From: Escherichia phage UE-S5b
DNA length: 64,000 nucleotides
Direction: 5' to 3' (one strand)
Sequence record: PP301341.1
In this document: piece after piece, positions 1 to 64,000 of the stretch
How positions within the stretch are numbered: position 1 is the first letter of the stretch
How the letters are laid out: each line of letters opens with the position of its first letter
Program-made: the position numbers and the translations under genes
Notes under the pieces: generated by a model
The model's database searches: none
What the model was told of the DNA's origin: nothing
Seen by the model: only the letters and a program-made list of their open reading frames with translations

Positions 1-2321
1 CCACTGGTATTCTTACCAACAAACAAGCCATTGCCCGTAAGTTTGGTGTTAAGCAGAATGAGGTTGTTTACTTTGCTGTAGGTGTAGACTTAGGGGAATA
101 CAAGGTCATTTATGATAAGACTACCCAGCGAGCTTACTCATTACCTGCAGACCTTGGTTCAGGGGTTACTGCTGTAAGCCTTAATACTGCCGGTGTGTTA
201 GTTCACTCTACTGGTAATGTTGACCTGGGTGCACTAGCTGTTTCACGAGGAGAGTTTATAACAGTCCCTGGGTCCTTCTCTTTGGGTTATGAGATTAAAG
301 TAAAGAATGAATGTCTTGAATACCAGGGTGGGTTGTATCGATGGGATGGCGCACTGCCAAAGGTTGTAGATGCTGGGTCTGTTCCTGATATTGGTACAGG
401 AAAGTGGCTGAGCGTCGGTGATGCAGCCCTGCGCAGCCAGATTTCAGACCCGGATGGTGCGTCCAGTTACCCTGAATTGCAGATGGCAAGATGGCGTGAT
501 GAGGGTGATGTTCGAGGCTGGGGTGCTAAAGGGGATGGTGTAACAGATAGTACGGAGAATATAGCTGCTTCACTAAATTCTCAAAAAGCTGTCGTAGCAT
601 CAGACGGTGTATTCTCTAGTTCTGGTATTAATAGTAATTACTGTAACTTAGACGGTAGAGGCAGTGGTGTACTAAGTCACCGTTCAAGTACAGGTAACTA
701 CTTAGTATTTAACAATCTACGCTCAGGTCGCTTAAGTAATATTACGGTAGAAAGTAATAAGGCGACCGATACCACTCAAGGGCAGCAGGTATCTCTTGCT
801 GGTGGCAGTGATGTTACTATAAGTGATGTTAATTTCTCAAACGTTAAGGGCGCTGGTTTCAGTTTAATCACATACCCTAATGATGCACCCTCTGATGGGC
901 TTATGATTAAAGGCATTCGAGGTAGCTACTCCGGCTATGCTACTAATAAGGCGGCTGGATGCATACTTGCTGATTCCTCGGTTAACTCCCTCATAAATAA
1001 CGTCATTGCTAAGAACTACCCTCAGTTCGGGGCTGTAGAACTGAAAGGTACAGCCAGTTATAACATAGTCAGCAATGTTATAGGGGCAGACTGCCAGCAT
1101 GTAACTTACAACGGTACAAAAGGGTCAATAGCTCCCTCTAACAACCTTATCAATGGGGTAGTGGCTAATAATCCTAAATATGCAGCGGTTGTTGCAGGCA
1201 AAGGTAGTACCAACTTAATCTCAGATGTGCTTGTAGATTTCTCAATCTCTGACGCTAGTCAGGCTCACGGTGTTACAGTAGAAGGCTCTGATAACGTAAT
1301 AAGCAATGTGCTTATGTCAGGATGTGATGGTACTAACTCTTTAGGGCAAGCTCAAACTGCTACAATTGCGCGCTTTATAGATACAGCTAATAACAACTAT
1401 GCGTCTGTATTTCCTAGCTACAGTGCTACAGGTGTTATTACTTTCGAATCAGGTTCTACCCGTAACTTCGTAGAGGTAAAGCATCCGGGAAGGAGAAACG
1501 ACCTTCTCAGTGCTACTGGTACTATTGAAGGTGCAGTTACTATTGACGGCACTAGTAATAGCAACGTAGTGCACGCACCTGCCTTAGGACAGTACATAGG
1601 TAGTATGTCAGGTCGGTTCGAATGGCGGATTAAGTCCATGTCACTTCCGTCAGGCGTTCTTACCTCGGCTGATAAATACAGAATGCTTGGGGATGGTGCT
1701 GTGTCATTAGCTGTAGGCGGGGGTACTTCTTCTCAAGTTCGCCTATTTACTTCTGATGGTACTTCTCGGACAGTATCACTCACCAACGGTAACGTGCGTC
1801 TTCCTACCAGTAGCACAGGTTATTTGCAGTTAGGTTCTGATGCAATGACCCCAGATAGTACTAATACATACGCATTAGGTTCCGCAAGTAGAGCATGGTC
1901 TGGCGGTTTTACTCAATCAGCATTCACTGTTGTCTCAGATGCTAGGGATAAAACAGAGCCTCTTAATATCTCAGATGCTTTACTGGATGCTTGGTCTGAA
2001 GTTGACTTTGTGCAGTTTCAGTACTTGGACAGGATTGAGGAGAAGGGTGCAGACTCAGCCAGATGGCACTTTGGTATCATCGCTCAGCGAGCTAAGGAGG
2101 CTTTCGAACGTCACGGCATAGATGCACATCGCTATGGCTTCCTGTGCTTCGACAGTTGGGATGATGTATACGAGGAAGATGCCAATGGCTCTCGTAAACT
2201 GATTACACCAGCAGGTTCCCGCTACGGTATTCGTTACGAGGAAGTACTGATATTAGAGGCTGCGTTGATGCGGCGTACTATTAAGCGTATGCAGGAAGCA
2301 TTAGCTGTTATGTCTAAGTGA
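1..2321 (+). CDS. tail fibre/tailspike protein, 5'-truncated at window edge, with C-terminal intramolecular chaperone (peptidase S74-like) domain
   Basis: Frame 3 is open from position 3 with no stop, so the ORF-track GTG start at 195 is not the real start. Ser/Thr/Gly/Asn-rich repetitive beta-rich body typical of fibre/spike proteins. C-terminal SDARDK motif (1935-1952) followed by about 125 aa resembles autoproteolytic chaperone domains of T5 pb1 and K1F endosialidase. Confidence 0.7.
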   Translation, partial: TGILTNKQAIARKFGVKQNEVVYFAVGVDLGEYKVIYDKTTQRAYSLPADLGSGVTAVSLNTAGVLVHSTGNVDLGALAVSRGEFITVPGSFSLGYEIKVKNECLEYQGGLYRWDGALPKVVDAGSVPDIGTGKWLSVGDAALRSQISDPDGASSYPELQMARWRDEGDVRGWGAKGDGVTDSTENIAASLNSQKAVVASDGVFSSSGINSNYCNLDGRGSGVLSHRSSTGNYLVFNNLRSGRLSNITVESNKATDTTQGQQVSLAGGSDVTISDVNFSNVKGAGFSLITYPNDAPSDGLMIKGIRGSYSGYATNKAAGCILADSSVNSLINNVIAKNYPQFGAVELKGTASYNIVSNVIGADCQHVTYNGTKGSIAPSNNLINGVVANNPKYAAVVAGKGSTNLISDVLVDFSISDASQAHGVTVEGSDNVISNVLMSGCDGTNSLGQAQTATIARFIDTANNNYASVFPSYSATGVITFESGSTRNFVEVKHPGRRNDLLSATGTIEGAVTIDGTSNSNVVHAPALGQYIGSMSGRFEWRIKSMSLPSGVLTSADKYRMLGDGAVSLAVGGGTSSQVRLFTSDGTSRTVSLTNGNVRLPTSSTGYLQLGSDAMTPDSTNTYALGSASRAWSGGFTQSAFTVVSDARDKTEPLNISDALLDAWSEVDFVQFQYLDRIEEKGADSARWHFGIIAQRAKEAFERHGIDAHRYGFLCFDSWDDVYEEDANGSRKLITPAGSRYGIRYEEVLILEAALMRRTIKRMQEALAVMSK

Positions 2322-2400
2322 GTAATACTGGTACGGTTAGATCAGTAGAGTTGGTTAACAGTAGCCTACGTACTACCAGGCTATTACTTATCTAGGTATA

Positions 2401-2430
2401 AAACCCCGCTCAGGCGGGGTTTGTTTTTAT
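2401..2430. terminator. bidirectional rho-independent terminator
   Basis: Hairpin ACCCCGC-TCAG-GCGGGGT preceded by an A-run and followed by TTTGTTTTTAT; sits between the end of the + tail fibre gene and the end of the - gene 2447-3073. Confidence 0.6.
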
Positions 2431-2446
2431 CTATTAATAATATTTC

Positions 2447-3073
2447 TTATATAGAGTTTACTGTTTGCATTGCCCTAATTGATACTGCTGTTAGGGTAAT
2501 TACTTGTCCTGAGATATTAAACATACCTAACTGAATACCGTCTACCATGAAAGGGTCAGTTGAACCAAGTGTGTAAGTAGCCAGTACGTTATCTCTGTTA
2601 GCAATGTCTGTACCCTGTACTTTAACACTAGCATCTGAACCTACTATCGTAATTCCATTGGTTCGTCTTGTTTGTGTTCTCCATTCCCTTGCTGTACCTG
2701 CACCACCTGCAATAATTCCTGATATACGAACACTGAACATTACCTGGGTATTCCTGGTTCTAATGGGGAACTTAAGATTTCCTTCTTCAATTGTTAGTGC
2801 TGCTGTACCTCCAGGTGATTTAGTTATCCCTGGTAATGAAAAGTAATTGAACCAGGATTGGTCATTTACTGCCTGGCTCCCGGTCCATGTATACAAGTCC
2901 AGAAGNAATGTGTCTTCTAACTCTGTTGGTGGGAAAGGTAGTAGTTCTGGGGGGATCTCTGAGATGTTATTAGCAGAAACTATTCGTTCCCCATAACTTC
3001 CCACGACCAACAATCCCCCCTTCATTTTGCACACAACATCCNTACCACTTTGGAAAATATCTTTAATAGACAT
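2447..3073 (-). CDS. hypothetical beta-rich protein (possible tail/adsorption accessory), antisense to the late operon
   Basis: ORF 2447-3100; ATG at 3073 preceded by GAGGT (5 nt spacer), whereas the track start at 3100 is GTG. Contains two N-derived X residues. Confidence 0.45.
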   Translation of the reverse strand: MSIKDIFQSGXDVVCKMKGGLLVVGSYGERIVSANNISEIPPELLPFPPTELEDTXLLDLYTWTGSQAVNDQSWFNYFSLPGITKSPGGTAALTIEEGNLKFPIRTRNTQVMFSVRISGIIAGGAGTAREWRTQTRRTNGITIVGSDASVKVQGTDIANRDNVLATYTLGSTDPFMVDGIQLGMFNISGQVITLTAVSIRAMQTVNSI

Positions 3074-3197
3074 AGTTACCTCGCAGTTGATACCAGACAC
3101 TATGTCTGGATGTATCCCATCATACTAAGTATTATCTAAGAGTCATCTTATGATACGACCCTATTGGGGTTCTTAACTTTACAACTACGGTAATATT

Positions 3198-3527
3198 ATG
3201 AATGAATCGGGCGAACTGCTTCTAGTCAGACTGGAGGAACGATTGAAGACTCTGTTTGAGAATCAGACGAGAGACAGACAGGACCGTGAGAAACTGGAGG
3301 AAACTCTGGGAGAATTACGGGATTCAATCAATGACATAGGCAATAGACTAAAAAATGTGGAGGATAGCTTAGCTAAGAATGAACCTACTATTGAAGAGTT
3401 CATCACCATTAAGCATAAAGTTGTTGGTGCTGGAATTTTTGGTAAGTGGGTATGGGCTGGAGCAGGTGCAATTATTGGTGTATTGGCTGCTGCAAGACGG
3501 GAGATATTCGCATGGTTCGCAGGCTAA
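3198..3527 (+). CDS. coiled-coil protein with C-terminal glycine-zipper transmembrane helix (possible lysis regulator/holin-like)
   Basis: N-terminal charged heptad-rich 75 aa, C-terminal VVGAGIFGKWVWAGAGAIIGVLAAA hydrophobic helix; immediately upstream of the lysis genes. Confidence 0.5.
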   Translation: MNESGELLLVRLEERLKTLFENQTRDRQDREKLEETLGELRDSINDIGNRLKNVEDSLAKNEPTIEEFITIKHKVVGAGIFGKWVWAGAGAIIGVLAAARREIFAWFAG

Positions 3528-3772
3528 AAAGAAAAGTAGAGTTAGTACCTAACTGGAAAAGNTGNTGGAANTGGGCATCCATTCANATTAGTACNNTTGG
3601 TTTANTTCTATTNTCNGCTNTAGATATNATCCAACCAATGGTGACAGGATTACCTCGTCACATCTTGGAAGATATTCCCCATGGTTCCAATATTGCAATC
3701 GCACTGTTTGCCTTAAACATCATAGGCAGATTAATACGATTCCGACCAAAGGAAGATTCACATGAAAGCTAA
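3512..3772 (+). CDS. putative small holin (two predicted TM segments); sequence contains multiple N
   Basis: ATG at 3512 preceded by GGGAGA; basic N-terminus MVRRLKRK then two hydrophobic stretches (second is SNIAIALFALNIIGRLI); overlaps the endolysin start by 11 nt. Ambiguous bases at 3540-3630 make the frame uncertain. Confidence 0.35.
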   Translation: MVRRLKRKVELVPNWKXXWXWASIXISXXGLXLXXAXDXIQPMVTGLPRHILEDIPHGSNIAIALFALNIIGRLIRFRPKEDSHES

Positions 3773-4397
3773 ACAGAAACTTGCTGCAAAAGGTGGTGCA
3801 GTGGGAGGGGTTATCGCTGCTATTCTGGGGGCAGTGTTCTATATGGAAGGAGGTTATGTAAACAATCCTCGTGACCCAGGTGGGGAAACTAATCATGGTA
3901 TTACCCAATCAGTAGCTAAGACTCATAAAGAAGTTCTGGCTACTGAGTANGGTTGGGATGGTTCTATGAAGGGTTTATCTAAAGAGATGGCTGCTGAGAT
4001 ATACATTGATGACTATGTACTTAAACCTAACTTCGTAGCCTTCGCTGATATATCTCCTGCTGTAACGCATAAGCTAGTAGATGCTGGTGTTAATACTGGT
4101 GTAACCCGTCCTGCTAAGTGGTTGCAGATGTCTCTTAATGAAATGTCACGTAATGGCAAAGACTACCCTAAAATACAGGTTGATGGTAAAGTCGGTACAA
4201 GTACTGTTAATGCATATAAAGCATTACAGAAAAAACGGGGCAAAGTTGCAGCATGTCAGGTAATGATTAAGCTGCTTGATGCTAAACAACTGAACCACTA
4301 TACCTCATTAAACATGCCAGACTTTACGTATGGTTGGGTAGCTAACCGAATAGGCAATGTGCCACTGGAGGCATGTAATGAAGATGCTAATCTCTAA
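3762..4397 (+). CDS. endolysin, N-acetylmuramidase of glycoside hydrolase family 108 with C-terminal peptidoglycan-binding domain and N-terminal signal-anchor (SAR-like)
   Basis: Canonical GH108 motif EGGYVNNPRDPGGETNHGIT; N-terminal hydrophobic stretch AKGGAVGGVIAAILGAVFYM; position matches N4 gp61. Confidence 0.85.
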   Translation: MKAKQKLAAKGGAVGGVIAAILGAVFYMEGGYVNNPRDPGGETNHGITQSVAKTHKEVLATEXGWDGSMKGLSKEMAAEIYIDDYVLKPNFVAFADISPAVTHKLVDAGVNTGVTRPAKWLQMSLNEMSRNGKDYPKIQVDGKVGTSTVNAYKALQKKRGKVAACQVMIKLLDAKQLNHYTSLNMPDFTYGWVANRIGNVPLEACNEDANL

Positions 4398-4884
4398 AGG
4401 TTGGCCTTATCTTCTGGTGGTGGTCCTTGGGGCCACCATTTACTTTTGGGGCAATTCCAATGGGCAGTCTACTGTTCAAAAGAAATGGGATGCCCAAAAG
4501 GTCGAAGACCAAAAGGCAACGCAAAAATTACAGGACAAATACAATGCTCTCCAAAGAAACCATAGTTATGAAGTCGGGTTACTCACTTCCCGGTTGCAGA
4601 CGGCTGAGAGTAATTACGCAAGCGAGCTTGCTCGCGTTAGCAGTGATTACGACAGCCGGATGCAACAGTCTGAAAGACGAGCATCGGTATATAAACGTCA
4701 AGCCGAAGCCGGAACCCTTGAGTGCAGAAGTCTTGCAAGCCATGCAGCCAGACTCGACAATAGTCTTGAAGAAGGCAGACGTTTGGTTGAAGAACTCCGG
4801 GCAACTGTTAGACTCCGTGACAGCCAACTAATTGAGTTGGGTAAACAGATTCAGGCTGACCGTAAACTTTTTGAACAGGAATAA
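4378..4884 (+). CDS. i-spanin (Rz-like): N-terminal TM anchor plus periplasmic coiled coil
   Basis: ATG 4378 preceded by GGAGG; [26 protein letters not shown] helix followed by a charged coiled-coil region; directly follows the endolysin. Confidence 0.65.
4568..4831 (+). CDS. o-spanin (Rz1-like lipoprotein) embedded in the +1 frame of the i-spanin gene
   Basis: +1 frame ORF inside 4378-4884; hydrophobic signal followed by lipobox-like ITTAGC; proline-rich short mature part; classic embedded Rz/Rz1 architecture. Confidence 0.55.
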   Translation: MKSGYSLPGCRRLRVITQASLLALAVITTAGCNSLKDEHRYINVKPKPEPLSAEVLQAMQPDSTIVLKKADVWLKNSGQLLDSVTAN

Positions 4885-4886
4885 CT

Positions 4887-7157
4887 ATGGAACACCAAGA
4901 CACTTTTAAGCCTTTACCAGACCCGGCTCAATCAGAGAAGTTAACGGACTGGAAGAAGGAACCAAGTATCCAATTACTGAAGGGTGATTTGGAATCTGCT
5001 AAACCTGCTCACGATGCAATCATGGCACAGATTCGTGAGTGGAATGATTTAATGGAAGTAAAGGGTAAGGCTAAACCCCCAAAGGTTAAGGGACGCTCGC
5101 AAGTCCAGCCTAGACTGGTTCGCCGTCAGGCAGAGTGGCGTTATGCTCCATTGTCTGAACCATTCCTCTCGTCTAACAAACTATTTAAGGTAACTCCGGT
5201 TACTTTTGAAGATGAGTTAGCTGCACGCCAGAATGAGCTAGTTCTTAACTACCAATTCCGTACTCAGCTTAATAAAGTAAAACTGGTAGATGATTACGTG
5301 CATAGTGTCGTAGATGACGGTACTGGTATTGCTCGTATCGGTTGGGAACGTAAGACTATTAAGATTAAAACAGAAACTCCAGTCTTCCAGTTGTATCCAA
5401 TTGAGAACCAGGAACAAGCAGATGTTCTCCAACAGGCTTTGCAGCTTCAGGCAGAGAATCCCCGTGAGTATGACGAAACAATGCCAGAAGATATCAAAGA
5501 AGCTGTTAACTACTTCAATGAAACTGGAGAAGCTACTTATGCAATTCAGACAGGGGTCACTGAAGTAGAAGTAGAAAAAGCACTGGTTAACAGACCTACC
5601 GTTGAAATGCTTAATCCTAATAACGTAGTTATTGACCCGAGCTGCAATGGTGATTTGGATAAGGCTCTGTATGCAGTCATTTCCTTTGAGACTTGCAAAG
5701 CAGACCTTATGAAAAACAAAGACCGTTATCACAACCTAGATAAAATTGACTGGGAGAGTTCCAGCCCCATTACTGACCCAGACCATGAAAGTAAAACCCC
5801 TAGCGATTTCCAGTTTAAGGATGCACTTCGTAAGAAGGTAGTTGCTTATGAGTACTGGGGATTCTACGACATCAATGATGATGGTTCACTGGAACCAATT
5901 GTTGCTACCTGGATTGGTTCTACTCTTATTCGTATGGAGAAGAACCCATTCCCAGATGGTAAGTTACCATTGGTAGTTGTTCCTTATATGCCTCGTAAAC
6001 GTGAACTCTATGGTGAAGCTGATGCTGAATTGCTAGGAGATAACCAAGCAATTCTTGGTGCAACCATGCGTGGGATGATTGACCTGTTGGGCCGAAGTGC
6101 AAATGGTCAACGTGGTTATCCTAAAGGGATGTTAGATACCCTGAACCGTCGTCGATACGATGATGGACAAGACTACGAATATAACCCAATGCAGGGCAAT
6201 CCTAGTCAGGCCATTATGGAACACAAGTTCCCTGAGTTACCCCAGTCGGCAATAGTAATGACTCAGATGCAAAACCAGGAAGCAGAAGCACTAACGGGTG
6301 TTAAAGCATTCTCGGGTGGTGTAACTGGTGAAGCTTACGGAGATGTAGCTGCTGGTATTCGTGGTGTACTAGATGCAGCATCCAAACGTGAGATGGCAAT
6401 CCTTCGTCGATTAGCTAAGGGTATGGCAGACATTGGTACTAAGATTTGTGCAATGAATGCTGTGTTCTTATCTGAGAAAGAAGTAGTACGTATTACTAAC
6501 GAGCAGTACGTAGAGATTAACCGTGAAGACCTTAAAGGTAACTTCGACATTGAGGTTGATATTAACACTGCTGAAATTGATAACCAGAAGTCCCAGGATT
6601 TGGGCTTCATGGTTCAAACACTAGGCAACACAGTTGACCAGTCTATTACGTTATCTCTTGTAGCTAAGATTGCAGAACTTAAACGTATGCCAGACCTTGC
6701 TCATGAGTTACGTACATGGCAACCACAACCAGACCCTATGGAAGAACAGCTTAAGCAATTGGCAATTCAGAAAGCACAGCTTGAGAACGAAGAGCTGCAA
6801 AGTAAGATTGCACTCAATATGGCTAAGGCTAAAGAGGCTGCTTCTAGTGGTGACCTTAAAGATCTGGATTATCTGGAACAGGAATCTGGTACTAAACATG
6901 CTCGTGACATGGAAAAACAAAAAGCACAATCTCAAGGAAACCAGAACCTTCAGATAACTAAGGCGTTGACAACACCTACTAAAGAAGGTGAAACTACCCC
7001 CAACATATCTGCTGCTGTTGGATATAACGCTTTGACTAATGGGAACTCTATACCAGAACGTGACTTAGCTGCACAACAAGACCCAGCTTATTCACTTAGT
7101 TCCCAATTCTATGACCCTAGCCAAGACCCAGCATCGGCTCTTGGCATGAACTTGTAA
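4887..7157 (+). CDS. portal protein (N4 gp59-like)
   Basis: 756 aa, position between lysis genes and capsid genes, size matches N4 portal; assigned by synteny and size rather than a specific motif. Confidence 0.75.
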
Positions 7158-7170
7158 GGCAGACCTTCAC

Positions 7171-7515
7171 ATGAGTAAAGAATCAACAATCGCAGGACTG
7201 GAACATCGACTGGAAGCTGCTAAAGGTGCAGTTGCACACGCAGAAGATGTACGTAAACTTTTGGAGTATCCACTGTTCCGTAAAGTAATTCTTCGTCAGT
7301 TCTGTGTGGAAGATTGTGCACGTTACGTGCAGGAGTCTGGTGACCCACTGCTTGAACCTAATAACCGTGCAGATGCATTGAACATGGCTCAAGCTGCTGG
7401 TCACTTACGTCGTTGGCTCGACCTCGCCATTCGTATGGGNGAAAANGAAGCTGACGTTATTCTNCAGGTAGAAGAAGAACTCGANGCAGTTCGTGCTGAA
7501 CCTGAAGANGAATAA
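7171..7515 (+). CDS. hypothetical head-assembly protein (N4 gp58-like position)
   Basis: 114 aa ORF between portal and scaffold-like gene; 3' end contains N. Confidence 0.45.
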   Translation: MSKESTIAGLEHRLEAAKGAVAHAEDVRKLLEYPLFRKVILRQFCVEDCARYVQESGDPLLEPNNRADALNMAQAAGHLRRWLDLAIRMXEXEADVIXQVEEELXAVRAEPEXE

Positions 7516-7534
7516 TTAACCGGAGATATTTCCT

Positions 7535-8755
7535 ATGACTACGGAAGCTGCAACCACAGCTTCCGACATTCTCGCAATGTCGGATGATGAGATTCTGAAT
7601 ATGGAAGCCCCAGCAGTTATCGCTGAGGAAGATACTTCCACTCAGAACAACCCAGAAACCAACGGCGTACAGACTCCTGATGAAGAAGTTGACACCTCTG
7701 CTGTTGAAGACCTACCAACCGAAGAAACCTCCCCTGAAACCGAACCAGTTGAAGAAGATGNAGCAAATTCTTTAACTTCTGATAAAGTTGATGATAAAGT
7801 TGTTGACACAGAAGTTGATAGTAACGGTAAGCCGATTACTAAAGCTGAACCTTCTACTNCTGAACCNGGCCAGGAACAGAAAGAAGAAGGCAAACAGTCT
7901 GAAGGTCTGCCTGCTGACTTCAACTATAAGGAAGGTTACGAGAAGTTGATGGCTCCTTTTAAAGCTAACGGCAAAATGATTACTCCCCGTTCACCGGAGG
8001 AGGCCATTAGCCTGATGCAGATGGGTGCTAACTATACTCGNAANATGCAAGAACTNCAGCCNTACCGTAAGGTAATGCTGATGTTACAGAACAACGGTTT
8101 AATGGATGAGGACAAACTCTCTTTCCTGATTGACCTGGATAAGAAGAATCCTGAGGCCATTAAGAAGTTGCTCAAAGACTCTGGTACAGACCCTCTGGAC
8201 TTTAACCCAGATGAGGAAATTAACTACCAGGGTGGCAATCACCGTGTTACCGACACCGAAGCAGATTTTGCAACCGAAATTGACGACTTAAAGTCTACTC
8301 AAGAAGGACAAGCTACATTAGGTGTTATTGGCTCGACATGGGATGCTGCCAGTAAAGATGCTCTTTATCAGAATCGTGGCTTACTCCATACGATTCACGA
8401 ACAGCGTGAGAATGGTATTTATGACACCATTGCTAACGAAGTGAATCGTCTTCAGATGTTAGGTCAGATTCCGGTAGGTACTCCGTTCATTCAGGCTTAT
8501 AACTACGTTGGCAACCTCCTTGCACAACAGGGAGCATTTAACCAAGTAGCTAAGCCTGAGCCGGTACAAGCAGTTAAACCAGCGGTTCAGCCGGTAGTGC
8601 GTGTAGCACAACCTAAGCAGACTCTGGCTAACAACGAGCAAGCTAAAGCAGCTTCCCTTAATCGGGCTGCTACACGCAAAGCAACACCTATTGTAAACCC
8701 ACTCGCCATGAGTGATGAAGATTTCGCTAAACTCCCAGTACCGGGTAGTCTTTAA
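7535..8755 (+). CDS. putative scaffolding protein
   Basis: 406 aa, highly acidic Glu/Asp/Thr-rich N-terminus, position immediately upstream of the major capsid gene; several N in the sequence. Confidence 0.4.
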   Translation: MTTEAATTASDILAMSDDEILNMEAPAVIAEEDTSTQNNPETNGVQTPDEEVDTSAVEDLPTEETSPETEPVEEDXANSLTSDKVDDKVVDTEVDSNGKPITKAEPSTXEXGQEQKEEGKQSEGLPADFNYKEGYEKLMAPFKANGKMITPRSPEEAISLMQMGANYTXXMQEXQXYRKVMLMLQNNGLMDEDKLSFLIDLDKKNPEAIKKLLKDSGTDPLDFNPDEEINYQGGNHRVTDTEADFATEIDDLKSTQEGQATLGVIGSTWDAASKDALYQNRGLLHTIHEQRENGIYDTIANEVNRLQMLGQIPVGTPFIQAYNYVGNLLAQQGAFNQVAKPEPVQAVKPAVQPVVRVAQPKQTLANNEQAKAASLNRAATRKATPIVNPLAMSDEDFAKLPVPGSL

Positions 8756-8771
8756 ACAGGAATAATACGAT

Positions 8772-9974
8772 ATGTTAAACTATAACGCTCCAATTGACGG
8801 TCAGAAATCTAGCATTGATGGTGCTGGTTCCGATCAGATGAATACCTTTTACTGGCTGAAGAAAGCTATTATTCAGTCTCGTAAAGACCAGTACTTCATG
8901 CCACTGGCTAACACCATTAACATGCCTAAGAACTATGGTAAGACTGTTAAGGTGTATGAGTACGTTCCACTGCTCGACGATAAGAACATTAACGACCAGG
9001 GCATTGATGCTAATGGTGCTACCATCGTTAATGGTAACCTGTATGGTTCTTCTAAAGACGTAGGTAACATCACTTCCAAACTGCCTCTGCTGACAGAGAA
9101 TGGTGGTCGTGTTAACCGTGTAGGCTTTACCCGTCTGTCTCGTGAAGGCTCCATCCATAAGTTCGGTTTCTTCTACGAATTTACCCAAGAGTCCCTGGAC
9201 TTTGATTCTGATGATCAACTGAAAGAACACCTGTCTCGCGAACTGATGAACGGTGCTGTACAGTTGACTGAAGCTGTTCTCCAGAAAGACCTGCTTGCTG
9301 CTGCTGGTACTGTATTGTATGCAGGTGCTGCTACTTCTGATGCTACCATCACCGGTGAAGGTTCTACTCCGTCTGTAGTTTCTTATAAGAACCTGATGCG
9401 TCTTGACCAGATTCTTACTGAGAACCGTACCCCGACTCAGACTACTATTATCACTGGTTCTAAACTGACTGATACCAAAGTACTTGGTGGTACTCGTGTA
9501 ATGTACGTTGGTTCTGAATTGGTTCCAGAACTGAAAGCGATGAAAGATCTGTTCGGTAACAAAGCATTCATCGAAATTCAGCACTATGCTGATGCCGGTA
9601 CTCTGATGAATGGTGAAGTTGGTTGTATCGACAAGTTCCGTATTATCCAGGTTCCTGAGATGCTGCATTGGGCAGGTGCTGGTGCTCAGGCTACTTCTAA
9701 CCCAGGCTATCGTTCTACTATGGTTGGTGGTCAGGAACACTACGACGTATTCCCGATGCTGGTAGTTGGTGATGACTCCTTCTCTACCATTGGCTTCCAG
9801 ACTGATGGTAAGTCTGTTAAGTTCTCCATCATGACTAAGATGCCTGGTAAAGAAACTGCTGACCGTAATGACCCGTATGGTGAAACTGGCTTCAGTTCTA
9901 TCAAGTGGTACTACGGTATCCTGGTTAAACGCCCAGAACGTCTGGCTATGATTAAGACTGTTGCTCCTCTGTAA
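8772..9974 (+). CDS. major capsid protein (N4 gp56-like)
   Basis: 400 aa, strongly biased high-expression codon usage, followed by a strong terminator, size and position match N4 major coat protein. Confidence 0.75.
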
Positions 9975-9990
9975 TAGTCCGAAATAAAAC

Positions 9991-10016
9991 AAGGGGGACT
10001 AATGTCCCCCTCTTAA
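9991..10016 (+). terminator. rho-independent terminator after capsid gene
   Basis: Hairpin AAGGGGGAC-TAAT-GTCCCCCTCTT directly after the stop codon. Confidence 0.6.
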
Positions 10017-10041
10017 TAAAACTGAATGAACCACAGGAAAT

Positions 10042-10683
10042 ATGAACATGAGCATTAACGATAAACCGACCACTGACGTAGAAGTGAACGTACAGGGCAA
10101 CGAAGATACCGTTAACGATATTGCAATGCCTAGCGAACTTGAAGTTCTTAAGCAACGTGCAACGTTGATGAATATCAAGTTCTCTAACAACATTTCCGTT
10201 GAAAAGCTTCGTGAGAAGATTGAAGCTGCACAAGTAAAAGATGAACCAGTATTAGAAGAAGCTGCCGTTAATCCGCTGGGTGAAAAACAGGAAGCTGGTG
10301 TTAAGAAGATGACTCTTGGTCAAAAGATTCGTGCAGAACAGACTCGACTGATTCGTGTACGTATCCAGAACCTTGACCCTAAGAAGAAAGACCTGCCAGG
10401 TGAGATTATCACCGTAGCTAACGAATATATGGGTACTGTGCGTAAGTTTGTTCCATTCGGTGAAGTAACCGACAATGGTTATCACATTCCGTATTGTATC
10501 TANGAGTTCCTTAAAGAGCGTAAGTTCATCAACATTACGACCCGTAAAGGTAAGAATGGCTTACCGGATATTCGTGCAACTGAAGCACGAGAGTTCTCCA
10601 TTGAGGTACTGCCTCCGTTGACTGAAGCTGAATTAGCTCAACTAGCTCAGGCACAGATTGCTGCTGGTAGCCTGAACGATTAA
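10042..10683 (+). CDS. virion structural protein (N4 gp55-like position)
   Basis: 213 aa ORF following capsid gene; AGGAAA upstream; one N-derived X. Confidence 0.5.
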   Translation: MNMSINDKPTTDVEVNVQGNEDTVNDIAMPSELEVLKQRATLMNIKFSNNISVEKLREKIEAAQVKDEPVLEEAAVNPLGEKQEAGVKKMTLGQKIRAEQTRLIRVRIQNLDPKKKDLPGEIITVANEYMGTVRKFVPFGEVTDNGYHIPYCIXEFLKERKFINITTRKGKNGLPDIRATEAREFSIEVLPPLTEAELAQLAQAQIAAGSLND

Positions 10684-10703
10684 CGTATAAGCTACAGTTC
10701 AAC

Positions 10704-10741
10704 ACGGCTCACTGGGGTAACTCCGTGGGCCGTTTCTTTTT
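10704..10741 (+). terminator. rho-independent terminator
   Basis: 9 bp stem ACGGCTCAC/GTGGGCCGT (one G-U) followed by TTTCTTTTT. Confidence 0.6.
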
Positions 10742-10759
10742 GAACCAAGAGGAATGATT

Positions 10760-11596
10760 ATGTCTTGTTCTGCTGAGGTAGAAGCTAACCGACTCCTAGA
10801 AGAGTTAACTAAGGGTGATGACTTTACCCTTCCTGATGTTGATATGACTGGCCCCGAATGGGATATCCCTGGTGGGGATGCTTCCCCAATCTTTGGTGCT
10901 ATTGATAAAATATCCAATGAATCACTCACTACCCGTGAAGTTGGTGGTAGTGGTACGTTTGATGCATTAATGGAATCTGCACACAATCATCTGAAAGCTG
11001 AGTTTAAAGCTAACCGTATTACCGGTGGTGAATATACCAAAGCATACATTGCTATGATGGAATCTTGCATGAGCAATGCTGTTCAGTTCTTACTTGGTCG
11101 TGACCAGGCATACTGGGCTGCTGCTATGGCACAGATTCAGGCAGTTACTGCTCGTGTTCAACTGGCAACGTCTAAAGCACAGTTTGTGCTGGCTAAGATT
11201 CAGGCACTGTCTGCTAAGAGTGAGTATGCTCTTACTAAGATGAAGATTGCTACTGAGTCTGAAACATACTGTGCTGCATTGTTTAATGTTAGTCAGATGT
11301 TACCTCAACAGCTTAAATTGCTTACTGAGCAGACTGAAGCACAACGTGCACAGACACTTGATACCCGTAGTGATGGAGCTACTGTTACTGGTTCTGTAGG
11401 TAAACAGAAAGAGTTGTACTCACAACAGATTACTTCTTATCAACGTGATGCAGAGGTTAAAGCATCTAAGCTGTTTACTGATGCATGGATTACTCAGAAG
11501 ACTATTGATGAAGGCTTGAATCCACCAAATGGTTTCACTAACGCAAGTATTGACACCATTCTGACCAAGCTGAAGTCTAACAACGGGCTGAACTAA
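10760..11596 (+). CDS. virion structural protein (N4 gp54-like position)
   Basis: ORF 10754-11596; second ATG at 10760 has better spacing to AAGAGGAA. Gln/Ala-rich predicted helical protein. Confidence 0.5.
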
Positions 11597-11597
11597 T

Positions 11598-14252
11598 ATG
11601 GGCTTATTCAGTGGGAAGACCAAAGTATACGTAGCATCCTCTGTCTATAACATGGCAGGGGATATACATAAACGCCCTAACTATATGAAGACTGTAGTTA
11701 TAGGTAATATTGTTTCCAATACAGGATTCACTATGGCAGATACTATCTCTGATAGTTATCTGAATGGGCCAGGTATTCGTATGCGACTGTTCTCCAGCTG
11801 GAGTAAGAACCACTATGATTCAGTAGTTGGTATGGCTGGTTCTTCATTGGGTGTATTGGCTAAGATTGACCCTACCGTTATAGAGGGTCAAATTACACCC
11901 CCTGCTGGTGAATCAGTCTATGTTCAGGCAGCAGAGATTGGCTTTGCTGACTTTGAGCAATGGTGTGACCAGTATCTTTATGAGAATGCTCCAAGTCGAA
12001 TCATGGAACGATTCGACATAGATATTGATGAAGATACTAATGAAATCACTATGACCTCCTTAGATGGGGGCTCTACTATTACATTCACACCTACTAACTT
12101 TGAACCAGGTGCTTTATATCTCTATGCTGATTACTCATTCTATAAGNCCCCTTCTACTAATCCTCCGGTAGTAGGACCGACTACTGTCTATGATGATGAG
12201 GATGACTTACCTTCCACTTTGTTATGGACTACCGTCTCAAGTGATACGACGGCTAACACAACCAATCTTACTAAGACTATACATACTCATTCTGTTTACT
12301 CTGATGGCAGACCGGATGAAGACAGTACTGTCACAGAACCAAGTGTGGATAACTGGAACTCTTACGTTAAAGTTTATCGTAGAGGATTCACTGAGAAACC
12401 TGATGATGTGACTGTAGTTGTATCTGACAGGGTAATGACTCATACAAAATTTGGTGAGATTCAATCCAGTACTTCTGTAACTACTAATGTGGTTGATATA
12501 GGTGGAGGTGTTACTCGTACAGATACAATCACTACAACCACAGAGACACTGGTTCGTAAGTACTCATCCCAGACTACCCGTACTGATACCGAGATGACTG
12601 CTGTTAGTACACCTAAAATGCTTATTTATAAGCAGAACTCCGGTAACGTTGCACTGGATTCTTTGTTCGAGACTGAAGCTACTGATAACCGATTCTACCC
12701 ATTCATTCCAATCAGAAATGATAAGCAATGGGTAGAGAATGACCCAATCTACCCACACTGTAAGAAAGCCCTTTATAAAGCTACTGGTGGAAAAATTGAT
12801 AAAGTAGTCACAGAGCTTAAGAAGAATGATGACATAGGTGATATTCAGTACATCTATGGTTCATTTGGTGTATCCCTTAATACCCCCGAGGATAGTGCTA
12901 AGGAATACATCTATCGTTTCTTTCAGATGGCTACTGAAGCATTCCCACCTGACCCAACCTACCCAACACTGGAAGCAGTGATTGCAGGCTATCAGGCAGC
13001 AAATGATGCAGTTGACGCATATGTGGAATGGTGGAACAGGACTGAAGGGCATATTATTGGAACACCTCCACCACTGCCAGAATACCCAGTTATACCTAAG
13101 CGAGAGTTTAGGGTGCATAGTAATAAGCAGTACAAGTACGACATGACTATTGGCTGGAACTATGTATCTGAAACTACCCATTCAGGTCAAGCATGGTCTG
13201 GTGCTAAGCAGGGGCAACTTCGAGCCAGGTATGCAGGAGATATAACCCTTACTCGTAAGAACATAAGGACAGCTTCCAACTCCGGTTCTGCTAAGAAACT
13301 TGAGGTAACATACACATTCTATTCAATGCAGGAATACGAGTTGCTTTGGCAGGATGGTAATAATACCTATCGTAAACTTAGAGTACTGGGTCTAAATCAC
13401 AACAACAGGGTATATAAAAATAAGTCAGTGCACATTGATGTTGCCGAAGCAATGGGTGATGCAGAGGAGAGTGGATTCATTATTCCACTGCACACCAATA
13501 TCTACCGTTCAATGCCACTGGTTCGTAGCACTCAGTTATCCACTGCCTGCTCCTACTTAGTGATGAACTCATATAAGAAGGTTAAGCAGAAGTGGTATCA
13601 GACTGGGGCATTTAAAATTGTTGTTGTAGTGGTAGCTGTAGTTGTCTCTGTATTTACAGCAGGTGCTGGTGGTGCAGGTATACTTGGGGCATACGGTGCA
13701 GTCGGTGCATCACTTGGTTTTGTTGGATTAGCTGCTGTAATAGTTGGTGCTGTAGCAAACGCCATAGCTGCAATGATTCTGGTATCCATTATTACTAAAG
13801 TATCTACTTCACTGTTCGGTGATAAGCTAGGTTTTATCATTGCTGCTATTGCCTCAATGGTAGCCATGAACGTTGGTACTGCTTTGTCTACTGGTACATC
13901 CTTATCCTCTTTAGCTGGTGAAATGATGAATGCTCAAAACATCATGCAACTTACCAGTTCAGTGGGTAATGGCATTAGTCAGTATATTAATGCATCCACG
14001 GCTGCTACTATTCAGAAAGCAGAGAGTGTAATGCAGCAGTACAATACTGATATGATGGCAATCAATAAGCAGTATGAAGAGATGTTCGGTACTGCTGGAC
14101 AGGGTGTGATTGACCCCATGCAATTCGTGTCAATGGAGTCGTTGGATTCATTCTTGTCACGTACTCTCATGACTGGTTCAGATATAGCTGACTTGTCTTT
14201 AGACATGGTTGGCAACTACTCTGATATGACTCTTAATACTGACCTTGTTTAA
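11598..14252 (+). CDS. large virion protein with about 100 aa Gly/Ala-rich hydrophobic (multi-TM-like) segment; candidate ejection/channel protein (N4 gp53-like position)
   Basis: 884 aa; segment VVVVVAVVVSVFTAGAGGAGILGAYGAVGASLGFVGLAAVIVGAVANAIAAMILVSII... near residues 660-760. Confidence 0.6.
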   Translation: MGLFSGKTKVYVASSVYNMAGDIHKRPNYMKTVVIGNIVSNTGFTMADTISDSYLNGPGIRMRLFSSWSKNHYDSVVGMAGSSLGVLAKIDPTVIEGQITPPAGESVYVQAAEIGFADFEQWCDQYLYENAPSRIMERFDIDIDEDTNEITMTSLDGGSTITFTPTNFEPGALYLYADYSFYKXPSTNPPVVGPTTVYDDEDDLPSTLLWTTVSSDTTANTTNLTKTIHTHSVYSDGRPDEDSTVTEPSVDNWNSYVKVYRRGFTEKPDDVTVVVSDRVMTHTKFGEIQSSTSVTTNVVDIGGGVTRTDTITTTTETLVRKYSSQTTRTDTEMTAVSTPKMLIYKQNSGNVALDSLFETEATDNRFYPFIPIRNDKQWVENDPIYPHCKKALYKATGGKIDKVVTELKKNDDIGDIQYIYGSFGVSLNTPEDSAKEYIYRFFQMATEAFPPDPTYPTLEAVIAGYQAANDAVDAYVEWWNRTEGHIIGTPPPLPEYPVIPKREFRVHSNKQYKYDMTIGWNYVSETTHSGQAWSGAKQGQLRARYAGDITLTRKNIRTASNSGSAKKLEVTYTFYSMQEYELLWQDGNNTYRKLRVLGLNHNNRVYKNKSVHIDVAEAMGDAEESGFIIPLHTNIYRSMPLVRSTQLSTACSYLVMNSYKKVKQKWYQTGAFKIVVVVVAVVVSVFTAGAGGAGILGAYGAVGASLGFVGLAAVIVGAVANAIAAMILVSIITKVSTSLFGDKLGFIIAAIASMVAMNVGTALSTGTSLSSLAGEMMNAQNIMQLTSSVGNGISQYINASTAATIQKAESVMQQYNTDMMAINKQYEEMFGTAGQGVIDPMQFVSMESLDSFLSRTLMTGSDIADLSLDMVGNYSDMTLNTDLV

Positions 14253-14709
14253 CAGGAGAATCCCCATGGATTTGTCATTCTTAACAGGCAACCCAACTCC
14301 ACAGCCAGCTGCTATGTCTTGGATGTCTAATAACAATCAGAACTTTAATACCCCGGCTATGAACTATAACCCAGGTGCAACTATTGGTATGGGGGCAAAT
14401 ACAGGAGTAGCCTCCCCTACTTCTTTCCTGTCTGGTTCAGCTGATCAGTTGGGATTGAATGTACCTACCTTCCAATTAGGACTGGGTGCACTTGGTTCAT
14501 TAGCTAATATCTACAGTGGTTTCCAGGCTAATAAGTTAGCCAAAGACCAGTTGAACTTTACTAAGAGTGTTACTAACACTAACCTGAATAACCAGATTAA
14601 GTCTTATAACACTGCACTGGAAGATCGTGCTCGTAGCCGTGCTACAGCAGAGAACCGTGACCAGTCTACTGCTGATGCTTATATTGCAGCTAATAAATTA
14701 ACCCGTTAA
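14245..14709 (+). CDS. virion protein, hypothetical (N4 gp52-like position)
   Basis: 154 aa ORF overlapping the previous stop by 8 nt; Asn/Gly/Ser-rich. Confidence 0.5.
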   Translation: MFNRRIPMDLSFLTGNPTPQPAAMSWMSNNNQNFNTPAMNYNPGATIGMGANTGVASPTSFLSGSADQLGLNVPTFQLGLGALGSLANIYSGFQANKLAKDQLNFTKSVTNTNLNNQIKSYNTALEDRARSRATAENRDQSTADAYIAANKLTR

Positions 14710-14721
14710 TAGGAAACCATC

Positions 14722-16686
14722 ATGGCTCAAATTACATGGCGTAATGTTGATGCACCTAACTTCTCTGGAGTAGGTGACAGCATTCGCACATTTGGTAGCA
14801 TGATAGGTAACGCCACCTCCGGCTTAAGTGATGCACTGGGTAATTTCCAGAACGCTGCCAAGCAGGAGGCTGGCAATGCCGTCATGATGAATGCTATGCA
14901 GTATCAAGATCCTACTGAGTACCGTAATGCTTTGGCATCAGGTGCACTGTTTCAGGGGGTTGACCCTTCATTGGTAAACCAGCGTACTCTCCAGAATCTG
15001 GATGAGCGAGCAGGTACACTGCTGACTCAACAAGGACAGCAGGGAACCAATGACTACATTGCATATCGCTTTGGTCGCTTAAAGGATATTAACTCAGCAC
15101 TAGATAATGCTTCTCCGGCTATTCGTTTATTGTCTGAGGCTTATCAGTCTGGTGACCAGAATCGTATTAATACTGCATTGGGTCAGACTCGTGAGGCATT
15201 ATCTACGCTCCCAGCTGACCAACAGTTAGAATTGTTAGGTAGTTTACAAGGACAGGGTAGTGCTGCTATTAATCAGGCGAGCAATCGTTTTGATTTGGGT
15301 GTTGCTCAACGTAATGATGCCGATAGTCAGGCAGCTATGGGTGTAATGGCACAGATTACCCGTGGTGCTGAGAACCCTAATGATGCCCGTCTGTTGGCAG
15401 AAGCATACAGTAAGAACCTGTCTCCAGTTGCACAGGCACGCTTGCAGGGATTACTGGCTAATGCTTACCCGGGTGTTTACGGTAATGGTGTAGGTGCTAC
15501 GTCTGCTCCTGGTACTGCTGGTACTCGTCAGGGTTCACCTTACGATGTTACTTATCAGTTTGCTGGTACATCTACTCCTATTACTCAAATGAGTATTGGT
15601 GATGTAATTAAACACCAGGATGGTATGAAATCGAACCAGGGTGCTTCCCCTGTTGGTGCATTCCAGATTAACCAAGCTACCTTGAAAGACTTTGCCCCCA
15701 AAGTTCTTGGTTCAGATTGGCAGAACCAACCTCTTTCCCCTGAGAACCAGGAGAAGATTGGTAAGGCTATTTTTGAGGCTCGTAAGAATGGTAACCTTAA
15801 AGATACCTGGGCTGCTCTTCCTAACTCTACCCCAGGTGCTTATAAGGATATGACTTGGGAACAGATTAAACCTGTTATTGCCCAAGCTGAAGTAGGGGCT
15901 GACCCATTCGCTCTGATTCAGAATAATCAAGGAAATCAGGCAGTATCCACTCTGGCTCAGGGTATGATTGGTACTCGTTCTATGCAGGATAATACCGGTA
16001 GTCTTAATACTGACTTCCTTGGTACTGTCACTGATAATACTCCAGTAGGTGAAATTGCTAACCGTCTATTAGATGGTGACTTTAAAGGTGCTGACCGTAA
16101 CTGGGTACTGAACCGACTAACTGATATTTCTCAACGTGGAAATATGTCACCAGCTATGGCTGCTGCTGTTATGCAGCGTGCACAGACTGGTGTACCGGAA
16201 GGTTACATTAGCCGTGCTATTGATGCAGTTAACCCATTCATTACCAACGAAGCCGGTAATGGTATGCGTCTTAATGACCGTTTGGTAGATCAGTTAATTG
16301 AGGGTGTACAACGTGGTGAACCACTGGAAGGCAGTGTGCGTAATCTTGGACGTGCTCAAGCTATGCAGAACATTCAGGCAGCACAGACTGCTTATGATGC
16401 TGCTGTAGCTGCACTGACAAATACTCAGAACAAGATTAACACCGGACAAACAGGACTTACTGCATTGTTACCTGCACGTCAGGAAGCTGTTACTAAAGCT
16501 GCTGCAATGCTTCAAGCTGCACAAGCCCAAGTGCAAGCAGACCCAGCTAACCTGGCTCCAAGAGGTTTTCGGTCACAGGNTAGTGTGGACAGAGCACGAG
16601 CCAAGGAAGATGAAGAACGTGCTGCACGTTANCTACGTCAGGCACANGGTTTGCCTGAGTATATGCAACCNAGACAAAATCGGTAA
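14722..16686 (+). CDS. internal virion protein with possible lytic transglycosylase-like motif (N4 gp51-like position)
   Basis: 654 aa; segment GMKSNQGASPVGAFQINQATLKDF is reminiscent of the SLT signature (S..AGA.GLMQ..T); 3' end contains several N. Confidence 0.55.
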   Translation: MAQITWRNVDAPNFSGVGDSIRTFGSMIGNATSGLSDALGNFQNAAKQEAGNAVMMNAMQYQDPTEYRNALASGALFQGVDPSLVNQRTLQNLDERAGTLLTQQGQQGTNDYIAYRFGRLKDINSALDNASPAIRLLSEAYQSGDQNRINTALGQTREALSTLPADQQLELLGSLQGQGSAAINQASNRFDLGVAQRNDADSQAAMGVMAQITRGAENPNDARLLAEAYSKNLSPVAQARLQGLLANAYPGVYGNGVGATSAPGTAGTRQGSPYDVTYQFAGTSTPITQMSIGDVIKHQDGMKSNQGASPVGAFQINQATLKDFAPKVLGSDWQNQPLSPENQEKIGKAIFEARKNGNLKDTWAALPNSTPGAYKDMTWEQIKPVIAQAEVGADPFALIQNNQGNQAVSTLAQGMIGTRSMQDNTGSLNTDFLGTVTDNTPVGEIANRLLDGDFKGADRNWVLNRLTDISQRGNMSPAMAAAVMQRAQTGVPEGYISRAIDAVNPFITNEAGNGMRLNDRLVDQLIEGVQRGEPLEGSVRNLGRAQAMQNIQAAQTAYDAAVAALTNTQNKINTGQTGLTALLPARQEAVTKAAAMLQAAQAQVQADPANLAPRGFRSQXSVDRARAKEDEERAARXLRQAXGLPEYMQXRQNR

Positions 16687-16693
16687 TACTAAN

Positions 16694-16717
16694 AAAAGCC
16701 CTTCGGGGCTTTTTTCT
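16694..16717 (+). terminator. rho-independent terminator upstream of vRNAP gene
   Basis: AAGCCC-TTCG-GGGCTT followed by TTTTTCTT. Confidence 0.7.
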
Positions 16718-16724
16718 TACACAG

Positions 16725-16741
16725 GCTTACTGTAGAGTAAG
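16725..16741 (+). promoter_or_regulatory. perfect 7 bp inverted repeat with 3 nt loop upstream of vRNAP gene
   Basis: GCTTACT-GTA-AGTAAGC, 21 nt upstream of the vRNAP start codon region and downstream of a terminator. Confidence 0.3.
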
Positions 16742-16762
16742 CTTCCTATATACGATATAAGT

Positions 16763-19700
16763 TTGAACAGGAAACATGCTATGTCAACATTTGACCGTCT
16801 GGCAGGTTTCGCAGACAGCATCACTAATGCTAAGCAAGTCGATGTCTCTACTGCAACCTCTCAGAAGCAAGCTGCACAAGGGCAAAGCCCTTCCCAATTA
16901 ACCCCAGAGAATGCTTACAATCTCCAAACTGGTCGTGTAGGTAATCTTGGAATCGGTGCATTCGAACCAGGTTCACTTCAGGCAGATTTCACGCAAGCCT
17001 CCCCATTAGAAATTCTTAATAAATACGGTAATGAGCAAGGTCTACAGATTCTTAATAGCCGGGCTAATGCTGCTGATGCTGTACGTCAGGACTTATCTAA
17101 ACAACGTACTAACGCAGAAGCATTTGGTGATACTCTTTCTGGTGTTGGTCTTGGTGTTGCTAATACCCTTGGGGGCATTGCTGCTCTTGGCACAGGTCTG
17201 GTCAATGATAATGCCGGGGCATCCATTGCTTCCGGTATGGATTGGCTGAATGAAGGGGTACACAATCTACAGTCTGATGCTCTGAATGCTACCCGTAAGG
17301 TTGTTCAGAATCAGAACCAGATTTCTGCACAAAAGAACCAGAAACTCTACGAAGAAGACATTAAAAATGGAGAGAGCAGTTTGGTTGCCTCTCTGTCTCG
17401 TATTGGTCGTGATGCTTTTGATTCTGTTGCTAATACGCTTGATAATGGTATGGCTGCTACTGATGGGCTGAGTGAAGGTGTTGGTTCTCTCTTTACCGGT
17501 GGTCCATTAATTCGTGGTGTATCTGCACTCGGTAAAGTAATGGTAGGTGGTGATAAAGCTGTTAAGGGTATTACCTTAGCTGCTGAGTTAGGTTCACGTC
17601 CTGCACAGGTTGCATTGTCTGCTGGTCGTGTTGCTGCACCTGCTATTGCAATTGGTGGTATGGAAGCTGGTGGTGCATACCAACAGACTGCTTCCGAAAT
17701 CATGAAGATGTCCCATCAAGAATTGGCAAGTAAGTCTCCTGTTTATCAACAGCATATCGCTGATGGTTTATCTCCTGATGAAGCACGTCGCCAAACTGCA
17801 TCTGAAACGGGTATCATTGCTGCTGGCTTAACTGCTCCGGTTGCTGCTGCTACTGGTCCTCTGGTATCCAAATTTGAACTTAACCCACTTAAGGTAGGTT
17901 CGCTGGCTGGTGCTGGTTCTAACATGCTACGTGAAACAGTAGAAGAAGGTATTCAGTCTGGTACAAGTCAGTTTGCACAGAACAAGGCAATTCAGGGTAA
18001 TGTAGATGCTAAGCGTGATTTGCTTAAAGGTGTCGGTGAGCAAGCAGGTCTTGGTGCACTCTACGGCTTCGGTAGTGCTGGTGTTGCTCAGGCTCCAGGT
18101 ACAACTGTTAAAGCTGTTGGTGCTTCTGCTGGGCCTGCTTTACGTACTACTCTGGCTGGTGCTTCTCTGGTTGGTAGTGCATTAGCAAAAGCTGCCTCTC
18201 CTATTACTAACATCCTGGTTCAGCGTGGCGAAGAAGTTGCTAAGCGTAATGAACAAGCTTCCCCTGTATCTGATGCTACGGTTAATGCTGCTGCACAAGA
18301 AGCTACTGCTCAAGCAGAACAAGCACAAGCAACTGTACAAGAAGCAGTAGATGCAATGGATATTTCTCCTGAAGAGAAAGCTGCTGCTACTCAGTATGCT
18401 GCTGACTTAACTCAGGCAATGAAATTTGACCCAGTAGAACTGGAACAAGCTAACCCAGCAATCCGTGAAGCTGTTTCTGGTTCCACTAACCGTGTTGAAG
18501 CTATTCAGAAGATGGCTGACCTGGTTAATACTGCCGAAGACCCTAACGTTCAAATGGAAGCTGCAATCCAGATGTATGACAACATCATGTCTATGGATAG
18601 CTTCATTAACCGTGATCCTGGTGCTTTAGCTAATCTGGAACAGGGTTCTCCTGCTGCTAATATTGTTGACCAGTTCTCCGGCCTGATGGCTAACGTTCAG
18701 AATACACCAAAGGTACTTCGTGCATTCCGTGCCATCCATTCTATGATTCAGGAACAGGCTGAAGCAGGTAAACTGAAAGCTACCGAAGAAGCTAACCAAG
18801 CCCAAGCAAACAACATTGCTATGGCTGCTGATATGTCTCCAGAAGTACTGGATGCAGACTCAGTGAACATGGTTCTGAAACATGCAAGTGAAGGTAAGAT
18901 TACACTGGGGAATCGTCAGCGTGCTGCCCTGCAATCTGCTGCTGCTCTATTGCAAGGAGCACGAGAATTTGACGCTAAAGCAGAAGAACTAGGCTTACGT
19001 CCTCAAGACATTGTTAGTAAACAGATTAAAACCGACGAGTCTCGTTCTAATGAAGGTCAGTACTCTGCGTTGCAACATGCTAAACGCATTCGTTCTGCGT
19101 ACAACTCTGGTAACTTCGATTTGGCTTCCGCTTACCTCGACGACTTTATGAAGTTCGCCCAGCACATGCAGAATAAGGTCGGAGCGTTGAATGAGCATCT
19201 GATTTCTGGGAATGCGGATAAGAATAAGTCTGTCCATTATCAGGCTCTTACTCCCTCCCGTGAATGGGTACGTAGTCGTACTGGTCTTGGTGTCAATCCG
19301 TATGATACCAAGTCGGTTAAGTTTGCCCAGCAAGTAGGACTGGAGGCCAAAACCGTAGCTGATATTGCTAACGCACTTGCTACGGCTTACCCGGAGCTTA
19401 ATGTTTCTCATGTGAAGGTTACTCCATTAGATTCACGTCTGGACAAGCCTGCTGCCCAGGTAGTTAAAGAGTTCCGTCAAGGTGGTCTTGATGCCACTCA
19501 GTCTCAACAGACCAATGAACCAGTGAATCAGGTTGATGAAACTCCTGCACCAGCGCAAGAGACTACTACTACTGTACAGCCTAAAGCTAAACCAGTGGTA
19601 GAAAATAAGACTGTTCCTGTTAAAGAGGCTAGTTCAAAAGCAGAAGAAGTCTCTACTACTAAGTCTGAAACAGTAGATGCTACCCTCACCAATGAGGATA

Positions 19701-22700
19701 CCACTCAAAAAGTAGCTGAAACTAAAACGGAAATGGAAACAGTTTTCCCTGTCTATAACAATGACAAGACACCGAACCAGTTCCTGAAATCATTTACCCT
19801 GCCGGAAGAACCTAAGTCTCGCACCATTGGTTCTGAATCCCCTTTGACTGATATTAAGCAAGCACTGTCTTCTACTGCACGCTTTGAAGCATTCACTCAA
19901 AAAGAAAATAACGCTCTCACAAGTGATGTGATTAAGCGTTATCAGGACTTAATGGGCTTTGGTGAAACTCTGAAGACTACTCTGTCTGATCGTCTGGCTA
20001 AGTTTCTTGCTAATAAGAACGTTGGTAAACGCTTTGCAGAAGGCACAGAGGCTAACCGTTGGGTAGGTGGTAAGTTACTTAATATCGTAGAGAAAGACGG
20101 AGACACCTTTAAGTTCAATGACCAGTTGTTAGAGACTGCTGTACTTGCTGGTCTGCAATGGCGACTGACTGCTACACAGAATGCTGCTGTTAAAGACATG
20201 AAAGATGTAGCTGCTATTACTGGAGTAGAAGCATCCTTGTTACCTGAAGGTATCCTGGCTGAATTTGAGAATGCTCAGACTCTGGTTGAAGCTACTAACT
20301 CACTGGCTCAAAAGATTGAATCTTACTGGGGATTGAATCGTAATCCTAATGCACCACTGGGTTATACCAAAGGTATTCCAATGGCAATGGCTACAGAGAT
20401 TCTGTCTTCTCTCATTGAGATGGGTGAAGTTAAAGAGTCTATGCTTGATGTGTCTGAGATTGACCCAGACTCTAATAAGACCGTCGGTCTGTATACCATT
20501 GAGAAGCTGGATGATAACGATGCCATTAACAAGTTCCCTACTGCTATCGAGGAAGCTGTTCTCGTAGAACCAGAAGAGAAAATGTACTTTGGTGATGATA
20601 TTCCTTCCGTGGCTCAAACTCAGTTACGTAACCCTGCTGTTAAGAATACCCCAGAGCAGAAAGCTGCTCTTAAAGCAGAACAGGCTACCGAGTTCCGTGT
20701 ACACATGCCGATGGTTAACTTCTATGAAGCATTAGGTCGTGACAACATTCTGGAACTGATGGGTGCTGGTACTCTTAATCCTGAACTGCTGAACGTGAAC
20801 ACTGCTAAGTCACTGGAGGGTAAAAACCTGTCAGTGTCTATGGCATATGATTCCCTGTTCGGTGTAATCAACCAGTTACAGGAACAGGAGAATGGTCTGG
20901 ATACGCCTATTCACTATGGTTACAACATGACCCGTGTAGGTCGTATGCAGATGTTAGGTAAGAACAACCCACAGTCCAGCAAGCTGGTTCGTGAAGCAAT
21001 TCTGCCAACCTTCTCTACTATCGACTTAAGTAATGAAAACAGTCAGACGTTCTCTGATTTCCAGTTAGGTCTGTCTCAGGCATTAGGTATCAAGGTTCAT
21101 AATATGTCCCGTGAAGCTATGTCTGAAAAACTGACCAAAGCTCTGGAAGGTAATTTGAAACCTGCTGTTGATATGATGGTTGAGTTTGATAAGTCCGGGC
21201 ACTTACCAGCCGATGCAGTAGATATTCTTAAGACATCTCTGGGTGGTGATAAATCATTCGTAGCTCTTATGGCTCTTATGGAGTATGCCCGTTACCTGAA
21301 CAGTGATGACCGTGCCAACTTTAATACCCCACTGTACGTTGAAGCCGATGGTGTAACCAACGGACCAATCAACGCAATGGTATTAATGACTGGTGGTAAG
21401 TTCACTTCAGACTGGATTAAGAATACTGCTAAAGGTGGTCTGTTCTTCGGTAAAGCTGGTAAGACTATGAATGAACATCGTTCACAGGATGACAGTGTTG
21501 ACCTGTATGAAGCATCTACCAATGGTCTGCAACAAGCACTTAATGAGTTACGTACTACTTACCGTAACAACGTTCCGGTTATGAACCAAATGAATCATCT
21601 TCAGAAGTTAATGGACCTGTTTATTAAAGACTTTAACCTGAATGAAGACGGTACTCTGGACCTGAAACGTGGTATCGCTAAAAACCCACTGACCATTACC
21701 ATCTATGGTTCAGGTGCTCGTGGTATTGCTGGCAAGATGGTTAGTGCAATTACTGACACCATCTATGAACGATTCAGTGATGTTCTGCAAGCTCGTGCTG
21801 CTGACCCTAGTATTTCCCCAGCTATGGCAATGTTTGGTAAGGAGGCTGCGTCTGAGGCTGATGCTCAGGCTATGCTGGATACTTTCCTTACTTCTATGGA
21901 AGCACTGACTGGTAATGTTCCAGTTATGCGTAAAGGTGAATTGTCTATTCAACAGGTAGAAGGTGCTCTGACTGGTAAGTTAGACCCTCAGAAGTTTACC
22001 GTATCGGGTAATGCCCTGAAGAACTTACAAGAGAACATGCTTCACCTGTTCGTTGAACCAATGCGTACTGGTATCCGGAATACTGTTGGGGAAGGTCTGA
22101 TGCATTCTACTGAGAACTTGCAGAAGGCTACCCAGATTCAGTCTTTGGTTCTACAAGACATGTTCCAACAAGCAGTACAGGCTAAGCTGGCAGAAAAAGA
22201 AAAAGACCCAACCTGGAAGAAGGGTGATTTCTTAACACAGAAAGAACTGAATGAAATTCAGGAATCATTGTCTCCACTGGCTCCAATGATTGAGACTGGT
22301 TCACAGACTTTCTATATTGCTGGTAGTGAGAATACTGATGTTGCTAACCAGGTACTGGCTACCAACTTAGATGACCGTATGCGTGTGCCAATGAGCATCT
22401 ATGCTCCTTCTCAGGCAGGCGTTGCAGGTATTCCATTTATGACCATTGGCACTGGTGATGGCATGATGATGCAGACCCTTTCTACTATGAAAGGTGCTCC
22501 GAAGAATACCCTGAAAATCTTTGATGGTATGAACATTGGTATCAACAACATCACTGATGCAAGTCGTAAAGCTAACGAGGCTGTATACACTTCCTGGCAG
22601 GGTAACCCTATCAAGAATGTTTATGAGTCTTTTACTAAGTTCATGAAGAACGTAGACTTCAGCAAACTATCTGATGAAACCAAACAGGCTATCGCTAAAT

Positions 22701-25700
22701 CTGCTCTGGAATATGACCAGCGTGAAGGTGCTACCGATGACCTGTTACGTGTTGGTGCTGAACAGATTGAACGTAACCTGCGTAATATTGCTCTGGGTGT
22801 AGATATTCGTCACAAAGTAATGAACCAGGTACAGACTACTGTTGACCAGATGGCTGCTGTTGGTGCTCCTTATGTGAACAACGGTAAAATCTCTCTGGAA
22901 GGTCTGACCGTAGACCAACAAGTAGCTAAGCTAAATGAACTGTTCGATGCTGAATTAAACAAACGTCGTGATGCAGTACGTGCTGCTAAAGTAGAACCAG
23001 TGAAAGAAGTGCCAGCAATGGAACAGGTTGGTCGTGTACTGAAGTCTGGTGTACGCCTACTGTCTAATACTGCTATCTCTAAGCTGGCTAAAGAGATGTC
23101 TCCGGAACAGCAAGCAGTACTGAAAGAAGTACAGAAATCCCTTGCTGCTAAAGACTATAAGGTTGTTTACGGTACACCTTCCCAACTGGATGCTTATGCT
23201 ATTGAGAAGAATATTACTCGCCCAGCACCAGAAGATATTGAAGCTGCTGAAGCTGGTAATGCGTATGGTTGGACTAACTTTGAAGATAAGACCATCTACT
23301 TAGTTACCCCTTCCTTAGAGACTCTGGTTCATGAATTGGTGCATGCTTCTACTTTTGAATCTGTACTGGCTCACTATGAGGGTACTCCTAATGAAGCGGT
23401 CCAGAACATTGAAGACCTGATGAACCAGTTCCGTGCTCTGGATGTTAAGGATGAATCCCCGGCAGTTCGGGAAGCATATGCAGATGCTCTTAATACTATT
23501 AACGGTCATTTATCTAATGGCTTTATTGAGCCAGCAATGGCTAAAGCTGCTGCACTGAATGAGTACATGGCATGGGGTTTAACCAACCGTGAACTGATTA
23601 GTAAGCAGAAGAAAACCACTGCACTTAAGACTATGGTTCAGGCTGTATATGAAGCAATTAAACGTCTGGTATTCGGGCGTAAGAAAGCACCAGCTAATGC
23701 AGATGATATGTTCTCTGGCTTACTGTTTAACTCGTCCGTAGTTATGCGTGGGCAAGCTCCTACTGCTGCTGTAGCCAAAGATACTACTCTGTTCCATAAC
23801 AAAACGTATGGTGACAATACTCGTCTGGAAGAGCTAGGGAAAACCTTCGATAAACTGATTACTGACTACATTGGTTCTGAACCAGTACAGCAAGTAATTC
23901 GTAAAGGTAAGTTCTCTGATGCAGTGGTTAATGCGACTAAAGTAACTCGTGATGTTCAGGCTCATGGCTTCACTATGAATATGCAGGAACAACGTCTCTT
24001 TACTAACATTGTTGCTGCTCTGGCTACTGAGGCTGCTATTAATCCTGCTGCTCTGGCTCGTGCGCAGGAATACTACACACATGTTACTAAGAACCTGACC
24101 GTTGAGTCATTCATGNCTGACCCAGATAGTACTAACCCTGCTGACCGTTACTATGCACAGCAGAAGTTCGATACCATCATGGGTGCTAACAACATTGAGT
24201 TTGATTCACAAGGTCGTTCCTCCTTACTGCCTACCTTTATTGGTCTGGCGATGGTAAGTGAAGAGGTACGTAAAGTGCTGGCTGATATTCCAGTTATGAA
24301 AGTAGACAAGAAATCTGGCAATACCGCTGATGCAATGCTGACTAACATCGGTACTGCTGCAATGGCTAGTCTGAATGCTCGTGTAGCAGGAGATACTAAA
24401 GCTACCAACGTACAGGAAGGTATGGATGCACTGGCTCAGACAATCATGCAGACCAGTCTTAATGCACAATCCTTCTATGATTCCGTTGCTACTCCTACGG
24501 GTAATGCTATTGATCGTGCTAACCAGTATCTGGTGGACTCTATTGATGTACTGTCTACCCGTGCTTTAGAAGGTGCTCGTGAAGTTGCAGCTAATACCAA
24601 GAACCCGTTGGTTAAAGGTGCTGCCCATGCTGCACAATTAATAGCTGCTATTGCTACAGAGAAGAATGGTGCAATCGTAGCCGAAGGTGTTATGGCTGCA
24701 ATGAACCAGGGTAAGGTATGGCAACCTTTCCATGACCTGGTTAATGACTTAACTGGTCGTACTAAGAGCAATGCTTCTGTATATGATTTGATTAAAGCAG
24801 TGCGTGCACAGGTACAGGCTGACCGTCAACAGTTCCGTGAACATCTGCCCACCACTATTGCATCTAAGTTCAGCCGTAAGCTTACTAATGATGAGTGGAA
24901 AGCAATGCATACCGGTATGGGTAAAACCGACTTAGCTGTTCTGCGTGACACTATGTCTCTGGGTGAAATTCGTGACTTGCTGACTGACCAAAAGATTGTT
25001 GACCGTGAAGTGAATAAGCTGGAAGCAGATTTGCAGAAACAAGCAGGACGTAACTGGCCTTTGATTAGCCGTAAATCTAAGCAACTGGCTCAGTACATGA
25101 TTAATGGCACAGTTGGTAATAACTTGCTGCGTAATGCTACTGCAATCTCTCGTATGCTGGGTGAACGACAGGCTGCACGTTCTACTGTAGACGTAGCTCA
25201 ACTGGATAAACTGATTACTCTGTATGCACTGGAAGCAATGAGTAAGACTGACCGTGAGATGTTATCTTCACTGGCTCAATCAGAGATTGAAGGCATGGAC
25301 TTCGCTACTTCTTATCTGGTTGGTCAGCGTAAAGATGAAATGGCTAAAGCCAAATCTGATACTCGTGCAACTCTGAACCAGTACAAAGGGTATATTCCTG
25401 GTGAGACTAAACAGGGTGTTAACTTGATTGTTGCTGAAGATAGTCAGTTTGCTGATTTGATTGAGAAGTCCTATGTACGTCTGGGTACTTATCAGGGTAG
25501 CTCTGCTAATCGTGGTCCAGCACGTAGCTACTACTTTGCACCGGTACAGGCACAGGCTCCATTCTCGCAAGGTATCTTACAGAACGTTCGCAATACTGCT
25601 GGTGGTGTAGACCTTGGTACAGGCTTTACGATGGGTACAATGGTAGCTGGTCGTATCACTGACAAGCCTTCTGTAGACCGTATCACTAAAGCACTGGCTC

Positions 25701-27133
25701 GCGGTGAACGTGGTAATGAACCACTGCTGCCTGTATATGATGATAAAGGCAATGTGGTTGCTTATGAGCAATCTATTGACCCTAACATGCTGAAGCACAT
25801 TGAGGGTGAGAACCATCTCGCTCGTGCAATCGGTGTATGGCGTGGTCGTCAGGTAGAGGAAGCTAAGGCTCAGCGTTTCAACGATATGCTGATTGAGAAC
25901 CTGCATAGCATGTATAAAAACGACATTAAAATGTCTGCCTCTAACAAGTCACAGTACGTTAACCTTCTTGGTTCTAAACTGGACCCAGTAACTGCTGATG
26001 CCCTTAAGCTGATGAACAGTGAAACTCGTCAGAAAGCAGAAAGTCTGTTTGGTCCTGGTGAGTTGTGGGTACGTCGTGACATGCTGAATGATGCACTGGG
26101 CTATCGTGCAGCTTCCGTAGGTGATGCCTGGTCTGGCAATTCTCGTTGGTCACCAGAAACACTGGATACCTTCAAGAAAGCTATGTTGGGTGTATTCGGC
26201 AACCGTGCTTATAAGTATGTAATGGGTGGTGAGAACCTGGTTCAAAACTTAGTTAAAGAAGCCAAAACTCTGATTGTAGTTAAGTCAGTAGTTGTTCCTG
26301 CTGTTAACTTCCTGGCTAACCTTTACCAGATGGTTGGTCGTGGTGTACCTGTTAAGAACATTGCTAAGAGCATTCCACAGAAGACTGCTGAGATTAACCA
26401 GTACCTGAAATCTCGTCTGCGTCAGGTAGATGCAGAAGCAGANTTACGTGCAGCTACTAACCCGAACCAGATTCGTAAGCTTAAGGCTGAAATTCAGTCC
26501 ATCACTGATAGTCATAAGCGTATGAGTATCTGGCCTCTGTTAGAAGCTGGTGAGTTTTCTTCAATTGCAGATGCTGGTATTGGACGAGATGACATCCTGA
26601 TTACTGAAGGTAAACTTCACGAATACATGGATAAACTGGCTGATAAGTTACCTAAGTCTGTACGTAATGCTGGACGTTATGCCCTTATCACCAAGGATAC
26701 TGCTTTATTCCAGGGTATCCAGAAGACGGTTGAGTACTCTGACTTTATTGCTAAAGCAATCATCTATGATGATTTGACTCAGCGTAAAGGTAAGACTCGT
26801 GAAGAAGCACTTGGACGTGTAACGGAAGAGTTCATTAACTATGACCGTCTGCCTGGTCGCTTCCGTGGGTATATGGAAAGTGTTGGTCTTATGTGGTTCT
26901 ATAACTTTAAGATTCGTTCTGCAAAAATTGCAGTATCCATGATTCGTAACAACCCGGTACACGCAGCTATGGCTATGTTGGCTCCAACTCCTACCATGTT
27001 TGGTAATGTTGGTTTACCTATTCAGGACAACATCTTCAGTATTGCTGCACAAGGCAATCTCGGTTACTCCTGGGGCTTCGGTCAGGGACTTCGTGCCCAT
27101 AACCTTAACCCTTGGCTCAATCTAGCTAACTAA
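16763..27133 (+). CDS. virion-encapsidated RNA polymerase (vRNAP, N4 gp50-like)
   Basis: Single 3456 aa ORF, the hallmark giant protein of N4-like phages; last gene of the late operon; contains T7-RNAP-like motif B-like segment (PLTITIYGSG). Three isolated N. Confidence 0.9.
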   Translation: MNRKHAMSTFDRLAGFADSITNAKQVDVSTATSQKQAAQGQSPSQLTPENAYNLQTGRVGNLGIGAFEPGSLQADFTQASPLEILNKYGNEQGLQILNSRANAADAVRQDLSKQRTNAEAFGDTLSGVGLGVANTLGGIAALGTGLVNDNAGASIASGMDWLNEGVHNLQSDALNATRKVVQNQNQISAQKNQKLYEEDIKNGESSLVASLSRIGRDAFDSVANTLDNGMAATDGLSEGVGSLFTGGPLIRGVSALGKVMVGGDKAVKGITLAAELGSRPAQVALSAGRVAAPAIAIGGMEAGGAYQQTASEIMKMSHQELASKSPVYQQHIADGLSPDEARRQTASETGIIAAGLTAPVAAATGPLVSKFELNPLKVGSLAGAGSNMLRETVEEGIQSGTSQFAQNKAIQGNVDAKRDLLKGVGEQAGLGALYGFGSAGVAQAPGTTVKAVGASAGPALRTTLAGASLVGSALAKAASPITNILVQRGEEVAKRNEQASPVSDATVNAAAQEATAQAEQAQATVQEAVDAMDISPEEKAAATQYAADLTQAMKFDPVELEQANPAIREAVSGSTNRVEAIQKMADLVNTAEDPNVQMEAAIQMYDNIMSMDSFINRDPGALANLEQGSPAANIVDQFSGLMANVQNTPKVLRAFRAIHSMIQEQAEAGKLKATEEANQAQANNIAMAADMSPEVLDADSVNMVLKHASEGKITLGNRQRAALQSAAALLQGAREFDAKAEELGLRPQDIVSKQIKTDESRSNEGQYSALQHAKRIRSAYNSGNFDLASAYLDDFMKFAQHMQNKVGALNEHLISGNADKNKSVHYQALTPSREWVRSRTGLGVNPYDTKSVKFAQQVGLEAKTVADIANALATAYPELNVSHVKVTPLDSRLDKPAAQVVKEFRQGGLDATQSQQTNEPVNQVDETPAPAQETTTTVQPKAKPVVENKTVPVKEASSKAEEVSTTKSETVDATLTNEDTTQKVAETKTEMETVFPVYNNDKTPNQFLKSFTLPEEPKSRTIGSESPLTDIKQALSSTARFEAFTQKENNALTSDVIKRYQDLMGFGETLKTTLSDRLAKFLANKNVGKRFAEGTEANRWVGGKLLNIVEKDGDTFKFNDQLLETAVLAGLQWRLTATQNAAVKDMKDVAAITGVEASLLPEGILAEFENAQTLVEATNSLAQKIESYWGLNRNPNAPLGYTKGIPMAMATEILSSLIEMGEVKESMLDVSEIDPDSNKTVGLYTIEKLDDNDAINKFPTAIEEAVLVEPEEKMYFGDDIPSVAQTQLRNPAVKNTPEQKAALKAEQATEFRVHMPMVNFYEALGRDNILELMGAGTLNPELLNVNTAKSLEGKNLSVSMAYDSLFGVINQLQEQENGLDTPIHYGYNMTRVGRMQMLGKNNPQSSKLVREAILPTFSTIDLSNENSQTFSDFQLGLSQALGIKVHNMSREAMSEKLTKALEGNLKPAVDMMVEFDKSGHLPADAVDILKTSLGGDKSFVALMALMEYARYLNSDDRANFNTPLYVEADGVTNGPINAMVLMTGGKFTSDWIKNTAKGGLFFGKAGKTMNEHRSQDDSVDLYEASTNGLQQALNELRTTYRNNVPVMNQMNHLQKLMDLFIKDFNLNEDGTLDLKRGIAKNPLTITIYGSGARGIAGKMVSAITDTIYERFSDVLQARAADPSISPAMAMFGKEAASEADAQAMLDTFLTSMEALTGNVPVMRKGELSIQQVEGALTGKLDPQKFTVSGNALKNLQENMLHLFVEPMRTGIRNTVGEGLMHSTENLQKATQIQSLVLQDMFQQAVQAKLAEKEKDPTWKKGDFLTQKELNEIQESLSPLAPMIETGSQTFYIAGSENTDVANQVLATNLDDRMRVPMSIYAPSQAGVAGIPFMTIGTGDGMMMQTLSTMKGAPKNTLKIFDGMNIGINNITDASRKANEAVYTSWQGNPIKNVYESFTKFMKNVDFSKLSDETKQAIAKSALEYDQREGATDDLLRVGAEQIERNLRNIALGVDIRHKVMNQVQTTVDQMAAVGAPYVNNGKISLEGLTVDQQVAKLNELFDAELNKRRDAVRAAKVEPVKEVPAMEQVGRVLKSGVRLLSNTAISKLAKEMSPEQQAVLKEVQKSLAAKDYKVVYGTPSQLDAYAIEKNITRPAPEDIEAAEAGNAYGWTNFEDKTIYLVTPSLETLVHELVHASTFESVLAHYEGTPNEAVQNIEDLMNQFRALDVKDESPAVREAYADALNTINGHLSNGFIEPAMAKAAALNEYMAWGLTNRELISKQKKTTALKTMVQAVYEAIKRLVFGRKKAPANADDMFSGLLFNSSVVMRGQAPTAAVAKDTTLFHNKTYGDNTRLEELGKTFDKLITDYIGSEPVQQVIRKGKFSDAVVNATKVTRDVQAHGFTMNMQEQRLFTNIVAALATEAAINPAALARAQEYYTHVTKNLTVESFMXDPDSTNPADRYYAQQKFDTIMGANNIEFDSQGRSSLLPTFIGLAMVSEEVRKVLADIPVMKVDKKSGNTADAMLTNIGTAAMASLNARVAGDTKATNVQEGMDALAQTIMQTSLNAQSFYDSVATPTGNAIDRANQYLVDSIDVLSTRALEGAREVAANTKNPLVKGAAHAAQLIAAIATEKNGAIVAEGVMAAMNQGKVWQPFHDLVNDLTGRTKSNASVYDLIKAVRAQVQADRQQFREHLPTTIASKFSRKLTNDEWKAMHTGMGKTDLAVLRDTMSLGEIRDLLTDQKIVDREVNKLEADLQKQAGRNWPLISRKSKQLAQYMINGTVGNNLLRNATAISRMLGERQAARSTVDVAQLDKLITLYALEAMSKTDREMLSSLAQSEIEGMDFATSYLVGQRKDEMAKAKSDTRATLNQYKGYIPGETKQGVNLIVAEDSQFADLIEKSYVRLGTYQGSSANRGPARSYYFAPVQAQAPFSQGILQNVRNTAGGVDLGTGFTMGTMVAGRITDKPSVDRITKALARGERGNEPLLPVYDDKGNVVAYEQSIDPNMLKHIEGENHLARAIGVWRGRQVEEAKAQRFNDMLIENLHSMYKNDIKMSASNKSQYVNLLGSKLDPVTADALKLMNSETRQKAESLFGPGELWVRRDMLNDALGYRAASVGDAWSGNSRWSPETLDTFKKAMLGVFGNRAYKYVMGGENLVQNLVKEAKTLIVVKSVVVPAVNFLANLYQMVGRGVPVKNIAKSIPQKTAEINQYLKSRLRQVDAEAXLRAATNPNQIRKLKAEIQSITDSHKRMSIWPLLEAGEFSSIADAGIGRDDILITEGKLHEYMDKLADKLPKSVRNAGRYALITKDTALFQGIQKTVEYSDFIAKAIIYDDLTQRKGKTREEALGRVTEEFINYDRLPGRFRGYMESVGLMWFYNFKIRSAKIAVSMIRNNPVHAAMAMLAPTPTMFGNVGLPIQDNIFSIAAQGNLGYSWGFGQGLRAHNLNPWLNLAN

Positions 27134-27135
27134 AT

Positions 27136-27170
27136 GAAAAAGCCCCTCATTAGAGGGGCTTTAATTTTTA
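27136..27170. terminator. bidirectional rho-independent terminator at the convergent junction
   Basis: AGCCCCTC-ATTA-GAGGGGCT flanked by an A-run upstream and T-rich downstream; serves the vRNAP gene (+) and the DUF2829 gene (-). Confidence 0.7.
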
Positions 27171-27671
27171 CTAAACTAACACCCAGTCTTCAGCTAATAT
27201 ATCTGATTGGGATGGGACCCAAGGCATAAACTGGTCATCAACAGTTTTGATTCCTAACCATGGACGAGGTTTCAATTCATCAGCAAGTCCTGGACGCTCT
27301 AAGCTACTGCTATTCCATTCTTGAGCAGCAACGTACTCAATGTACATTCCTTTACCATTCCAGCCTTTACGGGCTAGTTTGAAGCCGGATTTGAGAAGCT
27401 CTACTGCATGACCAAAGGTGCAACCTTTTTCTACGTCATGGTACGCAGTTTCAAATGCAGATTTAGGTGACCAGCTAATATAGCCACGGAACTGAGGATG
27501 GTTAGACTTAGAGTCTGGGTACTCTACTAAGTAACCTTCTTCTAATGGGTCTTCATTAGCAGGTACATCCCAGCCACGAAGTTTGCAGTATGTTTCTTTG
27601 TTCATTCGGAAACCATTTACACACTTGGTTCCGATATAATTGGTAAAATGGACTTTAATTTCTTCTGACAT
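27171..27671 (-). CDS. DUF2829-like (Tad2-like) domain protein, candidate anti-defence protein
   Basis: C-terminal half FGHAVELLKSGFKLARKGWNGKGMYI...PWLGIKTVDDQFMPWVPSQSDILAEDWVLV matches the DUF2829 pattern as I recall it; ATG at 27671 preceded by GAGGT, whereas the track start at 27698 is GTG inside a hairpin. Confidence 0.6.
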   Translation of the reverse strand: MSEEIKVHFTNYIGTKCVNGFRMNKETYCKLRGWDVPANEDPLEEGYLVEYPDSKSNHPQFRGYISWSPKSAFETAYHDVEKGCTFGHAVELLKSGFKLARKGWNGKGMYIEYVAAQEWNSSSLERPGLADELKPRPWLGIKTVDDQFMPWVPSQSDILAEDWVLV

Positions 27672-27686
27672 AACTACCTCAAATGA

Positions 27687-27720
27687 GAAAGCCCTCACTA
27701 GGAGGGCTTGTTTTGTTTTG
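27687..27720. terminator. GC hairpin plus U-tract (strong in + orientation, weaker in - orientation)
   Basis: AAGCCCTC-ACTA-GGAGGGCTT followed by GTTTTGTTTTGG on +; lies between the gp49-like gene and the DUF2829 gene. Confidence 0.5.
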
Positions 27721-27789
27721 GCTTCATGAGCCTTACCACATGTCGGGTAGTTCAGTACCTTTCGGTAAAAACTACCTTACACTTTTGAA

Positions 27790-28170
27790 TCAGATTGTAC
27801 AACCACCACCATCACAGGTGTTGTTTTCTGCAAAGGAAGCCAGAGCTTTAGCAGTCTCTTCTTTCTCATGCAGTGCCTGACGTAGCAGGTAACCTTCTAA
27901 TTCCCAAATCTTATTGAATGCATTTTCATATGCATACTGACGGCCTTTTTGCTCATCATAGATAGCTGGGTCAACACAGGCAGATACACCTTCAACTTTG
28001 AAGCCATTTTCCAAGATGATAATGCAATAGGTTATNAGACCCAGGTTAGCCAAATCATCTGCCGGGAGTGCAGATGGATCAACAAATGCAGACTTCACTG
28101 CATCAGCTCCATTAAAATAGTAGACGCTCTTAATCTTAGCTTCGATTGCTTCTTTACTTACTGTTGCCAT
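27790..28170 (-). CDS. N4 gp49-like protein (Phage_gp49_66 family candidate)
   Basis: About 126 aa, adjacent to vRNAP as gp49 is in N4; ATG at 28170 preceded by GAGG; contains one X. Confidence 0.5.
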   Translation of the reverse strand: MATVSKEAIEAKIKSVYYFNGADAVKSAFVDPSALPADDLANLGXITYCIIILENGFKVEGVSACVDPAIYDEQKGRQYAYENAFNKIWELEGYLLRQALHEKEETAKALASFAENNTCDGGGCTI

Positions 28171-28339
28171 TATTAGCCTCATAGAGTGGTTTGAGTTTGT
28201 ACTTAAACATGACTGCGTTGTTATAGGCTACGCTACCTGCAAACACCAAAGACTTGCGTCCTCGATTATCCGTTACCTCATAGGCATACGGGGTTGAGAT
28301 TAGGTCAATCATATTGATTATCCAATTATTAATACTCAA
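28154..28339 (-). CDS. small hypothetical ORF (doubtful)
   Basis: 61 aa ORF with TTG start and no Shine-Dalgarno; overlaps the gp49-like start. Confidence 0.25.
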   Translation of the reverse strand: MSINNWIINMIDLISTPYAYEVTDNRGRKSLVFAGSVAYNNAVMFKYKLKPLYEANNGNSK

Positions 28340-28340
28340 A

Positions 28341-28376
28341 TAAAAAAGTCCCCCAGAGTGACGGCTCCAGGGGACT
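28341..28376 (-). terminator. putative terminator downstream of tRNA array
   Basis: GTCCCC/GGGGAC stem with 16 nt loop; followed by a U-run on the - strand. Confidence 0.4.
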
Positions 28377-28620
28377 TAGTACTATTTACCCATAGCTGGG
28401 AGGCTTTTGGTTCTTACCACGAAGACAGTCCACGCTGACNAGNCTTGGGATTGATAGTCCCGTTCCTGTGGTAATTACTCAGGCTAGGATTTAAGGAGTT
28501 CCTATTCTCCAGCGAAATTCCCGTCGANGGGAATAACAATACAATAGCAGNCACTGGACTGTCTTACCAGTGTTGTCTTTAGAGTGCNATGCAATCAGGA
28601 CTATGTTACTGCTGAATGGG

Positions 28621-28694
28621 TGTCCACTACTGGATTTGAACCAGTGACTTTCCGATTATTAGTCGGTTGCTTTCCCCGTCTAAGCTAAGTGGAC
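28621..28694 (-). tRNA. tRNA gene, canonical cloverleaf, anticodon loop CUAAUAA (apparent anticodon AAU, identity uncertain)
   Basis: Hand fold of - strand: acceptor GTCCACT/AGTGGAC (7 bp perfect), D-arm GCTT/AAGC, T-arm ACTGG-TTCAAAT-CCAGT, anticodon stem CCGA/TCGG. Confidence 0.55.
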
Positions 28695-28700
28695 TTATTA

Positions 28701-28776
28701 TGGTTACCCAGGCAGGATTCGAACCTGCGTCCTAGTTGGTTTACTAGTGGGGCTTTACCACTAAGCCTACTGGGTA
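28701..28776 (-). tRNA. tRNA gene with encoded CCA; anticodon loop appears 6 nt (AAACCA), identity unresolved
   Basis: Hand fold: acceptor TACCCAG/CTGGGTA, D-arm GGCT-TAGTGGTAA-AGCC, T-arm GCAGG-TTCGAAT-CCTGC, 3' ACCA; anticodon stem CTAGT/ACTAG leaves a 6 nt loop. Confidence 0.55.
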
Positions 28777-28779
28777 TTA

Positions 28780-29640
28780 ATAGGGGAGTCATGCCAGGCT
28801 TTAACTGGCTCCTTCTTCGCAATCCTTACATACCCCTACATAATTATTGCGTTAAGCTTTTTTGTTTAAGTTTAAGTGAAGGCGTTCTTGCTGACTCATA
28901 ATAGAGTGGGCGTTTGACGAATGACTAGTTCGTTACTACCCGTTTGCCATAAGTACCTGGCGACTTTGGTTTGAGGTGGGAGTCCGAGTCCTGTACAGCC
29001 TTACCGTTCACACATTGGCAGCGTATCTAGAGTTGCACTTCCGGCAACTGGATTTAACTGTTACACCTCAAATAGGCAGTGGGGGATGGAATCGAACCAT
29101 CAGTATTAAGTCTTATTCGTGCACCAAGCACGCTAGTAGATTACTCTACCGGAGGGAATCGAACCCTATCTACTTCACCAGACCCACCATAATTCTTCCA
29201 ATTTAGAGTAGCATTGTCACGGTGGGTGCTTTAAATGCCGGGAAACATTTAAATATACAATGCTACTTTGAATTGGTTATCAGTGAAGGATTCGAACCTC
29301 CGGTTGGAGTCTATAGCTTACCGCAGCAGCCCTCCAATCTAGCGGTGTCACACTTAGTCCAAACTTGAACATGTCAAGCCATCTCGTGCAACTGATAATT
29401 GGTTCCGGCGTCTGGACTCGAACCAGAACACTCATGCCGTGCACGACACTAGTACCTACACCGGAATTAATTGCCAGGGATTCCACCTGGCTCCATCTGT
29501 TTTTATAGTCACTCAGATATCGTCTGGACTGTAGGCATGGGTGGGAATCGAACCCACAAACCATTCAGCACTGTAGCCTCACGCTCTACCTATTTGAGCT
29601 ATCACATACCATTGATTAACTCCCCGTTTCTAATACATGG
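28780..29640 (-). other. array of tRNA-like elements (at least five more T-arm signatures), several with non-canonical lengths
   Basis: T-arm signatures on - strand at 29085-29101, 29152-29168, 29285-29301, 29411-29427 and 29541-29557. Perfect acceptor-type 7 bp pairings at 29278-29284/29391-29397 (120 nt apart) and 29404-29410/29459-29465 (66 nt element ending in CCA). A D-arm-like GCTC-AAATAGGTA-GAGC lies near 29585-29601. Confidence 0.4.
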
Positions 29641-29649
29641 ACGGGGACA

Positions 29650-30290
29650 CTCCACGGTCGTTTGATAATCAGGACGACTCACTCCTGACTGACGCTTGGC
29701 TTATTAGGCTGCCATCAGAACAACATCATCGTTTGCATTTATGTTATTGGTTCGTTTCTAAAAAACCGCATAATCGCTTACGAAAACTATCAAAGAGTAC
29801 ACTAGCTCTGGGCCACGCTTGTGGANATCGGCCTACCTTCCACAGCTAATCAACTAATGCACTCACTGATAGCCCATAATAGGGGGGAGGGGACGAATCC
29901 TCCCTTTATACCCTATATTGCATGTAAGATCTAACAGTTCGATGTTGTAGGTAGCTAGGCTATCCGACATTTAACCCAGCCCATATAGGGGCTTATGTGA
30001 TTAGAATGCTCAACATTGAGCGGTTAGTTTGATAAGGGATCTGAAGCCTTATCCTAAAGATACTAACCTTTGGGATATAGCCTAAGATTCAGAAATGGCC
30101 CCTATAGGAAGAGGCCATTGATTAACCCGAATGTTGCTTTACATTTTCTGTGATAACCGATTCTTAAAATAGTCTGTCTGACGGATGGGGGGCCACCCCT
30201 AGCGTCAGTGCCATACGGCAAAGATTAAGTTAAGAAAGGTTATGATAGGAGTTCCTATCTCAAAGGATTCTAACAGAACCCTTCACGATA
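29650..30290. promoter_or_regulatory. non-coding region with repeated GCCCATA(A/T)AGGGG-type palindromic motifs and hairpins
   Basis: Motif at 29871-29892 and 29978-29993 and in inverted orientation at 30097-30108 within hairpin AATGGCC...GGCCATT; GGGG-CCA-CCCC at about 30187-30198; no convincing ORF. Confidence 0.3.
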
Positions 30291-30461
30291 TTAACTACTC
30301 TTTTTTAATGCCTTTACTTCACCATCTTTATACCAAGCATATGGTATTAAGATTTTGCAACCTTCTGAATCAATGTGGAATGCTTTGTTCCCTTCAACAG
30401 GTTCTCCACCCACGAAAGAACTAACCTTTCCATTGAGCCAGTGAATAGTAAATTTGTTCAT
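30291..30461 (-). CDS. small hypothetical protein (56 aa), not in ORF track
   Basis: Hand translation MNKFTIHWLNGKVSSFVGGEPVEGNKAFHIDSEGCKILIPYAWYKDGEVKALKKSS; no clear Shine-Dalgarno (NN upstream). Confidence 0.3.
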   Translation of the reverse strand: MNKFTIHWLNGKVSSFVGGEPVEGNKAFHIDSEGCKILIPYAWYKDGEVKALKKSS

Positions 30462-30692
30462 GTTAACCNNGTTTGAACCAATCCCCTTCNGAGAGTATTA
30501 AAGGGGACTGGTTCGGTTGTTGTTATTCTGGCGGCTTGTCACCACCGTGTTTACCACTGCATTTCCACAGGATAATGACAGTGATGATAAAAGCTATGTA
30601 TGGAGCCGACACGTCTATAATCCTGACCAGTAGTAGCATCAGGACTATAAACACTACCACACCTAGCAGCAGCTTCTGAGCCACCTACCAGA

Positions 30693-31136
30693 TTAACTAC
30701 GTTTAAGGCCAGCGAACAGTGAAGGTTTCGCAGCAGGTTTCTCTGCTGGTTCTTCAGCCTTAACCTCTTCCTGCACAACTTCTTCTTGTGCTTCTGGTTC
30801 AGTTACTGCTTCTTCTTCAGGTTCCGGCGTAGAACTCTCGTTCGGACCACCAGTAGAGGTCTGGATTTCTTCTCCCTTTACCNCTTCAACCACTTCTTCT
30901 GGTTCCGGTTCTACCGGACGGTGTTTAGCTTCCTGAGGGTTCTTACGAGAACGACGTGTCTTCTTCTCTACCAAGGGCGGAGTATCATCGTTATGACTTA
31001 CCTCTTCGTTAATACCAACGGAGGCTGTACCATCTGCATTGATGACAATACTAATGTCTCCAGCAAGATTGATTTGATCATCGACATAAGCCTGTACAGC
31101 AGCTTCTACTTCGGACTGGTTCAAAATGATTTGCAT
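30693..31136 (-). CDS. acidic low-complexity protein, hypothetical
   Basis: 147 aa, Glu/Pro-rich C-terminal half (PEPEEEAVTEPEAQEEVVQEEVKAEEPAEKPAAKP). Confidence 0.5.
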   Translation of the reverse strand: MQIILNQSEVEAAVQAYVDDQINLAGDISIVINADGTASVGINEEVSHNDDTPPLVEKKTRRSRKNPQEAKHRPVEPEPEEVVEXVKGEEIQTSTGGPNESSTPEPEEEAVTEPEAQEEVVQEEVKAEEPAEKPAAKPSLFAGLKRS

Positions 31137-31137
31137 A

Positions 31138-31692
31138 TTACGCCTTTATTAAATTAAGAAGGTTTTGGAAAGCTGGGAGATTTACACCAGCGTGGATTGC
31201 ACCGATTGCATCTGCTAAGTGCTCATTCTTATTCAGAAGTTTACCTTTTTTATCTGTGAGCCAGTTGGCTTCTGGATAGATAGCATGGGCAGCACGAATC
31301 ATCGTGTCTTTGGATGCAGTTTTATCACCGACCAGTGCAAGTTTATTTTCAATTGGGGATACTTCAAAGATTGGACAACCCAATGCACGAAATGCACCAA
31401 TTAATCCTACGCATACGCCATAGGATTTCATACCGTTAGCAGACTGAGAGCCTACTGGTACTTCTACGAATACTGCTTTAGCAGACCGTAACCATTCTTC
31501 ACAACCAAGAAACAAATCGTGAGCGGCTTGTATATCTTTGGAGTTGGTTCGAACTTGTTTGTTGTGGTCAACTTCAGTTTGAACCAGTTTAAGTTCGACC
31601 TGCTCGAAGACGCCGGACTCAATGTCCAGCATCCCACGAGCTAAACCCCAATTGCGGAGACTAATGTCTGCACCAACAATTGGGATTTTCAT
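31138..31692 (-). CDS. RuvC-like Holliday junction resolvase
   Basis: N-terminal MKIPIVGADISLRNWGLARG and C-terminal EHLADAIGAIHAGV resemble the RuvC/RNase H-fold resolvase pattern. Confidence 0.6.
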   Translation of the reverse strand: MKIPIVGADISLRNWGLARGMLDIESGVFEQVELKLVQTEVDHNKQVRTNSKDIQAAHDLFLGCEEWLRSAKAVFVEVPVGSQSANGMKSYGVCVGLIGAFRALGCPIFEVSPIENKLALVGDKTASKDTMIRAAHAIYPEANWLTDKKGKLLNKNEHLADAIGAIHAGVNLPAFQNLLNLIKA

Positions 31693-32489
31693 TAACGTTT
31701 ACCGAACAGTGATTTACCACCAGCAGGAGCAGTACCCGTGCCAGCACTTGGTTTAGGAGGCAAGCCACCTTTGCCATTACCACCAGCAGAACCCTTGGTC
31801 TTATCACGGGTTTTACCCTTGTTCTTTTCTAACCATGCTGCATAAAATACAGCCAGTTCTGGGGTCAGTTCTTTCTCAGCCTTCTCTGCTTCCTGAGCCT
31901 CGACGACTGTGACCAGCAGTTCCGGGTGAAACACTTTCTGAATCTCGTTTACTTCACGGGTTTCACCGGAATCAACGTAACCGTTGTCACCCTTAACCTG
32001 CTTAGATTCCAGAACCTTTTCCAGGGCGAAGGTAACAGTCTGACCAACCAGGTCTACTGGAACCATGACAGATTTATTAACTTCTGCTTTAGCATCGAAG
32101 TCATAGACTTTAACAATCTTCTCTTCGAAGTCAGCTTCAGGCAGTTCCGTACCGGTAGCCATCAGCATCATGTCGTTAATGACGGTGTATCCCGGCAGGA
32201 AGTATTCTTTACCGTTCTTCTCGTAAGTAGGCTTATTGCCTTTAGAATTACCAGAAGTGAAGTACACCTGTGAACGGAACTCGCCAGCATCATTACCATC
32301 AGAACCTTTCAGGTTTTCAATGATTAACTGCATCCAGTCTGCACCAGAGTCAGCTTTACCTACGTAAGCTACTTTTACAGTACCGGTGTAGATATCTGAC
32401 TCCTTTGCACCGAAGCCACCACCACCAAGGGAGTCTTTTACAGCTTCAACGTTTTTGGTTTTTTCTTTCAAGTTACTGAACAGTGACAT
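31692..32489 (-). CDS. single-stranded DNA-binding protein (N4 gp45-like)
   Basis: 265 aa; Gly-rich termini; position after the primase and ATPase genes matches N4 SSB; assignment mainly by synteny and size. Confidence 0.55.
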   Translation of the reverse strand: MSLFSNLKEKTKNVEAVKDSLGGGGFGAKESDIYTGTVKVAYVGKADSGADWMQLIIENLKGSDGNDAGEFRSQVYFTSGNSKGNKPTYEKNGKEYFLPGYTVINDMMLMATGTELPEADFEEKIVKVYDFDAKAEVNKSVMVPVDLVGQTVTFALEKVLESKQVKGDNGYVDSGETREVNEIQKVFHPELLVTVVEAQEAEKAEKELTPELAVFYAAWLEKNKGKTRDKTKGSAGGNGKGGLPPKPSAGTGTAPAGGKSLFGKR

Positions 32490-32529
32490 AATATTTTTCC
32501 TAATAAGTGATTAACAACCAGGCAAACGC

Positions 32530-33282
32530 TTAAGCGTAGTATTCAGCCAGATGGTCTAAGAGTTTCTGGGCATCATTATCAATGTAAGTCTCAGACTTAT
32601 CGAACATACCCATTGGGGAACGTAGACGTTTACCAACAGACTTCTTGGTTGGGCGAGTCTGGAATACGTGCTTATAACCTAAGTCACGTTCTTCTTCGGT
32701 AATTTCAAGCATCTTGTTGCCATACTTCTCCAGCTCTTTAATGTCTACACGCTCTGCGTAAACCACTGTAGAGAAGTAAGCCTCAAGACCATTGTTCTTC
32801 AGAGAACCTTTCACTGGGATGAATGTTTTAATCACACCAGCAGCTTCGTCGAGTTCATCTTTGGCATGGGCAGTAATAATTACTGGCTTACCAAATTTAA
32901 CAACTTTCTGTTGCAGCAGTATTTTAAAGAACTGTGCAAAATCTCCCCATGCCTTCTGAGTATTAGCAGATGGCAGTACATACTGAGATTCCAGCATATC
33001 CATCATGAAGGTAGCAGAGTCGATAATGATTCCATCAACATCGTCTGCCATTTCACCACCTGGGGATGCAACATCAAATGCTTCCCAAATCTGATATGGG
33101 TCTTCAATGTTGTAGGTATTGAATTTGTTACGGAAGGGTAGACGTTTGCCCGCTTCAGTATTCAGATATAGCCAGCGTTCCTGGTTCCTGATGTTACGCA
33201 GTGATGCTGATTTACCACTCGCTGAGAATCCTGCAATCAGGATTAGCTGAGTGTTCATATCATTGGAGATTTCTTCGGACAT
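32530..33282 (-). CDS. RecA-fold ATPase (Sak4-like/AAA_24-like)
   Basis: Walker A GFSASGKS, Walker B-like GIIIDS. Confidence 0.6.
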   Translation of the reverse strand: MSEEISNDMNTQLILIAGFSASGKSASLRNIRNQERWLYLNTEAGKRLPFRNKFNTYNIEDPYQIWEAFDVASPGGEMADDVDGIIIDSATFMMDMLESQYVLPSANTQKAWGDFAQFFKILLQQKVVKFGKPVIITAHAKDELDEAAGVIKTFIPVKGSLKNNGLEAYFSTVVYAERVDIKELEKYGNKMLEITEEERDLGYKHVFQTRPTKKSVGKRLRSPMGMFDKSETYIDNDAQKLLDHLAEYYA

Positions 33283-33338
33283 TATTTTTCCTCGTTTAAT
33301 TTAGGAGTCCTTCAAACCAAAGAAAGACTCCTGTTTAC

Positions 33339-35492
33339 TTATTTGCCAGCGTAGCGTTTAGCCACGGTGACCATTACGGTTGCATTCAATTCATCATCTG
33401 GTAATGGATTAGCCAGTTTCTTATTGAATGTGTGGACGGCTTGCTGTACTTGAGCAAAGTCCCAACCACTGTCAACCAATGCCAGTGCGTACTTAATCAT
33501 TTGATTATTACGATTACCGGAGGCAATACGACTAGCGAACCAACGCTCCAGATTATCCAACGACTGTACTTCCTTCATCTGGTTCTGGAACTGCTCGTTC
33601 TTACTAGTACGAGGAATAAAGTCACGCACATCTAACAGATTCGCATCAAGATTGTAATGATAGGAACCAGTCTCACAGGACATCCACTTCTTGGCTCGTT
33701 GGTTAGCAGACTCATCTGTTTCAAATGGTAGCCAAGCCATAACGTTATTCATGAACTCTTTGTATTCCTCAGTGTCGAGGTGTAACTCATAGTTCATTGG
33801 AATAATCAGACGGAAGCGGTTCTCTTCATCAGTATGACGCTTGGTGGTATAGGTCATGAACTTATATTCCTTCATTAGTTCATGGCACGTATGCAGGGGT
33901 ACTCCACCATCACAGTCAATAACAATCATGTTAAATCCTGGGATAACATTTTCTTCAGAACGATGCCCATTCTTCATGTGATGGTTTACCCAGTGCATAC
34001 CGGGAGCTTGGGTTAATACATGCAACTGGTCGAACGGTACACGTTCACCAATGTAGTCATAAGCAAAGCTATCACTATACGCCACAATCATCTCATTGAT
34101 GTCTGTCTCTTTAAGAGTTTCACCACGGAAGAACTCAATACCTTCATTGAAGGTCTTCTTAATGATGATGTGCTGCTTGTAACCCCATGCTGTAGCAAGA
34201 GTCATCATCTCATTACGAGCTGCATTACCACTCTTATAGAATGGTAAAGACTCCACCAAATCAGCATGGGTTACTTCTTTACCTACAGAAGCAATGTACT
34301 TAGCCAGCTTCACATAAGCCTTCTCACGATTGAGGATTGTCTGAAATGCTGCTCCAGATTCTTCTACAAGCAGAATTGCTTGTTTAAGGTGGGTCATCTC
34401 AATGAATGAACTTTGGTCAACAAACGCCAGTGCACCTGCCAGCTTAAGTGCTTTGAAATAACGGTGAGAAATTTCAGCTTTACGAATATCTTCATGGTCA
34501 GCCATAGCTTCTGCTTGCTTCTCACAATCAATTTTGTAAGCAATCAGAGCAATACCCACGGCATCTTCTACAACCATCTTAAAACCAAACAGGTTTGGGT
34601 CAGCCAGACTATGGAAATGGTTAGCCCACTTATCAAGAGTCTGTACGTTATCTTGTTTAATCAGGTTACGGTAGATTTCTTCCGGGGTTAGTGTTGCATG
34701 TGCTCTCTTGTCTAAGTGACCAGTAGCAAACAGACAGCGACGTGCATACCCTATATCGAGAAAGCCATAGAACTGGTCTTCAGTCTGACCACCATCCAGC
34801 AGCTTACTCGGAGTACCGAACAGCAGCAGGTTAGTTGGAGTTTTTCCATCCAATTCTTCACCACGAACGCTTTCAGCAGTATTCTTGGTTAGCTTCTGTT
34901 TTACTTTTCCCTGGTCATATAACTCCAGGAATAGGGTTAGTACATCCATGTTAGCCAACAGGTTCGAACCAATTTCATCAATCTGAAGATTGATTGAACC
35001 ACACCCAGCCATTAACAGCTTATGCCGTAGCTGTTTAACTGCTGGTGGAGTACCAGAGTCAAACGTAAACGGATATGCCCCGGCACGTTTATACTCTGCT
35101 TCAACTTTATCAAACTCTTCCTGCTGGTCAGTACCCTGACGAGCAGAACGTTCGTTAGCAATCTTCCATAGACGATCATTTGCAATGACGGGCATGGTGT
35201 CTTCCATAAAGCGTTTACGGAAGCCAGACATGAACCCGTCTTCAATGATATTTACTGAGTGACCTTTACCGAAACCAGATGTAGCCAACGCTATAGCGTA
35301 GATGTTTACCGGCAGGTCACCACGGTCTTTAGTTACAATGGTTGCACCCATGCAGGATGCCATTTTAGCCAAGAAGTAGGCTACTTCGACACGGAAGAAT
35401 CCCCGGTCATTATTCTGGGTTTTATTGCAGAGCACATCTACGATTTCTTCAATCGCCTGATGATGCACTACTCCGGTAAGGTCAATACTCAT
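33339..35492 (-). CDS. DNA primase with C-terminal PriCT-1-like domain (N4 gp43-like)
   Basis: About 717 aa from ATG 35492; VIDCDGG motif; C-terminal segment NQMIKYALALVDSGWDFAQVQQAVHTFNKKLANPLPDDELNATV resembles primase C-terminal domain. Confidence 0.6.
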   Translation of the reverse strand: MSIDLTGVVHHQAIEEIVDVLCNKTQNNDRGFFRVEVAYFLAKMASCMGATIVTKDRGDLPVNIYAIALATSGFGKGHSVNIIEDGFMSGFRKRFMEDTMPVIANDRLWKIANERSARQGTDQQEEFDKVEAEYKRAGAYPFTFDSGTPPAVKQLRHKLLMAGCGSINLQIDEIGSNLLANMDVLTLFLELYDQGKVKQKLTKNTAESVRGEELDGKTPTNLLLFGTPSKLLDGGQTEDQFYGFLDIGYARRCLFATGHLDKRAHATLTPEEIYRNLIKQDNVQTLDKWANHFHSLADPNLFGFKMVVEDAVGIALIAYKIDCEKQAEAMADHEDIRKAEISHRYFKALKLAGALAFVDQSSFIEMTHLKQAILLVEESGAAFQTILNREKAYVKLAKYIASVGKEVTHADLVESLPFYKSGNAARNEMMTLATAWGYKQHIIIKKTFNEGIEFFRGETLKETDINEMIVAYSDSFAYDYIGERVPFDQLHVLTQAPGMHWVNHHMKNGHRSEENVIPGFNMIVIDCDGGVPLHTCHELMKEYKFMTYTTKRHTDEENRFRLIIPMNYELHLDTEEYKEFMNNVMAWLPFETDESANQRAKKWMSCETGSYHYNLDANLLDVRDFIPRTSKNEQFQNQMKEVQSLDNLERWFASRIASGNRNNQMIKYALALVDSGWDFAQVQQAVHTFNKKLANPLPDDELNATVMVTVAKRYAGK

Positions 35493-36618
35493 GATGGAAA
35501 ATATCTCTCTCTTTGTTTGCAAATGGATGCGACAGGGCAGTATAAACAACGCTTAACCTGCCCCTCCACGACCTTGATAGCACCCTTGCCACCTTTTTCA
35601 GCCATGAAGATACGAGCAGATGCCATATCGTCAAAGTTTTTGGTACTTCTGGCTCCAGGCATATCTACCTTAGAAGCATCAGAGAAGTATTTGAACTGTG
35701 GCTCTGTTCGCCACAACTCCTCGTCAGTACATTCAGGAATTTCCTCTTCAGGAGCATCCCAGTACTTTTCGATGAGATGTATCTTCTCTTCTACCCAACG
35801 TTCAGTCTTATCGACAGATAACAACGGAATATCCTTATGCATAATACGATTAGCAGGATAGTTCGGATTGCTATTAGCCATGTGTTTCATGAAGTCAGTG
35901 AAGATGTAGTTAATACGGATTACATCCTCGGTAATGATGTCGTTGTGAATCCAACGGTACAAGCTACCTTGCATCTTGTGTTCATCATCACGGGAACCAG
36001 CAACCCAGGAATAGGTTGAGGTAGACTTAAAGTCTTGCAATAGACCTTCTGTTACGATGTCGAACTTACCCCCGATAGTCCAACCCTTAACTACCCTGGT
36101 TCCACGTTGTTCAATGTAGATTGGGATAAGGTCAGGGTTAGCATCAAAGTCTGCTTTGGTTGGGTTAATGACTACTGCATCAATTACTCGCTGAGGGTAA
36201 CCCAACTTCTTCAATGCAGTCTTATGTCCTAGCTTCCAGGCTTTCTCGATAGAATCATGCAAGCCAGTACCCATTGATGTGGAGACNTAGCATCAAAGTC
36301 TGCTTTGGTTGGGTTAATGACTACTGCATCAATTACTCGCTGAGGGTAACCCAACTTCTTCAATGCAGTCTTATGTCCTAGCTTCCAGGCTTTCTCGATA
36401 GAATCATGCAAGCCAGTACCCATTGATGTGGAGACGAAATCCATAACATCAATAGACTGGTCACTAAGGTCTACACGATGTTTCATGACGATTTGCTTAA
36501 GTGGCTTAAGCAATGTAGTTACAGACAGATACTTGGGATTGTCTACATAATCATACTCGTCATGTAATAGCCATACAGCCAGGGCCAGCGAGACATCATG
36601 GTTGTTGGTTATCTTCAT
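35489..36618 (-). CDS. PD-(D/E)XK nuclease (Cas4/RecB-like), reading frame split by a tandem duplication
   Basis: Track ORFs 35489-36274 and 36229-36618 share identical peptide MGTGLHDSIEKAWKLGHKTALKKLGYPQRVIDAVVINPTKADFDA; contains QGSLY (QhxxY-like) motif and C-terminal CLYCPVASIC cysteine cluster. Confidence 0.55.
36139..36435. repeat. perfect tandem duplication (2 x 148 bp) with N at the junction (36287)
   Basis: Unit TAGCATCAAAGTCTGCTTTGG...GATGTGGAGAC at 36139-36286 and again at 36288-36435. Confidence 0.85.
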
Positions 36619-37348
36619 CAGTAAGTAATCCTGTATCTATGCACCTGGTTCCAACGAATACTCTCTACCTCATCGAAGCTATAGCTGACTATGTTATCTA
36701 GTTCACCTTTGTACGCTACCTCAATGAACTGAAAGTTCACTGTTAGATAAGGCTTTCCATTCCCCGGGTAATGCCAGCATCTCCCAGTAGCAGTGATATC
36801 TGTGGCAGGTAATTCATCTACTAACTTCTCTTTAGTAAGAATACGATTAGCGTAATGAACCAATTTCTCACAGTCATAAACTGAAGTGTTTCCAGGTTTA
36901 CCATTACCCATACGGGCAGCAGCATTTCGCCATAGAGCTTTAAAGGCACAACCTTCATCGAAGGTCATGCCCAGTGCTTGGATAATATCCTCACACTCTG
37001 CTNTGTTAGATAAGGCTTTCCATTCCCCGGGTAATGCCAGCATCTCCCAGTAGCAGTGATATCTGTGGCAGGTAATTCATCTACTAACTTCTCTTTAGTA
37101 AGAATACGATTAGCGTAATGAACCAATTTCTCACAGTCATAAACTGAAGTGTTTCCAGGTTTACCATTACCCATACGGGCAGCAGCATTTCGCCATAGAG
37201 CTTTAAAGGCACAACCTTCATCGAAGGTCATGCCNAGTGCTTGGATAATATCCTCACACTCTGCTTGGTATGGCTCTTGCTCTTTCCGTTGGGGATTCTT
37301 AATTGTAACTACATAGTAGTTATTAAGACCACCGGAGAGCTTAGTCAT
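36618..37348 (-). CDS. DUF3310-like protein, reading frame split by a tandem duplication
   Basis: Track ORFs 36618-37043 and 36965-37348 share peptide AECEDIIQA.GMTFDEGCAFKALWRNAAARMGNGKPGNTSVYDCEKLVHYANRILTKE, resembling the DUF3310 pattern as I recall it. Confidence 0.5.
36741..37266. repeat. tandem duplication (2 x 263 bp) with N at the junction (37003) and one N in copy 2 (37235)
   Basis: Unit TGTTAGATAAGGCTTTCCATTCCCCGGG...CACACTCTGCT at 36741-37003 and repeated at 37004-37266. Confidence 0.85.
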
Positions 37349-37653
37349 TATTCCCCCTTGGGAATCATGTTTGCCTGGAACTCTGGTTCAGACATCAGGC
37401 CCAGGTTGTTAATAGATAGATAAACAATATCTTTCAAATCAACTGAGGTATCGAAACGCTGATCCAGACTAATCTTCAGTGAGTGATTGGCACGAGCCAA
37501 ATCTTTATAGGTCACATGAGGTTCGTCAGTGAGCAGCATTGTGTTCATGGTAAGCAGGGAGCCATCATCAGCTTTAGGAAGCTGGAAGATTACCTGTGCT
37601 GCCACCATCCAATGATACTTTTTGACTACAGTTTCTTTAGTACTTTTGGTCAT
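37348..37653 (-). CDS. hypothetical protein
   Basis: 101 aa ORF, start overlaps the DNA polymerase stop. Confidence 0.45.
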   Translation of the reverse strand: MTKSTKETVVKKYHWMVAAQVIFQLPKADDGSLLTMNTMLLTDEPHVTYKDLARANHSLKISLDQRFDTSVDLKDIVYLSINNLGLMSEPEFQANMIPKGE

Positions 37654-40229
37654 GCGAATGCCTTTTGAATTATTTGATGAACTTCTTCTGGGGTAGCGTG
37701 ATTTGGAATTTCAATCTCGTTAGCCCACGTTGGGTAAAACAAGGATAGTTCCCCACCCAAACCAACTTCTGGATGAGCAATATCAGGATGATCCTGCCAG
37801 TTAACGGCTTCAACCAAGTGCTTGTTCGTATACTGCAAGGTGTCCATGTTATCGCGAATCATGAAGTATTGGGCATCATGAATGTGAATACAAGGGCGTA
37901 TATCTAACCTGAACTCACTGGTTCTGACTTTACGCATAAACTCTGAGCCAGCACGGTTATTCAGTAGACACCAGCTTTGACCTAATGCGTTACCAGCAGT
38001 TCTGCCTTCTGCTTCTGCTTCATATGGAGTCTTACATGTCCCACGTAATACCTGAGCCAGTAAAGGAGTACGCACTCTCAAACCAAATGCAGCAGTTACA
38101 TAACCAGTCTTAGCAGCTTCATCTAGCTTAGCCTGAACCCACATATCACTAACTACATAGAGATCGTGATAACGTTTCTCTGTAGTCTTAGCCTTCTCTT
38201 CGGAGAAGCCACAGTTTTTCATTAAGCCCATATAAGTACCACCATAGGTAAGTAAGAAGGTTGGAGCCTTCGAGTCACTACGCAATGATTTGTACTTATG
38301 CTGAATGGAGTTAATGGATTCTACTGTGTCTTCAATGTCTGGCATCTGCTCACCAAAATAAGCATATGCGCGAAGACTATGACCGTCATAACCATCGGTA
38401 TATACCTTAAGCTTCTGTGGGTCTTTAGTCGTCAGTGCAGAGATTCTGTCTTCCAGCGAGGCGAAATCCAAGCCGCAAAATATCCAGCCTGGAGGAGCTT
38501 CGAAGCATTTCTTAATCTTCTTGGCATATTTAGAGCCGGATGGANTTGTTTGTAGATTTGGCTCTGAAGCCGATAACCTACCGGAGACTGTGCCTCCCAG
38601 ATTGAGGTTACCGAACAGGTAGTGCCAGCCATCTGGTCCCGGTTGGGCATTCCTGAAAGCTGGTATAAAGCTAGTGATAATCTTATCCACGAGCTTATAG
38701 TCGATAAGTGCATTGAGCAGTTCCTTAACATCTTCACTCTGCGTATGTGTACGCAGTGCTTTAATAGTGTCACCGTCAGTAGCAGGTTGCTTGCTCTTAG
38801 TAAGACCAAGAACCGGTAAGCCGATATAATCAAATAACAACTTCTGTAGTTGTGGACCAGAGTTAGGATTAAACTCGATGTCACAATCAGCCAGTGTTAC
38901 CTGTTTCTTTTTCAACTTAGCATTCTTATCGTCTACCCATTCCTGACGAAGCATCAGGGTAAAGTTCTTCATGAGGTTAGACTCACGAATAGTTTTCAGA
39001 GCCTGGTTCCTGTCAGTTTCCATTTCTTCAGCTACTTGGTTAACGGTTTCCATATTCATGGGCATACCGGTTAACTGCATCTGAATAATGTCTTCACAGG
39101 CTGGTTTAAAGATGTTGTTGTAAACATCTAGTTGGTCATCGGCAATGAGAGTATCCCAGTGCTTCTCATAAGTGTACCAAGTACACAATCCATCAATGAG
39201 GTTGTAGCGTAGCAATTGCTCATTGGGTATAAGACGTATGTCTTTAATATCATCCTGAGCATAGTTACCAGCATATTCCTGAGCCTGGTCTTTCAGACTA
39301 AGGTGATTACCAGCACAACTGTTAGTAGCCAAGTAGGTAATTAACTTAGTACAGTCCCAATTGCGTAGCATGATCTCCATGCCGTGCAGTAAGCCTTCCG
39401 TATCAATCAGGTTATCCATGAACAGCTGATAGATAAGTATGTACACGTCATAGCTAATGTTGTGATACATCTGCCGTTGGGTGTACTTAATGAAGAACTC
39501 ACGCAGAAGGTTTCGAACAATATCATTACGGTTGATACGCCCGTATGGTGCTTCTGTAGCCCCAGGAATTGGCTCGTAGTCCACATTAAAGGCTATGCCT
39601 TGTGTCTTACTCCAACAGAATGTAATTGTTCCTATACCAGCGTTATAATGCTTTAAACCGAATGCTTCGATGTCTATAGCCAAAGGCTTATTCATCTCAA
39701 GCAACTGGTCTAACCAGGCTTTAATCTTCTCAGGAGTATCTGGATAGGCTTCAAACTCAATGATTCCCTGACCTGGTTCAGCATACTGCCCACGTATATG
39801 GTTGAGTAATGCATCCATACCCTGAGCAATCTTGGATTTCACTACAGGTGGGTCATAAAATACCTGCCTGTAGCTAGGCGTATAGATAACCTTCTGCTTA
39901 CCCCATACTGAGTCACAAACATAGCCGAGGTTAGCCTCTGCTTTAGCTTCCTTAGTCAGTATTTTAAAGTAGTCAGAATCGGTACAGATAATGTATTGAG
40001 TTTCCGCATCATCCAGTACTTGTTGCAGTTCCTGCTGTATGAACTCCTTAATCTCCCTTGCAGGAGTCTTCTTCTTGCCTGGAGCAGAATGAAGTTCAAT
40101 GAAGATGAAGTCTTCCATGCTTAGGTCATAAGGCAGCAGGTAGGTTTTAATCATCTCCTCCCTTCGGATTTGATGACCGAGGATAGCAATAGGATACTTA
40201 CCAGTATCCTGAGAGGTGATGTAACGCAT
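37650..40229 (-). CDS. DNA polymerase, family A, with 3'-5' exonuclease domain (N4 gp39-like)
   Basis: 859 aa; Exo I-like AIDIEAFG, motif A-like DFASLEDRI, motif B-like K..FLLTYGGTY, motif C-like IHIHDA. Confidence 0.85.
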   Translation of the reverse strand: MRYITSQDTGKYPIAILGHQIRREEMIKTYLLPYDLSMEDFIFIELHSAPGKKKTPAREIKEFIQQELQQVLDDAETQYIICTDSDYFKILTKEAKAEANLGYVCDSVWGKQKVIYTPSYRQVFYDPPVVKSKIAQGMDALLNHIRGQYAEPGQGIIEFEAYPDTPEKIKAWLDQLLEMNKPLAIDIEAFGLKHYNAGIGTITFCWSKTQGIAFNVDYEPIPGATEAPYGRINRNDIVRNLLREFFIKYTQRQMYHNISYDVYILIYQLFMDNLIDTEGLLHGMEIMLRNWDCTKLITYLATNSCAGNHLSLKDQAQEYAGNYAQDDIKDIRLIPNEQLLRYNLIDGLCTWYTYEKHWDTLIADDQLDVYNNIFKPACEDIIQMQLTGMPMNMETVNQVAEEMETDRNQALKTIRESNLMKNFTLMLRQEWVDDKNAKLKKKQVTLADCDIEFNPNSGPQLQKLLFDYIGLPVLGLTKSKQPATDGDTIKALRTHTQSEDVKELLNALIDYKLVDKIITSFIPAFRNAQPGPDGWHYLFGNLNLGGTVSGRLSASEPNLQTXPSGSKYAKKIKKCFEAPPGWIFCGLDFASLEDRISALTTKDPQKLKVYTDGYDGHSLRAYAYFGEQMPDIEDTVESINSIQHKYKSLRSDSKAPTFLLTYGGTYMGLMKNCGFSEEKAKTTEKRYHDLYVVSDMWVQAKLDEAAKTGYVTAAFGLRVRTPLLAQVLRGTCKTPYEAEAEGRTAGNALGQSWCLLNNRAGSEFMRKVRTSEFRLDIRPCIHIHDAQYFMIRDNMDTLQYTNKHLVEAVNWQDHPDIAHPEVGLGGELSLFYPTWANEIEIPNHATPEEVHQIIQKAFA

Positions 40230-40238
40230 AGCTTTACC

Positions 40239-40769
40239 TTAGAAAATCAGATGGGAAGCTGCATAGTACTCAATAGAAGGCAGAATCTTCTCATACTGCT
40301 TAATTGCCATAGCATCACCAGCAAGTGTCCAGGCTGCTTCACGAATACGTGGCAGTTCCTTGTACTTACCAGTCTGGTCTTGGGCTACCAGACACTCAGG
40401 TAAAGCATCACGTACATCCTGATAGGACATACAACCACGAACCAGACGATATACAGTCTGGTTCACAAGGTGTACTTCCATAATCAAACGACTGGAGGCT
40501 TTCAGATACTTGTCCATTGCAGGCCATAGTTCTGGATTAAGAGTTAGCCGCTCACCGTAGGTGGGAGGTCTGGTAGCATTAGAACGCTGATAGAACTCTC
40601 CCTGGTGAAGGAATCCAGCCGATACATCTACACCGTTAATACGGTCATTCTTATCAATAATACTGTTTAACACACCATCAAGACGAACCAGTTCTGCTAA
40701 GAACAGGTGTTTGACTATCTCGCTGCTATTGGCAACCTGACCAATAGTCGCTGAACCAATCTGAGGCAT
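40239..40769 (-). CDS. hypothetical protein
   Basis: 176 aa ORF between helicase and polymerase. Confidence 0.5.
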   Translation of the reverse strand: MPQIGSATIGQVANSSEIVKHLFLAELVRLDGVLNSIIDKNDRINGVDVSAGFLHQGEFYQRSNATRPPTYGERLTLNPELWPAMDKYLKASSRLIMEVHLVNQTVYRLVRGCMSYQDVRDALPECLVAQDQTGKYKELPRIREAAWTLAGDAMAIKQYEKILPSIEYYAASHLIF

Positions 40770-40779
40770 ATATCCTCCC

Positions 40780-42090
40780 TTAGAAAGTTAGACCACCATA
40801 CTTACTGGCAAGATTGCCATAGAACACTACACGCTTACGAGCGCGAGACACAGCGACGTAAAGCAGACGGGCAACCATATCTGGTTGGCGACAGCTTGAG
40901 AGGTCATTTGCATCAATGAAGATTGTGTCGTAAGTAGAGCCTTGTGATTTATGGACAGTACATGCATGAGTAGCACGCAGGTCTGGAATGGTTTCTTTAA
41001 GACGGAAGTAAGGTTCCCAGTTCTTCTCCTTACCTAACCACTTAACCAAACGGTTGAAGTAGTCTGGGTCAGTAGGTACTGGAACTTCACTTACAATGCC
41101 ACCATAGCCTAGGTCAAGAGTACTATCACGAACTTCCAGTTCCAGGTCACCTGTAACCTTAATCATGCGAGTACTACTATCCTGGTCAATGAGTTTTACG
41201 TCCTGTTCAATAGATAAACGATTATCCACACCCAAGCGAACAGCAGAGTTAGAAACTAACTGTTCACCGATGGAGTATTCACCCACATAACCGTTAGCTT
41301 CACGAATGTAGTTATTGTAATTAATAACCTGGTCATTTGTGTAAGCAACAATACGGCTGTTGGTAGGTTGAGTGAAGTGACTGAGAACCAATTTCTCCAT
41401 CTCTTCCTCCTGTACCCAGTCAATGATACCTGGGATACATTTAATTGGCAGGAAGCCTGTCTTACCTTCCACCGTATCACGCAATTGCTGGTGCAATACT
41501 TTAAGTTCCGGTGCATCAGTACGCATCTGTTCAGTCAGATAGTGTGTTGGGATATTACCTGCGTATACCGGAGACTTATTCTCTTTAACAGGCAAAAGCT
41601 GAGAAGCATCACCTACAAATACCAGTTTGCACTGGTGAGTACCTTCACGAGCATACTTAAGTAACTGACGGTCAATCATGGATGCTTCGTCTACGAAGAT
41701 GATTTTGTTCTTCTTAATATTGAATGATTTAGACGGCACTACGTTAGCCTCACCAGTCTTAAAATCATTCTTAACAATCAGACCCTGGAAGGAGTGATAG
41801 GTAGATGTTGGACGTCCTGTAGCTTGAGCCAGTACTTCAGCAGCTTTGTTCGTGGTCGCAGTCATGACAACTTCGTTATACAGAGGCTTGGTTCCCATAA
41901 GGGAGCAAGTTTCCATATATGCAGGCATAGTGTCATCAATGAGGTGCGACATCAGGAATGTCTTACCAGTACCACCTGGGCCTGAAATTCCAAATTCGGT
42001 AGCATTAGGGTCGAGCAGGAAGTCGAAGAACTCCTTCGCAACCGCTTCTTGCCCCTTGTTCAGTGGGGCTTTGGTAGGTTTGGAAAACAT
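40780..42090 (-). CDS. SF1 DNA helicase (Dda/RecD-like)
   Basis: Walker A GPGGTGKT, Walker B IFVDEASMID; 436 aa. Confidence 0.8.
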   Translation of the reverse strand: MFSKPTKAPLNKGQEAVAKEFFDFLLDPNATEFGISGPGGTGKTFLMSHLIDDTMPAYMETCSLMGTKPLYNEVVMTATTNKAAEVLAQATGRPTSTYHSFQGLIVKNDFKTGEANVVPSKSFNIKKNKIIFVDEASMIDRQLLKYAREGTHQCKLVFVGDASQLLPVKENKSPVYAGNIPTHYLTEQMRTDAPELKVLHQQLRDTVEGKTGFLPIKCIPGIIDWVQEEEMEKLVLSHFTQPTNSRIVAYTNDQVINYNNYIREANGYVGEYSIGEQLVSNSAVRLGVDNRLSIEQDVKLIDQDSSTRMIKVTGDLELEVRDSTLDLGYGGIVSEVPVPTDPDYFNRLVKWLGKEKNWEPYFRLKETIPDLRATHACTVHKSQGSTYDTIFIDANDLSSCRQPDMVARLLYVAVSRARKRVVFYGNLASKYGGLTF

Positions 42091-42100
42091 TAAAATCTCC

Positions 42101-42124
42101 AGTAAAAAACCCTCCGTAGAGGGT
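42101..42124 (-). terminator. rho-independent terminator
   Basis: ACCCTC-CGTA-GAGGGT with A-run on + (U-run on -), overlapping the stop of gene 42124-42591. Confidence 0.5.
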
Positions 42125-42591
42125 TAGATGTAAGGGGTTAAATCCGGGGGAGTGTAGTCTTTCCCCTTCATGACTTTCTTATTCTCATTGAAGACAGGTT
42201 CCCCATCTTCAAACTTAGAATAGTTAGAGCGATTGACTTCATTCAATGCTCCAGGGACATTCATCCCAAGGAAAGTACCGACGCCGGTTGCTGTAACAAT
42301 CTGGTCAGCAAGACTATCAAGGATAGCTAAACGATGGCTGTTCGGTGCATATACCTCTTTGTCATCTTTTTTCATTAAATCAGACAATTCGGTTAATGCT
42401 GCAATGGCATTGTGAAGAATATCGTAAGCATCTTCTGAGTTAGCGTATAACTCGTCTAGCATCTCTACTACTTCTTCCAGATGACAACCAATCTGGGTAC
42501 TAATATTCTTACTCGTCGGATTTGGTACTGCTTTCCGGAACCAGGCTTCCGTATTTGCCAGCGTACAAACGGATGAACTTGTCATGCTCAC
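42124..42591 (-). CDS. putative MazG-like nucleotide pyrophosphohydrolase (tentative)
   Basis: All-alpha pattern GCHLEEVVEMLDE...LADQIV..TG...ALNEVNRSNYSKF reminiscent of MazG/HisE-type NTP pyrophosphatases. Confidence 0.35.
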   Translation of the reverse strand: MSMTSSSVCTLANTEAWFRKAVPNPTSKNISTQIGCHLEEVVEMLDELYANSEDAYDILHNAIAALTELSDLMKKDDKEVYAPNSHRLAILDSLADQIVTATGVGTFLGMNVPGALNEVNRSNYSKFEDGEPVFNENKKVMKGKDYTPPDLTPYI

Positions 42592-42904
42592 TCTCTTGGT
42601 TAAGGTGGCGATTATTATATGCCTCCAGAATTAAGTCTCTTACGTATGAGCGAATCTCATAAGCAGGACCAACTTGTTCTGATAGCCAATCAGCCACATG
42701 GGTTGGTAAAGGACGTAATACGTTTTCCATGAATGTCCGACGTGTGTCGGCTGGTTCAATGTTTAAAGAACGCAATCGCAAAGTAACCGTAGTGGGGTGA
42801 ACCCCCAACGTCTTAGCGATAGTTGCGAGGGATAGCCCAACAGCATTCATACGAATGATGTCTTCATCAGTTGCTTTGCGATTACTTCTGAATACTTTAC
42901 TCAT
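42509..42904 (-). CDS. helix-turn-helix DNA-binding protein
   Basis: ATG 42904 preceded by AGAGGAA; HTH-like segment IIRMNAVGLSLATIAKTLGVHPTTVTLRLRSL. Confidence 0.5.
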   Translation of the reverse strand: MSKVFRSNRKATDEDIIRMNAVGLSLATIAKTLGVHPTTVTLRLRSLNIEPADTRRTFMENVLRPLPTHVADWLSEQVGPAYEIRSYVRDLILEAYNNRHLNQESEHDKFIRLYAGKYGSLVPESSTKSDE

Positions 42905-42966
42905 AGTACAATTCCTCTTCAAATTTACCCTCACTTTATTACAAGTGAGGGCATTTGAACAGGCTA

Positions 42967-45027
42967 TTACTTAACTGCTTTAACCAGCTTGGTAGCTAAT
43001 TTAGCTTCTTCTTCAGTCAGACCCATTGCAGTGAATGACTTCTTAGCATGACGTTTATAGTCTTGCAGAGCATGGCCTTTCTGATAGTCAGAATATGACG
43101 TATCGTTCAGGATGCTACGCAGATTATCAACGTGTTTACCAGAAGGAGCTACTTTAGAAGCAGCAGCAGAACGTGTAGGTTTAACTGTCTTATCCTGCTT
43201 AACAGCTTTAGGTTTACCAATAGGCTTAATTGTATAGGTAGCACGTACATCAGCAATCTTAGCTACCACGTCACTACCTACATCAAATGCAGCCCAAGGC
43301 TTACGAGCTTTGGAACGCAGTTCTACCAGAAGGTCAGCAGCAGCTAACTTATCTTCTGGTGTTGTTGCATTAAGGAACTCTTTAACCAGTTCCTGGATTT
43401 GTTCTTTCACAGTAGGAGCCTTCTTAATAACGGGTTTAAGGTCAGTAGCCTTCACTGGTTCAGCAGCTACAGCTTCATTCAGTGACTCTTCCATGTCCAG
43501 TGCTTCTTTGCTAGCAACTGTACGGAATTGTTCTACAGAACCAGATGTGAGATTGGTGTATTTGAGGTTAGTACCACGATGTCCACCAACCATAATAAGT
43601 GTGGTAGGTGAACTATGGTTCCCAACGATGGCATCATTAAGTAGTTTCTTACCTACTTCAGTTTTAGACAAATAGATACCACTGTTAACGTTATTACGTT
43701 CCTCTTCCGGCAGTTCAGCAATAATGTGATACGCAGATACACGCATCTTATTAGTGCTGTACTGAGGAACAGCAAATACATCTTCTGGTGCTACTTTACC
43801 AAGGATAGTTACGTTACCACCGAAGCTACGAATATAGCTCATGGATGCTACATGCAGACCGTTAGAACAGTCCTGACGACGGTCAGGATCTACCAGGTCT
43901 TCCCGTACCTGCACTTTACAGCCTACCCACTGTTTGATGTTACCTGAGTGACAGTCAACGAATACACGTTTACCATCTTCTTTCCCTTTATACTGAAGGC
44001 GTTTAAGGAACAGGATTGAACCATCATCAGCGATAGGCAATTCAGCAGTTTCCATGAACTTCATCAGGTCTTCTACTGAGTGCAGACGGTCTTTAATAAC
44101 CGGAGCCAGACGCTCAAGGAACTTAGTGAAGCCCTTGTAGTCTTTCAACTTGGCAGACTGACGTAAGTGACGTTGCAGGTTCTCAACTCCAGGGATAACC
44201 CCATCGTTGGTAACAGCAACAACCACTTCATCTTCCTTCACATCAGTGTGAAAGTTAGCGTTATCAGTACTAATAGCACCTAATGCAGCTAATTTCTCGG
44301 ATGCAGCAGCCAGCTTATCCTGGTTCGTAGTTTTAGCTACTTCAATGTAAGGTGGTGGGGTATGTTTACGGCTGGTAAATACAATATGTACACCTTTGAT
44401 ATGCTTGGCTTGTTTAGCAAACTCACCCATTTCATCATCGGATACTGCACGAACTGCAACAGGCCATTCCTGTCTGAGCATGGTGTTGGTTTGTTCATAC
44501 CCCCAACCCATTACGTCGTTAATAAAACGAACCAGTGCAGGATAGTTATGGTCCTTATCCCAGCCAGTAATCCACATCAGATTGTCACGTCTGTCGTAGC
44601 AACCATCTGATACTGTTACTTCTGGTTCATTAGCTTGTACAGCCAGGAATGTATCCATAGCTTTAGATACTAATGTCTTGGTGGGATTGCCTAGCTTAAT
44701 ATCAGAAACGGCTTGGGTAGGTTGAACATCTGTACCATCCTGGAAGAACTCTTTGAGTTTAGCTTTAGCTACCTTGAAGAAACGGACGAATCCATTAGTG
44801 TTCTTCTCTGCTTCCAGATACTCATTACGCAGTGATACTTCTGGTGCAATGTTTACTTCTATCAGGTCTTTGGTAATTCCCAAGCCTTTGGTTTGTGCTT
44901 CAGATACGATACGAGCAACCCGTGGGTCGCTCTGTGGATATACAATTGTGGAGCCATCAGGCTTCCACAATGTTAAGTTTCGACTGTCAACTGCCAGTGC
45001 GATGATAGAAATCAGTTCGATTTTCAT
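42967..45027 (-). CDS. rIIB: rIIB-like protein
   Basis: 686 aa ORF immediately downstream of the rIIA-like gene; assigned by pairing and size. Confidence 0.5.
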   Translation of the reverse strand: MKIELISIIALAVDSRNLTLWKPDGSTIVYPQSDPRVARIVSEAQTKGLGITKDLIEVNIAPEVSLRNEYLEAEKNTNGFVRFFKVAKAKLKEFFQDGTDVQPTQAVSDIKLGNPTKTLVSKAMDTFLAVQANEPEVTVSDGCYDRRDNLMWITGWDKDHNYPALVRFINDVMGWGYEQTNTMLRQEWPVAVRAVSDDEMGEFAKQAKHIKGVHIVFTSRKHTPPPYIEVAKTTNQDKLAAASEKLAALGAISTDNANFHTDVKEDEVVVAVTNDGVIPGVENLQRHLRQSAKLKDYKGFTKFLERLAPVIKDRLHSVEDLMKFMETAELPIADDGSILFLKRLQYKGKEDGKRVFVDCHSGNIKQWVGCKVQVREDLVDPDRRQDCSNGLHVASMSYIRSFGGNVTILGKVAPEDVFAVPQYSTNKMRVSAYHIIAELPEEERNNVNSGIYLSKTEVGKKLLNDAIVGNHSSPTTLIMVGGHRGTNLKYTNLTSGSVEQFRTVASKEALDMEESLNEAVAAEPVKATDLKPVIKKAPTVKEQIQELVKEFLNATTPEDKLAAADLLVELRSKARKPWAAFDVGSDVVAKIADVRATYTIKPIGKPKAVKQDKTVKPTRSAAASKVAPSGKHVDNLRSILNDTSYSDYQKGHALQDYKRHAKKSFTAMGLTEEEAKLATKLVKAVK

Positions 45028-45031
45028 CAGA

Positions 45032-47599
45032 TTAGTTACCTTTCAGTTTATTTAGACGATTACGGTAGAGGGACTTAAACCCAGGAATATCCTCTGGATT
45101 TTTCTTGAGGTGTTTAACTAAACTCCCCAAGTCCAGACTCTGTAGTATGTCACCAGCACTCCAGCTATAGCTGAATAACCCCTTGTACTGATTAAGTATT
45201 TCAAAGTACTTATGATTACGCGGATTAACCATCATTGTATATGGCTCTAAGTCATCAACTGACTTAATACAACCCATTTCAACAAGTTTTTCTTTGTTGT
45301 TATGTGGTCGATTCCGTAGAAAGTCATATGCCCATTCATACTCTGGTTTAAAAATCAGATTCTGTAATGGTTTGAATGTTAGACCAAGAATATCGAGGAT
45401 TTCCCAGTATTCCCTGTCATCTAATCCTACATATTCCAGAATACCAATACGGTGTTCAGTAACATATTTCTTGAAGCCTTTGCTGGTAATAACTGGCATC
45501 AGCTCCATAAAACGAACGTCATCAATGTGAATAGCACCACGTCGTTTAGCTTTGTTAGCTTCAATTTGATTGCGACAGACAACAGTCTCTGCTTTCATCT
45601 CGTCAGATAACTCATACCATTTCCACATGGTTCCAATCCGAGCAGTTACAGGACTACCAGAACTAACCTGATTGGCTAGTACGTAGTACTTAGGCTGTTC
45701 CACTTCAACGAAACCGTACTTCTCATGGAAGCTTGGGTCAGTAAAATCCTTGTCAATGTACGGCTTAGAATCCCAATCCCCACTTTTATTTCGTACAGGA
45801 GTAGTACCGAGAACTGCATTCAACGAAATCAGAGCATTAGTTTTACCCCCTGCTTTGGTTTTATTGGCAGCTATCGTCTTAGCTCGTTTCTCAGCAGCTA
45901 TCTTAGCTTGTTCTCTGCGGTAGTTAGTTGGTTTGTCCCACTCATTATATTGAGTGAGGTCAATTACCCGATAACCCATAGCAGTGAACTTAGCTACAGC
46001 TTCTTCTGCTGCACCCTTTTTAGGACTAACGACGTGAACAAAAGCTGTACGCTCCAGGTCACCTCGGTTGTACTCAGGGAAGTATGAGAAAGAGTCTGCA
46101 CAGTCAGATAAACGTCGAGTAACTACAACGTTCTTGGTAGTGAATATACCAATACTCTGGTGGGAGTTATGGTACATCTTAAAGTAGTCAGTAAGTTTGC
46201 CTTTTATCAGGTCTACAAAGTTACCCTGGTTCATTATGTAACCAGACCATTTAATGCCAGTAGCTTTTAAATCAGCAAGCTGAGGTAAGTGCAGATGACG
46301 ATATACTAATTCCTGGAATGAGGAATATGTATTTGCTTCACGAGTATCCTTAAGGGCACGCATAGCCTTACCATACAACTTCTTAAGACCTGCATATTCG
46401 GGACGAGCTAGTAATGCTTTGTTAGATAAGTTACGCCAGTGCTTGATGTGATGCTTACGTTGCTTAGCCCATAAACTAGAGGACATATAACTTTGAACAA
46501 TTGGGTCTGTAACAGCAAGTAGGAAAGATGGATACTCCCAAAAGCGAGTAGAGGATTTAGAGGCGTATTCTTCAACCTGCTTAATAGCTTCAGGAATTTT
46601 AGCCCTAATCTCTTTCTCCATACGGTCTACTAAATCTACACACAGAGTAGTAATACCATCGTCAGTTAACTTCTGGTTAGACAGTGTTTCTCGACTAGGA
46701 GCAATAGCTAGAGTATCAGGTGCAGCCTGAACCACCAGATTAGAAGCACCAATGATATTCATAAAGTTGAGGATAAGACCTACAGCCTCTTCACTAGCTG
46801 GGCTGGATACAATTGGGTACATTACGTTACCGTAACGAACGAATATGTTACTGTTACCCATATAGCCTTGATACCATCTATCAGACATATCGTATGAACC
46901 AGGTTCAAATGACATTCCTAGTGTATTCAGTAGAGTGTAGTCACCTTGCTGAATACTATTACCTTCTTCTGTTTTAACGAGTTTAGGGATACTAAGTTCA
47001 GCTTTAATCTCACCGTTAAATACTATTGATGTGATGTAATGTACAAAGGTATTTAAATCATGCTTGCCTAACTGGAATTTAACTTCCAGCCCAGATTCCT
47101 CAGTAGGAATATTAGTAACAATAGGAACAATGCCTGGTTTACCGTCATTCTCAATCGCAGCTTTAGCTACGTTATATACCGACATCTTTCCCTGGTTCCA
47201 TGAAGTAACCTGGAAGCTATCTGTATAAGCGAACGGGGATTTACATCCCAGACCAAAACCACCAGTAACACTACTGTTGGCTTTCTTAGTAGATGCACCA
47301 TAGACACCATAAATGGAACCAATGAGTTCATCGGGGATGCCATTACCAAAGTCACGGAAGGTAATAAAGTTGTCTGTATCAATAGTGATACGAATAGGGG
47401 TATCAGTCTTACCTGCTTCAATATGAGCATCCCAACTGTTACAGATAGTCTCACGGACTACTGCCAGAGTAGGATTGTTATATAAGGAAGTACTTAATAC
47501 ATGGAAGAATGCCGGGTCATCAGAGATGCCAAAGGCAATTGTTTCTTTGCCACCCAGTGTCGCTGAGGTAGCTACTTCATTGGTATCTGCAACTAACAT
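45032..47599 (-). CDS. rIIA: rIIA-like protein with N-terminal GHKL-type ATPase fold
   Basis: 855 aa; N-box-like ETICNSWDAH and G-rich GGFGLGCKSPF near the N-terminus. Confidence 0.65.
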   Translation of the reverse strand: MLVADTNEVATSATLGGKETIAFGISDDPAFFHVLSTSLYNNPTLAVVRETICNSWDAHIEAGKTDTPIRITIDTDNFITFRDFGNGIPDELIGSIYGVYGASTKKANSSVTGGFGLGCKSPFAYTDSFQVTSWNQGKMSVYNVAKAAIENDGKPGIVPIVTNIPTEESGLEVKFQLGKHDLNTFVHYITSIVFNGEIKAELSIPKLVKTEEGNSIQQGDYTLLNTLGMSFEPGSYDMSDRWYQGYMGNSNIFVRYGNVMYPIVSSPASEEAVGLILNFMNIIGASNLVVQAAPDTLAIAPSRETLSNQKLTDDGITTLCVDLVDRMEKEIRAKIPEAIKQVEEYASKSSTRFWEYPSFLLAVTDPIVQSYMSSSLWAKQRKHHIKHWRNLSNKALLARPEYAGLKKLYGKAMRALKDTREANTYSSFQELVYRHLHLPQLADLKATGIKWSGYIMNQGNFVDLIKGKLTDYFKMYHNSHQSIGIFTTKNVVVTRRLSDCADSFSYFPEYNRGDLERTAFVHVVSPKKGAAEEAVAKFTAMGYRVIDLTQYNEWDKPTNYRREQAKIAAEKRAKTIAANKTKAGGKTNALISLNAVLGTTPVRNKSGDWDSKPYIDKDFTDPSFHEKYGFVEVEQPKYYVLANQVSSGSPVTARIGTMWKWYELSDEMKAETVVCRNQIEANKAKRRGAIHIDDVRFMELMPVITSKGFKKYVTEHRIGILEYVGLDDREYWEILDILGLTFKPLQNLIFKPEYEWAYDFLRNRPHNNKEKLVEMGCIKSVDDLEPYTMMVNPRNHKYFEILNQYKGLFSYSWSAGDILQSLDLGSLVKHLKKNPEDIPGFKSLYRNRLNKLKGN

Positions 47600-47642
47600 T
47601 TATTTACTCTCCAGATTAAATGTTGCTTCTTGGTTATGACTA

Positions 47643-47867
47643 TTAAGAATCTAATGCTGATTTACAGGCTTCAAAGATTACTTTACGTAATTCCCGTTCT
47701 TTTTCCGGTTCCTCGTGGGGACTGTAACCAAAGGGACTGTTTTGCATAAAACTAGCCAGAATTAGTAAATCTTCTTCAGATAGACCATCAATAGCGATGG
47801 AGTATTGGTTTTTGCTTTTTACTGTAGCGTTAGCCATTTCGTTTCTCCGCCATTGCTTGTAGTACAA
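47643..47867 (-). CDS. hypothetical small protein
   Basis: 74 aa ORF. Confidence 0.4.
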   Translation of the reverse strand: MYYKQWRRNEMANATVKSKNQYSIAIDGLSEEDLLILASFMQNSPFGYSPHEEPEKERELRKVIFEACKSALDS

Positions 47868-48192
47868 ATACTACAGCATCTGAAATTTGGTCATCGGTTG
47901 GTTCAACTAATTGACCATTCTCATCATACATTTCTTTCAGAAGTGCATTCAGTTCAGCCATACCAGCCAATACCATTTCCTTACTTGGTTCCAGCCATAA
48001 CTTACGTTCCTCTGCCAATGCAGCAATGCACATACACAGGGACGCAATATTTGCTGGGCAAGCAGCAATATCACCAGTTACCACAATTTCACTAAGTGGA
48101 ACAGCTTTACCGGTTTTACTATGAATAACTTCAGGATTAATCATGGATTTGCTCCAGGTTATGAGCAGGAATAGGGAAGCATGGATAGTCAC
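47830..48192 (-). CDS. hypothetical protein
   Basis: 120 aa ORF. Confidence 0.4.
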   Translation of the reverse strand: MTIHASLFLLITWSKSMINPEVIHSKTGKAVPLSEIVVTGDIAACPANIASLCMCIAALAEERKLWLEPSKEMVLAGMAELNALLKEMYDENGQLVEPTDDQISDAVVFVLQAMAEKRNG

Positions 48193-48379
48193 CGGTAGGG
48201 TCCAGTGTTACTGATACATGCAGTGTATTTGTCATTTGGGTTAACATCAGAGCAGCATTGAAATCGTCCTGGATACAGGCATATACAATGTCACCCTTCT
48301 CTCCCTCACACATTACAGGTGTGTCTTTGATACGGTATTTAGCAGGCATATGCCCTCCTAAAAGAGTTAATAGAATCAA
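48137..48379 (-). CDS. hypothetical small protein
   Basis: 80 aa ORF. Confidence 0.4.
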   Translation of the reverse strand: MILLTLLGGHMPAKYRIKDTPVMCEGEKGDIVYACIQDDFNAALMLTQMTNTLHVSVTLDPTGDYPCFPIPAHNLEQIHD

Positions 48380-48383
48380 AAAA

Positions 48384-48403
48384 AGACCTCCCGGAGGAGG
48401 TCT
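48384..48403 (-). terminator. rho-independent terminator
   Basis: AGACCTCC-CGGA-GGAGGTCT with A-run on +. Confidence 0.5.
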
Positions 48404-48408
48404 TAGGT

Positions 48409-48648
48409 TTACTTACGACTTCCTTCTACGAAAAGTCGTATTTGTTTTTTCACTTCTTCTTTCTCACGTATTGCTTCGTAGTCACGAGCAAAGTAGTAAA
48501 CACACCATAATCCAATTTCACTTACAAAGAACAGAATACTAGCTCGAATGAACTGCATATCTGTTTCTACTACAAAGGCAACTTTGTATGCGTAGGTAAG
48601 TGTTAATAGGGTACTAATTAGCATTGCGTACAGAGCTAGTTTTTTCAT
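48409..48648 (-). CDS. small membrane protein
   Basis: 79 aa with two hydrophobic helices. Confidence 0.4.
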   Translation of the reverse strand: MKKLALYAMLISTLLTLTYAYKVAFVVETDMQFIRASILFFVSEIGLWCVYYFARDYEAIREKEEVKKQIRLFVEGSRK

Positions 48649-49589
48649 TCAGTAATAGTCTCACCAGGAATTAACTTACGGAATTGGATAAAGTGAAGCA
48701 GGTTACCTGAGTACAGATTCCCTTCTTTATCCATGGATGTAACACCTTGTTCCCATGTAACTGGGTTCATGTTATTTACATACTTCTCACCAAGGTTCAT
48801 AGGTGTAGCCTGATGTTCCGTTGGGGAAGCATGAATAGGTTGGTTTTCCACTAACTTAGCGAATAAGCCAAGGTCTTCCTCGATAGTAGATGGTCGTCCT
48901 TCGAAGTTGTTATAGGAAGCACGAGCACAGCGTGCAGCACTTACTTTGAGAAGTAGTCCATGCACTTCTGCATCACTTGGTTCATCGCGTGTAACTCGAT
49001 TGCGTTTGCAGAAATTGTAAGCCCCAACACGGTCAATATGAGCAATNTANGGCANATGCCATTGCCCATATGGTAATGCTCTNGGTGTNCTTTCTTCCTG
49101 TGCCTTACGCATTGCTTGAGCCAGTTCACGAATCTCTGGTTGTGCATCTTTGTGGTCACGCAGTCCATAGAAATTAGCCCAGCTGGTTGAAGTTACCACT
49201 ACACGAATATGCGTGAATGGTTCCAGAATACGGTTAACAATCTGCTTATGTACTTGCCCACGTCGTAGCTGTTCTGCATACACAGCAGCAGCAGATGCAG
49301 CGTTATCCCAGATAAACTTAGCATCCTCAATCTCCATAGGAGTGAGTTCTTCTTCTGCTTGCATACCTTTCTGGTTCTTGCCCCAGTGACTAGGCATCAC
49401 TGGTTCATTACGAACTTGTTCGATGAACTTAGCCGTGGGAATAGCACGACTGCTTGANGCATTACGGTTGAATACACGGTGNGTCATAAACTCACTGTGA
49501 ATGAATCGGGGATAAACCAATTCAAAGGTAGTAATACGAGTTCCTGTTTCTGGGTGAACGGAATCTGCAATGACAGTTGCCTTAATCAT
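48645..49589 (-). CDS. thyX: flavin-dependent thymidylate synthase (ThyX-like)
   Basis: ThyX-type motif HRVFNRN.SSSR (RHR-x7-S like); 314 aa; several N. Confidence 0.6.
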   Translation of the reverse strand: MIKATVIADSVHPETGTRITTFELVYPRFIHSEFMXHRVFNRNXSSSRAIPTAKFIEQVRNEPVMPSHWGKNQKGMQAEEELTPMEIEDAKFIWDNAASAAAVYAEQLRRGQVHKQIVNRILEPFTHIRVVVTSTSWANFYGLRDHKDAQPEIRELAQAMRKAQEEXTXRALPYGQWHXXXIAHIDRVGAYNFCKRNRVTRDEPSDAEVHGLLLKVSAARCARASYNNFEGRPSTIEEDLGLFAKLVENQPIHASPTEHQATPMNLGEKYVNNMNPVTWEQGVTSMDKEGNLYSGNLLHFIQFRKLIPGETITE

Positions 49590-49921
49590 TAGAATGACCT
49601 TAGATAGTTGGTGATACCACTACGGTTTTCTGTAATTTTCTTAACCTGAACATATACCAGCTTAAACTCACTACGGGGTAGTTCTTGTAATACTGCTACA
49701 CCTTCAGTAAGGGCCACAGAACACGCTACAGCGGTTTCTTTTTTAAAGGAGTATAAGTCTTCATACATGAGGGCTTCATACTCCCTGCGGAGCATACAGA
49801 GAGCATCTCTTGCCTTATCACTTACTTCTTGTGAACCAGCAGACATAGCTAAGCTGTATATGATAAAGATTTGTTCAAAAACAAAGTCCAGTAATCGCTT
49901 TACGGTTGAGTTCATACTCAT
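49589..49921 (-). CDS. hypothetical protein
   Basis: 110 aa ORF. Confidence 0.45.
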   Translation of the reverse strand: MSMNSTVKRLLDFVFEQIFIIYSLAMSAGSQEVSDKARDALCMLRREYEALMYEDLYSFKKETAVACSVALTEGVAVLQELPRSEFKLVYVQVKKITENRSGITNYLRSF

Positions 49922-49984
49922 CCTCTATGCCTTTATTATAAAGAACAGGATTTCGCTCCCTTTTCCGTAGGAATGGGATACGCA

Positions 49985-50365
49985 TTAGTATTTACTACCT
50001 CTTCTATACCAAGGGTAATGATGGGTAGTGCTCTTGCCTTTGAATACATCCTTAGTACGAGGATTCTTTTGTATTTGAGCCAGGTAAAGATACGTATCAT
50101 CCCTACATGGGCTAAGCCAGAACTTATCTATGATTCGGTCTACCTTAGATTTCAGATGAGGTTCCGGAGGAATGTATGAAGGAAAAGGTCTGCTAATAGT
50201 CCATCCTTTTTGAACAAGAGCCTGCATTGTCGTGTAAAGATCTAACTCAATTTCATTCTCTACTTGATCATGGATAGTTTTACCTAGAGTAAGCATTGCA
50301 GTTTGTTCTAGCTTACTTAAGTCCAGCCCTTGCAGGATAGACTTACCATTTTGTCTGCTTGACAT
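49985..50365 (-). CDS. hypothetical protein
   Basis: 126 aa ORF. Confidence 0.45.
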   Translation of the reverse strand: MSSRQNGKSILQGLDLSKLEQTAMLTLGKTIHDQVENEIELDLYTTMQALVQKGWTISRPFPSYIPPEPHLKSKVDRIIDKFWLSPCRDDTYLYLAQIQKNPRTKDVFKGKSTTHHYPWYRRGSKY

Positions 50366-50381
50366 AAGAGTACCTGTAAAT

Positions 50382-50407
50382 AAAAAAGCCCACGGGTTAG
50401 GTGGGCT
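50382..50407 (-). terminator. rho-independent terminator
   Basis: AGCCCAC-loop-GTGGGCT with A-run on +. Confidence 0.5.
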
Positions 50408-50459
50408 TGGGTTAGGAGATGGATAAGCAATGAGCTGGAAGTAACTTCCACAAGCATCA

Positions 50460-50762
50460 CTATGTAATGATGCTTAGGTTAGTTACTCTGANTTTACTGC
50501 CACCATTGGTTTGAACAACAGTTACGTTTGTAACTTGGTTCTGACCTTTGTTGGACAGTGACCAAATCAGTGCTACTACCCAGAAGACTAAAGACCAGCC
50601 TAATACAATATTAAGCACACCAATGCCCCACTTGGAGGCATGGCCTCGTGCAAAAGCAATGATAGTAGGGATGAGGTATACAGCTAATACAAACAACATA
50701 ACAAGGATTGCTGCTAAAGATTCCATGATGGTTCCTATGTGAGGTTGAGTTAGTTTCTTCAC
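50460..50762 (-). CDS. membrane protein (two TM helices)
   Basis: 100 aa; hydrophobic stretches LAAILVMLFVLAVYLIPTIIAF and IGVLNIVLGWSLVFWVVALIW. Confidence 0.45.
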   Translation of the reverse strand: MKKLTQPHIGTIMESLAAILVMLFVLAVYLIPTIIAFARGHASKWGIGVLNIVLGWSLVFWVVALIWSLSNKGQNQVTNVTVVQTNGGSKXRVTNLSIIT

Positions 50763-50799
50763 AAATAGCCCAACTATGCTGGGCTATTTAGGCAGCTAC

Positions 50800-51009
50800 T
50801 TACTCAGCATCTTTGCTTGCAGGAGCAAGAGCTTTCTTCAGGTAATTGCGTACTGAACGATAGGTTTCTTTAGTATCCATAGCACTATCATTTACGAAAG
50901 TGATACGTGCACAATCAGACAGCGGAATCTGCTCCACTGCAATTACATTTGCAGCATTAATGGTTACACGTACATCTGAGGTTGCATGAGTTACTTGAAA
51001 TACTGACAT
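50800..51009 (-). CDS. hypothetical small protein
   Basis: 69 aa ORF. Confidence 0.4.
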   Translation of the reverse strand: MSVFQVTHATSDVRVTINAANVIAVEQIPLSDCARITFVNDSAMDTKETYRSVRNYLKKALAPASKDAE

Positions 51010-51039
51010 GTTGTTTCCTTAATTAAGCCGGATAGCCTT

Positions 51040-51546
51040 TTATTTTGAAGGTCTAGCAGCTACTGGTTTGTTTTCCTGATTCTGATACTTACCATTGTAA
51101 TTAGCAGGTTCTTGAACCAGATGAAATAATACTTGAGCTATCCCAGCACCAGCCGGGATATGCAATTTCTTACGACCGTGATAGACCAGTTCGAGGGTAA
51201 GATACCCTTTCCATCCTGGTTCTATTACGGTATTGAACACTGATAATGCACGTCTTGCCCATGTAGACTTATCGTGAACGATTGCTACACAGGACGGGGA
51301 CATGTTGAACTTCTCAATTGCTGAGGCCAAGGCGAACTTACCGAGATGGCGTGATACTTGATTTCCATCAACGACTTTCACCATTGGAATCAGCCCAAAT
51401 AAGCGATAGAAGGTAATATCTTGTTTGATACGAATATCATAACCAGCTTCACCTAATCCATAGCTTACACCATGCTCTGATACCTTATGGTCTGGGACAT
51501 CCAGCAACTGAGATGAACGGTATAGAGAATTACCATTAACAACCAT
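51040..51546 (-). CDS. dCTP deaminase-like (dUTPase fold)
   Basis: Pattern GYDIRI...IEPGWKGYLTLEL...AGIAQVLF typical of dCTP deaminase family. Confidence 0.6.
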   Translation of the reverse strand: MVVNGNSLYRSSQLLDVPDHKVSEHGVSYGLGEAGYDIRIKQDITFYRLFGLIPMVKVVDGNQVSRHLGKFALASAIEKFNMSPSCVAIVHDKSTWARRALSVFNTVIEPGWKGYLTLELVYHGRKKLHIPAGAGIAQVLFHLVQEPANYNGKYQNQENKPVAARPSK

Positions 51547-52721
51547 TATTTCATTCCTTTAGGGATATGAACTACCTCCCCAAAAGGTACGGTAGCATTG
51601 GGATTATTCAGAACACACCAGATGATAGGAATATCAAATGGTAATTCTTCCATTGGACGAACATACATATCGGAGAATATGATTGCAGCGGTTGGTTTAT
51701 TCTTAATAATCCACTCGCGTACTGGTTCCAGGTTTGTACCACCACGACCGGTAATCTTAATCTCTTCAAAAGTATCTTCTTCAGTGATGTCTATCTCTTC
51801 TTGGATAATATCGTCGAAGGTAATTAAGGACATCTTCTTAGGATTGAACTGGCTCTTAACGTAGGCAACCTCTGAGTTAAAACGCAGAGAGTCAGCACTA
51901 CTAATAGAACCAGATACATCCTCAAAGTAGGCTAAGTGTCGTAAGCGTCCTTCATCATCTTCCATGGAAGGTAGATAGATGTCAGTAAAACGACGGTTAG
52001 GTCTGGCCCACGTATAATGAGTATCGTCAATGTCGGTAAAGAAGTTCATGAGGACTTCCTGCCATGGAACCACTGGTTTAAGGAATTGGGTAATAACCTC
52101 TTCCATACGACCAGCACCCTTACCGGGCATCTGTCCACCAGCCATTTTCTGGCTCTGCATTGCTCGTACTACGTTGTTGACGACAGCACCCTGGGACTGC
52201 CCCGAAGTGGGGGATTTCATGTCGCCAGCAAGACCTGCTCCAGCACCCCCTGACGGCTTCTGCCTTTTCTGAGGGTTCTTCATCAGGTCATCGTAGATGT
52301 CTTCTTCGACCCATCCTTTATATTGAGGGTCTTTGCAAATACCTTTATCAATGCCAGTGAACTTATAACCATCTTCTTCTAACTGAAGGTTAATGAAGTG
52401 GTCACACGCCTGGTTCCAGATTTCTGGGTCACGGCTTCCACGACGGATGCCATGCAGATATGCCACATGCCAAAGTTCATGCATTAACACTGTTTCTCTG
52501 GCATCTGGACACATCCAGATAAAGAAATCTGGATTGAAGTGAAGTTCTATCCCATCAGTACATGCAGTGGGACAATTCTCACGTTTCCATGAGAACTTAA
52601 GACTACATAGTAATGAACCAAAGAACGCAGCACTGCGTCCGAGAAATGCGTTGGCCTGTATTCTATCGTATTCCCTCATTAACTGTTCATCAGTGAGGTT
52701 ATGTGGTGGTATGTTATTCAT
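51546..52721 (-). CDS. VWA-type protein with N-terminal HExxH-like metallopeptidase-like region (partner of AAA+ ATPase)
   Basis: HELWH motif (MHELWHVAYLHG); 391 aa; pairs with the MoxR-like ATPase. Confidence 0.5.
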   Translation of the reverse strand: MNNIPPHNLTDEQLMREYDRIQANAFLGRSAAFFGSLLCSLKFSWKRENCPTACTDGIELHFNPDFFIWMCPDARETVLMHELWHVAYLHGIRRGSRDPEIWNQACDHFINLQLEEDGYKFTGIDKGICKDPQYKGWVEEDIYDDLMKNPQKRQKPSGGAGAGLAGDMKSPTSGQSQGAVVNNVVRAMQSQKMAGGQMPGKGAGRMEEVITQFLKPVVPWQEVLMNFFTDIDDTHYTWARPNRRFTDIYLPSMEDDEGRLRHLAYFEDVSGSISSADSLRFNSEVAYVKSQFNPKKMSLITFDDIIQEEIDITEEDTFEEIKITGRGGTNLEPVREWIIKNKPTAAIIFSDMYVRPMEELPFDIPIIWCVLNNPNATVPFGEVVHIPKGMK

Positions 52722-53197
52722 TAAGATGCTCCATGATTTATATGGTAACCCAATAATTTTTCTGCTTCCTTTCTGGCTGTAATGGCCTCTTGTTTACTGT
52801 TAAACTTTCCTAAGTAAATTTGTTTACCATTATCATTTATATGGGCAGCCCAGATTTTATCTCGGGTGTGCCAGTAAACTCCTGTCACACCTGATGTATT
52901 TGTAATTCTCTTGGTTTGATTTTTGCAATTAATCGAGTTTGTTACTAAACGGAAATTGCTTGGGTAATTATTTAATCTATTATGGTCAATATGGTCTACC
53001 TGCATACCGTCAGGAATTGGTCCAATCTCCATTTCATAAATTATGCGGTGAACTAAATGCATTTTCTTGTTACATTTAACACGCAAATACCCACTGTTAT
53101 CCAAACAACCGGCAATGGCACCTGCTTTTACGCAGCCCCTGCTTACTTTCCAGTAGAGGGAACCATTGCTATAAACAAATAGTTCATGCCAATTCAT
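52721..53197 (-). CDS. HNH-AP2 homing endonuclease
   Basis: HNH core (HRIIYEM...VDHIDHNRLNN) plus AP2-like region (VTGVYWHTRDKIWAAHINDNGKQIYLGKF...EAITARKEAE). Confidence 0.7.
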   Translation of the reverse strand: MNWHELFVYSNGSLYWKVSRGCVKAGAIAGCLDNSGYLRVKCNKKMHLVHRIIYEMEIGPIPDGMQVDHIDHNRLNNYPSNFRLVTNSINCKNQTKRITNTSGVTGVYWHTRDKIWAAHINDNGKQIYLGKFNSKQEAITARKEAEKLLGYHINHGAS

Positions 53198-53201
53198 TAT
53201 T

Positions 53202-54254
53202 TTATCCGTGAATGTAACGAGAGATATTAGCAGCAGCCTTACGCCATTCAGGTGTAGCCTGAAGTTCTGGCAATGCTCTGCCTACTGTACGGAAGTACAG
53301 AATCTTATGGGTGAACGTTTTAAAGCGTTCAATGTACTGAAGAACATCAGAGAAGTTTTCTTCAGTAGTTTTGTTAGCCAGGTGGTTAACAGTAGCCCAA
53401 CACAGGTTGTTATCTTCCGGTAGTGCACAGCCCAGAGGGTCTTTGACTACTTTCTCAATCGTAATCATACGATTGTATACCTGAGTGAATTGAACAAACT
53501 CTGTAGCCTTACCAGCAGTAACATGTCCTGCGTAGTAGATAGAATCTTCATCTGGCAGAGCACCTTCAGGACGGTTCTTGAGGTCTTTGTTAACAAAGTC
53601 CCAGGTGCGTGGGCAACAGAACGTTTTGTTCTTATGGGCTGGGTCGAAGTCATGCAGATAACCTGGGTTAGCATGTAAGAATGCAACCAGACGTTCATCC
53701 CATTCTTGTGGAATCATTACATCTTCAACAAAGATGTCGAAGTTAAGTTCCATTTCGAAGTGAACCACGCGAGACTGCATTGCAGTGCCCAGTGGGTTAA
53801 CAATGGCACGGTCAGTAGCTTTGTTACCAGCACATATAATCATCACATTAGGATGGAGTTTTTTCTGACCAGTCATACGGTCCAGAATCAGTTTGTATGC
53901 AGCAGCTACTACTTCTTTTCTGGCTGAGTTGAACTCATCAAGGAACAGGAGCCAACCATTATATCCTTCCGGTATCTCATCCCCCTCAATAGGGAATAAG
54001 TCAGCGAATGGGATAAACTCTGCACGGTCACCATTACGGAATGGTAGACCAGACAAATCCTCTGGGGCAGAAGTAGACAGACGATGGTCTATCAGTTTCA
54101 TACCAAATTCTTCTGCAACAGAGCGAATAATTGCAGATTTACCCATTCCCGGTGATGAAGTCAGGAACGGTACGTTACCTGCTTGCAGGGCACGGATAAT
54201 AAAGTTACGGGCCTGACGTGTATTACATACGGTCAGTGAGTCAATGCTCGCCAT
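53202..54254 (-). CDS. AAA+ ATPase, MoxR-like
   Basis: Walker A SPGMGKS, Walker B LFLDEFN; 350 aa. Confidence 0.7.
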   Translation of the reverse strand: MASIDSLTVCNTRQARNFIIRALQAGNVPFLTSSPGMGKSAIIRSVAEEFGMKLIDHRLSTSAPEDLSGLPFRNGDRAEFIPFADLFPIEGDEIPEGYNGWLLFLDEFNSARKEVVAAAYKLILDRMTGQKKLHPNVMIICAGNKATDRAIVNPLGTAMQSRVVHFEMELNFDIFVEDVMIPQEWDERLVAFLHANPGYLHDFDPAHKNKTFCCPRTWDFVNKDLKNRPEGALPDEDSIYYAGHVTAGKATEFVQFTQVYNRMITIEKVVKDPLGCALPEDNNLCWATVNHLANKTTEENFSDVLQYIERFKTFTHKILYFRTVGRALPELQATPEWRKAAANISRYIHG

Positions 54255-54288
54255 TTACTTACTCTCCTAAAGTTAATGGAATTACTAA

Positions 54289-54615
54289 TTAAGATTTAAT
54301 ACATGGGTAGGCTGTATCAATTGCCATCAGAACCATGTCTGATGGTACTTTTACTGCATTAACCTTTCTGTCATACAGAATAATAGTGGCTACTTTGTCA
54401 AAGACATTTCCTAACTTCAAACTATCTGGTACGCAGTTCTTACCTGCTTCTACACCCATAGTAACCATGCCCATAAAGTAACCCTGGTTCACAAAGTTTG
54501 CATTATTGGCTTTGTAGTCAGCAGCAGCGTCTAACAGAGTTTCACGGCTGGATGCTTGAGCATTGAATGACAGAACTGATAAAGCTACTACAGCAACAGC
54601 AATTAAAGTTTTCAT
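54289..54615 (-). CDS. small secreted/periplasmic protein
   Basis: Signal peptide MKTLIAVAVVALSVLSFNAQASS; two Cys in mature part. Confidence 0.5.
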   Translation of the reverse strand: MKTLIAVAVVALSVLSFNAQASSRETLLDAAADYKANNANFVNQGYFMGMVTMGVEAGKNCVPDSLKLGNVFDKVATIILYDRKVNAVKVPSDMVLMAIDTAYPCIKS

Positions 54616-54801
54616 TTAGTTACCTTTTAACTCGTTGAGTTGAAGTACTCCAGTAGGGGTTAATGACCACCCAAGACCAGCATTGAACTGCACTAAGCCC
54701 AGTTTCTTAAGAGACTGTGCGGTTTTATTATTGCGGTTGCTGGTGGCAGAACCACCTTGAACCATACGAAGGAAGATTGCTTGGGACTGGGTTAATTTCA
54801 C
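54616..54801 (-). CDS. hypothetical small protein
   Basis: 61 aa ORF. Confidence 0.4.
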   Translation of the reverse strand: MKLTQSQAIFLRMVQGGSATSNRNNKTAQSLKKLGLVQFNAGLGWSLTPTGVLQLNELKGN

Positions 54802-55058
54802 TCATCTTCTCCTTCATCTGGGAGTGGTGATAAATCTACACATAAATGCTCAAAGCGTTTTTCTAAGACAGCAATTCTCTTTTGATAAAATGACAGCAGT
54901 TCAGGAAGTATTCTTGTACGAGCTTGCGGTCCTAAATCCGTACCATTGAATGATACTTTCACCATATGTGGTGACTTCTTCAAACTAGCTAATTGCTGTC
55001 GGTTGTCGTTGTATTCTTCGTACAGTTTCTCAACCAAACGTAGATTGTGGATATTCAT
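54798..55058 (-). CDS. hypothetical small protein
   Basis: 86 aa ORF. Confidence 0.4.
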   Translation of the reverse strand: MNIHNLRLVEKLYEEYNDNRQQLASLKKSPHMVKVSFNGTDLGPQARTRILPELLSFYQKRIAVLEKRFEHLCVDLSPLPDEGEDE

Positions 55059-55243
55059 TTTTTCTCCGGTACGAACTGCATTACACAGTTTTGATTACGA
55101 GGGATATTCAATTCACATTCATGCTTGAGGGTTTGTGTTACAGAATTTGGAGTAGAACCAAAGTAGGTATTAGAAATAGCTACAAATCCTGCACCTAATA
55201 AACCGCCTAGTAAGAATGAGAAAAATGCAATCTCTTTATACAT
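55055..55243 (-). CDS. small membrane protein
   Basis: 62 aa, one hydrophobic helix FFSFLLGGLLGAGFVAI. Confidence 0.4.
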   Translation of the reverse strand: MYKEIAFFSFLLGGLLGAGFVAISNTYFGSTPNSVTQTLKHECELNIPRNQNCVMQFVPEKK

Positions 55244-55268
55244 TTCCTGGCTCCAGAATGTTTAAGTC

Positions 55269-55298
55269 AAAAAAAGACCTCCCTTCATCTGGGAGGTC
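55269..55298 (-). terminator. rho-independent terminator
   Basis: GACCTCCC-TTCATCT-GGGAGGTC with A-run on +. Confidence 0.55.
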
Positions 55299-55348
55299 AA
55301 GCTTGGGAGTTTTATATCAGGGTTTACAACCCCAAATAAAGGCTACCT

Positions 55349-56182
55349 TTATTCTACAACAGTAATAGCGATGGTTACATCGACCTTACCGTTGGTAACT
55401 ACTACAGAAGTAGCTTCACCAGCAGCCACTGGTTTAACCGTCAATACGTTACCGGCAATGGTAGCCGTAGCACGGGCAGAATCTGGGGTAGTCTTAATAG
55501 ACAAAGTACCAGCAGATGAACCAACAGGCATAGCAGCAATGGTTACAGTCTTACCGGCAGCAGTATCATCAGCAACAGACAGAGCCAGTGAATCAGGAGT
55601 AGCTACCAGTGAGCTTGCTTCATAGTAGCCTACTGCCAGCAACGACGTATCTTCTACAGTGGTTCCATTGGCATCAGTAACAATCACTTTATAAGTACCA
55701 GCAGAAGCAGCGGTTACGTTATTAAGAGTCAACGTTGCAGTAGCAGCAGATGCGTTATCACCAGAATCAATATCAGTGAATACTGCACCAGCGGTATCGG
55801 CTTTAAATTGCCATTTATAAGTAAACGGTGCTTTACCACCTGCTACATCAACATGCCAGTTAATATCTTCGCCTTCGATAGCAGAGATTACACGAGGCAG
55901 TTTAGTAGCAACAGTCAGTCGTGGAGTAGCTTTCATGTCAATAGAGATGGCTTGCATATCCACGATGTTGTTAGGCCAGAAGCCTGCTTCAGCAGGGTTT
56001 TTAGCAGAACGTTTATACAGCAGATTACGTACACCGTGAAAGATAACTAAACTATCCGGGTAAGTGGCATCTGGATGCACAAAAGTACCTACCTCTACGG
56101 AACCACCTGGGATAGAACCCCCTGCATCCAGTACAGTTGCAACATTGGTGGTTTTGTTAAAACCTACTTTTAAAGTTGGCAT
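55349..56182 (-). CDS. capsid decoration protein with Ig-like domains (N4 gp17-like)
   Basis: ATG at 56182 preceded by GAGGAAA; Thr/Ala/Val-rich beta-sandwich-like repeats; located after RNAP II genes as gp17 is in N4. The first 43 aa of the track ORF are rejected. Confidence 0.55.
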   Translation of the reverse strand: MPTLKVGFNKTTNVATVLDAGGSIPGGSVEVGTFVHPDATYPDSLVIFHGVRNLLYKRSAKNPAEAGFWPNNIVDMQAISIDMKATPRLTVATKLPRVISAIEGEDINWHVDVAGGKAPFTYKWQFKADTAGAVFTDIDSGDNASAATATLTLNNVTAASAGTYKVIVTDANGTTVEDTSLLAVGYYEASSLVATPDSLALSVADDTAAGKTVTIAAMPVGSSAGTLSIKTTPDSARATATIAGNVLTVKPVAAGEATSVVVTNGKVDVTIAITVVE

Positions 56183-56229
56183 ATGAATTTCCTCATAAGT
56201 AAATAGCAGGATTAGTATACATGACATGT

Positions 56230-56258
56230 AAAAAAATAAACCCTCCGTTAAGAGGGTT
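56230..56258 (-). terminator. rho-independent terminator
   Basis: AACCCTC-CGTTAA-GAGGGTT with flanking A/T runs. Confidence 0.5.
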
Positions 56259-56454
56259 AGTTGTTTACACAGTAGATAGCAAAAGCTATCCATCCTGCCA
56301 TTACAAAGCATCCTAGTGAGTATGCTCCATAGTAGCAGTAAGCAAACTTAGACTTGTGGGCACGAACTATCGTAGCCAGAATCAGTACAGATAAAACTAT
56401 CAGTATTAGCTGAGAGATTACTTCAAAATTGATAAGCATAGTTGCTACCTCCAA
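56257..56454 (-). CDS. small membrane protein
   Basis: 65 aa, two hydrophobic helices. Confidence 0.4.
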   Translation of the reverse strand: MEVATMLINFEVISQLILIVLSVLILATIVRAHKSKFAYCYYGAYSLGCFVMAGWIAFAIYCVNN

Positions 56455-56497
56455 GCAAAAAATAAAGCCCCACTCCCGAAGGAATGAGGCTAGTTTA

Positions 56498-57715
56498 TTA
56501 ACTTAATGCATAATCTGTTTCTAGAATGTCTTGCCAGAGGCTGTCATCCAGCTTACCAGCAGAGAACTCTTGTCCCAGTACTTGAGACAGAATGAAGCCC
56601 AGTAAGTCACTCTTAGCAATGTCAGACAGAATCTGATTGTACTGACGACGCAGGTCATTACCATAGTTAGGGTGGCAACGGAAGCAATCATGTACAGTCA
56701 TTACAGGGAATGGTTTCTTAGGCATAGTGTCGATCATATCTGCTACTACTTGACGGTCTACCAATGCAATAGTATTCGGGTCAAGGAAGTCTAGGATAGA
56801 TAGCGACAGGAATCCTGACCTTTCATAATGATTCCAGATTTCCATAGTCTTCTCTTGGTTCCCCTCAATAACGGGGTATTCACTTGGCCCGATATCGCAC
56901 AGTTCCCGTACATAGGCAACCAGTTTAGGGTCGAAGTTACAACGACGCAGCATCTCACGTACTACCATCCCATCAATAGAGTGAGTGATGTTAGCAGAGA
57001 GCATACGGGTCTTCTCTTCAGTACCCTGAACCATACGAGTGATGTCAAATGGTTTACCCAAGAAGTTAACAGTCTGTACTTCAAGAACCATGACTTTAAT
57101 GACAGCATGGAAGTTGTCAGGGAGTACCCATATGTAACGGTTAGCATCCGGGTTACCACATTGCAGTAAGAACTTGTTAAGTGCCCAAGGACCACTTGCA
57201 ACTGTTTCCATTACATTTTCAAAAGTCTTGAGACGGATACCTTCCCCGAATACTTCTTTAGGTTTGGCTTCTGAACCGTAGAATGCAGTCATAACTGCCT
57301 GCTTGGTATCACTACGTTTAATACGGGATGCTTCACCAAGGATGTCCAGCATCTTGTGATATATAACTGTATAAGCATCACGTCGTAATGGCTTACCATT
57401 CTCTCCCATGTAATTAACTACGTTACACAGTTCAGCAGCAGAGCGGTCACCAGTCAGGCAGGCCAGTAACTGCAAGCCTGATGATGTAGCATCCAGGGCT
57501 ACGGCATATCCGATAGGCTTACCTGCTTTCATATCTTTCCATGCGTTTATGCCAGCATAGAATAGTGCAGATTCCTCAGCTTCATCTACCAGATTAAGCA
57601 AGTTAGCTTCATTCTCATCGAACCAAGCAATACGCTCATTCCAGGTCTTTTTATCCAGACCATAGTTATTGGCGATATCTACTTTCAGGTATTCACGAGC
57701 GGTTAACAGTTGCAT
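56498..57715 (-). CDS. RNA polymerase II large (catalytic) subunit, T7-like single-subunit RNAP C-terminal half (N4 gp16-like)
   Basis: 405 aa; T7 RNAP motif A-like ALDATSSGLQ, motif B-like K..VMTAFYGS, motif C-like VHDCF. Confidence 0.8.
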   Translation of the reverse strand: MQLLTAREYLKVDIANNYGLDKKTWNERIAWFDENEANLLNLVDEAEESALFYAGINAWKDMKAGKPIGYAVALDATSSGLQLLACLTGDRSAAELCNVVNYMGENGKPLRRDAYTVIYHKMLDILGEASRIKRSDTKQAVMTAFYGSEAKPKEVFGEGIRLKTFENVMETVASGPWALNKFLLQCGNPDANRYIWVLPDNFHAVIKVMVLEVQTVNFLGKPFDITRMVQGTEEKTRMLSANITHSIDGMVVREMLRRCNFDPKLVAYVRELCDIGPSEYPVIEGNQEKTMEIWNHYERSGFLSLSILDFLDPNTIALVDRQVVADMIDTMPKKPFPVMTVHDCFRCHPNYGNDLRRQYNQILSDIAKSDLLGFILSQVLGQEFSAGKLDDSLWQDILETDYALS

Positions 57716-57772
57716 TTTATGTTCCTTTTGCTTCTTGGCTCCTCACTATGAAGAGCCTGCTTATTGGATGGA

Positions 57773-58012
57773 TTAGCCAGCATTAAATGATGACAATACT
57801 ATTCCTGGTTCCACACCTTCTGTGGCAATACCCAGGTACTCGACGTGCACTTTATCAGGGGAAGAACACCAAGCGGAAGATAGATTCCATTCTCCGTCTG
57901 GATTAATAAGGCGAGCTTCTTCCTTAGTTGTAGTAGCTACCACTGCGGAATCGTATGTATCCCATCCTGTATTCTCTTCCTGGCTAATGAGCCATAGTTT
58001 TAACCTACTCAT
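57773..58012 (-). CDS. hypothetical small protein
   Basis: 79 aa ORF between the two RNAP II genes. Confidence 0.35.
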   Translation of the reverse strand: MSRLKLWLISQEENTGWDTYDSAVVATTTKEEARLINPDGEWNLSSAWCSSPDKVHVEYLGIATEGVEPGIVLSSFNAG

Positions 58013-58823
58013 CGTTTACTAACTCCTTATCAGCGAACTCCAGTACAGCTTTGTTGTAGCTGGTTCCCTGATAGTTGATGTGATAGCCCTGAGCGTAAGT
58101 ACGCCCACGTTTGTCATATTTGTGACCCAGTGAGAAGTTATTACCTTCTTTGGTCACTAACTCCATTACTTCCTTAGCAGTACGGCTGTACTTCTCAAAG
58201 GCTTTAACACGTTTCTCATATTCCTGACGGGTTTCACCCTCTTTGGGNTTATCCATATTAGGACGAGAGTCTTTTACATAGTTAGCAACGTCCCAGTTNA
58301 TNCTTAGACGNTGATTATTCATACGGTTGATGTGATCAAGACAGACATCCATCTCATGATGGTTCTTCTTGAGGATGATACTTCCCCTGCTCTCGTAGTA
58401 ACCTGTATCACGGTTACACAGAACAGGCTTAGGAGCACTTACGATAGGTAATGGATACTGGAATGCTTCCAGTTCCATCTGAACATCTTCACTAATCTCG
58501 TAGATAACACCGAACTTGTCGATGGTAGGGTCATAGTTGAAGCAGTCATTCTCTGCCATCTTATACAGACAGTCAGCGATGTACTGAGCATCATCTGAAT
58601 GGCTCATAAGAGAGCCAATCATAGTCTGAAGGTCAGCACGTTTATGTAGGGCAATCTGCACCATTGCATCAATGAGCAGCTTATAATCAATTTCCAAATA
58701 GGCAGCGAATGCCTTAAAGTCAATTTCTTCGGAGTCCTCAAATTCCTTCCTCATGCGAGGGAGTAATTGATTTTTGTTGAAAAGAATTTCGAGTTGCTTC
58801 TGATGTTCAATGGATGAGTACAT
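58005..58823 (-). CDS. RNA polymerase II small subunit, T7-like RNAP N-terminal half (N4 gp15-like)
   Basis: 272 aa, immediately upstream of the catalytic subunit; AGGAGA Shine-Dalgarno; size matches N4 gp15; contains several N. Confidence 0.6.
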   Translation of the reverse strand: MYSSIEHQKQLEILFNKNQLLPRMRKEFEDSEEIDFKAFAAYLEIDYKLLIDAMVQIALHKRADLQTMIGSLMSHSDDAQYIADCLYKMAENDCFNYDPTIDKFGVIYEISEDVQMELEAFQYPLPIVSAPKPVLCNRDTGYYESRGSIILKKNHHEMDVCLDHINRMNNXRLXXNWDVANYVKDSRPNMDXPKEGETRQEYEKRVKAFEKYSRTAKEVMELVTKEGNNFSLGHKYDKRGRTYAQGYHINYQGTSYNKAVLEFADKELVNDE

Positions 58824-58854
58824 CGCTTATTCTCCTAAATGTGATTAATAACCA

Positions 58855-58869
58855 AAAGCTGCGGAGCAG
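58855..58869 (-). promoter_or_regulatory. vRNAP-type early promoter hairpin (N4 P-like)
   Basis: Template (+) strand CCAAAAG-AGCTGC-GGA-GCAGCT: 6 bp stem, 3 nt GGA loop, 32 nt upstream of the RNAP II small-subunit start. Confidence 0.6.
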
Positions 58870-58876
58870 CTATTAC

Positions 58877-59137
58877 CTAACGTTTAGTCCAAAAGGTAAT
58901 ACGAATACTGTTCTCTTGACCAAGGTAGTCAATACGTACATATAAACCATTACCACTAAACTCGTTATTTTTCTTCTGGTAAGGCCATACCAGACTACGC
59001 ATAGGTATTTTAATTAAACCAGATATGTGACCTAGTTTAGTACGATCCTTTAGTTCGTTTTGTAATGCACAATAGATATCATGCCGTGTAAGTGCTCTGG
59101 CTCTGACTTGAGCAGTCCACAGTTCTTCATAAGTCAT
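58877..59137 (-). CDS. hypothetical small early protein
   Basis: 86 aa ORF. Confidence 0.4.
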   Translation of the reverse strand: MTYEELWTAQVRARALTRHDIYCALQNELKDRTKLGHISGLIKIPMRSLVWPYQKKNNEFSGNGLYVRIDYLGQENSIRITFWTKR

Positions 59138-59139
59138 TA

Positions 59140-59490
59140 TTAACTCCAGTAGTTGTAAGCATCGCCTAAGTGTTTACGCCATGCTTCGGGTAACAGTACA
59201 TTTCCGGTTACATTAATGAACTGGTATGGGTCCAGGTAGTCATTACTCATGACTTTGAAATCCCATTGTGGATTGGCAGATGCATAAGCAATAAAGCCCT
59301 CAATGAAGCCATAGATAGCACCCTCTTTGATACGGTTACCATTGCCATCTCTTACTGGAATAGCAAAGCTATTACCATAATGACCATAGGCCATACCCCA
59401 ACGAGCACCATGCTTCTTATAAGCTAACTTGGCAGAAGCATTGGTATGTTGTCCTAGTGTATTGGTAGTGAATACGAATATTTCTTTCAT
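59140..59490 (-). CDS. hypothetical early protein (possible Rossmann-like nucleotide-binding fold)
   Basis: 116 aa ORF; domain guess is weak. Confidence 0.4.
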   Translation of the reverse strand: MKEIFVFTTNTLGQHTNASAKLAYKKHGARWGMAYGHYGNSFAIPVRDGNGNRIKEGAIYGFIEGFIAYASANPQWDFKVMSNDYLDPYQFINVTGNVLLPEAWRKHLGDAYNYWS

Positions 59491-59493
59491 TAG

Positions 59494-59874
59494 TTACCCC
59501 TTTGGATTCTCCACAAAGTAGTTATACATAGCTTTTACTAGCTTCTCTTTAATAACCTCACCATGACATGGTTTCGGATAACAGAAGCACTGTAAGGCCA
59601 ACCCTTTCTCATCAATGGCTTTATTACCAAGACGATTAAGTTCATCCAATACAGCTTGATTCTTCCTCATGATTTGTTCATTAAGCCATACTCGATATTT
59701 GGTTATAACCTGTTCTCTTGAACCGTCTTTACCAATAACGAATGGATTTCCTAATGGTGAACCACGTCCGATATACTCACCGGATTTACCGTGATGTTTA
59801 TTAACAATGATAATTGGACGTGCAGCTACACCCAGCAAAGCATTGGTGTCGTCCCCTAATGTAATAGTCTTCAT
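59494..59874 (-). CDS. DUF4326-like protein
   Basis: RGSPLGNPF and C-terminal CFCYPKPCHGEV motif resembling the DUF4326 pattern. Confidence 0.5.
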   Translation of the reverse strand: MKTITLGDDTNALLGVAARPIIIVNKHHGKSGEYIGRGSPLGNPFVIGKDGSREQVITKYRVWLNEQIMRKNQAVLDELNRLGNKAIDEKGLALQCFCYPKPCHGEVIKEKLVKAMYNYFVENPKG

Positions 59875-60113
59875 GGTTTTAATGCCTCAATAGATGTACT
59901 TACTTTACATACAGTAGTTCCTTCTAATGCGTCTATTTTGTAAGCTAACCCTCTTGTTAACATTACCCCGTTCATTACTTTATTAACCTCTTCTAGGTTA
60001 GGTACAGAAAATGCTTCATTTAATACGGGAGTTGTATGCCAATCTATATAATCATCCGGCATAGCTATAAAATCATCCCCCTTTTTGAATACATAATATT
60101 CTTCATAAATCAT
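59871..60113 (-). CDS. hypothetical small early protein
   Basis: 80 aa ORF. Confidence 0.4.
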   Translation of the reverse strand: MIYEEYYVFKKGDDFIAMPDDYIDWHTTPVLNEAFSVPNLEEVNKVMNGVMLTRGLAYKIDALEGTTVCKVSTSIEALKP

Positions 60114-60424
60114 GGCTTAAGTACCTGGAATGCGAACACAGGACGTTTACTACGCCACTGGTTCATAGCTAGTTCACTAGTTTCAGAACCATCATGTAAG
60201 TTATAAATGAATGAGATTACATAGTCTGGTTCTTCCGGGAAGTTCTCTGTAGAGAATGGTAGACCTGATTCTTTAAGGATAGGAACCAGTGGAGATTCAG
60301 CATTGCAGTAGAGGGTAAATTCTTCATTGAATGCCTGGCTTGTTTGAGATACATAATCAATATTACGCATCATTTTATCTACATCTGTAAATGTAGAATC
60401 ATGAACTACTAGAATAGTTTTCAT
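60110..60424 (-). CDS. hypothetical early protein
   Basis: 104 aa ORF. Confidence 0.4.
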   Translation of the reverse strand: MKTILVVHDSTFTDVDKMMRNIDYVSQTSQAFNEEFTLYCNAESPLVPILKESGLPFSTENFPEEPDYVISFIYNLHDGSETSELAMNQWRSKRPVFAFQVLKP

Positions 60425-60675
60425 ACCTTTCTCAATGTCCCATAGATGTTATTATCGACAATACTCAAATCACAAAAACCAATTTCTTCTTGTCTCCCAG
60501 AGGATACCCAGATATTGTTTTCTGTTAGCTTAGGCTTCTTAGAGAATCCTATTAATGAGGTATTAGCACTTTTATATTGACGTGGTAATAAAGCTATATA
60601 CTTAACCCAGTGAGGTACTTGAATGGTGTGCTTCATATATTCCACAGTCTTGCCTGTAGGATATGTAATAATCAT
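60421..60675 (-). CDS. hypothetical small early protein
   Basis: 84 aa ORF. Confidence 0.4.
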   Translation of the reverse strand: MIITYPTGKTVEYMKHTIQVPHWVKYIALLPRQYKSANTSLIGFSKKPKLTENNIWVSSGRQEEIGFCDLSIVDNNIYGTLRKV

Positions 60676-61032
60676 TTAGTACCTCACAACGTATACGGGT
60701 TTATTAAGCCTATACATGATATCAATCATGTGCTTGGTTCCTTTGGAATTACCATCCCAGAAACATACAGCAGCATCTGCAAATTCACCCATTTCCAGGT
60801 TACGTTTATAACCAGCACATTTACCATGTTTATCCCAGTTTGCTGGGAAATTATGAATAGGCATTTTGTTATTAGCCCATAGACTATATGCAAGCATATC
60901 TGCTCCACGAGCCATACCACATACTAATTCCGGACATTCAGGTATATTCCCTGAATTTACTAACTTCTGTAATTCCTCAATCATAAGATTGGTATTTACG
61001 AAGTCTCTTCCACCAGCTACGATTAGTCTCAT
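60676..61032 (-). CDS. SLOG/DUF2493-like Rossmann-fold protein (predicted nucleotide-binding)
   Basis: IVAGGRDF and VCGMARGAD glycine-rich motifs; 118 aa. Confidence 0.45.
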   Translation of the reverse strand: MRLIVAGGRDFVNTNLMIEELQKLVNSGNIPECPELVCGMARGADMLAYSLWANNKMPIHNFPANWDKHGKCAGYKRNLEMGEFADAAVCFWDGNSKGTKHMIDIMYRLNKPVYVVRY

Positions 61033-61250
61033 TTCTGATACCCCTGTATATAGTTAATACGGCGAATACGTTGAGTAGATGCCTTAACAGCCATCTGTTG
61101 ATTTTCTTCTTTACGCTGGTTTTCCAACAGCTTATCCCATTCTTTCTGGTTCCGTTGTTTCTGTAATATACGACTACAACGCTTATGATTAGCAACTCCT
61201 TTACGTTTGTTACATACAGGGCAAACACCATAATCAGTTGAGTACATCAT
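61029..61250 (-). CDS. small basic protein with CxxC zinc-ribbon-like motif
   Basis: 73 aa; GVCPVCNKRKG. Confidence 0.4.
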   Translation of the reverse strand: MMYSTDYGVCPVCNKRKGVANHKRCSRILQKQRNQKEWDKLLENQRKEENQQMAVKASTQRIRRINYIQGYQK

Positions 61251-61251
61251 T

Positions 61252-61497
61252 TTAGTTGAATCCGTAATAGTTAAAGTAAGGAGCCTTTCTGTCTTCAGTT
61301 GATTTGATAATCACTGATTCATCTAGAAAATACATCTCATTATTAATACGTACTTCTCTGTAAGATAACTTACCAAAGTTACGTATATATACCTTTCTAA
61401 CATATACCTTACGGGTATGCTTTAGCATGAACCAGGCATACCCTTTGGGATTTACTAATATTGTTTTATCTACGATGACATCACTAAGATTGTTCAC
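61252..61497 (-). CDS. hypothetical small early protein
   Basis: 81 aa ORF. Confidence 0.4.
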   Translation of the reverse strand: MNNLSDVIVDKTILVNPKGYAWFMLKHTRKVYVRKVYIRNFGKLSYREVRINNEMYFLDESVIIKSTEDRKAPYFNYYGFN

Positions 61498-61798
61498 CGA
61501 GTGCCTCCATCAGTATTTTACGAATAACGTTAACATCAGATTCAGTACCAATTAAACCAACAGGTTTACCTGTACTATCAGTTACAAAGCCAGCAATCCT
61601 TTCCATCTCTGCTGTAATTAACTTGTCACCATTAATAAGACGATTACGAAGGTAAGCTTCATAAGCTACCTCTATATCTTCTACTGTGGTTCTTTCATTA
61701 CGAGCAAATGGATTACTTAATGGGAATGGTAAATGTACCCGTATATTCCTGTCAGCTACTTTAGCTTGGTGAGGAAGTATACATACTATTTCATTCAA
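61484..61798 (-). CDS. hypothetical early protein
   Basis: 104 aa ORF. Confidence 0.4.
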   Translation of the reverse strand: MNEIVCILPHQAKVADRNIRVHLPFPLSNPFARNERTTVEDIEVAYEAYLRNRLINGDKLITAEMERIAGFVTDSTGKPVGLIGTESDVNVIRKILMEALGEQS

Positions 61799-62169
61799 GA
61801 TTATTTCTCCTATTTAAATACATATCTAACTATTCAAAAATAAAAAATAGGAGCCTCCTATTGGAGGACTCCTTACTATTTGATACATGGATGATTGTAA
61901 GTAACAATCTTACGTACTGGTTCAGATGTCTGTTGCTTAGCAGCCAGACGTTCCTTCATCTTCTGTACGTCAGCTTTGGTTCCCATGATTAATGACTTAC
62001 GCATGTTTGGTACTCCACATAAAGTTAAAAGGCTTGTTGTTGTTACGTACAATTCTTACAACCATTTGATAGCCATTGAGTTGTACAACACCATAGTGTC
62101 GTTTCTGTACACCAGTGTGATATCTACGAAAGATACATTCTTCAATGGCATCCTCAATGTTAGTGAATA

Positions 62170-62388
62170 TCACTGGTTCCTCTTTGCAAACTCTTCTGCT
62201 TCTTTAGCCCAGAGTTGCTTACGTACCTCTTTAGCTATGATGGAAGCAAACAGACACTTAACGAATACAACTGGTAACTTACAAATAAGTACCAGCTTAG
62301 TTCTTACCCACTTGGCTCCATTGAGAATGTAACCACGTAGGCGATACAGCACATAACAGAGTATTACAAACGCAATGAAGTCCAACAT
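62170..62388 (-). CDS. small membrane protein
   Basis: 72 aa; N-terminal hydrophobic helix FIAFVILCYVLYRL. Confidence 0.4.
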   Translation of the reverse strand: MLDFIAFVILCYVLYRLRGYILNGAKWVRTKLVLICKLPVVFVKCLFASIIAKEVRKQLWAKEAEEFAKRNQ

Positions 62389-62392
62389 AGTC

Positions 62393-62578
62393 TTACACCT
62401 TATGAAGTTTACGGATTTGTTTACGAGTAGGTTTAGCTACAAAGAAGTGGTCATAATGCTGACCATTCTTATCTTCTACAGATACCTGCCAACGAGCATT
62501 AAGAGACATCTTACTACCCCAAGGTTGTAACATAACAATCAACTTTTGTGAGTTATAACGGTTACATACTGTACGCAT
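62393..62578 (-). CDS. hypothetical small early protein
   Basis: 61 aa ORF. Confidence 0.35.
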   Translation of the reverse strand: MRTVCNRYNSQKLIVMLQPWGSKMSLNARWQVSVEDKNGQHYDHFFVAKPTRKQIRKLHKV

Positions 62579-62682
62579 AATGGTTACTCCTTCATCTAAT
62601 ATAAATCTATATCTATCTGGTTACTGTTTCAGTACCCTTCGTCTAAAGATACTCAAAAAGTAGAAATAGATTATCGTCTAGT

Positions 62683-62711
62683 TAAAAATAAAAGACTCCC
62701 CGAAGGGAGTC
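62683..62711 (-). terminator. rho-independent terminator
   Basis: GACTCCC-CGAA-GGGAGTC preceded on + by an A-run (U-run on -). Confidence 0.55.
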
Positions 62712-62721
62712 TAGTGGTTGA

Positions 62722-63106
62722 TTAGAAAGTCAGTTTACGAGCATATTTATTCTCGTCTGCTGGGATGTCAGCAGCCTCTGCTTTCACACGACGAAGTTGA
62801 ACTTGCAGGTTAATGATACCTTCTTCACCTGGTTCCAGGTTCTGAGCATATTCAATTAACTGTTCCAACAGGTCGTTCTGTGCACAACGCATAGCACGGA
62901 AGTCAGCATTGCTGCTATTAGTAGGCAGCGGCTCCTGAGTATCCAAAGGAATACCAGTAGGCAATGAGATGAATTTCTCATCATCAGAGCCTTCATTAGC
63001 TACATAACCAATGTTCAGCCAGAACTGAGCTTTAGGCTTATCAGTTTTAGCAGTAGAAGTAGCAGCAGCGTTAGATTGACCGAAAGTGAATTTTTGAATA
63101 GACATT
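62722..63106 (-). CDS. hypothetical early protein
   Basis: ATG at 63106 preceded by GGAGAG; track start at 63204 would give a weak 33 aa extension. Confidence 0.45.
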
Positions 63107-63217
63107 TTGTACTCTCCAGATAAATGATTGTTTGATTTATGGGTTTGTCCGTCGGTGACTAAACCCAAGAAAAGACTTAAGATTTCAATGATTAGTGGAT
63201 GCATTTAAATCATCCAT

Positions 63218-63234
63218 AAGACGCGGAGCGTCTT
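63218..63234 (-). promoter_or_regulatory. vRNAP-type early promoter hairpin (N4 P-like)
   Basis: Template (+) strand CCATAAG-ACGC-GGA-GCGTCTT: 7 bp stem, 3 nt GGA loop, upstream of gene 62722-63106. Confidence 0.6.
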
Positions 63235-63238
63235 GGTT

Positions 63239-63442
63239 TTAACTGTTATTAGGTCGGTGCTGTTTGATAGCTTTAAGCAAGGCTATCATGTCATCAATTT
63301 CTTTCTCGTTAAGTTTCCATAATATGGAATCCCCATCAGGGTAACCTTTAGCGGAACCATGATTCACGAGAACTACCCCGTCTACAATTGCTCCAAATAG
63401 TTTTCCTCTTTGGATAGCAATCTTCTCTATGTTAAATGCCAT
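63239..63442 (-). CDS. hypothetical small early protein
   Basis: 67 aa ORF. Confidence 0.4.
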   Translation of the reverse strand: MAFNIEKIAIQRGKLFGAIVDGVVLVNHGSAKGYPDGDSILWKLNEKEIDDMIALLKAIKQHRPNNS

Positions 63443-63534
63443 AAATAGGATTCTCTTAAAGTAGAATAACTATCTACTTTTGACTATCTATCTAATGTTC
63501 AAAACAGGAGACTCCGAAGAGCCTCCTAGGTGAC

Positions 63535-63858
63535 TTAGTTTTTAGTCAGGATGTCAATTACTTTTGAATATTCTGCGTTATAGATACGAGCGTTTTCTTT
63601 ATCCTTACAGAATTCTTCAATACTTTTCTTACGCAGAGTCTCAGTCATAGCTGTCTCCTCTGCCAGTTTATTAACAAAGGTATGCATTTCTAATTTAGTA
63701 CGGATGGCTTGTTTCTCTGCCATAGTACTTACATATGAATTAAGCATACCTACTGCTTTAGTTGCTGTACCGAATGTATCTGCAACAGTAGTAGCAGCTG
63801 AGTTAACAGTACCAAGTAAAGTTCCTGCGGTCATACGTACAGTAGCTTGAGTAGTCAT
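63535..63858 (-). CDS. hypothetical early protein
   Basis: 107 aa ORF; no clear Shine-Dalgarno. Confidence 0.4.
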   Translation of the reverse strand: MTTQATVRMTAGTLLGTVNSAATTVADTFGTATKAVGMLNSYVSTMAEKQAIRTKLEMHTFVNKLAEETAMTETLRKKSIEEFCKDKENARIYNAEYSKVIDILTKN

Positions 63859-63900
63859 GATGATAGCTCCAATAGTTGATGATAGGACGACATGTCCATA

Positions 63901-63915
63901 ACATGCGGAGCATGT
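63901..63915 (-). promoter_or_regulatory. vRNAP-type early promoter hairpin (N4 P-like)
   Basis: Template (+) strand CCATAAC-ATGC-GGA-GCATGT: 6 bp stem, 3 nt GGA loop, 43 nt upstream of gene 63535-63858. Confidence 0.55.
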
Positions 63916-64000
63916 GTAACGTGTAAGGTGGGGTAGGGTAGTGGCTACACCGTCAACATACCGGGGGGGNTNGTTGAGTGTAAGGGTGTAGCCCCAGCCA

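Follow-up and report, generated by a model that had tools for sequence, protein, structure and literature searches.

An HNH-AP2 gene inserted at the gp24/gp25 junction of Escherichia phage UE-S5b, a probable free-standing homing endonuclease linked to a recoded start of gp25

In T4-type phages, SegG, SegF and MobE have their targets in an adjacent conserved gene, flanking polymorphisms are co-converted along with the endonuclease gene, and the alleles of carriers are resistant. The DNA-binding region at the C-terminus of another phage enzyme, I-HmuI, is a helix-turn-helix. HNH-AP2 proteins are treated as a recognised homing-endonuclease family in a study of phage ICP1 (PMC10448857, citing Magnani et al. 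2004). The gene described here is not new: public records already label it a homing endonuclease. At the same site, phage G7C carries gp24.1 (vB_EcoP_G7C, YP_004782150; 94% amino acid identity), annotated [quoted passage not shown], and phage UE-S5a carries UES5a059 (WVP99889; 100% identity), annotated “HNH homing endonuclease”; both annotations rest on similarity only. G7C contains five HNH homing endonuclease genes, none of which disrupts a gene (PMC3670811). In the literature searched we found no description of the census of empty and occupied junctions, the recoded patch or the flank incongruence that are presented below.

The window analyzed, a 64,000-nucleotide stretch of UE-S5b (PP301341.1), contains three tightly packed genes on the minus strand. 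The upstream flank is an ATPase gene homologous to N4 gp24 (53202–54254, 350 aa). Its stop codon is separated by a 4-nt spacer (53198–53201, coding-strand sequence AATA) from the ATG of the HNH-AP2 gene (52721–53197, 158 aa), the ortholog of G7C gp24.1. The stop codon of the latter overlaps by 1 nt (TAATG) the start of the downstream flank, a gp25 homolog (51546–52721, 391 aa). The open reading frames thus bear out the gene limits, motifs and close packing given by the initial annotation. GC content is 0.37 over the HNH gene and 0.45 in both flanking genes. A GGAG motif lies within the last HNH codons (52729–52732, minus strand; ..NHGAS*), where its sequence suggests a Shine-Dalgarno function for gp25; the 3' end bearing it is conserved in HNH genes of both types, A and B, although these share only ~64% identity overall.

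The HNH_3 family (PF13392) is matched by residues 48–90 (52928–53056, minus strand) at 65.8 bits, against a cut-off of 24.8 (E 2.6e-18), and the protein matches phrog_99 (E 2.4e-63). The AP2 match (PF00847; residues 102–138, 52784–52894, minus strand) reaches 31.2 bits (E 2.8e-7), 2 bits short of the gathering score of 33.3. Both domains are matched in all four orthologs, with a best AP2 E-value of 9.3e-9, and a profile built from the orthologs also matches the plant AP2 protein WRI1 (E 7e-4), making it very likely from sequence that the C-terminal domain is a true AP2 domain. Profile search thus gives matches for both domains that had been read from the letters, the AP2 one falling just below the formal threshold in the UE-S5b protein. 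The ortholog profile also matches residues 1–105 of I-HmuI (PDB 1U3E, E 1.7e-8), aligning D68, H69 and N90, invariant in the four orthologs, with D74, H75 and N96 of that enzyme. Shen and colleagues are said to have assigned these I-HmuI residues, in 2004, as the catalytic histidine (general base), the adjacent aspartate and the metal-binding asparagine of the beta-beta-alpha-metal motif. A tblastn search of the window revealed no paralog of the protein. Its exact sequence was found by protein look-up only in four UE-phage genomes, while its family comprises 2287 phage records and is very common as free-standing homing endonuclease genes in unrelated contexts.

The initial annotation proposed that the HNH gene is a mobile insertion into a conserved gene pair, a reading that comparison with relatives supports, since alleles lacking the gene exist. 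An HNH gene is present at the gp24/gp25 junction in 9 of ~42 distinct related phages (11 records), about a fifth, in counts that ignore phylogeny, the nine carriers representing about 4–5 lineages. In ~33 phages (47 records), PGN829.1 and PhAPEC7 among them, the ATPase and VWA genes are contiguous, separated by an empty junction of 4–7 nt. The gene is also absent from N4, Moo19 and Jgk1. A scan of IMG/VR with haplotype-specific patterns returned only G7C itself and three further contigs, all three of them empty. The insertion is precise: it measures 476 nt and has ATGAAT at each boundary. In empty genomes the gp25 ATG is preceded by the same spacer that precedes the HNH ATG in the window, and the spacer variants (AATA, AACA, TCACAAC) track the backbone, not HNH occupancy. 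Copies are intact in the window, G7C, Mimir124 and PD38, frameshifted in Bp4 (where a sequencing error is possible), and both deleted in part and frameshifted in Moonfish, so that all stages of a homing-endonuclease life cycle are seen.

The distribution of the gene does not follow the phylogeny of its surroundings. The nearest relative of the window by flank comparison is the empty genome PGN829.1, with divergences of 0.3%, 0% and 1.6%, while the carriers G7C and Mimir124 differ from the window in the flanks by 2.8–7.6%; the window groups with PGN829.1, and carriers are dispersed among empty genomes. Between the window and Mimir124, the HNH gene shows a pS of 0.77 and a pN of 0.12, compared with a dS of ~0.4 in the flanking ATPase gene. 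HNH synonymous divergence far above that of the flanks, coupled with the scattering of carriers, demonstrates that occupancy is incongruent with flank phylogeny. The low dN/dS of 0.095 between the window and G7C indicates that the reading frame is a real gene under strong purifying selection.

Immediately downstream of the insertion, the first 24 codons of gp25 (72 nt, 52650–52721, minus strand) are recoded. This patch differs from PGN829.1 at 27 of 72 positions, against 20 of 2157 in the remainder of the two genes (Fisher p 1.6e-30), and 13 of its 19 changed codons are synonymous. The recoded haplotype is present in all carriers and tracks occupancy at every locus examined, while no empty genome, including the three empty IMG/VR contigs, was found to contain it; there are two discrete haplotypes with no intermediates, and the link with the HNH gene is perfect across ~45 genomes. 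Since the outgroups Moo19, Jgk1 and N4 have empty-type codons here, the recoded form is derived relative to them. An empty but recoded allele, expected from precise loss of a homing endonuclease gene, was not seen, suggesting that losses, if any, occur through recombination with empty genomes.

These observations lead us to propose, with considerable confidence, that the 158-aa protein is a free-standing, I-HmuI-like HNH_3 + AP2 homing endonuclease whose gene entered a G7C-like phage (Gamaleyavirus) precisely between gp24 and gp25 and spreads by homing. When a carrier and an HNH-less relative share a cell, the enzyme would nick or cut the empty junction, most likely inside the opening ~70 bp of gp25. 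Repair by recombination on the carrier template would then copy the 476-nt cassette along with the 72-nt recoded block next to it, giving the gene super-Mendelian spread. As the block changes the DNA while leaving the gp25 protein nearly unchanged, the carrier would escape cutting. Expression of the operon would be undisturbed by the cassette: the HNH gene would use the spacer and ATGAA start context that had served gp25, and its own 3' end would provide the GGAG ribosome-binding site for gp25. From sequence comparison, the patch is probably either the target site in a form that resists cleavage or a tract of co-conversion; in the latter case it could have hitch-hiked from a distant donor and not be the target itself.

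For the patch only, a different origin can be considered: once the HNH 3' end had replaced the ATPase 3' end ahead of gp25, recoding would have readjusted the initiation of gp25 translation to compensate. Folding calculations show that opening the region from −18 to +13 costs less in native than in chimeric combinations (4.23 versus 4.94 kcal in the occupied context, 2.75 versus 6.16 kcal in the empty one), and both native patches fall in the lower 5–7% of random synonymous recodings. However, the effect in the occupied context is just 0.7 kcal, within one SD of the random recodings, and these controls were drawn with uniform codon choice and are biased. Low 5'-end structure is, moreover, general among genes, and the recoding reaches codon 24, past the region that usually affects initiation. 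The case from folding is weak, and we regard this origin of the patch as unlikely.

A second alternative concerns the whole insertion, which might be an ordinary accessory gene (a “moron”) moved by general recombination, with no active site-specific nuclease at this locus and with both the patchy distribution and the 72-nt block left by mosaic exchange with a less closely related N4-like lineage. Gamaleyavirus genomes are indeed mosaic around gp24–gp25, and in N4 the gap between these genes holds an unrelated 59-aa ORF, indicating that the junction tolerates insertions. The AT-rich codons of the patch (AGG, AGA, ATA, TTA) also resemble the low-GC HNH gene, as they would if both shared a foreign origin. 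Against this stand the invariant D-H...N residues, the strong purifying selection and the perfect linkage of the gene to one of two haplotypes lacking intermediates. The exchanged block, in addition, is only 548 nt in a backbone otherwise near-identical to that of an empty genome, and so short a block is more in keeping with gene conversion initiated by a double-strand break than with random mosaicism. Passive exchange therefore seems to us a rather improbable source of this pattern.

Purifying selection and the tight translational coupling within the gp24–gp25 operon would also be expected of a domesticated, non-selfish protein that benefits the phage, for instance by binding DNA as a regulator, by attacking host or competitor DNA as a nuclease, or by working with the ATPase and VWA proteins as a functional third component. 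I-HmuI-type enzymes reportedly mediate marker exclusion to the benefit of the carrier, as Goodrich-Blair and Shub are said to have found in 1996, which can be counted in favor of domestication. An “HNH endonuclease” was also detected by LC-MS/MS in UE-phage preparations (PMC11927229), a detection that may correspond to either of two HNH genes. Yet ~80% of close relatives, as well as the three outgroups, lack the gene, which is consequently dispensable for gp24/gp25 function; pseudogenized copies persist in viable phages, and the family is abundant as free-standing homing endonuclease genes elsewhere. We give domestication very little weight. A terminase-associated HNH protein for DNA packaging, like HK97 gp74, has the HNH motif alone in its favor and was rejected as having next to no probability, given that the protein belongs to a different family (HNH_3 + AP2, I-HmuI-like), that its gene sits among the middle genes, at a large distance from those for terminase in UE-S5a, and that most relatives lack it.

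Returning to the homing model, a more specific version of it can be formulated, to which we assign even chances: the block at 52650–52721 would be what the enzyme recognizes and cleaves in phages without the HNH gene, and what makes carriers immune, and, together with the HNH sites described next, the gp24–gp25 module would constitute a multi-endonuclease “island” driving marker exclusion among co-infecting G7C-like phages. If so, the two patch forms are natural, sequence-defined target and immune alleles for an HNH-AP2 enzyme, a family with essentially uncharacterized specificity.

In U1G and NAN33P5, gp24 is split by putatively intron-borne HNH genes, and a second HNH site lies between the RNAP II subunit genes. 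Rfam searches at the gathering score detected no intron in U1G or NAN33P5, and in the window only two tRNAs; group I intron matches for the two phages appeared only in a permissive search, below that score.

The two genes flanking the insertion are neighbors in N4, in Moo19 and in every Gamaleyavirus examined. The ATPase carries a Walker A motif (SSPGMGKS) and a Walker B motif (LLFLDEFN), with P35, G38, K39, S40, D106 and E107 invariant in 32 homologs, and matches Pfam AAA (E 2e-6) and phrog_1297 (7e-134); its 1775 homologs are mostly on ~70–77 kb contigs. The initial annotation had called the genes a MoxR/VWA pair. By Pfam profile the MoxR label was not borne out: AAA_5 scores 17.5 bits, under the cut-off of 22, and no AAA_3 (MoxR) match was obtained at E ≤ 0.01. 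Among PDB sequences, the best match of the ATPase is midasin (8.8e-5), and a search with an ATPase profile likewise gave just a weak match to midasin. At the level of fold the assignment stands: the top Foldseek matches of the AF2 model (pLDDT 86, pTM 0.82) are NorQ (9qhg, TM 0.64) and CbbQ2 (6l1q, TM 0.63), both target-normalized, with AAA modules of dynein, midasin and clamp loaders ranking next, and on this model the ATPase is MoxR-class in fold, closest to NorQ and CbbQ. The VWA part of the claim was also upheld. The gp25 homolog consists of DUF2201_N (E 3e-56), a putative metallopeptidase domain that includes the HELWH motif at residues 81–85, and the VWA-like DUF2201 (PF09967, E 1.7e-34), whose MIDAS residues (D268-x-S270-x-S272, T329, D351) are invariant in the window, N4 and Moo19. 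No solved relative of gp25 was found by profile search of PDB sequences, and NCBIfam has no family for the ATPase, HNH or gp25 proteins. The arrangement recalls NorQ-NorD and CbbQ-CbbO in its ATPase fold and in the adjacent VWA partner with a complete MIDAS, but NorD and CbbO lack the N-terminal HExxH putative metallopeptidase domain of the phage partner, and sequence similarity between the phage ATPase and NorQ/CbbQ is ~15%. The gp24 and gp25 genes are middle genes, and the literature found assigns them no function, which agrees with the initial annotation.

For N4-like phages, the locus is a clean natural case of probable “intronless homing”, of little weight outside the field. Its empty and carrier junctions form a ready pair of predicted sensitive and resistant alleles with which to approach HNH-AP2 DNA specificity. 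In phage-therapy genomics, such elements account for short, sharp blocks of divergence between near-identical therapeutic phages. Annotators should also be aware that the flanking gp25 gene (DUF2201/VWA) is widely mislabeled “HNH endonuclease” through PHROG 1314.

The closest solved relative of the UE-S5b protein is the nicking enzyme I-HmuI of phage SPO1, with which it aligns over the N-terminal part and the core of the HNH domain. A group I intron encodes I-HmuI, whereas the UE-S5b protein is free-standing and carries an AP2 domain at its C-terminus. In architecture it corresponds to the “IPA-HNH” homing endonucleases of ICP1 (Barth et al. 2023, PMC10448857), which are likewise free-standing, with an N-terminal HNH and a C-terminal AP2 domain, and whose genes, as here, have conserved or essential phage genes as neighbors and lie at the edge of a recombination tract. 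The ICP1 genes are, however, too divergent to match the HNH_3 Pfam profile, which the UE-S5b protein matches strongly, and the target genes differ. In its intergenic position between two conserved genes, the locus resembles those of SegG, SegF and MobE. SegF and SegG are GIY-YIG enzymes whose activity and co-conversion have been shown experimentally, while for the HNH-AP2 protein of UE-S5b both are predicted from the genomes compared here.

Three minus-strand genes make up the locus, each at exactly the coordinates proposed in the initial annotation: an AAA+ ATPase homologous to N4 gp24 (53202-54254; 350 aa; Walker A SSPGMGKS, Walker B LLFLDEFN), an HNH ORF of 158 aa (52721-53197) and the HELWH-containing homolog of N4 gp25 (51546-52721; 391 aa). 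The ATPase stop lies 4 nt from the HNH ATG, the gp25 ATG shares one base with the HNH stop (TAATG), and the GC content of the HNH gene is 0.37 vs 0.45 for each flanking gene. Pfam detected HNH_3 in the HNH protein far over the cut-off (65.8 bits, E 2.6e-18) and AP2 2 bits under it (31.2 bits, E 2.8e-7); both domains were matched in four of four orthologs (AP2 best E 9e-9), and a PDB search with the ortholog profile returned plant AP2 domains. Over 51000-54700 the window matches Escherichia phages UE-S5a and UE-M3 at 100% identity and vB_EcoP_G7C (Gamaleyavirus, Schitoviridae) at 92%. No N bases fall within 51546-54254; the window has 64 isolated N positions, with clusters at 3562-3628, 7440-7509, 16580-16693, 28440-28588 and 49047-49089, which yield X residues in ORFs, among them the thymidylate synthase gene (48645-49589).

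Comparison of relatives bears out the proposal that the HNH gene is a mobile insertion. A 197-nt query spanning the empty junction allowed 58 phage records to be classified: 47 (~33 distinct phages) are empty and contiguous, with 4-7 nt from ATPase stop to gp25 ATG, and 11, representing nine phages (G7C, UE-S5a, UE-M3, UE-M6, Mimir124, Bp4, Uz-1, PD38 and Moonfish), are interrupted. Three further IMG/VR contigs are all empty. The inserted length is exactly 476 nt, and each boundary reads ATGAAT. Since flanking segments of the window are nearer to empty PGN829.1 (0.3%, 0% and 1.6% divergence) than to other carriers of the same HNH type (2.8-7.6%), occupancy does not track the phage backbone. 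Both the observation and its interpretation stand, with nuclease activity and homing as predictions.

The most informative result is a recoded patch comprising the first 72 nt (24 codons) of gp25 (52650-52721). The window and PGN829.1 differ at 27 positions within it, vs 20 over the other 2157 nt of ATPase plus gp25 (Fisher p 1.6e-30) and none in the next ~500 nt. Thirteen of the 19 altered codons are synonymous, and gp25 residues 11-22 (DEQLMREYDRIQ) are the same amino acids written in different codons. The recoded core, ATG AGG GAR TAC GAY AGR AT, occurs in all carriers, type A and B alike, while all empty genomes have ATG CGT GAG TAT GAC CGT AT; a search of the entire phage collection found the recoded patch in no empty genome. 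The outgroups Moo19 (Moovirus), Jgk1 and, for the most part, N4 have codons of the empty type, which makes the recoded patch derived. Neither the ATPase 3' end nor the spacer has a haplotype that tracks occupancy, so the unit exchanged, 548 nt long, consists of the HNH ORF and the 72-nt block.

We read the recoded patch, in a specific and testable prediction of target and immunity, as a putative cleavage-resistant form of a target in the opening codons of gp25, or failing that as a co-conversion tract that would travel with the gene. The patch might conceivably reflect instead a retuning of gp25 translation once the upstream sequence had changed: native upstream/patch pairs are more open than chimeras, but by only 0.7 kcal where the HNH gene is present. 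The GGAG upstream of the gp25 ATG comes from the HNH 3' end, which is kept between types A and B (whole genes ~64% identical), and therefore the insertion would keep translational coupling.

Two HNH lineages with ~58% amino acid identity occupy this one site, type A in the window phage, G7C and Mimir124 and type B in PD38, Bp4, Uz-1 and Moonfish. Of the type B copies, that of PD38 is intact, that of Bp4 has a frameshift and that of Moonfish has both a deletion and a frameshift, a range that matches the cycle of invasion, decay and loss expected of a selfish nuclease gene. Purifying selection acts on the intact copies: dN/dS is 0.095 between the window and G7C, and against Mimir124 pS is 0.77 (synonymous sites saturated) and pN 0.12, with a dS of ~0.4 in the flanking ATPase.

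The flanking genes had been described as a MoxR-ATPase/VWA pair. Sequence methods did not place the ATPase in a MoxR family (Pfam AAA at 2e-6, AAA_5 under cut-off; NCBIfam, no matches), and its best PDB match by sequence was midasin. An AlphaFold model from 32 homologs (pLDDT 86, pTM 0.82) places its predicted fold nearest to NorQ and CbbQ2, MoxR-class ATPases whose VWA partners are NorD and CbbO. The gp25 homolog matched DUF2201_N (putative metallopeptidase; 3e-56) and DUF2201 (VWA-like; 1.7e-34) in Pfam, its MIDAS motif is complete and unchanged between N4 and the window phage, and the two genes lie side by side in N4, Moo19 and every Gamaleyavirus examined. The description of the pair is therefore supported as far as fold and motif go. 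The N4 genes are middle genes (PMC4193335), and a literature search found no published function for them. The gp25 protein is widely labelled 'HNH endonuclease' (PHROG 1314; RefSeq PGN829.1, N4, Moo19 and others); since Pfam shows no HNH domain in it, the label looks like a propagated mis-annotation.

Elsewhere in the window, the 108-aa product of an ORF lying upstream of the ATPase (54289-54615, minus strand) is a homolog of G7C gp17.3; its N-terminus resembles a signal peptide, and it weakly matches, under cut-off (E 0.002), Rap1a/Tai4, a type VI secretion amidase immunity protein. The UE-S5a record labels it 'tai4' and that of Moonfish 'Rap1a'. Rfam identified two minus-strand tRNA genes (28621-28694, 65.6 bits; 28704-28776, 42.8 bits), annotated at the matching UE-S5a position as tRNA-Ile and 'tRNA-OTHER'. 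The last ~400 nt (63600-64000) match both the end of the UE-S5a record and its first 401 nt, consistent with terminal repeats.

UE-S5a has a second 'HNH homing endonuclease' (UES5a068, 168 aa; 34% identity to the HNH protein at the ATPase-gp25 junction) between the two RNAP II subunit genes; in its place the window carries ~290 nt of unrelated sequence with a short ORF (57716-58004), flanked by RNAP2 (56498-57715) on the left and RNAP1 (58005-58823) on the right. The genome of the window is thus distinct from that of UE-S5a, and this gap is a second polymorphic endonuclease site parting two partner genes. In phages U1G and NAN33P5 an 882-nt element, whose 189-aa HNH ORF has an AP2-like tail, splits the ATPase ORF at the Walker B codons, after nt 315, and NAN33P5 has another element, of 862 nt, near codon 215; the two gave sub-threshold Rfam group I intron matches (35.6 bits, E 7e-7; 19 bits, E 0.07). 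As the gp24 homolog of Vibrio N4-like phages is likewise split by an HNH gene (PMC3670811), gp24 is a recurrent endonuclease target. N4 uses the same gp24-gp25 junction for an unrelated small gene: the 167-nt gap (about 1984-2163 of the N4 locus) holds an unannotated 59-aa ORF (MVPINKKGVTD...) that overlaps the stop codon of gp24 and runs up to the gp25 ATG.

The HNH gene, already annotated, belongs to a well-known class of selfish elements; this analysis adds comparative evidence for mobility and the specific prediction of a target/immunity site. The ORF is labelled 'HNH homing endonuclease' in UE-S5a and, as gp24.1, 'putative HNH homing endonuclease' in G7C, whose five HNH homing endonuclease genes disrupt no gene (PMC3670811), and in the literature proteins with HNH plus AP2 form a recognised family of homing endonucleases (PMC10448857, which cites Magnani 2004). 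Among solved structures, the protein is nearest to the nicking endonuclease I-HmuI (1U3E; E 1.3e-5 from the single sequence and 1.7e-8 from the ortholog profile), whose D74, H75 and N96 align with D68, H69 and N90 of the HNH protein, residues invariant among its orthologs.

Follow-up and report, generated by a model that had tools for sequence, protein, structure and literature searches.

The locus analyzed here is very probably (at a probability of about 0.93) the early operon for the middle-gene transcriptase of an N4-like coliphage, in which a split RNA polymerase II (RNAPII) lies behind a hairpin promoter of the type used by the virion RNA polymerase (vRNAP). A two-subunit RNAPII behind a vRNAP hairpin promoter is the textbook N4 system. 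The window, which is the whole stretch of 64,000 nucleotides of Escherichia phage UE-S5b (PP301341.1) that was analyzed, contains the three ORFs listed in a preliminary description of this DNA (272, 79 and 405 aa), all on the minus strand and all where they had been placed. That description took the two large ORFs for a split, two-subunit T7-like RNAPII, and the reading is borne out: the ORFs match the two chains of N4 RNAPII and are collinear halves of one polymerase. The coordinates of these and the related features are summarized in Table 1.

Table 1 Features of the RNAPII locus and of the associated early and virion genes in the window
Feature	Coordinates	Strand	Basis or remarks
RNAPII large catalytic subunit, N4 gp16/RNAP2 orthologue, 405 aa (palm, fingers)	56498..57715	-	PDB, PHROG and Pfam matches
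Motif A region ALDATSSGLQ (aa 73-82 of 405 aa ORF)	57470..57499	-	Protein scan
Motif B tyrosine-glycine FYGS (aa 145-148 of 405 aa ORF)	57272..57283	-	Protein scan and 6DT7_B alignment
Motif C VHDCF (aa 341-345 of 405 aa ORF)	56681..56695	-	Protein scan and 6DT7_B alignment
Intrinsic terminator directly after RNAP2 gene	56456..56491	-	11-pair stem, TTCG loop, T-run; strong
9-bp RNA stem-loop in RNAP2 gene leader, upstream of its ribosome-binding site	57737..57757	-	RNA folding
79 aa accessory ORF (phrog_5444, function unknown)	57773..58012	-	ATG overlaps RNAP1 stop by 8 nt
RNAPII small subunit, N4 gp15/RNAP1 orthologue, 272 aa (N-terminal domain, thumb, DxxGR)	58005..58823	-	PDB and PHROG matches
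DxxGR motif (DKRGR, aa 237-241 of small subunit)	58101..58115	-	Motif scan of protein
vRNAP-type early promoter hairpin, P3-like	58852..58871	-	Stem 58866-58871/58857-58862, loop TCC 58863-58865, predicted +1 58853
gp2 orthologue	62722..63204	-	68% identity to N4 gp2, E 7e-84
Second vRNAP-type hairpin, P2-like, upstream of gp2-like gene	63214..63234	-	Loop at 63227
gp1 orthologue	63535..63858	-	67% identity to N4 gp1, E 9e-52
Third vRNAP-type hairpin, P1-like, upstream of gp1-like gene	63896..63915	-	Loop at 63909
Giant virion RNA polymerase, gp50-like, 3456 aa	16763..27133	+	PDB vRNAP structures; expected reader of hairpin promoters

The region shares 98.7% DNA identity with Escherichia phages PBM-3 and PBM-2 and 87-94% with numerous further phages of the genus Gamaleyavirus (Schitoviridae, Enquatrovirinae), and by sequence the window is that of a Gamaleyavirus, an N4-like member of the Schitoviridae. 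In GenBank records of the PBM-3/PBM-2 type both large ORFs already carry RNAP1/RNAP2 labels, with the PBM-3 counterpart of the 272 aa ORF annotated as RNAP1, and the split RNAPII and hairpin promoter of UE-S5b are already known and annotated in near-identical phages. The RNAP1 and RNAP2 genes of PBM-3, PBM-2, IME11, St11Ph5, Bp4 and ECBP1 are effectively the same as those of UE-S5b (the RNAP proteins of PBM-3 are 99% identical, and PBM-3 has the same 79 aa ORF), and the strains vary only in the slot separating the two genes, which is occupied by the 79 aa ORF in some and by an HNH endonuclease or an unrelated ORF of 53 aa in others.

The 405 aa protein aligns from end to end with N4 gp16 (aa 1-405 on residues 1-404 of PDB 6DT7_B, E 4.5e-190; identity 68%); further matches are to phrog_2051 (E 6e-174) and, in Pfam, to PF00940 (E 6e-14). 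All three catalytic motifs for which it had been singled out (ALDATSSGLQ, FYGS and VHDCF) were recovered, and the motif A region is the same in N4 gp16 except for one residue downstream. The 272 aa protein aligns with N4 gp15 (aa 3-269 on residues 2-268 of PDB 6DT7_A, E 2e-118; identity 66%) and with phrog_2166, 'N4-like RNA polymerase' (E 2e-113); its DxxGR motif agrees with the N4 review, which locates DX2GR in gp15 (PMC4496689). The Pfam search gave no match for this ORF; the small subunit is, by these comparisons, too divergent for PF00940, and its homology rests on PHROGs and PDB. Its proposed role as the separate N-terminal subunit agrees with the full-length gp15 match, the DxxGR motif and the position on the profile described below. 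A lack of similarity to the N-terminal region of T7-like polymerases, which had been named as the result that would speak against this role, was looked for, and the similarity is clear. Four ambiguous bases (58248, 58299, 58302 and 58311) give four X residues in the 272 aa ORF and leave its frame intact, and an AGGAGA ribosome-binding site precedes its ATG.

That the 272 and 405 aa proteins are halves of one enzyme follows from profile collinearity and from one-piece alignment across their junction. On the single-subunit RNAP reference profile phrog_414 (816 positions), the C-terminus of the 272 aa protein covers positions 353-424 and the N-terminus of the 405 aa protein covers positions 429-596, which are collinear and do not overlap. 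When the two proteins were concatenated, with the junction at residue 272/273, and used as a tblastn query, the alignments spanned the junction as one piece on single-chain RNAPs (query residues 109-533 in cyanophage 9515-10a, 125-531 in Pseudomonas phage LUZ100 and 190-524 in Synechococcus phage S-SBP1). At least 80% of the concatenated query was covered in 362 phage records, and in every such record listed the halves are separate pieces. Judging from the spans in this search, the gap ranges across the family between about 35 nt and over 1.2 kb, and in some roseophages and rhizobiophages the two subunit genes lie apart.

The N4 RNAPII system has been characterized both biochemically and structurally (PMC4496689; PDB 6DT7). 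The RNAPII of N4 (gp15 and gp16; PDB 6DT7/6DT8/6DTA) is encoded by the same two genes in the same order as in UE-S5b, with nearly the same lengths (269 and 404 aa in N4; 272 and 405 aa in UE-S5b) and with the DxxGR, A, B and C motifs in common. The neighborhood is also shared: a gp14-like gene precedes the pair and a gene like gp17, for capsid decoration, follows it. The gp1, gp2 and vRNAP genes are present in both phages. The differences are a sequence divergence of about a third and the spacing of the subunit genes, which are separated by a 47-nt non-coding spacer in N4 and by 289 nt in UE-S5b, which include the 79 aa ORF and are measured from where the RNAP1 stop codon starts. Compared with T7 RNA polymerase (single-subunit family, PF00940), the catalytic fold and motifs are the same and the ORF pair is collinear with one T7-type chain, whereas the UE-S5b enzyme is split in two and much smaller (677 versus 883 aa), its N-terminal and thumb domains being truncated. 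N4 RNAPII, unlike T7 RNAP, depends on cofactors and a single-stranded template.

The hairpin in front of the 272 aa ORF lies just outside the span first described (56498-58823). The site reads AGCTGC-TCC-GCAGCT-TTTGG, in which a stem of 6 bp closes a 3-nt loop, and its folding energy as single-stranded DNA is -5.7 kcal/mol; the predicted start is 30 nt upstream of the ATG of the 272 aa ORF. Promoters of N4 vRNAP are defined by a hairpin with a 3-nt loop centered at -11, a G:C loop-closing pair and an A-tract ruler, and the enzyme recognizes -11 A/G, -10G, -8G and +1C on the template strand (PMC4496689); the same review gives the loop a 5' G and a 3' A, and a stem of 5-7 bp was taken as a further criterion. 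The template strand of the UE-S5b site carries -12A, -11G, -10G, -9C, -8G, AAAA at -4 to -1 and +1C and thus has all of the published determinants. From the hairpin through +1, the sequence is invariant in N4, PBM-3, UE-S5a and St11Ph5, and over this stretch the site that precedes gp15 in N4 is the same, while its flanks differ. This N4 counterpart, at 4551, is presumably P3, as suggested by the count and location of promoters in the review (PMC4496689).

Two sister sites were found when the extended promoter consensus GCTCCGCNNNTTWTGG was scanned across the whole window. It occurs three times (0.03 occurrences expected by chance), and every copy precedes early genes on the minus strand; relaxing the consensus to two mismatches across the window gave only chance-level extras (five found versus three expected). 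All three sites read -12A, -11G, -10G, -9C, -8G and +1C on the template strand, and they lie at the injected genome end, co-oriented with the gp15-, gp2- and gp1-like genes. The layout in N4 is the same: the left 11 kb of its genome contains exactly three matches to the motif, at 93, 562 and 4551, upstream of gp1, gp2 and gp15. The UE-S5b sites share with N4 P1-P3 the stem of 5-7 bp, the 3-nt loop, the -11 purine, -10G, -8G, +1C and the A-rich ruler. They differ in the P1 loop, for which the template strand reads GAA in N4 and GGA at the P1-like site, and in the stems, whose sequences at the P1-like and P2-like sites are not those of N4. The genes behind these two sites encode orthologues of gp1 and gp2 (Table 1). 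In N4, gp1 is an RNAPII cofactor and gp2 is an ssDNA-binding cofactor that recruits RNAPII. Over its 22 nt the P2-like site does not differ from the sequence put forward as P2 in Klebsiella phage KP8, and the same KP8 analysis locates an early promoter close before the RNAP1 gene, with one small ORF between them in the KP8 record (PMC6950046); the GenBank record of KP8 carries an 'early promoter' feature upstream of the RNAP1 gene.

The expected reader of these hairpins is encoded in the same window. The 3456 aa protein is 67% identical to N4 gp50, and its central part matches the solved N4 vRNAP structures at about 1700 bits. Residue numbers were assigned by aligning the protein with N4 gp50, and five catalytic residues served to validate them. 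Lys114, Arg119, Trp129, Asp901 and Arg904, which contact bases, and the backbone contacts Lys849 and Lys850 are all conserved in UE-S5b; Lys267 of the β-intercalating hairpin is replaced by Asn, unlike in N4. It is well supported by these sequence comparisons that the P3-like hairpin would be read by the injected vRNAP and not by RNAPII. The preliminary description, which had RNAPII preceded by a hairpin promoter, was therefore right that the hairpin is real, carries the promoter determinants and lies before the 272 aa ORF; if RNAPII was meant as the enzyme that reads it, that part does not stand, as the predicted reader is the injected vRNAP.

Every sequence-level feature that defines N4-type RNAPII and vRNAP hairpin promoters is found in UE-S5b, and the locus would be expected to operate as in N4. 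A giant RNA polymerase packaged in the virion would be injected with the DNA at infection, and supercoiling by host gyrase would extrude the small DNA hairpin at 58857..58871. The vRNAP would recognize bases of the template-strand loop and stem and, to judge from N4 biochemistry, start at about 58853, with initiation dependent on supercoiling and on SSB. One transcript would cover the genes for the 272, 79 and 405 aa proteins; early transcription probably ends at 56456..56491, because the terminator there lies directly 3' of the 405 aa ORF. The 272 and 405 aa proteins would then associate, as the N4 subunits do biochemically, into a heterodimer that amounts to one minimal T7-type polymerase, split so that DxxGR and thumb lie on one side and palm and fingers on the other. 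Together with the gp1-like and gp2-like cofactors, this heterodimer would act at AT-rich promoters on single-stranded DNA bound by gp2 and so transcribe the middle genes. By analogy with N4 biochemistry, UE-S5b is expected to share the need for cofactors, the timing and the rifampicin-resistant activity of the heterodimer on gp2-bound ssDNA (PMC4496689). UE-S5b thus fits the full three-polymerase program of N4, with vRNAP acting at the hairpin promoters, RNAPII with gp1 and gp2 on the middle genes and host RNAP on the late genes; beyond correct annotation the significance of the locus is small.

The gap between the subunit genes is variable in content. It is an empty 47-nt spacer in N4, and holds an unrelated 53 aa ORF in St11Ph5, unrelated ORFs of 98 and 55 aa in KP8, an HNH homing endonuclease in UE-S5a and an HNH endonuclease with three small ORFs in Burkholderia phage HN03; the ORFs of KP8 and St11Ph5 were tested against the 79 aa ORF and are not homologous to it. 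The 79 aa ORF itself is present in 13 Gamaleyavirus records, compared with about 60 records that match the locus, and its other homologues belong to unrelated phages: a Vibrio phage of podovirus-like genome size (48 kb), phages of Rhizobium and Acinetobacter, jumbo Erwinia phages and even a Marseillevirus. An AF2 model of the protein is confident (pLDDT 91). The model matched no characterized structure, a Foldseek search of BFVD with it returned uncharacterized viral proteins alone, and the ORF has no match in Pfam; the PADLOC defence models matched neither the ORF nor its neighbors. A search of PDB sequences with the family profile gave no stretch above threshold, and a match to a flagellin-hook protein, being below threshold, was disregarded as spurious.

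Three other readings of the locus were weighed against an early operon with a vRNAP promoter and a split RNAPII. One is that the P3-like hairpin is mainly a terminator or an RNA stability element and that the RNAPII genes are reached by read-through from the P2-like promoter. The hairpin begins 5 nt past the stop codon of an upstream 86 aa ORF, and a generic terminator scan picks out AGCTGCTCCGCAGCT with TTTTGGTTATT behind it as terminator-like, scoring the hairpin with its TTTT as a weak site. The stem is short for a terminator, however (6 bp), and the T-run has four bases only, whereas every base-specific vRNAP determinant is present and +1C stands at the correct ruler distance. In addition, the hairpin through +1 is unchanged from N4 despite differing flanks and a protein identity of only about 67%, and in both UE-S5b and N4 the extended motif occurs solely upstream of gp1, gp2 and gp15. 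We therefore regard this reading as very unlikely, although the P3-like hairpin may have a dual or alternative role. It is also improbable, and to a slightly greater degree, that RNAPII has in the 79 aa protein a third subunit or a regulator peculiar to this lineage, co-produced by virtue of its position. The ORF is probably translationally coupled to RNAP1, as its 8-nt overlap suggests, and it encodes a conserved family with a confident fold, but it is missing from N4 and from most Gamaleyaviruses, its place is taken by unrelated ORFs or HNH endonucleases in relatives and some of its homologues are in phage records outside the genome size range of N4-like phages. The scattered distribution of the ORF argues against a polymerase role, and in the crystallized N4 RNAPII (6DT7) the matches are to two subunit chains only, A and B. 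The 79 aa ORF is best taken for an accessory cassette whose slot varies in content, and not for a polymerase component.

The third reading, that the 272 and 405 aa ORFs are the decaying and non-functional remains of a single-chain T7-type RNAP broken by an insertion, is scarcely credible. A foreign ORF does lie at the break point, and in some relatives HNH endonucleases are found there; both ORFs, however, are full length relative to the crystallized and enzymatically characterized N4 subunits, the catalytic motifs are all intact, each subunit gene has its own ribosome-binding site and the split arrangement recurs widely, being seen in all those listed among the 362 phage records covered to at least 80%. 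Conservation of the sequences effectively refutes decay and leaves a functional, split RNAPII as the preferred reading.

The junction of the RNAPII genes holds HNH homing endonucleases in at least two distant lineages of the Schitoviridae and unrelated small ORFs in others. Insertion of a homing endonuclease has been proposed as the origin of other split phage genes. We would entertain only as an outside chance that mobile cassettes land repeatedly at this junction and that a free-standing homing endonuclease, by inserting there, made or maintains the ancestral split of a single-chain T7-type polymerase, or that the 79 aa protein modulates RNAPII. Two by-products of the analysis are a catalogue in which the inter-subunit gap stands out as a hot spot of unrelated cassettes, homing endonucleases among them, and a widespread, confidently folded and uncharacterized family of 79 aa phage proteins.

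The leader of the RNAP2 gene contains a further hairpin, a 9-bp RNA stem-loop (-14 kcal/mol, z -2.8). It was considered as a fourth vRNAP promoter and rejected, since its template-strand loop would be CTA, without -10G and the -11 purine. In St11Ph5, the stem shows a compensatory change from U:A to C:G, and N4, UE-S5a and KP8 have smaller hairpins at the same position.

The space between the genes for the two RNA polymerase subunits, RNAP1 (272 aa, N4 gp15 orthologue) and RNAP2 (405 aa, N4 gp16 orthologue), varies across Schitoviridae as a slot for cassettes; its implied size is as little as ∼35 nt in some members and exceeds 1.2 kb in others. The slot is empty in N4 and is occupied in UE-S5b by an ORF of 79 aa; St11Ph5 and KP8 carry small, unrelated ORFs at this site, and UE-S5a (Gamaleyavirus) and Burkholderia phage HN03 carry HNH homing endonucleases. 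The 79 aa protein belongs to a family (phrog_5444) that is widely distributed among unrelated phages and is also found in a giant virus. The family displays an invariant tryptophan and a conserved SFNAG segment at the C-terminal end. The predicted fold of the protein is confident (pLDDT of 91), with no structural relative among characterized structures. Coordinates are summarized in the table below.

Features of the RNAP1–RNAP2 region and of the remainder of the window
Feature	Position	Strand	Remarks
Inter-subunit gap	57716..58004		Between RNAP1 and RNAP2 genes
79 aa ORF	57773..58012	-	Family phrog_5444
RNA stem-loop, 9 bp	57737..57757	-	5' of RNAP2 ribosome-binding site; z -2.8
320 aa ORF	55349..56311	-	Mechanical call
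Terminator-like hairpin	56239..56258		Upstream of internal MPTLKVGF... start
86 aa ORF	54798..55058	-	Shared with UE-S5a
vRNAP	16763..27133	+	Virion RNA polymerase
P1-like hairpin to window end	63896..64000		∼90 nt
Ambiguous bases (examples)	3562-3628, 7440-7509, 28440-28588, 49047-49089, 58248-58311, 63970, 63972		Apparent masking

In St11Ph5, a U:A pair of the stem-loop in the RNAP2 leader is replaced by C:G, a compensatory change; N4, UE-S5a and KP8 have shorter hairpins of differing sequence at the same position, and none is present there in Burkholderia phage HN03. A role as a promoter of the type read by vRNAP was rejected because the loop bases are wrong, and the stem-loop could instead be an element for mRNA processing, stability or translation. 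In vRNAP itself, the base-specific contacts of the N4 enzyme are all conserved; the sole change among the N4 residues reported for promoter-hairpin handling is at residue 1238, where Lys267 of the N4 β-intercalating hairpin is replaced by Asn.

Downstream of RNAP2, the 320 aa ORF is probably over-extended. The annotation of relatives places an 834-nt capsid-decoration gene (Hoc-like, gp17) at this locus, the start of which corresponds to the internal methionine of MPTLKVGF.... The 86 aa ORF is missing from PBM-3, which is otherwise 98.7% identical and in which ORFs of 186 and 189 nt adjoin at this point with nothing between them; the early/middle region thus differs here between strains by a small indel.

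Ambiguous bases (N) occur at 64 positions of the window in small scattered clusters, four of them within the RNAP1 ORF, where they give rise to X residues; they look like sequence-quality masking rather than biology. The distance from the P1-like hairpin to the end of the window is comparable to that in N4, in which P1 lies ∼95 nt from the left terminus, which suggests that the window stops at, or very close to, the physical end of the genome, the one injected first. The window appears to run in the reverse orientation to the N4 reference.

Follow-up and report, generated by a model that had tools for sequence, protein, structure and literature searches.

Three hairpins with GGA loops at the entering genome end of Escherichia phage UE-S5b are very probably early promoters for the virion RNA polymerase (vRNAP) that enters the cell together with the phage DNA, and they correspond to promoters P3, P2 and P1 of phage N4 (probability about 0.92). 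The window, i.e., the whole 64,000-nt stretch of record PP301341.1 that was analysed, comes from a G7C-like, N4-related coliphage of the genus Gamaleyavirus and runs in reverse orientation; it ends at the genome terminus, and its end aligns with the left terminus of N4. A first-pass annotation of the same DNA had put this reading forward, and it is supported by the architecture of the sites, by N4 counterparts at orthologous positions, by covariation of the stems through compensatory changes, by restriction of the motif to the early region and, there, to the template strand, and by intact recognition residues in the polymerase.

Architecture of the hairpins and their N4 counterparts

All three hairpins announced earlier are present on the + strand, which is the template strand, and only the first had to be moved, by 2 nt, from 58855-58869 to 58857-58871. 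Site 1, the predicted P3-type promoter (58852..58871), consists of CC (+2/+1) at 58852-58853, an AAAA spacer and the hairpin AGCTGC-GGA-GCAGCT, with the loop centre (-11G) at 58864. Site 2, the predicted P2-type promoter (63214..63234), has CC at 63214-63215, the spacer ATAA, the hairpin AAGACGC-GGA-GCGTCTT at 63218-63234 and -11G at 63226; the last two A's of its spacer double as outer pairs of the stem. Site 3, the predicted P1-type promoter (63896..63915), has CC at 63896-63897, the spacer ATAA, the hairpin ACATGC-GGA-GCATGT at 63901-63915 and -11G at 63908, and lies inside the terminal repeat about 100 nt off the genome terminus. The stems are perfect (6, 7 and 6 bp), the loops have 3 nt, and the free energies of the DNA folds are -5.7 kcal/mol (z = -3.0), -6.9 kcal/mol (z = -4.4) and -4.7 kcal/mol (z = -2.6) for sites 1, 2 and 3, respectively.

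As described in the first-pass annotation, the GGA loop on the template strand, the C:G closing pair and the CCA(A/T)AA 5' flank are seen at every site, together with a GCGGAGC heptamer, a 4-nt spacer, -8G and -9C (3/3 each). The CC lies 11-12 nt 5' of the loop centre at 3/3 sites, as it does in N4 P1-P3, by a test of sequence alone. All sites are intergenic and upstream of genes on the - strand; the distances from hairpin edge to ATG, 33, 13 and 42 nt, come close to the 15-45 nt originally proposed, and the gp15 homolog has its ATG 30 nt downstream of the site 1 element.

Sites 1, 2 and 3 precede the homologs of gp15, gp2 and gp1, which is where N4 has P3, P2 and P1. The N4 early promoters (PMC4496689, reviewing Haynes & Rothman-Denes 1985 and Glucksmann et al. 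1992) are template-strand hairpins with a 5-7 bp stem, a 3-nt G-purine-A loop, the heptamer GCG(G/A)AGC, a 4-nt A/T spacer and CC at +1/+2. They are defined by a GC-rich heptamer that is centred at -11 between inverted repeats, a loop that begins with G, ends with A and is closed by a C:G pair, -8G, -9C, a 4-nt ruler and a distance of eight nt from -8 to +1 (PMC4496689); all of these features were found at sites 1-3. The N4 genome record gives P1 as CCATAAGTTGCGAAGCAAC, P2 as CCAAAAGAAGCGGAGCTTC and P3 as CCAAAAGCTGCGGAGCAGCT, upstream of gp1, gp2 and gp15, and the version of P2 given in the first-pass annotation, CCAAAAGAAGC-GGA-GCTTC, agrees with this record and with a published P2 oligonucleotide (PMC13492108).

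The alignment proposed with N4 P1-P3 revealed equal loop-to-CC spacing throughout. Site 1 is identical to P3 (20/20 nt), while sites 2 and 3 differ from their counterparts by compensatory stem changes. Compared with P2 (AAGAAGC-GGA-GCTTCTT), site 2 has one compensated stem pair, C:G for A:T, and the spacer ATAA for AAAA; its 11-nt leader GGAUGAUUUAA-AUG is the counterpart of the N4 gp2 leader GGAUGAAGUA-AUG. Site 3 shares the flanks ACATGTCCATAA and GTGTAACGT with P1, differs from it in two stem pairs changed on both sides (GTTGC/GCAAC to CATGC/GCATG), and has the loop GGA where P1 has GAA. The N4 promoters have been tested for function, whereas the window sites are known from their sequence. 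N4 likewise carries three copies at the entering genome end; the window has an extra 67-aa ORF between gp1 and the P2-type site. The N4 left end did not match the right end of its GenBank record, which thus gives no second copy of P1. The record of phage PBM-3, the nearest public genome, does contain a terminal-repeat copy, and site 3 is expected to recur beyond the window, in the terminal repeat there.

Predicted early units and terminator-like hairpins

The genes downstream of the sites were assigned by tblastn with N4 proteins, and all lie on the - strand. The first gene downstream of site 3 is the gp1 homolog (107 aa, 63535..63858; N4 gp1 (154-465), 67% identity, E = 3e-45). Site 2 is followed by the homolog of gp2 (160 aa, 62722..63204; N4 gp2 (586-1068), 68% identity, E = 2e-74), which in N4 is the RNAPII cofactor. 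Site 1 stands directly before the RNAPII genes, as had been noticed for one of the hairpins: the gp15 homolog, the small subunit (272 aa, 58005..58823; 66% identity, E = 3e-122), annotated 'RNA polymerase RNAP1' in PBM-3, and the gp16 homolog, the large subunit (405 aa, 56498..57715; 68% identity, E = 0), which is the final gene of the predicted P3 unit.

Leftward transcripts would start at 58853 (site 1), 63215 (site 2) and 63897 (site 3). The P1 unit would comprise gp1 and would end at a terminator-like hairpin after this gene (63500..63527, - strand; AGGAGGCUC-UUCG-GAGUCUCCU then GUUUUG), which was read directly and is absent from the list of the terminator scan; N4 gp1 is followed by a similar element. 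The P2 unit would cover gp2 with read-through into small early genes. The consensus scan placed a terminator-like hairpin with a T-rich tail after the gp2 homolog (62693..62712, - strand). The P3 unit would deliver both RNAPII subunits, gp15 and gp16, and its likely end is a hairpin of 11 pairs followed by TTATTTTTTG after the gp16 homolog (56466..56491, - strand), found by the same scan.

The consensus terminator scan also flags site 1 on the - strand (AGCUGCUCCGCAGCU then UUUGGUUAUU) and site 2 on the + strand, which raises two further readings. Site 1 could be bifunctional, serving as a vRNAP promoter on the DNA template strand and as an attenuator in RNA arriving from upstream; we regard this addition as improbable, though not far-fetched. 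If true, the site 1 RNA (AGCUGCUCCGCAGCU then UUUUGG) would attenuate read-through from the P2 unit and insulate the expression of RNAPII. It is much harder to maintain that the hairpins are intrinsic terminators or attenuators in the RNA of leftward early transcripts instead of promoters. There is no gene upstream of site 3, because the genome terminus is only about 100 nt away, and the coding strand after sites 2 and 3 reads UUAUGG with no U-run; a short tract, U4, is seen at site 1 alone. None of sites 1-3 combines the GC-rich hairpin, direct U-run and unit end by which intrinsic terminators are recognized. An invariant asymmetric GGA loop, a distance of exactly 12 nt from CC to the loop centre and a fixed 4-nt spacer are not terminator features, and separate, much stronger terminator-like hairpins stand after gp1, gp2 and gp16.

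Conservation, covariation and rarity of the motif

Across genera, the sites recur at orthologous positions and their stems covary. In counts that pooled the window, N4 and related loci (16 related loci), all three extra stem pairs accompanied 55/59 of the GCGRAGC cores on the template strand vs 1/16 on the opposite strand. These unselected counts are the fair test of pairing. Among 32 distinct sites, the variable stem pairs underwent 4, 19 and 15 double-sided changes, and the covariation score was 0.484 vs 0.106 in shuffles and at most 0.126 with a slid partner; the covariation set was preselected on three paired stem positions, so its 100% pairing is in part a product of this selection. The core columns are invariant in the 32 distinct sites of the relatives except for G/A at the loop centre, and the CC start is kept at 31/32.

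This pattern bears on the idea that the palindromes are duplex-DNA operators for a dimeric phage or host regulator, as near-perfect palindromes of 15-17 bp just upstream of genes could be. Operators keep sequence and not pairing, whereas the outer stem bases here vary freely and are always compensated. Moreover, it is invariably the template strand, never its complement, that reads GGA at the non-palindromic centre, and the sequence equals that of experimentally defined N4 promoters, which makes an operator role very improbable.

The copy number of the promoters among close relatives is three in some and four in others, and their P3-type hairpin is located either ~40 nt or ~275-300 nt upstream of gp15. 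These shifts suggest that small early ORFs may come and go as units beside hairpin promoters. For Klebsiella phage KP8, putative promoters P1-P4 with the same motif as in the window have been listed (PMC6950046, Table 1), all of them computational predictions only; reverse-complementing the putative P2, AAGACGCTCCGCGTCTTATGGA (PMC6950046), gives exactly the sequence of site 2, and P4 precedes the gp15 homolog, as does site 1. KP8 and several other relatives have four copies, in contrast to the three in the window.

Within the window, CCAWAA-NNN-GCGGAGC fits all three sites, and a search of both strands of the 64 kb with the pattern CCAWAANNNGCGGAGC, allowing at most one mismatch, returned 3 matches, which are sites 1-3. 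Although short hairpins are frequent (110 perfect ones per strand when the loop is set to 3 nt and the stem to 5 bp or more), which could favour palindromes arising by chance and without function, this explanation is effectively refuted by the statistics (3 matches vs 0.07 expected, with at least 3 reached in 0/100 shuffles) and by the covarying sites at orthologous positions across genera, and we consider it the least probable of all.

On the + strand of the 64 kb, sites 1-3 alone combine a GGA loop with a stem of 5 bp or longer. The first-pass annotation had stated that a motif equally common throughout the late and middle regions, or irrespective of strand, would speak against promoters; the motif is instead restricted to the early region and its template strand. 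Three other candidates were rejected as promoters: GAACT-GGA-AGTTC (- strand, 41137) is located within a gene and shows neither the GC core nor the flank, a fourth GCGGAGC heptamer at 49787 lacks a stem (1/3 pairs) and the CC flank, and AATAGC-AAA-GCTATT at 59359-59373 lies within an ORF and has A in place of G at -10. The region contains fewer matches to the host sigma-70 promoter consensus than expected (15 vs 28.4 +/- 5.3). An Rfam scan of 54000-64000 at the gathering threshold gave no matches, as expected for an element acting at the DNA level.

Predicted recognition by the virion polymerase and related systems

The predicted reader of the hairpins is a vRNAP of 3456 aa encoded at 16781..27133 on the + strand, identified by phmmer against solved structures; its ORF is listed from 16763, and the homology to residue 1 of N4 vRNAP starts at ORF residue 7. 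The structure matched was full-length N4 vRNAP (5024 bits, query 7-3455 vs chain 1-3499), and the polymerase domains are 71.5% identical. All residues that contact promoter bases in N4 are conserved; the protein keeps K114, R119, W129, K849, K850, D901 and R904, as well as the catalytic residues D559, D951 and Y678. One substitution counts against equivalence: N4 K267, which melts the stem base, is N in the window vRNAP.

[quoted passage not shown] Host gyrase, by negative supercoiling, would extrude the inverted repeat as a cruciform, and host SSB would melt the non-template hairpin, leaving the unusually stable GC-GGA-GC hairpin on the template strand. The vRNAP would then contact -11G through W129 and R119, -10G through K114, and -9C/-10G and -8G through D901 and R904. 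With the 4-nt A/T spacer as the ruler, GTP would be the first nucleotide of the transcript, placed opposite the template C that lies eight positions downstream of -8.

T7-type polymerases belong to the same single-subunit family and have a homologous specificity loop, intercalating hairpin and upstream recognition element; their promoters (-17 to +6) are read as duplex, whereas those in the window would be read as extruded single-stranded hairpins. A more distant genus of N4-like phages is represented by Pseudomonas phage LUZ7, for which early hairpin promoters were described (PMC3715699) and then confirmed by transcription-start mapping (PMC9163698). LUZ7 resembles the window in its 3-nt-loop hairpins in the early region and in a G start at a fixed distance from the hairpin centre; it differs in having stems of at least 4 bp, nine early starts, another core sequence and, unlike the window sites, a start 13-14 nt from the hairpin centre.

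Promoter features are absent from the public records for PBM-3 and for G7C, the type phage of the genus, and a literature search on Gamaleyavirus promoter hairpins found no paper, the G7C genome paper being outside its scope. Equivalent promoters are already published for related phages, so the novelty is low, and the sites do not change current knowledge of how such polymerases find promoters. Their main value lies in annotation: once marked, the three sites and the terminal-repeat copy would delimit the early transcription units in phages of the genus Gamaleyavirus. The comparison with relatives also provides a clean set of natural variation for the N4 promoter rules, in which the GCGRAGC core is invariant, the 4-nt A/T spacer is fixed, the CC start is almost always kept, and the outer stem is free to vary as long as it stays paired. 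Several Gamaleyavirus phages come from therapy-oriented isolation studies.

Probable hairpin promoters of the early region

The early region of phage UE-S5b carries three GGA-loop hairpins on the + strand, the template strand for the predicted leftward transcription, and we consider them predicted functional promoters of the virion RNA polymerase (vRNAP) with a probability of about 0.92. These are AGCTGC-GGA-GCAGCT (site 1, 58857-58871), AAGACGC-GGA-GCGTCTT (site 2, 63218-63234) and ACATGC-GGA-GCATGT (site 3, 63901-63915). The first-pass annotation, which proposed this interpretation, had described all three, and all are present in the sequence, although its position for site 1 (58855-58869) was 2 nt off; the 5' flank CCA(A/T)AA that it reported does precede every hairpin on the + strand. 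The promoter interpretation is supported by N4-identical features, orthologous genes, stem covariation and a cognate vRNAP in the window.

The sites share the pattern CC-WWAA-NNN-GCGGAGC-N'N'N', and a search of both strands of the window with CCAWAANNNGCGGAGC, allowing at most one mismatch, returned exactly sites 1-3, with 0.07 matches expected and none of 100 shuffles reaching three. Perfect hairpins with 3-nt loops and stems of 5 bp or more number 110 per strand in the window; of those on the + strand, only sites 1-3 have a GGA loop. Folded as single-stranded DNA, they reach -5.7 (z = -3.0), -6.9 (z = -4.4) and -4.7 kcal/mol (z = -2.6), respectively. Two other candidates were rejected: the single GGA-loop hairpin of the - strand (41137), which is intragenic and without the GC core, and a fourth GCGGAGC, without a stem, at 49787. 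The + strand hairpin AATAGC-AAA-GCTATT (59359-59373), located inside the ORF 59140-59490, shares the C:G closing pair and -8G/-9C with the three sites, yet its loop is AAA, and it is probably not a promoter because of the A at -10.

N4 is the textbook case of such hairpin promoters, thus the finding is the correct recognition of an already known element and its practical value lies in annotation; the PBM-3 and G7C records have no hairpin promoters annotated. Their prediction is routine in N4-like phages, with examples in LUZ7 and LIT1 (PMC3715699), in Pectobacterium phage CB1 (PMC6027278) and in Klebsiella phage KP8 (PMC6950046), where the published P2 has the sequence of site 2; those of LUZ7 were verified through start-site mapping (PMC9163698).

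Taken directly from NC_008720, the N4 template strand reads CCATAA-GTTGC-GAA-GCAAC at P1 (upstream of gp1), CCAAAA-GAAGC-GGA-GCTTC at P2 (gp2) and CCAAAA-GCTGC-GGA-GCAGC at P3 (gp15); the P2 sequence agrees with the one given in the first-pass annotation and with the oligonucleotide of a 2026 cryo-EM study (PMC13492108). Over 20 nt, site 1 and P3 have the same sequence, and site 2 departs from P2 by a double-sided change in one stem pair (A:T to C:G). At site 3 the P1 flanks ACATGTCCATAA and GTGTAACGT are retained, but two stem pairs carry double-sided changes and the loop is GGA instead of GAA. Conservation of the N4 promoters extends from -17 to +1 and includes a GC-rich heptamer that has its centre at -11 and lies between inverted repeats; the closing pair must be C:G, the loop has 5'G and 3'A, and the protein contacts the bases -11G, -10G, -9C and -8G. 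Four A's, whose bases are not contacted, serve as a ruler that places the start eight nt downstream of -8 (PMC4496689). All defining features listed in that work are present at sites 1-3. When N4 numbering is applied, the predicted template +1 C falls at 58853, 63215 and 63897 for sites 1, 2 and 3, with predicted leaders of 30, 11 and 39 nt; the short gp2 leader, GGAUGAUUUAA-AUG, resembles GGAUGAAGUA-AUG of N4. Homologs of gp1, gp2 and gp15 lie downstream of sites 3, 2 and 1, respectively, the gp15 homolog being followed by that of gp16; the early homologs share 66-68% amino-acid identity with N4 (E-values 3e-45 down to 0).

Stem covariation and the cognate polymerase

Viral contigs were scanned with the gp15 homolog, which yielded 20 loci, and the 16 with 53-96% gp15 identity were analysed as ±7 kb loci. 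On the early-region template strand, each bears between one and four hairpins built in this way, the single-hairpin loci either having only 1.5 kb of sequence upstream of gp15 or being from the most distant pair. Their stems are GCTGC, GGTGC, GCAGC, GACGC, GAAGC, CATGC, GTTGC, AACGC, GGCGC, GGGGC and GTGGC, and without selection for pairing all three outer pairs form at 55 of the 59 template-strand GCG(A/G)AGC cores compared with 1 of 16 on the opposite strand, the chance expectation being about 1 in 64. When 32 distinct sites were aligned, all shared the core G12-C13-G14, A16-G17-C18 and the +2 C. Double-sided changes number 4, 19 and 15 at the three variable stem pairs, and the covariation score of 0.484 compares with 0.106 after shuffling and no more than 0.126 when the partners are slid; this alignment was drawn from complete-stem sites, so it is the unselected counts that test pairing fairly. 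The spacer is always 4 nt long but variable in sequence (AAAA, ATAA, TAAA, TTTA, ACAA, GAAA), in agreement with the ruler idea.

Several relatives (L006/L026, which is G7C, L008, L011 and the KP8-like L014) have four hairpin promoters, not three, and in one G7C site (L006 position 512) the CC at +2/+1 is replaced by CG. In L004, L008, L009 and L014, about 275-300 nt instead of about 40 nt separate gp15 from the P3-type hairpin upstream of it, which implies that a small ORF was inserted there; the spacer in these relatives is changed to CCTAAA or CCTTAA.

The window encodes a vRNAP of 3456 aa (16763-27133; 5024 bits against full-length N4 vRNAP structures), with a polymerase domain 71.5% identical to that of N4. 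In mini-vRNAP numbering (full-length minus 997, checked on the N4 protein), the enzyme retains K114, R119, W129, K849, K850, D901 and R904, together with the catalytic D559, D951 and Y678. The sole changed promoter-contact residue is K267, which is N in the window (residue 1238); in N4 this intercalating-hairpin lysine helps to melt the base of a 7-bp stem.

Alternative readings of the hairpins

It is unlikely that the hairpins are instead terminators. The consensus scan finds site 1 terminator-like on the coding strand, where the hairpin is followed by UUUUGG. However, sites 2 and 3 lack a U-run, no gene lies upstream of site 3, and proper terminator-like hairpins sit elsewhere, after gp1 (63500-63527) and, in the consensus scan, after gp2 (62693-62712) and gp16 (56466-56491). 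Such hairpins are in excess in 54000-64000 (22 versus 5.2 ± 2.3 in shuffles), and sigma-70-like consensus matches there are fewer than in shuffles (15 versus 28.4 ± 5.3). Operators do not fit stems that are free in sequence but paired, nor a strand-asymmetric loop, and chance palindromes are excluded by the motif statistics and conservation. An Rfam scan of the early region gave no match.

Genome terminus and neighbouring genes

The phage belongs to the genus Gamaleyavirus (Schitoviridae, Enquatrovirinae); megablast of 56000-64000 gave 99% identity to Escherichia phages PBM-3, PBM-2, UE-M3 and UE-S5a and, among the matches listed, 86-93% to the G7C-like St11Ph5, IME11 and pSb-1. The window is reversed, with early genes leftward and its right end aligning to the N4 left terminus. 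Its last 401 bp (63600-64000) occur at both ends of PBM-3 (PV053165, 1-401 and 72532-72932), and on sequence grounds this segment, containing site 3, is a direct terminal repeat in that 99%-identical phage. The genome should therefore have a fourth promoter copy about 8.9 kb past the window's left edge, pointing toward the terminus, and since the repeat boundary lies inside gp1, the far end should carry this second P1-type promoter with a truncated gp1. The first 10.5 kb of PBM-3 contain no further promoter copy besides that of the repeat.

Adjoining the repeat boundary, 57 bp at the gp1 3' end (63533-63589) are missing from the PBM-3 record, through either an assembly artefact or a real deletion; IME11-like, pSb-1-like and other relatives have this segment. 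Ambiguous bases occur at 63970 and 63972, after a G7 run near the terminus; the window contains 64 N in total, with others elsewhere, e.g., near 3550. The putative gp1 terminator is separated from the P2-type promoter by a 67-aa ORF (63239-63442, - strand) for which N4 has no counterpart; as it lacks its own hairpin promoter, its expression would rely on read-through from P1. The gp15 and gp16 homologs have a 79-aa ORF (57773-58012, - strand) between them, where G7C has an HNH endonuclease and N4 has nothing.

Follow-up and report, generated by a model that had tools for sequence, protein, structure and literature searches.

The ten small genes at positions 58877–61798 of the 64,000-nucleotide stretch of Escherichia phage UE-S5b analysed here (PP301341.1; hereafter the window) are best explained as an early block of accessory genes, variable in content, in a G7C/N4-like phage. 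The source phage is a Gamaleyavirus, a G7C/N4-like member of the Schitoviridae. We tentatively favour, at somewhat short of an even chance, the reading that the core of the cluster is a counter-defence set directed at NAD/ADP-ribose chemistry, as the literature has already predicted. This core would comprise three families that are fused elsewhere and encoded here by separate genes, namely the SLOG protein ORF7, the DUF4326 protein ORF3 (together with ORF10), and the Macro-fold protein ORF2. The first-pass annotation had proposed an early anti-defence module that might sponge signalling nucleotides. The module itself agrees with the published prediction, with the fusion counts among ORF7 relatives, and with results for PhiDruSM1 ORF83, a protein of the same family, whereas the sponge mechanism has no direct support.

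All ten ORFs were confirmed on the minus strand, with lengths from ORF1 to ORF10 of 86, 116, 126, 80, 104, 84, 118, 73, 81, and 104 aa. They had been described as ten tightly packed small ORFs of 60–126 aa; both the number and the packing stand (99.8% of the region is coding), but the actual range is 73–126 aa. At four junctions the genes overlap by 4 nt (ATGA type) and at one by 14 nt; the other gaps are 0–3 nt, and no ambiguous bases were found within the cluster sequence. The region is 99.9% identical in phage UE-S5a, and the locus is not new, the early block being already in GenBank at this identity. Because nine of the ten ORFs match PHROG families, the annotation of UE-S5a carries all ten, and the dN/dS values against relatives (0.01–0.36 for the nine measurable ORFs) indicate purifying selection, these are real genes rather than chance ORFs. 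The cluster has the lowest GC in the whole window and its gene content differs between relatives. None of the ten ORFs matched a PADLOC model.

Three N4-type virion-RNAP promoter hairpins, each with a GCTCCGC core and a TCC loop, were called on the minus strand from published features (PMC4496689). The first lies at 63915–63901. The second (63218–63234; AAGACGC-TCC-GCGTCTT) lies 5' of the gp2 homologue and is the closest early promoter 5' of the cluster. The third (58857–58871; AGCTGC-TCC-GCAGCT) closes its loop with a perfect stem of 6 bp, and is located immediately 3' of the cluster and 5' of the RNAPII small-subunit gene. By these coordinates, the second and third hairpins flank the cluster. 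In N4, a sequence identical to the third hairpin precedes gp15, and a related hairpin before gp2, at position 562, has the GCTCCGC core in common with the second. Two terminator-like hairpins are also present on the minus strand, one at 62712–62693, 3' of the second promoter and ahead of the cluster, and one with a T-run at 61854–61867, 56 nt 5' of the ORF10 start, where phage SP5M has a terminator annotated at the equivalent site. Thus, the cluster follows the early promoters by position, as had been noted earlier, but both terminator-like hairpins intervene after the second promoter. The cluster is presumably expressed early. The bracketing promoter hairpins, the variable gene content, the low GC, and the dN/dS of ORF7 (0.22–0.36, the top value in the cluster) were counted for the NAD/ADP-ribose reading, and the two terminator-like hairpins and the lack of PADLOC matches against it.

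The product of ORF7 (60676–61032; 118 aa) consists of a SLOG domain alone and belongs to the YAcAr family. It matches Pfam PF10686 (YAcAr, formerly DUF2493) with 40.4 bits against a cut-off of 28.2 (E value 2.5e-10), its translation contains both motifs quoted in the first-pass annotation (IVAGGRDF and VCGMARGAD), and its AF2 model (pLDDT 96.5) has a confident SLOG fold. The SLOG/DUF2493 and DUF4326 domain calls are therefore upheld, the latter by ORF3 (see below). Foldseek matches include ShosA (E value 4.5e-5), the DprA-like antitoxin component of ShosTA, as well as DprA (4ljk; E value 1.4e-3), the SLOG domain of ThsA from type I Thoeris with 3'cADPR (7uxs; E value 1.7e-3), and the LOG-family structure 1weh (E value 0.04). 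ORF7 shares with ShosA, DprA, and ThsA the SLOG Rossmannoid fold (E values 4.5e-5 to 1.7e-3; query TM 0.59–0.72) and, as modelled, would have the nucleotide/ssDNA-binding pocket at the same place. In contrast, the identity to these host-encoded proteins is 13–17%, and the phage-encoded ORF7 is a minimal single domain that lacks the SIR2, SAM, and winged-helix partner domains. Diverse relatives all retain residues R9, D45, W66, R77, N78, G94, and G98, and the invariant polar constellation of R9, D45, R77, and N78, together with G98, fits an enzyme or a binder alike.

The product of ORF3 (59494–59874; 126 aa) is a DUF4326 protein (PF14216; 80.6 bits, cut-off 25, E value 1.4e-22) with a CxCx4CHGE motif, and the DUF4326-type motif noted earlier in this ORF is present as CFCYPKPCHGEV. 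It is the orthologue of N4 gp12 (85% identity), with residues 20–120 nearly invariant. ORF10 (61484–61798; 104 aa, TTG start), the orthologue of N4 gp9 (73% identity; dN/dS 0.09–0.17), encodes a DUF4326-like paralogue that has diverged and does not have the CxCx4CH Cys/His motif. It scores 15.7 bits against Pfam DUF4326, below the cut-off of 25, belongs with ORF3 to PHROG 464 (E value 4e-15), and aligns with ORF3 by BLASTP (E value 2e-6) and hhalign (probability 87.5%, E value 3.6e-6). The product of ORF2 (59140–59490; 116 aa) belongs to the A1S_2505 family, has a TARG1/DarG-like Macro fold, and is the orthologue of N4 gp14 (45% identity). The motifs FGSN, HGAGAA, and RVGCGLAG are intact in gp14 and lost in ORF2. 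Unlike TARG1/DarG-type macrodomains, ORF2 has no Pfam Macro match, its IGCGLxG binding loop is deleted, and its glycine-rich loop is substituted; this loss of the ADP-ribose-binding loops counts against the NAD/ADP-ribose reading. Together with gp11, the orthologue of ORF5 (81% identity), these N4 genes keep both the order and the position between the promoter hairpins and the RNAPII genes. However, N4 has no counterparts of ORF1, ORF4, ORF6, ORF8, and ORF9, and a SLOG gene was looked for in N4 and is absent, so the SLOG/DUF4326/Macro trio is not obligatory; this absence was likewise counted against the favoured reading.

The three families are linked by fusions in a set of 49 proteins that are closely related to ORF7 but longer. 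In this set, Pfam found DUF4326 in 11, NADAR in three, Macro in three, and DUF488-N3a in three, while NCBIfam found a DarG-type macrodomain in five (E value 1e-50), A1S_2505 in one, and two NADAR-type models in three and two members. The totals are 11 for DUF4326, at least five for Macro/DarG-like domains, at least three for NADAR, and one for A1S_2505. By phmmer, ORF3 aligns to 11 SLOG-fusion proteins over their DUF4326 portion (E values down to 1.7e-30), and one fusion protein (P0319) is aligned by both ORF2 and N4 gp14. A SLOG-Macro-NADAR-DUF4326 counter-defence set was predicted by Iyer, Burroughs, Anantharaman, and Aravind (Viruses 2022, PMC9503650; Viruses 2021, PMC7824862), in which the viral domains would process ADP-ribose derivatives that host immunity generates (PMC9503650). 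The cluster has the domain families and the early-gene placement in common with these architectures, and the fusions were independently reproduced here. In contrast, the published architectures are single polypeptides, whereas UE-S5b has separate genes, no NADAR, an A1S_2505 protein with lost binding loops as its Macro-type member, and a second, Cys-less DUF4326 paralogue.

The hydrolase-type nature of these fusion partners (Macro/DarG, NADAR, and DUF4326) suggests a pathway of processing, not of sequestration. It is thus improbable that ORF7 is a non-catalytic sponge for an immune second messenger, be it 3'cADPR or a different signal derived from ADP-ribose or a cyclic nucleotide, even though the 3'cADPR sensor ThsA is among its top structural matches, the protein is small, stand-alone, and encoded in the early region, and its conserved pocket residues are compatible with tight ligand binding. 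The sponges of immune messengers Tad1, Tad2, and Acb2 have folds unrelated to SLOG, and no Tad- or Acb-type protein is among the best 50 PDB structural matches listed for ORF7. Moreover, the YAcAr family spans 14,066 clusters and turns up in many DNA-replication contexts. Considering the fusion partners, these contexts, and a pocket that would suit enzyme or binder, the sponging suggested in the earlier annotation found no direct support.

AVAST type III senses phage proteins and acts through a nuclease effector; it is not known to be an ADP-ribose system, so the sole experimental precedent for a phage SLOG protein of this family does not point to ADP-ribose chemistry. This precedent is ORF83 of PhiDruSM1, a DprA/Smf-like SLOG protein whose deletion lowers plating on AVAST type III, which is dispensable on defence-free hosts, and which was listed as anti-AVAST III after plasmid-complementation tests (Ojima et al., bioRxiv 10.1101/2024.04.14.589459). 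The comparison with ORF7 was made through the sequence of CAjan gp82, the apparent Queuovirinae counterpart of ORF83, which belongs to the same family as ORF7 (Pfam YAcAr PF10686, E value 2e-18). Residues R89, N90, T112, and D114 of gp82 are exactly those reported for ORF83 and align with R77, N78, T99, and H101 of ORF7. ORF7 resembles ORF83 and gp82 in being a stand-alone, phage-encoded SLOG protein of ~120–130 aa, and it has the R-N and G-T pocket residues in common with them. However, the identity is only ~31–34%, gp82 has a 15-residue insertion, D114 corresponds to H101 in ORF7, and PhiDruSM1 and CAjan belong to another phage family (siphovirus) with another neighbourhood.

According to the EVADES authors, ORF83 would bind AMP and act as a phosphoribohydrolase. 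This prediction, the LOG-family structure among the ORF7 matches, and the DUF4326 genes that often adjoin ribonucleotide reductase (nrd) genes in large phages, with some PHROGs named accordingly, would fit housekeeping in nucleotide metabolism, in which a LOG-like phosphoribohydrolase (ORF7) and a phosphatase-like ORF3 reshape pools with no defence target. The nrd setting was also counted against the NAD/ADP-ribose reading. We consider housekeeping the least probable of the explanations weighed. ORF7 lacks the conserved catalytic Glu of the LOG motif PGGxGTxxE, having GNSKGTKHM instead (a loss that also counts against the favoured reading), and Pfam gave no LOG match. Furthermore, the variable presence of the genes among close relatives, including the N4 case, fits an accessory rather than a core metabolic function, and ORF83, although needed on AVAST III, is dispensable on defence-free hosts.

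The DNA-metabolism settings of the SLOG family, which count against the NAD/ADP-ribose reading, are consistent with a DNA-centred role. In ICP1, the domain forms the C-terminus of an SF1 helicase; in Bacillus phage pW4, it adjoins primase and DnaB, and in further phages DNA polymerase or exonuclease genes. A DprA-like SLOG protein might act on ssDNA while its DUF4326/Macro partners repair or protect phage DNA, for example by removing DarT-type ADP-ribosyl base adducts or in recovery from nuclease damage, in which case anti-defence would amount to damage tolerance. DprA is a top structural match of ORF7 (TM 0.74 for 3uqz), and DarG-type macrodomains and NADAR, which reverse DNA ADP-ribosylation, are among the fusion partners of its relatives. 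In addition, a DNA ligase is, besides the SLOG protein, among the PhiDruSM1 deletions that lower AVAST III plating (bioRxiv 10.1101/2024.04.14.589459), and DUF4326 is reported to be fused to replication and R-M components (PMC7824862). Nevertheless, we regard this role as unlikely. ORF7 falls short of the Pfam DprA model and, as a single 118-aa domain, lacks the extra domains of full-length DprA; in ORF83, the EVADES authors found neither the residues for DprA dimerisation nor those for RecA binding. Moreover, the UE-S5b genes lie in an early accessory block outside the replication module, and the Macro-like ORF2 has lost its loops.

The other six ORFs have the following features. ORF5 (60110–60424; 104 aa, acidic) shows the strongest conservation in the cluster (dN/dS 0.013–0.09); its relatives form only 20 clusters, none with a Pfam domain, its identified orthologues are in N4-like phages, and it matched nothing in Pfam, PDB, or the SLOG profiles. 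ORF8 (61029–61250; 73 aa, PHROG 6887, pI 10.1) had been called a CxxC zinc ribbon; the CPVC is present, but CPVC-x8-HKRC is a CCHC zinc knuckle (C10, C13, H22, and C25, invariant in five phages) followed by a basic helical tail, and the protein probably binds nucleic acid. ORF9 (61252–61497; 81 aa, GTG start, basic; PHROG 10124, E value 2e-36) was not found in 24-32N, carries an in-frame stop in pSb-1, where it is pseudogenised, and, judged from these sequences, is restricted to Gamaleyavirus and dispensable. ORF6 (60421–60675; 84 aa, basic; PHROG 1972, E value 5e-19) occurs in Gamaleyaviruses as two divergent allelic types (95–96% versus 58–61% identity). ORF1 (58877–59137; 86 aa, basic; PHROG 14487, E value 2e-58; dN/dS 0.08–0.12) was found at four of five sampled Gamaleyavirus loci, the exception being pSb-1. 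ORF4 (59871–60113; 80 aa, acidic) is an ORFan in a variable slot, with no Pfam or PHROG match; it is limited to eight Gamaleyavirus records, G7C among them, and is missing or replaced in St11Ph5, pSb-1, SP5M, and 24-32N.

For these six in particular, classical host take-over could be envisaged, in which the proteins would block replication, transcription, or division of the host through protein-protein binding, as N4 gp8 inhibits the host clamp loader. The early-region proteins are small and strongly acidic or basic, ORF5 is extremely conserved, ORF8 combines a knuckle with a basic tail, and the Bacillus subtilis SLOG protein YpsA is a cell-division inhibitor. Searches that included Pfam, PHROG, and PADLOC, however, found no homology of the cluster ORFs to characterised host inhibitors, ORF9 is a pseudogene in pSb-1, and ORF4 is sporadic. 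As the SLOG/DUF4326/Macro linkage would be left unexplained, we judge take-over quite improbable.

We know of no biochemical activity for YAcAr, DUF4326, or A1S_2505 proteins, a point that also weighs against the NAD/ADP-ribose reading. In the favoured NAD/ADP-ribose reading, the conserved pocket of ORF7 would bind, and probably cleave, an adenine-ribose-phosphate ligand, candidates being a messenger or toxin derived from ADP-ribose, or an ADP-ribosyl group attached to nucleic acid; the ligand, its cleavage, and the defence system targeted are all predicted. ORF3 would then process the ORF7 product, e.g., a terminal ribose phosphate. Because their catalytic or ligand motifs are lost yet the proteins are conserved, ORF2 and ORF10 would probably be non-catalytic partners in this genus.

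Across 58800-61900, identity is 99.9% to Escherichia phages UE-S5a, UE-M3, PBM-2 and PBM-3 and drops to 82-92% with other Gamaleyaviruses (G7C-like, Schitoviridae, Enquatrovirinae). In UE-S5a all ten ORFs of the cluster (10/10) are already annotated, mostly as hypothetical proteins, and three carry labels, namely 'DUF4326 domain-containing protein', 'DNA processing protein DprA' and 'antirepressor protein'. The cluster itself (58877-61798) consists of ten small ORFs, all on the minus strand and with exactly the coordinates given in the first-pass annotation; they are numbered here from the low coordinate, and transcription proceeds from ORF10 to ORF1. The tight packing described there was equally evident, with 99.8% of the interval covered, 4-nt overlaps at four junctions, a 14-nt overlap at one, and gaps of 0-3 nt. 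The proposed size range of 60-126 aa was correct at its upper end and too low at its lower end, the measured range being 73-126 aa. The quoted sequence motifs are present in the cluster ORFs, and the cluster is free of ambiguous bases. The genes that come next on the minus strand, immediately downstream of ORF1, encode the two subunits of an N4-type RNA polymerase II (RNAPII). Neither Rfam nor a tRNA scan gave any match in 57500-64000.

The downstream genes have peculiarities of their own. The window contains 64 N (58299-58311 and elsewhere), and these ambiguous bases break up the RNAPII small-subunit gene, with X in the translation of 58005-58823. Between the RNAPII subunit genes of UE-S5a there is an HNH homing endonuclease gene (locus L001, 1700-2206; window 57716-58004). 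The same site holds only a 79-aa ORF (57773-58012) in the window and an endonuclease VII gene in Shigella phage pSb-1, and it has the look of an insertion hot spot for homing endonucleases.

Nine of the ten ORFs match a PHROG family, and dN/dS against relatives is 0.01-0.36 for the nine ORFs that are comparable. ORF4 (59871-60113) belongs to no family and was found in only eight Gamaleyavirus records, G7C among them. Orthology was assigned by local tblastn against six related loci. Based on this analysis, ORF10 (61484-61798), ORF5 (60110-60424), ORF3 (59494-59874) and ORF2 (59140-59490) correspond to N4 gp9 (73%), gp11 (81%), gp12 (85%) and gp14 (45%), respectively, and no counterpart of ORF1 (58877-59137), ORF4, ORF6 (60421-60675), ORF7 (60676-61032), ORF8 (61029-61250) or ORF9 (61252-61497) was found in the N4 locus. 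Gene content also varies among the Gamaleyaviruses: ORF4 is sporadic, and additional genes are inserted in 24-32N, St11Ph5 and SP5M. ORF9 appears dispensable; its pSb-1 homologue (locus L005, about 4949-5191) is 96% identical, contains an in-frame stop and is unannotated. At 0.362, GC in the segment 60001-62000 is lower than anywhere else in the 64-kb window (0.42-0.46), and the GC skew there is strongly negative; both fit a block of accessory genes that are foreign or evolve fast. Variable gene content combined with the lowest GC is the pattern of an accessory block.

The N4 early promoter is a DNA hairpin with a GC-rich heptamer centred at -11, inverted-repeat flanks and a 3-nt loop (PMC4496689). 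Perfect hairpins with a TCC loop occur exactly three times on the coding strand of the window. All three have a 6-7 bp stem and a GCTCCGC core, are of the N4 vRNAP promoter type and lie on the minus strand. They are positioned at 63915-63901, at 63234-63218, where the core is shared with the hairpin preceding N4 gp2, and at 58871-58857, where the sequence is identical to that of the hairpin preceding N4 gp15. The cluster is thus bracketed by the second and third early promoters. On the minus strand, the stretch from the second promoter to the cluster includes two strong hairpins (62712-62693 and 61867-61854) that have T-runs and resemble terminators, and terminators are annotated at matching places in phage SP5M. 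Early expression of the ten ORFs is therefore likely, as predicted from position, yet it would need read-through or another promoter. A scan for host-type sigma-70 promoters gave 10 sites, fewer than the 20.6 in shuffled controls, so that no promoter of this type is claimed.

The SLOG/DUF2493-like character first attributed to ORF7 was borne out by a match to Pfam PF10686 (YAcAr, formerly DUF2493; 40.4 bits vs a cut-off of 28.2, E value 2.5e-10) spanning model positions 1-66 of 66. The full name of YAcAr is 'YspA, cpYpsA-related SLOG family' (Pfam), and PF10686 was present in 120 of the 120 homologues listed for ORF7. PDB sequence searches with ORF7, ORF2 and ORF3 gave no significant match, and the folds were therefore taken from AF2 models. 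The ORF7 model (pLDDT 96.5, 26 homologues as input) has alternating strand-helix elements (E2-7, H14-26, E35-38, H44-54 and onward) and is a Rossmannoid three-layer alpha/beta structure in which the sheet is parallel, strand 1 is followed by a Gly-rich loop and strand 2 by a GxGxD-type motif. Its motifs AGGRDF and CGMARGAD are conserved. Residues R9, G39, G43, D45, W66, R77, N78, G94 and G98 are invariant across diverse relatives and T99 is nearly so; these include the predicted pocket residues R9, D45, R77 and N78, as well as T99. Such a constellation would fit either an enzyme or a specific binder. The top PDB matches of the model in Foldseek were ShosA (E value 4.5e-5), H. pylori DprA and the ThsA SLOG domain with bound 3'cADPR; the LOG-like protein 1weh was a weaker match (E value 0.04).

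Two more specific assignments of ORF7 were rejected. The catalytic Glu of the LOG phosphoribohydrolase motif PGGxGTxxE is absent, the segment being GNSKGTKHM, in which T+2 is His and T+3 is Met, and there was no LOG Pfam match at E ≤ 0.1. A purely metabolic LOG-like role, weakened by this missing residue and by the accessory distribution of the gene, is thus very improbable. The GenBank label 'DNA processing protein DprA' found in related records failed when examined with HMMs: ORF7 has no match to PF02481 (DNA_processg_A) at E ≤ 0.1, its relatives have sub-threshold matches only, and the label reflects fold similarity only.

The family of ORF7 is large, with 1086 phage records and 14,066 clusters at E ≤ 1e-3. 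In the Vibrio phage ICP1 (L010, 2663-4348) it forms the C-terminal domain of an SF1 helicase, in Bacillus phage pW4 (L012, 3998-4354) the gene is directly after those for primase and DnaB, and in the T7-like Drulisvirus JKP2 of Klebsiella (L011, 4001-4339) it comes after the RNA polymerase gene. In these phages the family is placed with DNA or RNA metabolism and not in an early accessory block. Elsewhere, exonuclease or polymerase genes adjoin the SLOG gene.

Assignment of ORF3 to DUF4326, initially made from its Cys/His motif, was confirmed by PF14216 (80.6 bits vs a cut-off of 25; model positions 4-82 of 82). The motif CxCx4CHG[DE] is present, and its residues C96, C98, C103 and H104 are invariant from N4 to the Gamaleyaviruses, as are the complete CxCx4CHGE and most of residues 20-120. 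The product of ORF10 scores only 15.7 bits, below the cut-off of 25, and has GLIGTESDV in place of the Cys/His motif. It is nevertheless related to ORF3, as indicated by remote homology to PHROG 464, the PHROG of ORF3 (E value 4e-15), by BLASTP (E value 2e-6) and by hhalign (probability 87.5%). Thus, ORF10 is a divergent paralogue and not a member of the Pfam family, and to judge from its sequence it is probably non-catalytic. In large myoviruses, DUF4326 genes often adjoin aerobic or anaerobic ribonucleotide reductase genes (H99, H100, H125-H129). This adjacency hints at a link to nucleotide metabolism and may explain the misleading 'NrdA-like' PHROG name. The GenBank names 'ribonucleotide reductase NrdA-like' and 'GTP-binding domain' were treated as leads only and disregarded.

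The product of ORF2 belongs to the A1S_2505 family of phage non-structural proteins (NCBIfam NF049995; 83.6 bits vs a cut-off of 45, E value 1e-23) and has no Pfam match. Its AF2 model (pLDDT 95.5, 50 homologues) places it in the Macro fold, so that the GenBank label 'ADP-ribosylglycohydrolase' has partial support, at the level of the fold only. The A1S_2505 consensus is FVFGSNxAGxHGAGAA ... SFAIPTK ... VTRIGCGLAG, and in profile alignments its RIGCGLAG aligns with the P(K/L)IG(A/C)GLGG loop of SLOG-fused macrodomains, a loop found inside the Pfam Macro match of one such fused protein, P0258. In TARG1/DarG-type macrodomains this IG[AC]GLxG loop binds the diphosphate of ADP-ribose, and the catalytic Asp of TARG1 is within RIGCGLD. 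Neither loop is intact in ORF2: loop 2 is deleted (8 residues), and in loop 1 HGAGAA is changed to HTNASA and FGSN to FTTN. These changes were seen in all five Gamaleyavirus copies sampled. The closest metagenomic relatives also have the 8-residue deletion, most deleted copies have the FTTN and HTNASA changes as well, and one homologous protein, P0127, is intermediate, having the deletion while retaining the glycine motifs. N4 gp14 and 43 other A1S_2505 members retain the two loops in intact form. Since the loops are lost while dN/dS is low (0.05-0.12), ORF2 is a conserved Macro-fold protein in which, from its sequence, canonical ADP-ribose binding has very probably been lost. A Kuravirus 'Appr-1-p processing' protein adjoining a SLOG gene was also considered; comparison with ORF2 detected no similarity, and no Pfam model, that for Macro among them, matched the protein significantly.

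The families of ORF7, ORF3 and ORF2 are linked to one another by gene fusion. Among 49 ORF7 relatives longer than about 165 aa, drawn from the best 150 cluster representatives, the Pfam partners were DUF4326 (11), NADAR (3), Macro (3) and DUF488-N3a (3). The NCBIfam partners in the same 49 were DarG-type macrodomains (5; best E value 1e-50), A1S_2505 (1) and two NADAR-type models (3 and 2 members). ORF3 aligns to 11 DUF4326-SLOG fusions with either domain order (E values down to 1.7e-30), and the A1S_2505-SLOG fusion, P0319, is aligned by both ORF2 and N4 gp14. Viral SLOG, Macro, NADAR and DUF4326 domains have been reported to be repeatedly combined, and were predicted to process ADP-ribose derivatives of host immunity (PMC9503650, PMC7824862). 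Our counts independently reproduce this combination. In UE-S5b, the families of ORF7, ORF3 and ORF2 are encoded as separate genes within 2.7 kb. DUF488 or DUF488-N3a is fused to three or four close SLOG relatives (P0235 and others), and the DUF488 family is absent from the window.

The best-supported reading is that the cluster is a counter-defence set centred on NAD/ADP-ribose. The ORF7 product would bind, and probably cleave, an adenine-ribose-phosphate ligand, and the ORF3 product would process what ORF7 releases, with ORF2 and ORF10 as non-catalytic relatives. As the biochemical steps are all inferred, we propose this reading tentatively and give it somewhat under an even chance. The first-pass annotation had suggested instead that ORF7 sequesters immune signalling nucleotides as a sponge. 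Resemblance to the ThsA SLOG domain is compatible with this idea, the hydrolase-type fusion partners fit it poorly, and nothing specific was found in its favor. No likeness to Tad1, Tad2, Acb2 and similar sponges was seen among the 50 best Foldseek PDB matches of ORF7 or among its phmmer PDB matches, which lowers the case for membership in the known sponges and not that for a sponge-like action. Overall, we regard a sponge as improbable.

A phenotype is known for only one member of the ORF7 family, ORF83 of the Queuovirinae phage PhiDruSM1. Deletion of ORF83, described as a 'DprA/Smf-like Rossmann protein', lowered plating on AVAST type III; the gene is listed with anti-AVAST III activity, plasmid-complementation tests were reported for candidates, and DNA ligase is among the other genes whose loss had the same effect (Ojima et al., bioRxiv 10.1101/2024.04.14.589459). 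An AMP-binding pocket of R89, N90, T112 and D114 has been predicted for ORF83, and homologues in amoeba viruses are fused to DUF4326 (EVADES preprint). The comparison with ORF7 was made through CAjan gp82, a Queuovirinae protein (YAcAr, E value 2e-18) whose gene occupies the equivalent position and which has these four residues at exactly the numbers reported for ORF83; they align with R77, N78, T99 and H101 of ORF7. ORF7 is therefore a distant member (about 31-34% identity) of the ORF83 family.

AVAST III is not known to be an ADP-ribose system, and DarG-type macro and NADAR domains strip ADP-ribose from DNA bases. These points, together with the DNA ligase result in PhiDruSM1 and the occurrence of the SLOG family with the ICP1 SF1 helicase, the pW4 primase and DnaB, and exonuclease or polymerase neighbours, pull against counter-defence and make a DNA-centred repair or protection role a serious rival, which we nonetheless consider unlikely.

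For the remaining ORFs, fewer clues are at hand. The first-pass annotation regarded ORF8 as a CxxC zinc ribbon; the CxxC is there, and in place of a double-CxxC ribbon the protein has a CxxC-x8-HxxC (CCHC) knuckle, invariant in five phages. ORF5 was considered as a degenerate SLOG- or deoxyribosyltransferase-like domain on the basis of its C-terminal 'DGSETSELAMNQWRSKRPVF', and this was rejected, as hhalign against SLOG profiles gave probabilities of 0.1-0.6%. Its PDB searches, both single-sequence and profile, returned chance matches only, and the 20 clusters to which its family is limited have no recorded Pfam domain. Two allelic types of ORF6 exist in the Gamaleyaviruses, with 95-96% vs 58-61% identity to the window copy (compared with L004 and L006), and in the same phages the flanking ORF7 and ORF5 retain at least 72% and at least 95% identity, respectively; the pattern suggests local recombination or diversifying replacement. 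No support was found for the label 'antirepressor protein', and PADLOC gave no meaningful match for any of the ten ORFs. Classical host take-over may well apply to some of ORF1, ORF4, ORF5, ORF6, ORF8 and ORF9; we found no evidence supporting it, and as an explanation it is distinctly improbable.

Returning to the counter-defence reading, we speculate further that the YAcAr SLOG, DUF4326 and Macro-type families might together serve phages as a pathway for clearing or destroying immune products derived from ADP-ribose, whether these are soluble signals or adducts on phage DNA. The loop-less ORF2 and Cys-less ORF10 of the Gamaleyaviruses would then be conserved pseudo-enzymes, possibly working against a host defence protein as decoys or as stoichiometric inhibitors and not as hydrolases. 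As a whole this proposal is rather unlikely.

Much of the locus is already known: it is in GenBank at 99.9% identity, its families are in the catalogues, and the prediction of function dates from papers of 2021-2022. Added here are the orthology to N4 gp9, gp11, gp12 and gp14, the Macro fold of ORF2 with its lineage-specific loss of ligand loops under purifying selection, the recognition of ORF10 as a Cys-less DUF4326 paralogue, the quantitative fusion evidence, and the family link between ORF7 and ORF83. Over a thousand sequenced phages have YAcAr SLOG proteins, and the same holds for DUF4326 proteins. In N4 and G7C-type phages, which can be grown on laboratory E. coli, the families are encoded as separate small genes. 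In N4 the SLOG gene is naturally absent and the Macro-like gp14 is intact, whereas in the Gamaleyaviruses the SLOG gene is present and the Macro-like protein is loop-less. This natural contrast makes two things directly testable: what such proteins do to ADP-ribose-related immune products (degradation, sequestration or repair), and at which defence they are aimed. The cluster would be unsurprising to a specialist, yet it offers a tractable E. coli system for this biochemical question.
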